A stretch of DNA of 20,287 nt from Verrucomicrobia bacterium UBA3869 (GTDB lineage Bacteria; Verrucomicrobiota; Verrucomicrobiia; Opitutales; UBA9783), in NCBI GenBank assembly GCA_002392285.1, contig DGGR01000014.1, positions 1 through 20,287 of the forward strand, written 5' to 3'. Positions 1 through 20,287 of the stretch are shown here, piece after piece; positions within the stretch are counted from its first letter, which is position 1, and each line of letters opens with the position of its first letter. Position numbers and translations under genes: made by a program. The notes under the pieces were generated by a model, which saw only the letters and a list, made by a program, of their open reading frames with translations, was not told the origin of the DNA and made no database searches.

Positions 1-39
1 TGCAGAAATGCAGAACGGTAATTAAACGGTTATTAACCT

Positions 40-1161
40 CTATTGTTTGGGTAAATTTTCCATTACTTTTTGGTGCATTTGCTCATTGACTGCATGGATT
101 TCAAAGCGTTGAGCATAGCATCGAGAAGCGTTACCCATAACCTCAATTTGATCGGGATGGGTAATAAAGAATTCCATGGCTTGAACAAGGGCCTGCGTAT
201 CCTTAATCGGAATTTGGATACCGTTTTTGCGGTCAATGATGGCCTCGCGGCATCCTATTGCATCCGTTGTAATAATCGGGCGGCCGCATGCTAATGCCTC
301 CAATAAAGCACGCGGTACACCTTCGCGGTAATAGGATGGGTAAACAAACACAGAACAGCAATTAATAGCTGAAGCCATAGCTTCGATATAACCCATATAC
401 TGAACTTGTTGGCTGATTGTCTGCAATTGTTCACGTGAAATAGCCGAAGGATTGGTGTCAATACCGCCTCCGAGTAAAAATTCAACCTGCGGGTAGCGTT
501 TTTTAAGCTGTTGTGCAGCCTCAATATAATGAAACACACCCTTTTCTTTGATGAGGCGTGCAGCCATCAAAAACGTAAGCTTTTGCGGATAAGGTTGAGG
601 GTAAAAAGCTTGCAAATCAACGCCTGTGCCAGGGACTACTGAAGAACGGTCTTGGGTTACAATTCCTTGTTGTAGGAACAATGCACGATCGTCTGGATTC
701 TGAAAAAATACATGCGAAAAGTTTTTAAAGCTGTGTTGATAGAAAAACAAACAAAGGTGCTTAATGAGTTTGCGCTTTAATCCTGGCTCATCGATAAACG
801 CATAACCTAAGCCAGAAACAAGGCCATAAATCTGCTTAAAACCCAAATGAGCGGCAATCCATCCTCCATATACATTCGGTTTAACGTTGCCCAAAAAGAG
901 TACATCGGGGTGTACCGTACGCAGCAATTGACGGATGGAAGCCAATGCCCGCAGGTTATTAATGGGACCAATAGAGGTTCCACTAAATCCATCAAACGGG
1001 ACAAAGCTAACATTTGGGCATAAGGTTTTACCGACCTTCAACACTTCAGCGGATGCTGCATAAAGCACCTTCCATCCTTTTGCCTGAAAATCATTAACCA
1101 ACGTATGCCTTAATCGTAAGGTCGATACATTGGATCCGAAAAAGAACAAAATAGATGGCAT
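40..1161 (-). CDS. glycosyltransferase, GT-B fold, family 4-like
   Basis: 373-aa product from the ATG at 1161 (MPSILFFFGS...). The C-terminal EGVPRALLEALACGRPIITTD contains an E-x7-E motif typical of GT4/GT1 retaining glycosyltransferases. The track ORF extends to a GTG at 1257, but that extension runs through the tRNA at 1179-1263, so the ATG at 1161 is preferred. Confidence 0.8.
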   Translation of the reverse strand: MPSILFFFGSNVSTLRLRHTLVNDFQAKGWKVLYAASAEVLKVGKTLCPNVSFVPFDGFSGTSIGPINNLRALASIRQLLRTVHPDVLFLGNVKPNVYGGWIAAHLGFKQIYGLVSGLGYAFIDEPGLKRKLIKHLCLFFYQHSFKNFSHVFFQNPDDRALFLQQGIVTQDRSSVVPGTGVDLQAFYPQPYPQKLTFLMAARLIKEKGVFHYIEAAQQLKKRYPQVEFLLGGGIDTNPSAISREQLQTISQQVQYMGYIEAMASAINCCSVFVYPSYYREGVPRALLEALACGRPIITTDAIGCREAIIDRKNGIQIPIKDTQALVQAMEFFITHPDQIEVMGNASRCYAQRFEIHAVNEQMHQKVMENLPKQ

Positions 1162-1178
1162 GGATAAACAAAGGTACT

Positions 1179-1263
1179 TGGTGCTCGAGAAGGGATTTGA
1201 ACCCTTACGCCTTGCGGCACCAGATCCTAGGTCTGACGTGTCTGCCAATTCCACCACTCAAGC
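1179..1263 (-). tRNA. tRNA-Leu, anticodon UAG, class II with long variable arm, CCA encoded
   Basis: The reverse complement folds by hand into a cloverleaf. Acceptor GCTTGAG/CTCGAGC (one G-U pair), D stem GTG/CAC, anticodon stem TCAGA/TCTGG, loop CCTAGGA (anticodon TAG at 1227-1229), variable arm TGCCGCAAGGCGT, T arm AAGGG-TTCAAAT-CCCTT, discriminator A plus CCA. It is very similar in layout to E. coli leuW. Confidence 0.9.
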
Positions 1264-1397
1264 TTATAGCGTAACTCCATACAAAATGGGATTGGCAAAA
1301 AGCGCAACGTATTTTTTTACGCACCCCTTCGTTTAAGCAGATAGGTCTAAAACAACTTGACATTGCTCACCGAACTTGTTTTTTCAATTGCAATTGA

Positions 1398-4199
1398 ATG
1401 GCGAACGTAGAAAAAAACGCGCTTCTAAAAGCGACTCTTAATCTTCCAAAAACGAATTTTCCCATGCAGGCTCGTTTGGTTCAACGAGAACCGGAACGAT
1501 TGGAGCGATGGAATCAACAGCATTTATACGCACAAATTCAAAAGAAAAATGCAAACGGCAAGCCCTTTTTGTTGCACGATGGGCCTCCATTTACCAATGG
1601 TGATATTCATATCGGTACCGCGCTCAATAAGATTTTAAAAGATATCATTTTACGCTTCAAAAGCATGCAAGGGTTTTCGGCTCCCTACATACCCGGTTGG
1701 GATTGTCATGGGCTTCCCATAGAACACAAGGTAGCCAAAGAGCATCCTGATTTGCTGAACAATCCGATTGAATTGCGCAAAACCTGTGCTGCGTTCTCGT
1801 CGGACTTTATTAAACGCCAGGAAGCTCAATTTCGTCGATTAGGCGTATTAGCTGATTGGGAACACGCGTATCAAACCAAAGAATCAGGGTATGAAGGCCA
1901 CGTGCTCCATACCTTTGCCCAATTTGTTCGTGCTGGCCTTGTTTACCGCAGCAAAAAACCCGTTTATTGGTCGATCCCATGCCAAACAGCTTTGGCGGAA
2001 GCAGAAATTGAGTATAAGAACGTAGTCAGCGATAGTATTTGGGTGAAATTCCTGCTGAAAAAACCCGAGGCTTTGGGCCTGGATCCACAAACCTACGTTG
2101 TTATTTGGACAACCACCCCCTGGACTTTGCCAGCCAACCGAGCGATTGCGGTAGGTCCTGATTTACGCTACGTTTCTCTTCAAGTTGGATCGGAACATTA
2201 CATCGTTGCGGAACAATTGGTCGAAACCTTCAAAAAAGACTGTCATATCGATCAGGCAACAGTTGAACATGCGTTCACCGGTAACCAGCTAGAAGGGCAG
2301 CTTACTCAGCATCCATTTCTAAACCGCGAAAGTCCGATTGTATGTGCGGATTATGTCACTTTAGATACCGGAACCGGATGCGTTCATACAGCCCCAGGGC
2401 ATGGAATGGACGACTACCTAACCGGCTTGCGGTATCATTTAGAGATTGCTTGCCCAGTTGATGATCGAGGAGCTCTTATGGCCGAAGGGGATATGCCAGC
2501 CGAACTCATCGGCAAGTTGGTATGGACCCCAAAAGGAGATTCGCCCGCCAACCAAGCGGTTATGGAGCTGCTCAAAACTAAAAACGCTTTGTTGCAAGCA
2601 ACCCCCTATCCGCATTCCTATCCGCATTGTTGGCGTTCAAAAGCTCCGGTTATCGCACGCGCACTACCCCAATGGTTTATTGAGTTAGGAGGGTTAAAGC
2701 AAAAAGCGGAACGTGCAATTGAAGCTGTGCAATGGTTACCGGCGTGGGGTAAATCGCGCATTAAAGGTTCGGTTTCCGCCAGACCTGATTGGTGCATCAG
2801 CCGTCAACGCATGTGGGGGATTCCCTTGCCTGCATTTTTTAATGAATCCGGCGAACCTTTGTTAGATGCAGAGGTCATTGATGCATTGGCTGATAAAATA
2901 GCTCAACGGGGGACCCAATGGTGGTTTGAGTCTGACGAAACAACCTTGTTAGAAGGCATTTCATTACCCCAAACATGGTCAGGAACCTTGCATAAGAGCA
3001 ATGACACATTGGATGTTTGGATTGATTCTGGGTGTAGCCATGTAGCGGTGCTCCAACCCAAAGGATGGGAACCTGCCGATTTATATTTCGAAGGGAGCGA
3101 TCAGCACCGCGGGTGGTTTCAATCTTCTTTGTTCACCGCCTTAGTAACTGGGGATCGTGCTCCATACAAAACGGTCTTAACCCATGGTTTTTTTGTAGAC
3201 GAAGAACGTAAGAAAATCTCGAAAAGCTCCGGTAGCCCTCAAACAGCCGAAGCTTACGTATCTAAATACGGAGCTGATACCTTGCGCTTATGGATCGCTT
3301 CCGAAGATTATCGCAATGACATTCCGGTATCTGACGCTATTCTTCAGCAGGTCATCGCCACTTATCGAACGATGCGCAATACGCTGCGTTTTCAATTAGG
3401 CAACCTCTATGATTTCAGGCCAAACAATGCGATTGCCTACTCCCAACTATTGCCAATAGACCGTTGGGTATTGTCTGAAACCAATCGCTTGATCGATGGG
3501 GTAACCCAGGCCTATGATGCTTACGATTTTCATAAGGTATACCAACAGATCAATCGTTTCTGTACGTTAACCTTGTCGGCTCGTTATCATGATATTTTAA
3601 AAGATCGCTTGTATACTTTACAGGCTGATGGATTGGAACGGCGTTCAGCTCAAACGGTTCTGTATACCGTTTGCCAAACGCTCATTCAATTACTGGCACC
3701 CATTTTAACGTTTACGGCCGATGAGGCTTGGGGTTACTTACAAGGAGATGCGGATTTTGGTTATGACCAACCCGTCCATCTTAGTGATTTCCCAAAAACG
3801 AACGCTCAATGGAATGATGAGGCGTTGGATAAGGATTTTACGGAATTATTTCAGATACGTGAAAAAGTGCAAATAGAGCTCGAAAAAGCGCGCCAGCAGA
3901 AAGTAATTGGGCAATCCTTAGATGCCCAAATCATCCTAACAGTTGGGGAACAAAGCCATGAATGGGCTGTGTTAAAGCGTTATGAGTCCTATTTACCCGA
4001 ATACTGGATTGTATCGGCAGTGCACCTTACGGTGGGTTCCGAATCGGGCTGTTCGATTGCAGTCAAGCATGCAGATGGGGTACAGTGTCCACGCACCTGG
4101 CGGTGGGTTGACAAATTAGTTGAGGTAGAAGGTTTGGGGCCTGTATCCGAACGATGTGTGCCCGTATTGAAATCTTGGCTAAAAACCCATACAATGTAA
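1398..4199 (+). CDS. ileS: isoleucyl-tRNA synthetase (type 1, 933 aa)
   Basis: Class I signature PPFTNGDIHIGTA (HIGH variant) and KKISKS (KMSKS variant). Editing-domain motifs WTTTPWTLPAN and GTGCVHTAPGHG. C-terminal CPRxW zinc-ribbon remnant. The length is typical of bacterial IleRS. Confidence 0.97.
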   Translation: MANVEKNALLKATLNLPKTNFPMQARLVQREPERLERWNQQHLYAQIQKKNANGKPFLLHDGPPFTNGDIHIGTALNKILKDIILRFKSMQGFSAPYIPGWDCHGLPIEHKVAKEHPDLLNNPIELRKTCAAFSSDFIKRQEAQFRRLGVLADWEHAYQTKESGYEGHVLHTFAQFVRAGLVYRSKKPVYWSIPCQTALAEAEIEYKNVVSDSIWVKFLLKKPEALGLDPQTYVVIWTTTPWTLPANRAIAVGPDLRYVSLQVGSEHYIVAEQLVETFKKDCHIDQATVEHAFTGNQLEGQLTQHPFLNRESPIVCADYVTLDTGTGCVHTAPGHGMDDYLTGLRYHLEIACPVDDRGALMAEGDMPAELIGKLVWTPKGDSPANQAVMELLKTKNALLQATPYPHSYPHCWRSKAPVIARALPQWFIELGGLKQKAERAIEAVQWLPAWGKSRIKGSVSARPDWCISRQRMWGIPLPAFFNESGEPLLDAEVIDALADKIAQRGTQWWFESDETTLLEGISLPQTWSGTLHKSNDTLDVWIDSGCSHVAVLQPKGWEPADLYFEGSDQHRGWFQSSLFTALVTGDRAPYKTVLTHGFFVDEERKKISKSSGSPQTAEAYVSKYGADTLRLWIASEDYRNDIPVSDAILQQVIATYRTMRNTLRFQLGNLYDFRPNNAIAYSQLLPIDRWVLSETNRLIDGVTQAYDAYDFHKVYQQINRFCTLTLSARYHDILKDRLYTLQADGLERRSAQTVLYTVCQTLIQLLAPILTFTADEAWGYLQGDADFGYDQPVHLSDFPKTNAQWNDEALDKDFTELFQIREKVQIELEKARQQKVIGQSLDAQIILTVGEQSHEWAVLKRYESYLPEYWIVSAVHLTVGSESGCSIAVKHADGVQCPRTWRWVDKLVEVEGLGPVSERCVPVLKSWLKTHTM

Positions 4200-4206
4200 T
4201 TCACAC

Positions 4207-4728
4207 ATGAAGCGAAAAACATCGAAAACCAGCAAGCCATCGAACAAGGCTGCGGCTACCCCAAAAGAACTTCCTGCTGCGTCGTTAGCAGATATTTTGG
4301 GTTTAAGTACCCCCAACCAGCCCAAAGCGAAGCATGATAAGAACGAAGTGCCTAAAAAGTGGCGCACGTACTATGATCAACTGATCGCGTTAAAGGAACA
4401 GCTGGAACAAACTGGGCATGTAGCCATAGAAACTTATGGTTATTCCAACCCGAAAGCAATCCTGATGGATATCAATGCAGCGATTGACCGCATTTTTAAG
4501 GGGACCTATGGCCTGTGTGAGTTGACCCATGAGCCCATTAATCCCGAAAGGCTACGCGCAATGCCTTATGCTCGGTATTCATCAGAAGGCCAAAAGCAGC
4601 TGGATGAAGAAGCGAAGCTACAGGCATTAAAGGACCGTAAGGAGGATGAAGCCTATGATTCCGATGATGCTGAAGACGCGCTCAACAAACCGTTGTGGAC
4701 GGACGATAACAATGGCGCGAACGAATGA
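4207..4728 (+). CDS. DksA/TraR-family protein with degenerate (cysteine-poor) zinc finger and Lys/Pro/Ala-rich N-terminal extension
   Basis: [30 protein letters not shown] aligns by eye to the E. coli DksA segment [28 protein letters not shown]. A coiled-coil segment lies upstream and the tail is acidic. The gene sits 8 nt after ileS, and its stop overlaps the lspA start (ATGA at 4725-4728). Confidence 0.7.
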
Positions 4729-5165
4729 GGGGGCGTAAACTTTGTTTTTGTGTCGCAGGGGGCGTTGTGCTGCTTGATCAGCTAACGAAGTACCTATGCG
4801 CTCATGCTAACCCCTGCCAAGTCCCCGTTATCCCTCATTGCTTATCCCTAACCTTTGTCGTCAATACCGGAAGTATTTGGGGCTGGGCTGGTGCCTATAC
4901 TTCCTTATTGGCTTACACCGGGCTCACCTTACTGTTTGTTTTAAGCGCTTATTTTTTAGCAAAACCACCCGCCTATCCTATTTGGATGGGATTGCTCATT
5001 GGCGGGATTTGTGGCAATACCTTAGACCGTTTATGCCGCGGATATGTAATTGATTTTATAGATTGCTATGTCCAAAACTGGCATTGGCCATGCTTTAATG
5101 TAGCCGATATCGCCATCACCAGTGCCTGTATCGGAATGATCCTTTTTCAACCGAAACCTCGCTAA
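4725..5165 (+). CDS. lspA: lipoprotein signal peptidase (signal peptidase II)
   Basis: 146-aa polytopic membrane protein with [17 protein letters not shown] (NxGxAF-like), GNTLDRL and FNVADIAIT motifs characteristic of LspA. Linkage of ileS and lspA is a classical arrangement. Confidence 0.85.
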
Positions 5166-5171
5166 TGATCC

Positions 5172-5933
5172 TTATTTTTTATCCTCAAAGGTATAAAATT
5201 CAGGTGTAATACTGAAGGATTGAATCGACCCAACAAGAGGTTGTCGATTGCGTGCACTACTCATTAAGTAAAGCGTCAGCGTTTGCTCCATAAAAGGCAC
5301 TGAATAGGTATGAATTGTATTATATCCTTGGTAAAGCTCTGGGTGGGTACATAAAACACTCAACCCGTTGTGTTCAACAAAGGACAAAGTTAAATAAACC
5401 AGATCATTCAACGGCCGTAGTTTTTTCGAACAAAACAACGGCTGTTCTTGAGCCAAATGGACGTGCTGTTCTTGAATCGCCTTTTCATCTCCCTGCAGGT
5501 TTTTATCGTGCGGTGAAGCAATCGCGAAAGAAATGGAGGTGTTTACAACGTTTTGCGTGGATAGCGGTACGGGTTGGTTTGTTCTTAGAACGAGTCTCGT
5601 GGTAGGTCGTGTTCCTGGCGCTACTTGCCTCACAACCGGCACCGTAGGTTGTATGGGTGTTGCCTCCGTTGGCTGTTCAGAAAAAGTAAACAGGCCGGCA
5701 ATACGGTCCTTTAAACCCGATTTTGACGGATGTACCACGCGGGTTCGATGGATAGTCTGGCCTCCAACGGTATAGGTGTAATCAAAGGTTAAGGATGCCA
5801 AGCTCCAAAACCAATAAGAATAGGTCTTAATAGAAACCGTTACATTACAGCGTTGGTTAAAGGGGAGAGCCAAAATGCTGGGGCTTACCCCCAGCTCATT
5901 GACAATCGTACGGAATGAAGGCGCAACAGGCAT
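5172..5933 (-). CDS. hypothetical protein, last gene of the phage-derived cluster (beta-rich ends with Pro/Thr-rich linker)
   Basis: 253-aa ORF that starts 3 nt after the stop of the 562-aa ORF (TGA-TTT-ATG at 5939-5931). The central linker is QPTEATPIQPTVPVVRQVAPGTRPTT. I recognise no family. Its position suggests a distal structural or host-attachment component. Confidence 0.55.
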   Translation of the reverse strand: MPVAPSFRTIVNELGVSPSILALPFNQRCNVTVSIKTYSYWFWSLASLTFDYTYTVGGQTIHRTRVVHPSKSGLKDRIAGLFTFSEQPTEATPIQPTVPVVRQVAPGTRPTTRLVLRTNQPVPLSTQNVVNTSISFAIASPHDKNLQGDEKAIQEQHVHLAQEQPLFCSKKLRPLNDLVYLTLSFVEHNGLSVLCTHPELYQGYNTIHTYSVPFMEQTLTLYLMSSARNRQPLVGSIQSFSITPEFYTFEDKK

Positions 5934-5936
5934 AAA

Positions 5937-7625
5937 TCAGCGGGAAGCAATCATCCAAAATTGTTTTAGCTCTCCGTTTTCAACCATATTAAACGGTTTT
6001 AGGGAAAGCTGCGTGTTTTCAGGCAACGCATTCGCATTAATCATCACCTGCTTTGATTTCGTTCCAATTGTTAATTGCGTATAGCGTCCCATATCCACCT
6101 GAGAATCGGAAATGGGCGACATGTGAGGGAAATAGGTTCTATTTCCAGAACTTTGGTCGGCAAAGCGCATCTTTGGGTTATCCGTGATGGTACGGATTCG
6201 GTTCGTATGCATCAATTGACAGATATCGTTAGGTCCTAATTGCTTAGGGGCTCCAAACTTTAAAACGGTCGTTCCAGTATCCAACGAAATTCGTTCTTCT
6301 TGTACGGGTAAACTCAACGTGGCCCAAGCAGGTTCGCCATCTAAAAACGACAAAGCGTGGCCGATAAAAGGTCCCGATAGATCTTCATCGATCAACGTTA
6401 ATTGTCCCTCATAGCGCAAACACCCTATCGATTGATACAGCGTGGTTGCTAAACCAACCGGAGGCTGTGTTGTTTTGCCGCTAGAAATAACGTTTTGGTA
6501 GATCCTAGATTGCGCATTGGTTGCACAAATTTTTACCGAAAATGGACGTTCGGTATCCATTTCATCTGTTACGTAATGGATACTGGCGCTGATTGTTTCA
6601 TAGGTGGCGTCACATCCCATCCAAGGCGCAATTGCGCCTTCCAGTAACTCATTCGGTAGATTAGACATTCGCTGGACGTTGGAAATTTGTATCGATTTCG
6701 CATCAACCAAACAAGGAAAATGCTTTTTCCACCAGTTGTCGCTTTCAGGTTGAATCGGTTGCGTCTGTACCCATTGTTCCTGCACATGCGCATGCGATCC
6801 TTCCAATTCAACCGTCAATACCAACGCATTTAGTTCTTCGCCGGTTGCGTTTTCGGGATAGCGATCCACCGTAACGCTTTTCCACGTAGCTCCATCGGCT
6901 GAATGCGAATGTTCGTATTTCAGAACAACCGCTGCTATCTTTAAATCATTACGTGGGATGATGGAAAACTGGGTCAGTTGGCGCAGAGACAACGATTGTT
7001 TTTGTAAAGCGGACGCACAAGCAAAATGAATCGTTGGGGTTTTCGTCGTATAATCGATCCAAGCGGTAGCATTGGGGGTCCAACGTAATAGCTTTAAAAT
7101 CGCTTCACTACAACTGCAGTCCTTGATGGTTTCGCAAGGAAACTCGAAATCAAAACCGGAAATAGTCCCACACTCGATCGGTGCATGATGCGCTTTCGCA
7201 TAATCAACGATTGCCTGCAGACACTGGCGAGCATTGATCGTATTTCCTTGATCATCTTGACCCAACAAACACACACTACGGTTAATCACCTCTGTGGTGG
7301 TCGCTGTACCATCTTTAAAATAGCGCCAAGGTTGTTGAAAAACCAAATGATCGAAATACCAAAATGGACCGGATGCTTTGTAATAAGCGGATTCAGAATC
7401 CGCTGTATAATACGTTGGCGTTTGGGTAATACGCCCCCAAAACCACCGAGTGTTATCCTGAAATACTTCAATGATTGCGTCGCATTCAAACACGGGTGCT
7501 GAAGCATCCGTTTGAAAGGTAACCGTATCCGTCCCTTGATTCAGGATGTGGCGCGTAACATTAGAAATACCCCATTCGGCCAAAGGTTTGGTTTGGCCGT
7601 GATAGGACAGGGTCCATTGCTTCAT
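5937..7625 (-). CDS. hypothetical large structural protein; possible tail-hub/host-interaction protein
   Basis: 562-aa ORF and the largest gene in the cluster. It occupies the slot where hub or tip proteins sit in tailed-phage and GTA clusters. The N-terminal approx. 100 aa (MKQWTLSYHGQTKPLAEWGISNVTRHILNQGTDTVTFQT...) resemble the start of phage hub/gpD-like/distal-tail proteins, but only loosely. This is not a tape measure, because it is not Ala/Gly-rich and helical. Confidence 0.6.
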   Translation of the reverse strand: MKQWTLSYHGQTKPLAEWGISNVTRHILNQGTDTVTFQTDASAPVFECDAIIEVFQDNTRWFWGRITQTPTYYTADSESAYYKASGPFWYFDHLVFQQPWRYFKDGTATTTEVINRSVCLLGQDDQGNTINARQCLQAIVDYAKAHHAPIECGTISGFDFEFPCETIKDCSCSEAILKLLRWTPNATAWIDYTTKTPTIHFACASALQKQSLSLRQLTQFSIIPRNDLKIAAVVLKYEHSHSADGATWKSVTVDRYPENATGEELNALVLTVELEGSHAHVQEQWVQTQPIQPESDNWWKKHFPCLVDAKSIQISNVQRMSNLPNELLEGAIAPWMGCDATYETISASIHYVTDEMDTERPFSVKICATNAQSRIYQNVISSGKTTQPPVGLATTLYQSIGCLRYEGQLTLIDEDLSGPFIGHALSFLDGEPAWATLSLPVQEERISLDTGTTVLKFGAPKQLGPNDICQLMHTNRIRTITDNPKMRFADQSSGNRTYFPHMSPISDSQVDMGRYTQLTIGTKSKQVMINANALPENTQLSLKPFNMVENGELKQFWMIASR

Positions 7626-7627
7626 GA

Positions 7628-7747
7628 TTAATGACGAGTATTGCTGATTTGTTCACGCAACTCCTCTATCCGACCTGCTAAATCAGCGAGTTGGTTTTCG
7701 TGCTCTTTGATTGCATCTAATAATTCATAATAATCATTTTGTTTCAT
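7628..7747 (-). CDS. unannotated 39-aa coiled-coil-like small ORF (MKQNDYYELLDAIKEHENQLADLAGRIEELREQISNTRH)
   Basis: Hand-translated and below the ORF-track size cutoff. Its ATG at 7747 overlaps the end of the 133-aa ORF by 14 nt. Its TAA at 7628-7630 lies 2 nt before the ATG of the 562-aa ORF, so it fills the only otherwise empty gap in this part of the operon. It has a heptad-like amphipathic pattern. Confidence 0.4.
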   Translation of the reverse strand: MKQNDYYELLDAIKEHENQLADLAGRIEELREQISNTRH

Positions 7748-8135
7748 GTAGATTTCCTCCGTAAATTTTATAAAGGGTATAAGAAGCGTTCCCTTTGGAA
7801 TGCGTTTGAATCGTGCATAAGGTAGCGTCTTCTAAAAGAGTGGTTTTTTTGTCGCTCGGGGCTTCAAAATCGATCGACAGTTGGCCTTTTGCATGGATCA
7901 ACTGACTAGCGTGCGTTAAGCTATATTGAATCGCTTCTGCTTTACTTGCATGACGCTTGCTAACCTCCAAAACAATTTCTGTCTGTTGGTTATCCCGCCC
8001 TAACGCTTTAGCAAAGTCCGCATGGATCGCCTTACGCCATTGAACCGTCCAATGCGCCGTTATCTCTAAGCGCGTAATAGCTTCGTTGGTTCTTTCTCCA
8101 TCCGACAAAACATAGCTATTGAGGGTAATTTTCAT
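7734..8135 (-). CDS. hypothetical phage structural protein (133 aa; tube-, stopper- or distal-tail-sized)
   Basis: The start overlaps the upstream stop (ATGA at 8132-8135). It follows the two neck-like genes. I recognise no family. Its size and position match small tail-tube or tail-terminator proteins of siphovirus/GTA-type clusters. Confidence 0.55.
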   Translation of the reverse strand: MKITLNSYVLSDGERTNEAITRLEITAHWTVQWRKAIHADFAKALGRDNQQTEIVLEVSKRHASKAEAIQYSLTHASQLIHAKGQLSIDFEAPSDKKTTLLEDATLCTIQTHSKGNASYTLYKIYGGNLHETK

Positions 8136-8584
8136 AAAGCAACGTCAAAATTGGTCGCTTCGAAATTCACTTGAAGCGCATTTTTTCTATCAACCGTTAA
8201 CCATTCCCAAGGGGCGCTTTCAGCCAATCTAAACGTGCCTTTCCATAGGTTTTTGACCGTTAAAGTAGCCCCTGCAAGCGCAAAACTCACCTGCTCGGCA
8301 TAATCGACAAAATCGCTTTTATCGGCAGTTGTAATCGATTGCAACAAGGTGCACTTTAACGCCAAGGTGTCCCAGCAGGGAGCCACCAATGCAGGCAGGG
8401 TTTTTAAGGGAAACGGTAGATCGATAAACAATACATACGGTGCTGTTTGTACCAAGCGCCTTTGAGTCCGTTTTTTGAGCAAAAAATTATTATTTGCAAC
8501 AATCTTGGCTGTTGCATTTAAGTCCGGTTGCTTTTGGAAAAAGCTAACAACTTCTGACTGAATGGCTCGCAAAACAGGCTTCAT
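8132..8584 (-). CDS. putative head-tail joining / neck protein (150 aa)
   Basis: Position is second after the capsid gene, with ATGA coupling at both ends. The N-terminus MKPVLRAIQSEVVSFFQKQPDL...APYVLFIDL loosely resembles the DUF3168/HK97 gp10-like or Mu gp37-like head-tail joining families. Confidence 0.5.
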   Translation of the reverse strand: MKPVLRAIQSEVVSFFQKQPDLNATAKIVANNNFLLKKRTQRRLVQTAPYVLFIDLPFPLKTLPALVAPCWDTLALKCTLLQSITTADKSDFVDYAEQVSFALAGATLTVKNLWKGTFRLAESAPWEWLTVDRKNALQVNFEATNFDVAL

Positions 8585-9006
8585 AATCCTTTTAAGGTTG
8601 ATTGTTTCACATCATGTTCCCGATGATCAACGGCTTCTATACGCGGTTCCCAACGCTTGGCTTGGGTATTCCAATCCGTAAACAACGCATCTAACGTTTT
8701 GCGGGCTTGGTCTGCTGCACGAACCTGATCTTCAGACGCCATAAGCTCAGGCATCCGAGTTTGCAAAACTTCAATCACCAAATGGCAAGCAGCTTGCTTA
8801 CAAGCATCTGGAAGATGATTGGCCTTGATCGGATTAGGTAACCAAGCACTGGGAATCCGTTGCCGTATATAAGCGCATACATCGGCAATAATACCCTGCA
8901 AAATCGTTTCTTTTGGAGTCAGGGCGCTGAGTTGCTCTTCAATCAGATAATCCGATAGGTCGTTAGGTTTTAATTGAATCCACTGTAAGGTAATAGGCTG
9001 TATCAT
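8581..9006 (-). CDS. putative head-tail adaptor (Mu gp36/DUF1320- or gp6-like, 141 aa)
   Basis: First gene after the major capsid gene. The helical N-terminal pattern ...DLSDYLIEEQLSALTPKETILQGIIADVCAYIRQRI resembles head-tail connector/adaptor families. Position and size fit. Confidence 0.5.
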   Translation of the reverse strand: MIQPITLQWIQLKPNDLSDYLIEEQLSALTPKETILQGIIADVCAYIRQRIPSAWLPNPIKANHLPDACKQAACHLVIEVLQTRMPELMASEDQVRAADQARKTLDALFTDWNTQAKRWEPRIEAVDHREHDVKQSTLKGL

Positions 9007-9019
9007 AAAAATGGGTTCG

Positions 9020-9042
9020 ACGGGATGGAGTTACCATCCCGT
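9020..9042 (-). promoter_or_regulatory. perfect 9-bp stem / 5-nt loop RNA hairpin immediately downstream of the capsid gene
   Basis: ACGGGATGG-AGTTA-CCATCCCGT (perfect inverted repeat) lies in the 49-nt gap between the capsid stop (9056) and the next ATG (9006). On the mRNA strand the T-run (ATTTTTATG) begins 8 nt after the stem, so this is not a canonical terminator. Confidence 0.6.
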
Positions 9043-9055
9043 TACACTAATGGGT

Positions 9056-9955
9056 TTAGGCTCCTTGAACTGTCCAATGAATGAGGTTCGTTTTCGAAGT
9101 CACTGCAATCGTCGAGAAGCACTCAACAATGATGTCGGTATACTTAGGCTGTTCTACTAAATATACGCGGAAGAAGTGACCTTCAGGCGACAAGGTTACA
9201 AAGTACTTCAAGTTCGACAAAGCGTCCTTAAACATGGAATCTTCAGCGTAGAAAGCAAAAACACTGTTGTCCTTCAATTGTCCTTGAATGCCTAAGTTGT
9301 TTTGCTTCAAGAGCTGAACTGAATCCATGCGCAAAAACTCTGCTACGGTTTCGCGGGACATTTGAGCGGCGATACGAGCTCCTGCAGTATCTTGTCCAGC
9401 ATAACAATCTTGGCGAATAAACCATGCGGGTTCGGAATAAAGTATGCGATTGGGATAAAATCCATTCTTCTTGCAGGCTTCCATTAACACTTTACGGATA
9501 TCCGTATCCGGAGAAGCTTTTCCCGTCCAGGTTAACTTTCCACCATTGTTTGCGTTTGCAATCAAGGCTTTGATCACGCGACGCAACTCATTGCGATAGA
9601 TTTGCTCTTGCAAGAAATAAACATAACGCATTGGCCAATCTTTCCCGTTGATATCATCGACATCCACACGAACTCCCAATCCCTTATTGAGGGTTTTAGC
9701 AGTGATGGATTCACCTTGGAAATCTATGTATTTAAAGTTGCTGCCTGTTGCGCGAATATCATCTTCTTCCGTGCTAAAGAACTGGTCTGGCGCTGCTTTT
9801 GTGTATTGAAAGTAGCGTGCAACCGGAATGGCTGGCGCAATAAAATTTAAAGTTTTCTTTAAATCTTCATGGTTGTGCGTACTGTTTGCAAATTCAGTAA
9901 GCTCCATCGATAGATGTCCTGTGTTATAAGTGAAATCGTTTGTTTGTGTCGTCAT
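9056..9955 (-). CDS. major capsid protein (HK97-fold expected; lambda gpE / Mu gpT-like size)
   Basis: 299-aa ORF in the canonical slot after the protease/scaffold and the small decoration-like gene. The size matches Mu gpT / Phage_cap_E-type capsid proteins. The assignment rests mainly on synteny. Confidence 0.7.
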   Translation of the reverse strand: MTTQTNDFTYNTGHLSMELTEFANSTHNHEDLKKTLNFIAPAIPVARYFQYTKAAPDQFFSTEEDDIRATGSNFKYIDFQGESITAKTLNKGLGVRVDVDDINGKDWPMRYVYFLQEQIYRNELRRVIKALIANANNGGKLTWTGKASPDTDIRKVLMEACKKNGFYPNRILYSEPAWFIRQDCYAGQDTAGARIAAQMSRETVAEFLRMDSVQLLKQNNLGIQGQLKDNSVFAFYAEDSMFKDALSNLKYFVTLSPEGHFFRVYLVEQPKYTDIIVECFSTIAVTSKTNLIHWTVQGA

Positions 9956-9960
9956 ATCGT

Positions 9961-10389
9961 TTACTTAACGAAGTTTTGAGGTAACGTGGTTAAGGATTCA
10001 ACCAGGGTGCCTTTAGATCCATCGGTTAACGCAATACCAATGAAAAGCATGTCTTTAGTCAGCTTTTTGGCTTTGCCTTCATCTGATAAGCCCAAAGAAT
10101 CTCCAGGCTTAACCTCATCATCAAGTAAAATGCGTGCGCTTTGATCGGTGCAGCTTAACGGCTGAATGGAGATATGCGCATCTTGATCCTTTGTGGGATT
10201 TGCATCCCGTAATGCTATACCGAATGGATATTCTCCCTTACAGCATGCTTTTACATAGTTTTGACTTCCGTCAAAGGTGACCAGCATGCCTTTTGCGATA
10301 GGGTTTTTCTTTACGCTTAACGTAAAGGATCCTCTGTGATAGCCAAATGTATTCTCATTTGCCATAATAATAGTGTTTAGTTGTTTCAT
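9961..10389 (-). CDS. putative head decoration / capsid accessory protein (DUF2190-like)
   Basis: 142-aa beta-rich ORF between the protease and capsid genes. This is the usual location of DUF2190-type decoration proteins in Mu-like/BcepMu-like head modules. An alternative start is the ATG at 10365 (MANENTF...). Confidence 0.5.
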   Translation of the reverse strand: MKQLNTIIMANENTFGYHRGSFTLSVKKNPIAKGMLVTFDGSQNYVKACCKGEYPFGIALRDANPTKDQDAHISIQPLSCTDQSARILLDDEVKPGDSLGLSDEGKAKKLTKDMLFIGIALTDGSKGTLVESLTTLPQNFVK

Positions 10390-10407
10390 AAAATTAATAT
10401 CTATCAG

Positions 10408-11259
10408 TTAAAAGCGTTCTTCGTCTCGTTGAACCGCGCACCAGGCTTCTGGATAGTTTTCGCCTGTTTGTTGCATGCGCTGCATAACCTTTTGCGAAAA
10501 ATCCAAAATGCGCTTTTTATCGCCGCGCGTTTGCTGCCCGTGCAAATTATGCGAATGTGCTTTTCGCTTCGATTTTCGCTTAGAGACCGCCTTGTTTTTG
10601 TCAGCCTTTATTACCTGCTTCTTCGCAACTGGTTTCTTAACAACAGGAGTGCTTTGTGGAGCATCCGGTGCTACCTGAAATAGCCACTGATAGCCTTTGC
10701 GTATCTGCTGCCACATCCGAAGTAACCGATGATAGCAACCTTTTATCAGAGCACATAGCCAGCAATGCGAGGATTTGGCTTTTTGTTGTTTCACCACCCG
10801 TAACTTTTTCAAGCACTCCTGTGCTTCATCGTACGGAATAGGCTCGACCGGTAAATTGGGTTGTTGGGTAAGTCCGACCGACAATAGGTTGATGGGATGG
10901 AAGGTTGACTGATGCGCATCCTTGATCAAAACCCAACGGGGCGATAAGTAAGTATAGACGCGATTAGCAATCAGTTCATAACTGCAGCGATTCCATTTGA
11001 TTTTTACAAACAATCCCTCGTTGTTAACGGTGATGCGTCGCACATACCCATAGACTTTATGCGGTACCGGATTCGCTGGGTTGTTGTACAAGGGATCATC
11101 AGGATGACCAATGTACACCGGAATTTTATCGCAGCGTAAGCGTATTTTTAGGCGCTTGCTTTTGGAGGCACAACGCTTGGCATCCGTAAGTTCTATTGTT
11201 TGTTTCCCATAGGGATGGTTGAACGTACCATAAGGAGATAATTGTATCCAATTTTTCAT
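10408..11259 (-). CDS. prohead protease (Mu gpI-like) fused to a basic scaffold-like C-terminal region
   Basis: The N-terminus MKNWIQLSPYGTFNHPYGK...IPVYIGHPDD...LSPRW...GLTQQPNLP matches my recollection of the Mu-like prophage protein I family (Pfam Mu-like_Pro). It lies directly downstream of the portal. The C-terminal 80 aa are Lys/Arg-rich (VVKKPVAKKQVIKADKNKAVSKRKSKRKAH), in the position of the nested scaffold gpZ of Mu. Confidence 0.7.
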   Translation of the reverse strand: MKNWIQLSPYGTFNHPYGKQTIELTDAKRCASKSKRLKIRLRCDKIPVYIGHPDDPLYNNPANPVPHKVYGYVRRITVNNEGLFVKIKWNRCSYELIANRVYTYLSPRWVLIKDAHQSTFHPINLLSVGLTQQPNLPVEPIPYDEAQECLKKLRVVKQQKAKSSHCWLCALIKGCYHRLLRMWQQIRKGYQWLFQVAPDAPQSTPVVKKPVAKKQVIKADKNKAVSKRKSKRKAHSHNLHGQQTRGDKKRILDFSQKVMQRMQQTGENYPEAWCAVQRDEERF

Positions 11260-11266
11260 AAAAATT

Positions 11267-12508
11267 TTATTTTTGAAGACCTTCCTCAGATTCCGCTACC
11301 GGATGAACGCCCCACTTTTGCAGGGTGTCTTTGACGTCTAGAGGTGGATTAATTCCAAAATGTTCACGGATATCGTTAACGCTGAGCGATACGCCCATAT
11401 CGTAAAGCGTTTTGATAATAGCCAAATCGTTATTCAGGTTCTTGTTAGATGACGATTTGAGCCGGAAATACGCTTTCGGCTGCTTAATGCCTTCAAGGCG
11501 CGATAATACTTCACGATCCACTTGTTCATTCAGGGTCTCTGAAATCCTTTGTGCATCTTCTTCTTCCAAGATATTGTTTTCGTTGCGTTGAAGGGTAACA
11601 CCGGTAGGGTTTTCCTTGCTCGAATTGATTAAGCGGGTACCCAACCATGTCAGATACATAAGATCGTCTATACGTTTGACGAATTCCGGGTAAGGCAATA
11701 CACCTTTGCCGGAAATATCAATGGCCTGGATATCCGTTCCGTGCGACATCACCGCACAAAATTCAGCACTAAAGTTTTTTACCGCATCGCACGCCATATC
11801 CCATTCCTTAGAACCGGGACGCGCTTGTGTAATACCCTTTACACCGGGCATACCATTGCGCTCGCAATAGATGAGCCAATCGCGCAAGGAGAGGTGTTTA
11901 AATAGATAGGCAATAGAGCTGGATTCCATCAATCCATCGCCCGTGGTTACCAACCATTCACCAGGCGTAGTTGGAACCTTTTTATGGGTTTCGGGATCCA
12001 CAAACTGTAACCGACCTCCTTCGTTTTCAAAGAAAAACAGCGGAACAAAGCGAAATTCGGCGGTTAATAACTCGGTATTGTCTTGCTTGAACGGCTTAAA
12101 CACTAGTTCATGCACCGCATATCGTTTGCCAACCGCATCCATCATCTGATGAATGAGCAACGATAAACCGCCATGCTCGTTTTCATCAAACGCATTAACG
12201 CAACTTAGGTTGTTATAAAACTGCTCCAAAATGACCTTTTGACGCATAGCCTCGTCGGAACTATCAAGGGTTAGAATTTCCCAATCGAGACGCGCAATGG
12301 ATTTTTTACGCTTGGAAATAGCGCCCTGTAATACATCGTCCCGTTGCTCAATCGCATCCCAAATCATGGCTGCTTGCTTCAAGCGCCCTGCATGAAAATC
12401 ATCTAAAATTTTAGAAAGCGATTGGGGAGTAAGAGAACGAATGGGGTTCCAGCTTTGCGCACTAAAACGCTCCGTTCGGATAGAGGTGGTATAAATGTTG
12501 GTTTGCAT
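11267..12508 (-). CDS. phage portal protein (Mu gp29 / DUF935-type)
   Basis: 413 aa. The N-terminal segment LSKILDDFHAGRLKQAAMIWDAIEQRDDVLQGAISKRKKSIARLDWEI follows the DUF935 portal pattern (..G....a..L.e.me.rD.hl.s....R..av..l.w.i). It starts 5 nt after the terminase stop. Confidence 0.85.
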   Translation of the reverse strand: MQTNIYTTSIRTERFSAQSWNPIRSLTPQSLSKILDDFHAGRLKQAAMIWDAIEQRDDVLQGAISKRKKSIARLDWEILTLDSSDEAMRQKVILEQFYNNLSCVNAFDENEHGGLSLLIHQMMDAVGKRYAVHELVFKPFKQDNTELLTAEFRFVPLFFFENEGGRLQFVDPETHKKVPTTPGEWLVTTGDGLMESSSIAYLFKHLSLRDWLIYCERNGMPGVKGITQARPGSKEWDMACDAVKNFSAEFCAVMSHGTDIQAIDISGKGVLPYPEFVKRIDDLMYLTWLGTRLINSSKENPTGVTLQRNENNILEEEDAQRISETLNEQVDREVLSRLEGIKQPKAYFRLKSSSNKNLNNDLAIIKTLYDMGVSLSVNDIREHFGINPPLDVKDTLQKWGVHPVAESEEGLQK

Positions 12509-12513
12509 AAAAA

Positions 12514-13860
12514 CTAGAAGGTTAAGCGTTGAATTTGCATAGGGCCTTGGAAAGAAGGTAGGGAAAACGTTTCAGCTGCACAGGAACCGATCGATACTGT
12601 TTGAGCAGCATGAATAGCTAGGGCTAATCCCCAAAAACGATCTGCATGCCCATTGGGTCCGTGTTTAGCGGTTAAACGACCCTGTTCGTCAATTTGCATG
12701 CTGAGTAAGTCCGTTACCAATTCCTCATCAGACGATAAACGCACCATTTGACGATCTACCTGCGCTTTTAAGGCATAGGCCAATTGTTCCTTGGTGTTTT
12801 GGGTAAATTGAATTCCTTCGATTCGGTCGTCTCCAAAACGCTTTTGTGCGCGCTCTAAAAACTGCCGCCCCATACCTGTTTGATCCACACAAACGCGTTG
12901 TACATTAAAGCGGTGGAACAACTGGTCGAAGACCGATTCTTGTTGATCGAACGGTGCATCTTTTAAGCATTGGACGTGGCGTAGATAACACATCTCGTTG
13001 ATTTGTTCTACAATCACAAAGGTGCTTAAATCATTGGTTCGCGCCAAATCGACTCCCATGAGCATAACGCCATCAGAAGTTTGTCTCCAATCTTCAGCCT
13101 CCGAATAGAAACACTTTTGAATTGCCTCGTAGGATAACAGGGAATCGGAATGATCCATGGGCTGACACATGTATTCCTGCAAAAAGCTTTTTTCGGTCGC
13201 ACAGGATTGTTTAATAAAATTGTAATAATCACCAGCATCCATTGCTTGACGGGGATCATCCGGAGGCAATTTGGCTTTTAATTTGTCTAAAAATCCTTGG
13301 TCTAACGCATCCTCTAAGGTTACCCGATGCAGCGAAATTTGTTTGGGATTCCCTTCGTTACGAATTTCCTCTATTAAACGATTGAAGAAGTTATGAGCTC
13401 CGCGATGGGTTGAAATAATCTCCAATTGCCCACCCCAGGTAATTCCGGGATAAGCAATGTTGTACAAGGCTTCCGGATCTTCATGGAGCGCAAATTCATC
13501 AAGGATACGCGATCCTCGCTTTCCTGCCTGTGCATTGACCGCCGACGAAATCAGGGTTAACGTACTTCCATTGCGCAAACGCAACACCGTACGCAAATTC
13601 GAGGCACGCCCCAATAGCTGTTCGTGATACGCTTGATTTAAAATAGCTGCAAAGGATTTGCAGTCGTTCAAAAACAGCTGTGCTTGCTGCAAATCACGCG
13701 AACAAATCCAAACGTGGGTGTTCGCATGGGTTATAGCCTTACGCAACGCCCGATAAGCCGTTGCCCAGGATAAACCAATCTGCCTCGATTTCTCCATTAT
13801 CTTAATCCGGGAAGTATCTTGTATCCACTTCGCTTGATAAGGTAAGAAGAACGTTTTCAT
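12514..13860 (-). CDS. terminase large subunit (ATPase + nuclease)
   Basis: 448 aa. FLPYQAKWIQD...EKSRQIGLSW is a deviant Walker A typical of this terminase family. SRILDEFA is the Walker B. MGVDLA and GHADRFWGLALA are RNase H-like nuclease Asp motifs. Both domains appear intact. Confidence 0.9.
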   Translation of the reverse strand: MKTFFLPYQAKWIQDTSRIKIMEKSRQIGLSWATAYRALRKAITHANTHVWICSRDLQQAQLFLNDCKSFAAILNQAYHEQLLGRASNLRTVLRLRNGSTLTLISSAVNAQAGKRGSRILDEFALHEDPEALYNIAYPGITWGGQLEIISTHRGAHNFFNRLIEEIRNEGNPKQISLHRVTLEDALDQGFLDKLKAKLPPDDPRQAMDAGDYYNFIKQSCATEKSFLQEYMCQPMDHSDSLLSYEAIQKCFYSEAEDWRQTSDGVMLMGVDLARTNDLSTFVIVEQINEMCYLRHVQCLKDAPFDQQESVFDQLFHRFNVQRVCVDQTGMGRQFLERAQKRFGDDRIEGIQFTQNTKEQLAYALKAQVDRQMVRLSSDEELVTDLLSMQIDEQGRLTAKHGPNGHADRFWGLALAIHAAQTVSIGSCAAETFSLPSFQGPMQIQRLTF

Positions 13861-14180
13861 AGTAGGTTTAACTGATCCTCCAGATTGCTCAGCATTTCTT
13901 CCGACAAATCAGATTCCGCTTGCGCATTATTAACCTTGCTACAAACCGCAAATAACTCTCGGTAGTTGTGCAGAAGCTTCGTTAAAATCCCCACAATTTC
14001 TTTGGTTGTACTAAAATTGGCCGATTTAGCATCCACGCATAATTGGTCAAATAAACGCTCCCAAAGCATCCCCATCGATTGCTCAGCAACATGCATTTGC
14101 TCTAATAAGGATGCAGCGTTTTTAGCCCGCTTAATACGCTCTAAATGCTCGTTAAATTCTACTGGGGTTGCGCTTTTCAT
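13857..14180 (-). CDS. small helical protein; small-terminase candidate
   Basis: 107-aa all-helical-looking ORF whose stop overlaps the terminase start (ATGA at 13857-13860). This is the canonical TerS position. I recognise no family. Confidence 0.45.
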   Translation of the reverse strand: MKSATPVEFNEHLERIKRAKNAASLLEQMHVAEQSMGMLWERLFDQLCVDAKSANFSTTKEIVGILTKLLHNYRELFAVCSKVNNAQAESDLSEEMLSNLEDQLNLL

Positions 14181-14427
14181 TTTCTAAAAAATCAATGCCT
14201 TGAGCGGATATTTTGTATCGGTATGCTTGCGGACAAATATCATTGCTTAGCCGCAACACAAATCCCTTGTCTTGCAAATACGCTAGTTCCTTTTCCAACA
14301 AACGCCTGTTCGCCGGCAATCCGTGCAAAAATACACCCTGCTTGAGCGTTTCAATCGGTAACGATACTGGATAGGCTGACTCTAACTGTAACAGGAGGGT
14401 CCTACGTACAAATTCATTTATTTTCAT
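14152..14427 (-). CDS. winged-helix-like DNA-binding protein (regulator or DNA-recognition part of a small terminase)
   Basis: 91 aa. LLLQLESAYPVSLPIETLKQGV...LEKELAYLQDKGFVL...YKISAQGIDFLE has the helix-turn-helix plus beta-wing pattern of PadR/MarR-like wHTH domains. It overlaps the next ORF by 29 nt. Confidence 0.5.
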   Translation of the reverse strand: MKINEFVRRTLLLQLESAYPVSLPIETLKQGVFLHGLPANRRLLEKELAYLQDKGFVLRLSNDICPQAYRYKISAQGIDFLENEKRNPSRI

Positions 14428-14435
14428 AAAATCCC

Positions 14436-14891
14436 TTAACGTTTAAAGTCCACCAACGTATATCCAAAATAGAGCCCCATAATGGCTGACAGAAGGTGCG
14501 TATCGAGCGGGGTAATTACAACTCCGTGCAGCTGAATCCAGGTCAGGTTTTCAACTCCAGAACAAAAGCTAAACAATTTGCGCGTTGTTTTTGTAATCCC
14601 AATCGTAATGGGAATGTTGGGACAAAAAACAGCTACTAGCTTCGGCCATACAATTACAAAAAATACAGCCGATAAGGCGATGATGCGTCGCACTAACTGT
14701 AGACTGGACGTCATACGCGCGCGATGAACCATCGTTGCTTGAACGTTCGAACGCCGCAACGTTAATACACGTTCATAGTGACGTGCCATAAATATAAAAC
14801 TTATCAGGCGCATACTGCTCCCGATTATGGATGACCCCAACAGCGCATACAGCTCAGATGGGATAGGGTTAGCGAACATGTTTTGTGTCAT
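14436..14891 (-). CDS. small integral membrane protein (about 3 predicted TM segments), first gene of the cluster
   Basis: 151 aa with hydrophobic stretches LYALLGSSIIGSSMRLISFIFMA, IIALSAVFFVIVWPKLVAVF and LLSAIMGLYFGYTLV. It ends 8 nt upstream of the next gene. Its function is unknown; holin-like, exclusion or anchoring roles are guesses. Confidence 0.55.
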   Translation of the reverse strand: MTQNMFANPIPSELYALLGSSIIGSSMRLISFIFMARHYERVLTLRRSNVQATMVHRARMTSSLQLVRRIIALSAVFFVIVWPKLVAVFCPNIPITIGITKTTRKLFSFCSGVENLTWIQLHGVVITPLDTHLLSAIMGLYFGYTLVDFKR

Positions 14892-15051
14892 TTTCGCTAT
14901 TATATAAATATTTGTATTATCATTAATGATTAAATGTGATATAATACATAAATTTTTTAAAATTTAACTAAAAAGACTATTTGAGGCTAAATGGTTTTTT
15001 GTCACAGCAAAATCATCAGCAATGCTTATATCGCTTGTTATGCGAACAGAT
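14892..15051 (-). promoter_or_regulatory. strongly AT-rich spacer; probable promoter/operator region of the phage-derived cluster
   Basis: This is the only sizeable non-coding stretch next to the cluster. It contains a perfect 12-bp palindrome ATCATTAATGAT (14919-14930) and an imperfect palindrome ATGTGATATAATACAT (14934-14949). A consensus TATAAT on the minus strand (14899-14904) lies only 7 nt upstream of the ATG at 14891. I found no convincing -35. Confidence 0.4.
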
Positions 15052-15075
15052 AAAAACAGCCCCAACAATGGGGCT
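15052..15075 (-). terminator. rho-independent terminator of the dnaA-orf155-orf388 operon
   Basis: Minus-strand RNA reads AGCCCCA-UUGU-UGGGGCU-G-UUUUU. That is a 7-bp GC-rich stem, a 4-nt loop and a U-run, about 33 nt after the stop at 15109. Confidence 0.75.
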
Positions 15076-15108
15076 TAATTAGAACAAACAATAGGGGCTA
15101 GTAGCCGT

Positions 15109-16275
15109 TTAATTACCGTCCTGCATTTCCGCAGCGACCAACTCGTCGAAGGTATCGCGATGAGGATAGGAATCTAGGATCTTAAACGCACGTAAGTTTT
15201 CCACACAACGTGCTTCGTACACATCGTAATTCTCTTTGGTCAACCGATGCTTATCGTGCTCAATGCACCACGCCATGTAGCGGTTGATATCGGGATGATA
15301 ATGACCTGGATCGCAGTAATTCGCTAGGTTGCTTACAAAAGCGCAATCATGCCAACCGTAGATTTTGACATTCGGGAGATCGGCACAGGTGGTTATCAAA
15401 TGACGAGTGCCAAAGAAAAACGCATCATAAATTTGCGTTGGAGATAAAGTACGTTGGAGCCAATGAAATATATACCGATATACCGTCCAACAATTGGGCG
15501 CTATCATCACGTGAAATTGGATAGACGGATGCGTACGGATTATATGCAGTAAAGGTTCCATCCTGTTCTTAACGAGTGAGCTCGTCATCGAAGACTCCGT
15601 AATGCAATAATGCTCAAAATTATGTACAGCCTTCCGGGTCAAAGCTAATGTTTTAGGTTGAATCCAGCGAGCAAAGTACTTTTCTCGCTGCGAAAACCAA
15701 TTATGGATATCATCCACCTGATCCCACGGATGAAATCGTTCGTTTTTAGTTATCTCCCAATGCCTCGGAATAATATAAAATCCTGGCACACTACGTAGGC
15801 ATTTTGGGTTCCATAAGCATAACCAAGGATGCGCCACATAGGGTTTTACCGTTTCCAATGCGTCATCTTGTTTCTCAAGCGATAACCAACACCAAGCATC
15901 CATAAGGATAAAAGCATGTTTTAGATGCCCACTAGCAATACTCCGATTTAGCCATTCCCGACACATTTCCATGCTTTGGTTTCCATTACACAACTTCAGA
16001 ACGCCTTTAGCACCTACTGCCTTGGCTAAATCACTACCTTTAAAGTTCATCGAATGGGAGGATCCTAACAGAACGCTATCGTAATCACCCGGCTTGAGGT
16101 AGGTCTCAATTTGACCCAAATTGAGTAAACTTTGGCTACCAAACCATAGGTTCTTGTTCCATCGCGTCTCATGAAATATATGGTACGGATCTACAATGTA
16201 GACCATCAACGGCCCTATCGTCCAAAATAGAAGCGTGAAGATAATAAAATATACAATGTTCCGGCGATGAGGCAT
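15109..16275 (-). CDS. membrane-anchored SGNH/DltD-like hydrolase or acyltransferase (putative)
   Basis: 388 aa. N-terminal TM anchor (IVYFIIFTLLFWTIGPLMVYIV) followed by DPYHIFH. LLGSSHS resembles SGNH block I, and the C-terminal CDPGHYH resembles the DxxH block V. The layout is like DltD/DUF1574-type proteins. The call is weak and motif-based only. Confidence 0.4.
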   Translation of the reverse strand: MPHRRNIVYFIIFTLLFWTIGPLMVYIVDPYHIFHETRWNKNLWFGSQSLLNLGQIETYLKPGDYDSVLLGSSHSMNFKGSDLAKAVGAKGVLKLCNGNQSMEMCREWLNRSIASGHLKHAFILMDAWCWLSLEKQDDALETVKPYVAHPWLCLWNPKCLRSVPGFYIIPRHWEITKNERFHPWDQVDDIHNWFSQREKYFARWIQPKTLALTRKAVHNFEHYCITESSMTSSLVKNRMEPLLHIIRTHPSIQFHVMIAPNCWTVYRYIFHWLQRTLSPTQIYDAFFFGTRHLITTCADLPNVKIYGWHDCAFVSNLANYCDPGHYHPDINRYMAWCIEHDKHRLTKENYDVYEARCVENLRAFKILDSYPHRDTFDELVAAEMQDGN

Positions 16276-16277
16276 GG

Positions 16278-16745
16278 CTACAAACTTCCCCGTGTGCTCA
16301 TTTCGCTTAATTGCTTTTGCAAAGCTGATTGGAACTCAATCCTATCGTTATCACTTGGACGATAACCGCTTGTTTCCGGCTGCAAAGCCACGCGACCCAA
16401 TTGATCCAACCCCCAAGTTGCCTTCTGTCCATCAGAAAATGTAACCGAACCATTGACCAGCATTCCCGGCCGTGTAACGGGATCCAAAGATACGGTTACC
16501 GATCCCTTACCTGCATCCACTAACGAACCCTCTAAAGGAGCTGCTGATGGCTTATTAGGTTTAGCTTCAGCAGGTTGAGGAAACTGCAAATGCAGATCAT
16601 CCATCAAAAAGCGCGTTTCTAGATAAGTTAAGCGTTTGGCAAAAGTTGCCTGAATTTTAGATTGCAACTCACCGATAGAATGTAATTCATTCATCCAGCG
16701 ACGCATTTGAGCTATTTGCTCATCAGAAAACGAAGCATTATTCAT
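16278..16745 (-). CDS. hypothetical protein translationally coupled to dnaA (155 aa)
   Basis: The start overlaps the dnaA stop (ATGA at 16742-16745). Its stop is 2 nt from the next ATG. It has a helical N-terminal half, a Pro/Ala linker and a beta-rich C-terminal half. I recognise no family. Confidence 0.6.
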   Translation of the reverse strand: MNNASFSDEQIAQMRRWMNELHSIGELQSKIQATFAKRLTYLETRFLMDDLHLQFPQPAEAKPNKPSAAPLEGSLVDAGKGSVTVSLDPVTRPGMLVNGSVTFSDGQKATWGLDQLGRVALQPETSGYRPSDNDRIEFQSALQKQLSEMSTRGSL

Positions 16746-18079
16746 GATTTACTCATTAATTTTTGCTGCAAAAACTGCACGGTTTGTTTGGTCATACGTT
16801 CCCGCTGTATGGCTCCTTCAACTGCCTTACAAGCATGAATCACGGTTCCATGATCCCGTCCACCAAAAGCGTTTCCTATTTCTACCAAAGAATCGCTTGT
16901 CAGTAAACGACATAAATACATAGCGATTTGCCGCGGAAACGCAATCTTTGCTAACCGTCGCTTGTTGAGCAAATCCGGTAAGGATAAATGATAAAAATCG
17001 CAAATTGCCTTTTGAATATCCTCAATGGTTACGCGAGCCGCTAGTTCTTCCTGAAAAATATCTTCCAGCATTTCGTCTACTTTATCCAACGATAAGGATG
17101 CTTGATGAAGCAACTGCTGGTAACTGGCAATACGGTTTAATGCGCCCTCCATGCGCCGCACATTGCTTACGACCTGCTGCGCCAAATGTTCCACAATATT
17201 GCGTGATAACGTTAACCCCATCTGTTTGGCTTTATGCAATAAAATAGCTACCCGTGTTTCAAAATCCGGTGCTTTTACATCACACACCAACCCCCATTGA
17301 AAACGCGAAACCAAACGCCCTTCAAGGTTTGAAATTTTCGATGCCGGCCGATCACTACACAGAACAATTTGCCGCTTGGAATCAAACAATTCGTTGAATG
17401 TATGGAAAAACTCCTCTTGAATACGCTCTTTGCCTGATAAAAAATGAATATCATCGATCAGCAGCACATCCATACTACGGTATTTACGACGAAATAACGG
17501 CAGTTTGTTCTTTTGAATCGCATCAATAAAATCATTTGTAAAACACTCGGTAGTTACGTAGCTAATGCGCGCATTGACTTGATGTTGCAAAATATGGTTG
17601 CCGATAGCCTGCATCAGGTGGGTTTTCCCTAAACCCGTATTGCCGTGGATAAACAATGGATTATAAGCTCTACCTGGCGAACTGGCTGATGCTACCGCCG
17701 CTGCATAAGCTAATTGATTGGCAGCCCCAACAATAAAATTTTCAAAGGTATGATGCGCTAAAAGCCCACAATGCTTAGGATCCTGCTTTAGGGTAGCCAC
17801 ACGCTGGTTATTATGCTCGTTGTGCGCCTTATCATCCTCTACCTCACCGGACTTAAAAACAACCGTAACTGGGTGTCCCGCTAGCTGCATAACGCTTTGT
17901 TCGATGACATCACGATAATTCTTATCCAACCAATCGGATGCAAAGGTCGTATCCGTGACCAAAACCAAACGATCGGCTGTATACTCCGCACATTGCAAAG
18001 GTTGAAACCAGATTTTATAGGTGTCTCCCGAAAAGCGTTTTTGCAGCGTCTGTTTTAACTCGTCTAAAAAATTACTCAC
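16742..18079 (-). CDS. dnaA: chromosomal replication initiator protein DnaA
   Basis: AAA+ motifs GNTGLGKTHL (Walker A), LLIDDIHFL (Walker B), RLVSRFQWGL and the C-terminal DNA-binding helix IGNAFGGRDHGTVIHA. The preferred start is the GTG at 18079 (VSNFLDELKQ...YKIWFQPL matches the DnaA domain I start, with AAGGG 5 nt upstream). The track start at 18190 is a TTG that adds 37 non-conserved residues. Confidence 0.95.
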   Translation of the reverse strand: MSNFLDELKQTLQKRFSGDTYKIWFQPLQCAEYTADRLVLVTDTTFASDWLDKNYRDVIEQSVMQLAGHPVTVVFKSGEVEDDKAHNEHNNQRVATLKQDPKHCGLLAHHTFENFIVGAANQLAYAAAVASASSPGRAYNPLFIHGNTGLGKTHLMQAIGNHILQHQVNARISYVTTECFTNDFIDAIQKNKLPLFRRKYRSMDVLLIDDIHFLSGKERIQEEFFHTFNELFDSKRQIVLCSDRPASKISNLEGRLVSRFQWGLVCDVKAPDFETRVAILLHKAKQMGLTLSRNIVEHLAQQVVSNVRRMEGALNRIASYQQLLHQASLSLDKVDEMLEDIFQEELAARVTIEDIQKAICDFYHLSLPDLLNKRRLAKIAFPRQIAMYLCRLLTSDSLVEIGNAFGGRDHGTVIHACKAVEGAIQRERMTKQTVQFLQQKLMSKS

Positions 18080-18272
18080 AATACCCTTCGCTTCTACTCT
18101 TCTCTGTATCTTAATCGTTTGCAAGTCCAATCCAATCAATATTCTTGGCTTGTAAGAGACCGCAAAACGGCTCCAATGGCGTAATCGCAAACCTTAAGAT
18201 AATCTTTTGCCTTCTAGGTTTAACAATTCTGTTTTTAGCTTTTGTTTTTTACAGACTATTGACAAGAAAAAC

Positions 18273-18292
18273 TTATTAACAACTTATCAACA
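18273..18292. promoter_or_regulatory. two tandem DnaA-box-like 9-mers in the dnaA-mpg divergent intergenic region
   Basis: TTATTAACA (18273-18281) and TTATCAACA (18284-18292) are 11 bp apart, start to start. Against the consensus TTATCCACA they have 2 and 1 mismatches. Confidence 0.4.
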
Positions 18293-18314
18293 CCGAAGCT
18301 GAAGCACTTCTAAC

Positions 18315-18863
18315 TTGCTTTTTCCCCTTTGTTTGAACATAAAATTTTTATTGGAAGCTTTGGATTCAGATTTTTTTAATCACCCAACCCTTTGGGTGGC
18401 ACAACAGCTCATTGGAGCCCGTCTATGCAGGCGTACTCAACAAGGAATACTCATGGATACAATTGTAGAAACAGAGGCTTATTTAGGGCAAGAGGACCTC
18501 GCTTCCCACGCTCGTTTTGGTAAAACCAAACGCAACGCCCCTATGTACGCTGCAGGAGGCATTTGGTATGTCTACCTCTGTTATGGGATGCATTGTATGC
18601 TCAATGTGGTTACCGAAGCGGAAGGACACCCAGCCGCCGTCCTTATTCGGTCTCTAAAAACTCATTCTGGGCCTGGAAGGTTAACTAAAGCTTTCGCTAT
18701 CACGCAGACCTTTAACGGACTACCTTGTGCCCCTCAAACCCACTTATGGTTGTTGCCTGCTACCGAAAAATTACCCTTTGTAACTACCCCACGCATCGGC
18801 ATTAACTATGCCGGATCTATCTGGGCCAATAAACCTTATCGCTTTATTGCTAAAGGTTTCTAA
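18315..18863 (+). CDS. mpg: DNA-3-methyladenine glycosylase (Mpg/AAG family)
   Basis: IVETEAYLGQEDLASHARFGKTKRNAPMYAAGGIWYVYLCYGMHCMLNVV is the hallmark block of the Mpg/AAG family. There is no in-frame ATG before the conserved block. The start is a TTG at 18315 (track) or at 18351, and is uncertain. Confidence 0.88.
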   Translation: MLFPLCLNIKFLLEALDSDFFNHPTLWVAQQLIGARLCRRTQQGILMDTIVETEAYLGQEDLASHARFGKTKRNAPMYAAGGIWYVYLCYGMHCMLNVVTEAEGHPAAVLIRSLKTHSGPGRLTKAFAITQTFNGLPCAPQTHLWLLPATEKLPFVTTPRIGINYAGSIWANKPYRFIAKGF

Positions 18864-18913
18864 AAGGTACGGAAACGCTTCTAGAAAAAACAATCCAGGG
18901 GCAATAAACGGGC

Positions 18914-18946
18914 AATAAAAAAGCAGAGCTCATAACGAGCCCTGCT
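18914..18946 (-). terminator. rho-independent terminator of the 388-aa secreted-protein gene (possibly also serving mpg)
   Basis: Minus-strand RNA reads AGCAGGGCUC-GUUAU-GAGCUCUGCU-UUUUUAUU. That is a 10-bp stem (one G-U pair), a 5-nt loop and a U-run, 26 nt after the stop at 18972. On the plus strand the same stem has an A-C mismatch and no U-run. Confidence 0.75.
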
Positions 18947-18971
18947 TCCTTGGTTATTGATCAATCAAGTC

Positions 18972-20138
18972 TTATTTATTTGCCAACTTATTGAAGATTC
19001 CACGATGTGGACGAGCAGATGCAGCTTGGTTCGTTCCGTGACGACGTGCGTTGCGGAAAAACTTATTAGCACCTCTGGCCCTGGATTGTTCAACAACTGC
19101 AGGTTTTTCAGCTACCTTAGGGGATGTAGGTTCTTCAGCCACTACCTTAGCGGATTTAGCCGAAGCCTTGTTGCTATTCCAACGATCCAACAGGTTGGAA
19201 CGATGGCTATGACCTTTTACTGCTTTACCATTATTGGTTTTGCCGTTAATGCGCTTCGCATTCTTAGCATCCCGTTTGGCTTTTAATAATTTCTCATTCT
19301 TAGCTTTTTCGATAGCCAATTGACGTTCTTTCATAGCAGCTTCTGCAGCCAATTGTTCTTCAGCTAATGACTTACGTTCGTAAACAACAACACCATCTTT
19401 TAGGATTGTATCCACTTGGTTCTTTTCGTTGCGAGAACGCCATACTGTGATTTGCATAATATCAACACAGTTGGTCTTTTCAGTCTTACGATCGGTCTTT
19501 TTAATCGTTACCGAGAAATCAACTCCGTATCCTAACTTACCGTTTGGCAATACTTCATTGACTTGAACGAAGATTTCAGCGCAACCACCCCAAGCATATT
19601 GATAACCTTTGGCGATATCTACAATTATTTTAATGTTAAAAGTACTACCGTCGGTTAATAAATCTTGGAAGAAGAAGTTTTTCAAGAAATCACGGCTGCA
19701 TAGGGCTGCATAGGTACGAACATGCCACTCTTCGTTTTCGCCGAAGAATTTACGAACATGTTTACACAGGTTTTCATAAGCATTGCCTTCTGCGGACCAT
19801 TTTTCCTCGTTAGCGAAAGTCCATTGAGCGGCATCAATGCAACGACCTTGGTAAACTTCAATTTTTTTGGAGCCCAAATCGCTGATAAAAAGCAATTCAT
19901 TAGCCTTAGATACATCCGCATAACCAAACAAATTTAAAGATTTGTCGCTGGTAGCATATTTGGTGTTATCTAATTCTGAACGGATTTTTGAGTTGGTGCT
20001 TGCATTCCGTAATGCTTCTTCACGAACCAATCCACCCAAGCGGATGTCAACTTCATTCGCGCAAGCAATACCGCTTGTAAGCACGATCCCCATCATGAGA
20101 GCCTTTTTCAAGTAAGGTTTTTCTGTCATTTTAATCAT
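18972..20138 (-). CDS. secreted protein with globular N-terminal domain, coiled coil and highly basic low-complexity C-terminus
   Basis: Signal peptide MIKMTEKPYLKKALMMGIVLTSGIACA|NE (AxA-type site, not a canonical lipobox). A Lys/Glu/Ala-rich coiled-coil segment (LAEEQLAAEAAMKERQLAIEKAKNEKLLKAKRDAKNAKR) is followed by a K/R/S/A/N-rich tail. I recognise no family. Confidence 0.65.
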   Translation of the reverse strand: MIKMTEKPYLKKALMMGIVLTSGIACANEVDIRLGGLVREEALRNASTNSKIRSELDNTKYATSDKSLNLFGYADVSKANELLFISDLGSKKIEVYQGRCIDAAQWTFANEEKWSAEGNAYENLCKHVRKFFGENEEWHVRTYAALCSRDFLKNFFFQDLLTDGSTFNIKIIVDIAKGYQYAWGGCAEIFVQVNEVLPNGKLGYGVDFSVTIKKTDRKTEKTNCVDIMQITVWRSRNEKNQVDTILKDGVVVYERKSLAEEQLAAEAAMKERQLAIEKAKNEKLLKAKRDAKNAKRINGKTNNGKAVKGHSHRSNLLDRWNSNKASAKSAKVVAEEPTSPKVAEKPAVVEQSRARGANKFFRNARRHGTNQAASARPHRGIFNKLANK

Positions 20139-20196
20139 CTTCGTTTTTCCTCAATTATTGAATTCTTAGTTTTTACTAAATACTATATTTAAAATA

Positions 20197-20224
20197 AATT
20201 TAAGACAAAAATATGTGATGTCAA
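20197..20224 (-). promoter_or_regulatory. sigma70-like promoter candidate for the secreted-protein gene
   Basis: On the minus strand, TTGACA (20219-20224), a 16-nt spacer and TAAATT (20197-20202), about 60 nt upstream of the ATG. A GAGG lies about 11 nt upstream of the ATG. Confidence 0.35.
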
Positions 20225-20287
20225 GCTTTCGTTGATTTTTTCTTTTTTAAAAATCTTTTAGAGAAAAGTATTTTATTTTTATGGTTT

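Follow-up and report, generated by a model that had tools for sequence, protein, structure and literature searches.

A conserved phage-head and tail-tip operon in Opitutales genomes may well encode a new family of gene-transfer-agent-like particles

What are the head and DNA-packaging genes of a tailed phage doing among the housekeeping genes of a gut Verrucomicrobia genome? In the 20,287-nucleotide stretch of DNA analysed here (the window), they belong to a 9.7-kb operon of 14 minus-strand genes at positions 5172-14891. The original prediction offered three readings of this block: a domesticated particle resembling a gene transfer agent (GTA), a capsid-forming satellite that borrows tails encoded elsewhere, and a very recent prophage remnant. 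The evidence presented below favoured the first. We propose, with a probability of roughly 0.55, that the block derives from a Mu-like tailed phage, was domesticated long ago and has been inherited vertically, and that it makes a minimal, GTA-like particle. Sequence comparisons make a domesticated, functional operon for a particle probable; a GTA-type role in the transfer of host DNA is proposed more tentatively. The operon may well represent a new family of GTA-like particles.

Between positions 5172 and 14891, the minus strand carries 13 ORFs of 90 aa or more and one of 39 aa, and there is no credible plus-strand gene. All 14 frames are open. Recomputed junctions from g1 to g14 were +8, -29, -4, +5, +7, +18, +5, +49, -4, -4, -14, +2 and +3 nt, with three ATGA overlaps on the minus strand (8132-8135, 8581-8584 and 13857-13860). 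The GC content is 44.3% in the block versus 43.7% in its flanks, and no att-like direct repeats were detected at the block ends. The last gene, g14, lies 6 nt from the convergent lspA, in a flank that also holds tRNA-Leu, ileS and a dksA-like gene; on the other side, a 388-aa gene and a 155-aa gene are found between the block and dnaA. The layout, this setting and the lack of a compositional break all agreed with the earlier description. Assignments are listed in Table 1.

Table 1. Genes of the operon and its upstream region, with the basis of each assignment.
Feature	Positions	Strand	Basis
Putative upstream control region of the operon	14892..15021	-	promoter-like and terminator-like matches
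g1, 151-aa membrane protein, first gene of the operon	14436..14891	-	phrog_38283 2.5e-7
g2, 91-aa small protein	14152..14427	-	phrog_3983 8e-6; phrog_436 4e-5
g3, 107-aa helical protein	13857..14180	-	position, ATGA coupling to large terminase, co-conservation
Large terminase TerL, 448 aa	12514..13860	-	Terminase_6N 1e-12, Terminase_6C 7e-11 (Pfam); phrog_2 7.5e-32
Portal protein, Mu gp29 type, 413 aa	11267..12508	-	Pfam Portal_Mu 4.1e-51
Head maturation protease, Mu gpI type	10408..11259	-	Mu-like_Pro 3.5e-11 (Pfam); phrog_328 2.3e-11
g7, 142-aa head accessory protein	9961..10389	-	phrog_673 'head scaffolding protein' 2.4e-8
Major capsid protein, 299 aa	9056..9955	-	gene order, profile match to PDB 3bjq
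g9, 141-aa head-tail adaptor, Mu gp36 / gp6 type	8581..9006	-	family matches of homologues
g10, 150-aa neck protein	8132..8584	-	position kept in all loci
g11, 133-aa tail-tube fold	7734..8135	-	AlphaFold2 pLDDT 79 and Foldseek
g12, 39-aa coiled-coil ORF	7628..7747	-	ORF listing, conserved position
Tail hub / central spike, 562 aa, T4 gp27, Mu gp44, VgrG type	5937..7625	-	AlphaFold2 and Foldseek
g14, 253-aa distal or tip protein	5172..5933	-	family alignment

The large terminase (TerL) has an ATPase and an RNase-H-like nuclease domain, and its motifs are intact, as predicted. Six orthologues sharing 48-98% identity show no variation in the P-loop KSRQIG[LI]S, Walker B LDEF, STHRG or the Asp residues of the nuclease, which lie in GVD, VDQTG and GHADRFW; dN/dS was 0.10. 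Three small genes precede TerL. The g1 product has a strong hydrophobic segment (approximately residues 63-97) and matches a family of unknown function. It is also the first gene in L083, L093, L085, L094, L089, L096 and L098, recurs in stand-alone terminase modules and evolves with a dN/dS of 0.09-0.17; a holin-like or assembly role is speculation. Both families matched by g2 are likewise of unknown function, and its profile gave only weak matches, to winged-helix proteins such as eS10, RosR and SlyA (E 0.03-0.9). Possibly a winged-helix DNA-binding protein, g2 (dN/dS 0.04-0.08) always accompanies the large terminase, split loci included, and may serve as the small terminase subunit or as a regulator. 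Pfam, PHROG and structure searches gave no match to g3; position, translational coupling and conservation with the terminase make it a candidate small subunit too.

The predicted Mu gp29-type (DUF935) portal and gpI-type protease were both recovered. The portal is at best 24% identical to those of known phages (Pseudomonas Mu-like phages) and has a dN/dS of 0.016-0.038. The protease ends in a scaffold-like tail, basic and variable, and its orthologues range from 193 to 373 aa. Judged by its profile match, g7 is a head accessory protein of the decoration/cement or scaffold type; its positional counterpart in L087 weakly matched Phage_cement_2. No gene of the block evolves faster than g7 (83% identity to L083, dN/dS 0.24-0.42). 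Support for the capsid assignment was weaker. The gene lies directly downstream of the protease and accessory genes, and a 34-sequence profile matched PDB 3bjq (E 0.0026), an entry titled only 'Phage-related protein' that we take to be an HK97-fold capsid protein; Phage_capsid_4 was weakly matched by four family members. The capsid protein had no match in 50,697 phage genomes, and all 67 homologues with a named source came from Opitutales or Puniceicoccales metagenome-assembled genomes (MAGs). Two neck proteins had been proposed, a claim that was supported for g9. Its outgroup homologue in L091 carries a Phage_Mu_Gp36 annotation, family members weakly matched Mu_Gp36 and Phage_connect_1, and the L103 homologue matched phrog_195 'head-tail adaptor' (3e-7). 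The claim found no such backing for g10, which gave no Pfam, PHROG or PDB sequence match; its position suggests a stopper or terminator role.

The absence of a recognisable tail, as claimed in the original prediction, was overturned by structure searches, which revealed a hub-spike fold in the 562-aa product and a tube fold in the 133-aa product. The distal ORFs therefore include tail genes, as had been allowed for, in a block that is not a conventional prophage. The hub model (pLDDT 80, pTM 0.68) matched PDB entries with E values of 6e-13 to 1e-8, among them contractile injection systems (Algoriphagus, PVC, AFP and Anabaena), diffocin, the 43 kDa tail protein of prophage MuSo2, Mu gp44 and VgrG1; its dN/dS was 0.06-0.07. 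The top PDB matches of g11 (dN/dS 0.07-0.12) all belong to the tube / Dit / terminator / Hcp superfamily, with E values of 6e-3 to 0.1, TM scores of 0.38-0.54 and probabilities of 0.9-1.0. They include the 80alpha baseplate chain 6v8i_AC, the AFP baseplate chain 6rao_A, a Pam3 sheath-tube chain, T5 tail terminator p142, Hcp, SPP1 Dit and a chain of the native GTA virion (6tba_50). The g12 ORF shares 14 nt with g11 and stops 2 nt ahead of the hub start. Relatives of 39-57 aa occupy the same slot between tube-fold and hub genes in at least nine loci, and we speculate that g12 may be a minimal tape measure or plug.

The most variable gene of the block is g14 (dN/dS 0.28-0.30), which has a Pro/Thr/Arg-rich linker of variable length; its product is probably exposed and either receptor-binding or cargo-carrying. 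As a whole, the g14 family aligns with the N-terminal 190 residues of a 509-aa protein encoded in the equivalent slot of the marine locus L089 (hhalign probability 97.4%, E 1e-11), and that protein runs on into a PT-TG pre-toxin domain (2.9e-13). No toxin domain was recognisable in the g14 of the window. The tip gene of the marine lineage L089/L090 shows translational coupling to the hub gene and is followed by small immunity-like genes and a second orphan toxin cassette. Tail-fibre-like genes were found inserted in some variants of the block.

In agreement with the prediction, no sheath, normal-length tape measure or lysis gene was found in the block; baseplate wedges are missing as well. Integrase, transposase, repressor and replication families were found neither among the products of the scanned window nor in Pfam listings of genes within 10 kb of the block at nine loci, and no integrase, replication or regulatory gene was found at any of the approximately 12 loci.

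Conservation was assessed in MAGs and metagenome contigs, which make up all the genomes compared. At least 12 diverged Opitutales/Puniceicoccales lineages, with capsid identities of 40-90%, carry the same block, intact and in the same order, and in every case it lies among housekeeping genes; the distance from the capsid-gene end to the hub-gene start was 1434-1588 nt in nine loci. The lspA-dksA-ileS flank is common to the window, L083 and L093. Block dS was 0.05-0.21 versus 0.07-0.20 for the flanks in one genome pair, and 0.10-0.45 versus 0.25-0.38 in a second. L092 and L204 share a ligA / block / class II tRNA synthetase locus, with LigA 78% identical and dS saturated. Across all 14 genes, dN/dS was 0.016-0.45 in three genome pairs. 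Read from these ratios, purifying selection keeps the block across the order. TerL, portal, hub and g11 show correlated pairwise identities (Spearman 0.74-0.94). By their portals, all compact loci fall into a single clade (84% bootstrap) that is nested among larger phage-like contigs; viral contigs of 30-58 kb are larger relatives that carry the same head genes. In the IleS 90%-identity cluster, each long contig among the members listed was also listed for portal and capsid. Block GC tracks flank GC from 37% to 56%; L089 deviates (54% in the block versus 43% in the flanks), and L094 does so to a smaller extent. Capsid dS between the window and L093 was 0.80, above that of its neighbours, which indicates some horizontal exchange of alleles. 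The chromosomal site differs among major clades (lspA, prs, nrdD, rhomboid, leuS, ligA), so that rearrangement or past mobility is needed. Several copies of the block are catalogued in IMG/VR.

One subclade appears, from its sequences, to have a split architecture, with portal-to-tip and packaging genes at separate loci. Portal-to-tip modules stand alone in L087/L088, L092 and L204/L205, and g1-g2-g3-TerL modules stand alone at 18 metagenome loci. The two terminase modules scanned (L137 and L127) have housekeeping flanks, such as lpxC-fabZ, lpxA and phosphoglucomutase, and codon usage agrees between the two module sets (r up to 0.94). Such a split would be incompatible with a self-mobilising element.

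These data bear on every reading of the block. A decaying recent prophage whose head module was left by chance would explain why the block holds only part of the genes of a Mu-like phage and why the 30-58-kb contigs share head genes. This reading is highly improbable: all 14 frames are intact with the same boundaries in the diverged lineages, every gene has a dN/dS far below 1 and composition is ameliorated to each host. A very recent remnant is refuted by an intact block across 40-52% capsid identity and a stable locus across 78% LigA identity. A selfish element, whether an integrase-less satellite or a defective-phage family, could spread horizontally among Opitutales through a co-resident phage or recombination and seem fixed because sampling is sparse. 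The differing chromosomal positions, the GC mismatches of L089 and L094, the capsid dS excess suggestive of allele exchange, the IMG/VR copies and the turnover of accessory fibre and toxin genes at the distal end are all in line with this. We nevertheless consider it quite unlikely, since no locus has integrase, transposase, replication, regulatory or att features, block dS equals flank dS in two genome pairs, an identical locus persists across deep host divergence, packaging and head modules apparently occupy separate loci in one subclade, and the listed IleS-cluster contigs all recur for portal and capsid. A satellite with borrowed tails is further disfavoured because the block's own hub and tube-fold genes make tail theft unnecessary.

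The operon could also be a domesticated particle for delivery or killing, a headed, bacteriocin-like or toxin-delivery device in which the VgrG-like spike and exposed tip are used and DNA packaging is incidental or pressurises or completes the head. The best structural matches of the hub, to extracellular contractile injection system baseplates and VgrG (E 1e-13 to 1e-9), point in this direction, as do the inserted fibre-like genes and the PT-TG domain, immunity-like genes and second cassette of L089/L090; the L089 toxin-domain fusion is easier to reconcile with a weapon than with a gene-transfer device. However, that fusion was seen in one lineage only and is not matched by the tip of the window, and a particle with no sheath has no contractile force. 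Moreover, the retained TerL motifs, the low dN/dS of TerL (about 0.1) and its linkage to g1-g3 even where the modules are split indicate that DNA packaging itself is under selection. We therefore regard a delivery or killing device as unlikely, and prefer the domesticated GTA-like particle.

Such a GTA-like particle would be built as follows. Procapsids would be built on the portal and matured by the gpI-type protease, and TerL, with g2 and/or g3 as small subunit, would fill the heads with DNA; our guess is headful packaging without a dedicated pac site, and random packaging of DNA is assumed. The neck (g9 and g10) would be closed by one or a few tube-fold rings of g11, plugged or measured by the g12 coiled coil and capped by a trimeric hub-spike bearing g14, to give a head whose tail is a non-contractile stub. 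Lysis functions encoded elsewhere would release the particles, which would deliver their DNA to related cells. The host would turn the operon on through its conserved upstream region. This region contains a promoter-like site (15005-14976) and lies just downstream of a terminator-like hairpin (15075-15058) at the end of the adjacent 388-aa gene. It is alignable across the window, L083 and L093, with long invariant stretches, and differs at 8/130 positions from L083 and at 18/132 from L093. At synonymous sites the flanking genes diverge about twice as much, a faint hint of constraint on the upstream region.

The 9.7-kb block proved to be a genuine operon for a phage-derived particle, clearly bounded and maintained in evolution. 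Its 14 ORFs lie on the minus strand, 13 of at least 90 aa and one of 39 aa. Recomputing all junctions bore out the arrangement described in the original prediction, with gaps of -29 to +49 nt and three ATGA overlaps. Pfam assigned the terminase (TerL; Terminase_6N and Terminase_6C), the portal (Portal_Mu, 4e-51) and the Mu gpI-type protease (Mu-like_Pro, 3.5e-11) as had been proposed; PHROGs were concordant and additionally identified a head accessory protein (phrog_673). The TerL motifs (P-loop KSRQIG[LI]S, LDEF, STHRG and three nuclease Asp motifs) were invariant in 6 orthologues that are 48-98% identical. The GC content was 44.3% in the block and 43.7% outside it. Searches for flanking direct repeats or att sites at the block ends returned short chance repeats only, and an Rfam scan of the window gave no match except the tRNA.

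Coordinates of the block, its surroundings and selected features of related loci (L numbers)
Feature	Location	Strand	Description
405-aa ORF (GTG start)	window 40-1257	-	from a mechanical ORF listing; traverses the tRNA-Leu gene
tRNA-Leu gene	window 1179-1263	-	
Block flank A			tRNA-Leu, ileS, dksA-like gene, lspA
Phage-derived block	window 5172-14891	-	reads from 14891 down to 5172
39-aa ORF (g12)	window 7628-7747	-	
ATGA overlaps	window 8132-8135, 8581-8584, 13857-13860	-	
Upstream region of the block	window 14892-15021		
Block flank B			388-aa gene, 155-aa gene, dnaA
388-aa gene	window 15109-16275	-	hydrophobic-looking N-terminus; directly upstream of the block
155-aa gene	window 16278-16745	-	directly downstream of dnaA, overlapping the dnaA end
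ATP/ADP translocase (TLC family)	L085:3742-5250	-	adjoins the block in L085/L086
Ankyrin-repeat proteins	L089:1-2799		marine MAG; upstream of the block
Tip gene with toxin domain, and following genes	L089:14335-16134		marine TARA relative
Tip gene with toxin domain, and following genes	L090:11094-14841		marine TARA relative
Tail-fibre-like protein, 764 aa	L098:11243-13537		fibre repeats; inserted between g11 and g12
Several added genes	L100:4084-9026		include a 693-aa Gly/Asn-rich protein, N-terminus resembling a signal peptide
Added sequence, about 0.9 kb	L096:8913-9799		between g10 and g11; also in L097, L122 and L123
Fused LpxC-FabZ protein, 446 aa	L137:8367-9707		beside a stand-alone g1-g2-g3-TerL module; 176-kb human-gut metagenome contig

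The region upstream of the block was about twice as conserved as synonymous sites. The adjoining 388-aa gene had no match in Pfam or PHROG, and homologous sequence was found at the same place in the related loci L083 and L093. Its L083 copy is 60% identical and split into ORFs of 85 and 251 aa, whereas the neighbouring genes are all 91-100% identical; beyond this gene synteny ends, with dnaA in the window and fabF/acpP/dnaX in L083. The position of the 155-aa gene, to which no family was assigned, is kept in other Opitutia dnaA loci (L003-L007 and L013; 28-41% identity). At the other end of the window, the true GT4 glycosyltransferase gene is probably about 373 aa long, as called in L083 and L093.

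The block had been described as lacking a recognisable tail, a view that did not survive comparison of modelled structures with PDB chains. The 562-aa hub, modelled from 29 homologues (pLDDT 80), matched the baseplate chains of the Algoriphagus, PVC, AFP and Anabaena injection systems, diffocin, the MuSo2 43 kDa tail protein, Mu gp44 and VgrG1 over about 500 columns (E 6e-13 to 1e-8). On the basis of this model, the 562-aa product is a gp27/gp44/VgrG-type hub-spike. The model of g11 (133 aa, pLDDT 79) matched exclusively tube-superfamily proteins: an 80alpha baseplate chain, an AFP baseplate chain, the Pam3 sheath-tube, the T5 tail terminator, Hcp, SPP1 Dit and a chain of the native GTA virion (6tba_50). 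Although the E-values were modest (6e-3 to 0.1, with high probabilities), the matches were unanimous and point to a tail-tube-fold protein. The product of g9 (141 aa) is a Mu gp36/gp6-type adaptor, Mu_Gp36 being recorded for an outgroup homologue and weakly matched in family members. To its head genes the block thus adds genes for a neck and for a stub tail tip.

Every relative checked carries a coiled-coil ORF of 39-57 aa (g12) between the g11 and hub genes. It occupies the tape-measure slot, and we speculate that it may act as a minimal tape measure or plug. Scans of the window found no sheath, tape measure of normal length, baseplate wedge, lysis gene or any non-structural phage function in the block, so that the predicted lack of integration, replication and lysis genes, sheath and full-length tape measure stood. 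A programmed frameshift fusing g11 and g12, in the manner of tail chaperones, was considered for g11 homologues of 157-170 aa and rejected, since an upstream start adds the extra residues at the N-terminus. Nor did a tape measure emerge from L098, L100 and L103, relatives in which insertions separate g11 from the hub gene; PHROG hits and composition mark the inserted genes of 693-833 aa as fibre-, lectin- or LamG-like. None of the sequence searches gave an assignment for g10 (150 aa). Profile searches against PDB sequences with g11, g10, g9, g2 and g3 yielded nothing usable, or weak winged-helix hints (g2), and relaxed Pfam scans of g10, g11 and g14 orthologues returned noise only.

The block shares its lspA-dksA-ileS flank with L083 and L093, and the two comparisons gave similar synonymous divergence inside and outside it. 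Against L083, dS was 0.05-0.21 for the block genes compared with 0.07-0.20 for the flanking genes, and dN/dS ranged from 0.016 (portal) to 0.45 (g3), excluding the 39-aa g12 (0.64 from four substitutions). Against L093, dS was 0.10-0.45 in the block and 0.25-0.38 in the flanks, with dN/dS of 0.04-0.28. The capsid gene departed from its neighbours in the L093 comparison, with a dS of 0.80 against 0.2-0.45 and a dN/dS of 0.13. The genes of the capsid shell (capsid and g7, window 9056-10389) have diverged much faster than the other block genes: protein identities to L083 and L093 were 83-90% for the capsid protein and 80-83% for g7, against 98-100% for the portal and 97-98% for the hub. These values suggest replacement of the capsid gene by a more divergent allele via recombination, rather than positive selection.

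Deeper comparisons gave the same picture. L092 and L204 have the block in an identical place, with ligA on one side and a class II tRNA synthetase gene on the other, although LigA is only 78% identical and dS is saturated; dN/dS in the block was 0.10-0.24. Across loci, block GC tracks flank GC from 37% to 56%, the exceptions being L089 (54% vs 43%) and, mildly, L094. These sequence comparisons argue strongly for long-term vertical residence of the block under purifying selection. The parity of dS, the shared loci, the tracking GC and the low dN/dS exclude a very recent prophage remnant, one of the readings originally put forward.

Homologues of the capsid protein (n = 67, 34-90% identity) all come, where the source is named, from Opitutales or Puniceicoccales MAGs, and many lie on contigs of 100-375 kb. 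Gene context was retrieved for nine of them and families were checked within 10 kb: gene order was identical, all genes were intact, housekeeping genes surrounded every block, and no integrase, transposase, repressor or replication gene was present. The distance from the capsid-gene end to the hub-gene start was 1434-1588 nt in nine loci. The outgroup locus L091 (34%) has more conventional Mu-like neighbours. When IMG/VR was scanned with the capsid protein or the hub protein singly, no close relatives were found, and an alignment-based scan was needed; it revealed further compact copies, one with a leuS flank, together with phage-like contigs of 30-58 kb that hold the same head genes and have 3-9 kb between the capsid and g11/hub homologues. 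In a neighbour-joining tree of portals all compact loci formed one clade (84% bootstrap) nested among the larger phage-like contigs, and pairwise identities of TerL, portal, g11 and hub were correlated (Spearman 0.74-0.94). The single clade and the correlated identities indicate that the block evolves as one unit of single origin.

Proteins identical to those of the window are deposited as hypothetical proteins of "Opitutae bacterium" MAGs, and a near-identical contig is present in GCA_003521725.1. Within the 90%-identity clusters of the window's proteins, the long contigs listed for IleS (113, 115 and 241 kb) recur for the portal and the capsid protein. The DnaA of the window is at best 51% identical to those of GTDB representatives, the top matches all being from Opitutales or other Verrucomicrobiota. 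The block was found in 0 of 80 dnaA neighbourhoods of these representatives, a comparison too distant to inform, with the nearest DnaA at 51% and the window's own genome not among them.

In some lineages the block begins at the portal gene (L087/L088, L092 and L204/L205), with neither the terminase gene nor g1-g3 in the flanking 10 kb. Conversely, a terminase-alignment scan of metagenomes recovered 18 loci with g1-g2-g3-TerL only and no portal within 6 kb. Neighbours were scanned for two of the 18, and both are flanked by housekeeping genes: the module in L137 has genes for an Fe-alcohol dehydrogenase and an outer-membrane protein at one end and lpxC-fabZ and lpxA at the other, and that in L127 has genes for a DinG-like helicase, a radical-SAM enzyme and DUF481 at one end and for phosphoglucomutase at the other. 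Flank GC and codon usage pair the two types of locus (L204 with L127, r 0.94; L092 with L149, 0.87; L087 with L129, 0.76). These sequence features suggest that packaging and structural genes are split between loci. Such a split, if correct, would be irreconcilable with a self-mobilising element. Two genes beside portal-first blocks were considered as divergent terminases and rejected: the 510-aa gene of L087 found no support in tblastn, Pfam or PHROGs, and the 456-aa gene of L092 was set aside on a negative tblastn alone.

Mu-like transposable phages (Mu; Pseudomonas phages such as MP29, PA1/KOR/2010 and the JBD phages) are clearly the ancestral stock of the block, and larger relatives are present in IMG/VR. 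The likeness covers Portal_Mu, the gpI-type protease-scaffold, the gp36-type adaptor, the gp44-type hub fold and the head gene order. The Mu-type head models (Portal_Mu 4e-51, Mu-like_Pro 3.5e-11 and Mu_Gp36, the last recorded for the outgroup and weak in family members) nevertheless come without the rest of the phage: genes for a transposase, a repressor, lysis, a sheath, a tape measure or baseplate wedges are missing from the block, and no transposase (MuA/MuB), repressor, lysis cassette or complete tail was detected in the window or around related compact loci. The block is therefore not a Mu-like prophage. It is also remote from sequenced phages; the best portal identity to any of them is 24% (Pseudomonas Mu-like phages), the capsid protein had no match in 50,697 deposited phage genomes, and the hub gave only a weak 90-residue match to an Akkermansia phage. 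Capsid-forming phage-inducible chromosomal islands (cf-PICIs) are likewise small, chromosomal and equipped with their own genes for terminase, portal, protease, capsid and connectors. They also have att sites and genes for an integrase, for regulators (alpA-type) and for replication; having no tail genes, they hijack the tails of helpers. In contrast, the block has no integrase, regulators, replication gene or flanking direct repeats and encodes tube-fold and hub proteins. With contractile injection systems, both type VI secretion and extracellular, the block has the spike fold alone in common: VgrG, PVC8 and AFP8-type spikes are the best fold matches of the hub (about 500 aligned columns). 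Unlike those systems and tailocins, it has no sheath, baseplate, baseplate-wedge family or AAA+ ATPase. Tailocins and extracellular injection systems are headless, whereas the block has head and packaging genes, and its spike would sit on a DNA-packaging head.

The block would work most like a gene transfer agent (GTA), and from its genes it is a candidate member of this class. By definition, the DNA in GTA particles is essentially random host DNA, and each piece is too short to hold the genes for the particle; their production is host-controlled, they are released by lysis and they transfer DNA to recipient cells. Families for replication, integration or lysogeny were found neither in the block and the scanned flanks nor within 10 kb of the nine related loci, and the sequence data point strongly to vertical inheritance under purifying selection (block dS about flank dS, dN/dS 0.016-0.45, LigA 78%, tracking GC, monophyletic portals). 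Like the block, RcGTA is one co-directional, chromosomal operon of structural and packaging genes alone, without integration, replication or lysogeny genes; both are vertically inherited under purifying selection, presumably rely on further functions encoded elsewhere and end their shortened tail in a hub of gp27 type. The only link between their proteins is one of fold, through the GTA virion chain among the g11 matches. RcGTA is about 15 kb with 17 genes, including a real tape measure, a distal tail protein, a peptidase and a megatron. The block, from another phylum, has 14 genes in 9.7 kb and the 39-aa ORF alone in the tape-measure slot; its portal and protease give Mu-type models, none of its products was recognised as RcGTA-specific, and DNA transfer is demonstrated for RcGTA whereas the block is known from genes. 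We do not place the block in the RcGTA family, Mu-like prophages, cf-PICIs or tailocins: it lacks a defining feature of each of the last three, and family scans showed no sequence link to RcGTA.

Among described elements, FpGTA of Faecalibacterium prausnitzii (PMC12946183, Nat Commun 2026) comes nearest to the block in size and logic. It is an operon of about 10.5 kb with genes for TerL, a TerS-like protein, portal, scaffold and capsid, plus a few conserved proteins. It is conserved throughout a genus of gut anaerobes, its tail is not visible or very short, and a second locus supplies further parts (PMC12946183). The block matches it in size, compactness and the theme of split loci, which the packaging and structural loci would parallel if correctly paired. 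FpGTA is from Firmicutes, has podovirus-type tail proteins and a second locus with holin and endolysin, and is backed by EM, proteomic and packaged-DNA evidence with fragments of 8.4-8.9 kb (PMC12946183); in contrast, the block is Mu-derived with a VgrG-like hub, and its particles are deduced from genes.

The end of the operon introduces another reading. In the marine locus L089 the place of g14 (253 aa in the window) is taken by a 509-aa protein. Its first 190 residues are matched by the g14 family (hhalign probability 97%), and it continues into a PT-TG pre-toxin domain (2.9e-13). In both marine TARA relatives, L089 and L090, the last block gene encodes 509-539 aa with an N-terminal g14 tip domain and a C-terminal PT-TG. 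Genes of 88-144 aa come next, and L090 has a second, orphan PT-TG gene too; by sequence this is the layout of polymorphic toxin-immunity cassettes. As the tip domain and PT-TG are combined in one protein, the tip protein can carry a polymorphic toxin. This fusion in one lineage recalls the effector loading of VgrG-type spikes, raises the possibility of a role in bacterial antagonism and keeps open the reading that the particle, at least in some lineages, is a delivery or killing device.

Collectively, the data support the domesticated GTA-like particle favoured by the original prediction. The description that fits the block best is that of a candidate new family of GTA-like particles, Opitutales-specific, Mu-like in origin and minimally tailed. 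We put the probability that it is a domesticated, functional particle operon at roughly 0.75. That it transfers host DNA in the manner of a GTA is close to an even call, leaning slightly towards no. We hypothesize that transcription from the conserved upstream region would be controlled by the host and that a Mu-type head would assemble, into which TerL would package DNA with g2 and/or g3 as the small subunit. The neck would be closed by the adaptor, g10 and one or a few tube-fold rings, and a trimeric hub-spike with the variable tip protein g14 would cap the particle. Release would depend on lysis functions encoded elsewhere, and the packaged DNA would be delivered to related cells. More tentative, with the odds clearly against it, is the widest version of this proposal: an independent, order-wide GTA family of Verrucomicrobiota derived from a Mu-like phage, forming the smallest known self-sufficient head and stub-tail particle (14 genes, 9.7 kb, a 39-aa protein for a tape measure and a VgrG-like spike), encoded in some lineages by split loci and in a marine lineage given a tip armed with a polymorphic toxin and immunity genes, coupling gene transfer to kin discrimination.

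To our knowledge, a handful of independently domesticated GTAs are known, mostly from Alphaproteobacteria. One has recently been described in gut Firmicutes (PMC12946183). Our literature search turned up neither a GTA nor a similar element reported from Verrucomicrobia or Opitutales. If the proposed reading is true, the block would be a further, unrelated GTA fixed across Opitutales. GTA-like biology would then reach the PVC superphylum and Verrucomicrobia of the gut, the rumen, termites and the sea, and the block would show from nature to what extent a tailed-phage particle can shrink yet stay under selection. It would also offer a tractable minimal system of 14 genes, in which a tube-fold ring and a hub replace the tail. 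The conserved block is a marker for re-examining virome data, and reads in virus-like-particle fractions could test packaging. The stand-alone packaging module of L137 lies on a contig from the human gut, which places relatives of these bacteria and of the particle genes there. The TLC translocase and ankyrin-repeat genes next to the block in other relatives hint at a host-associated lifestyle of the genomes that carry it.
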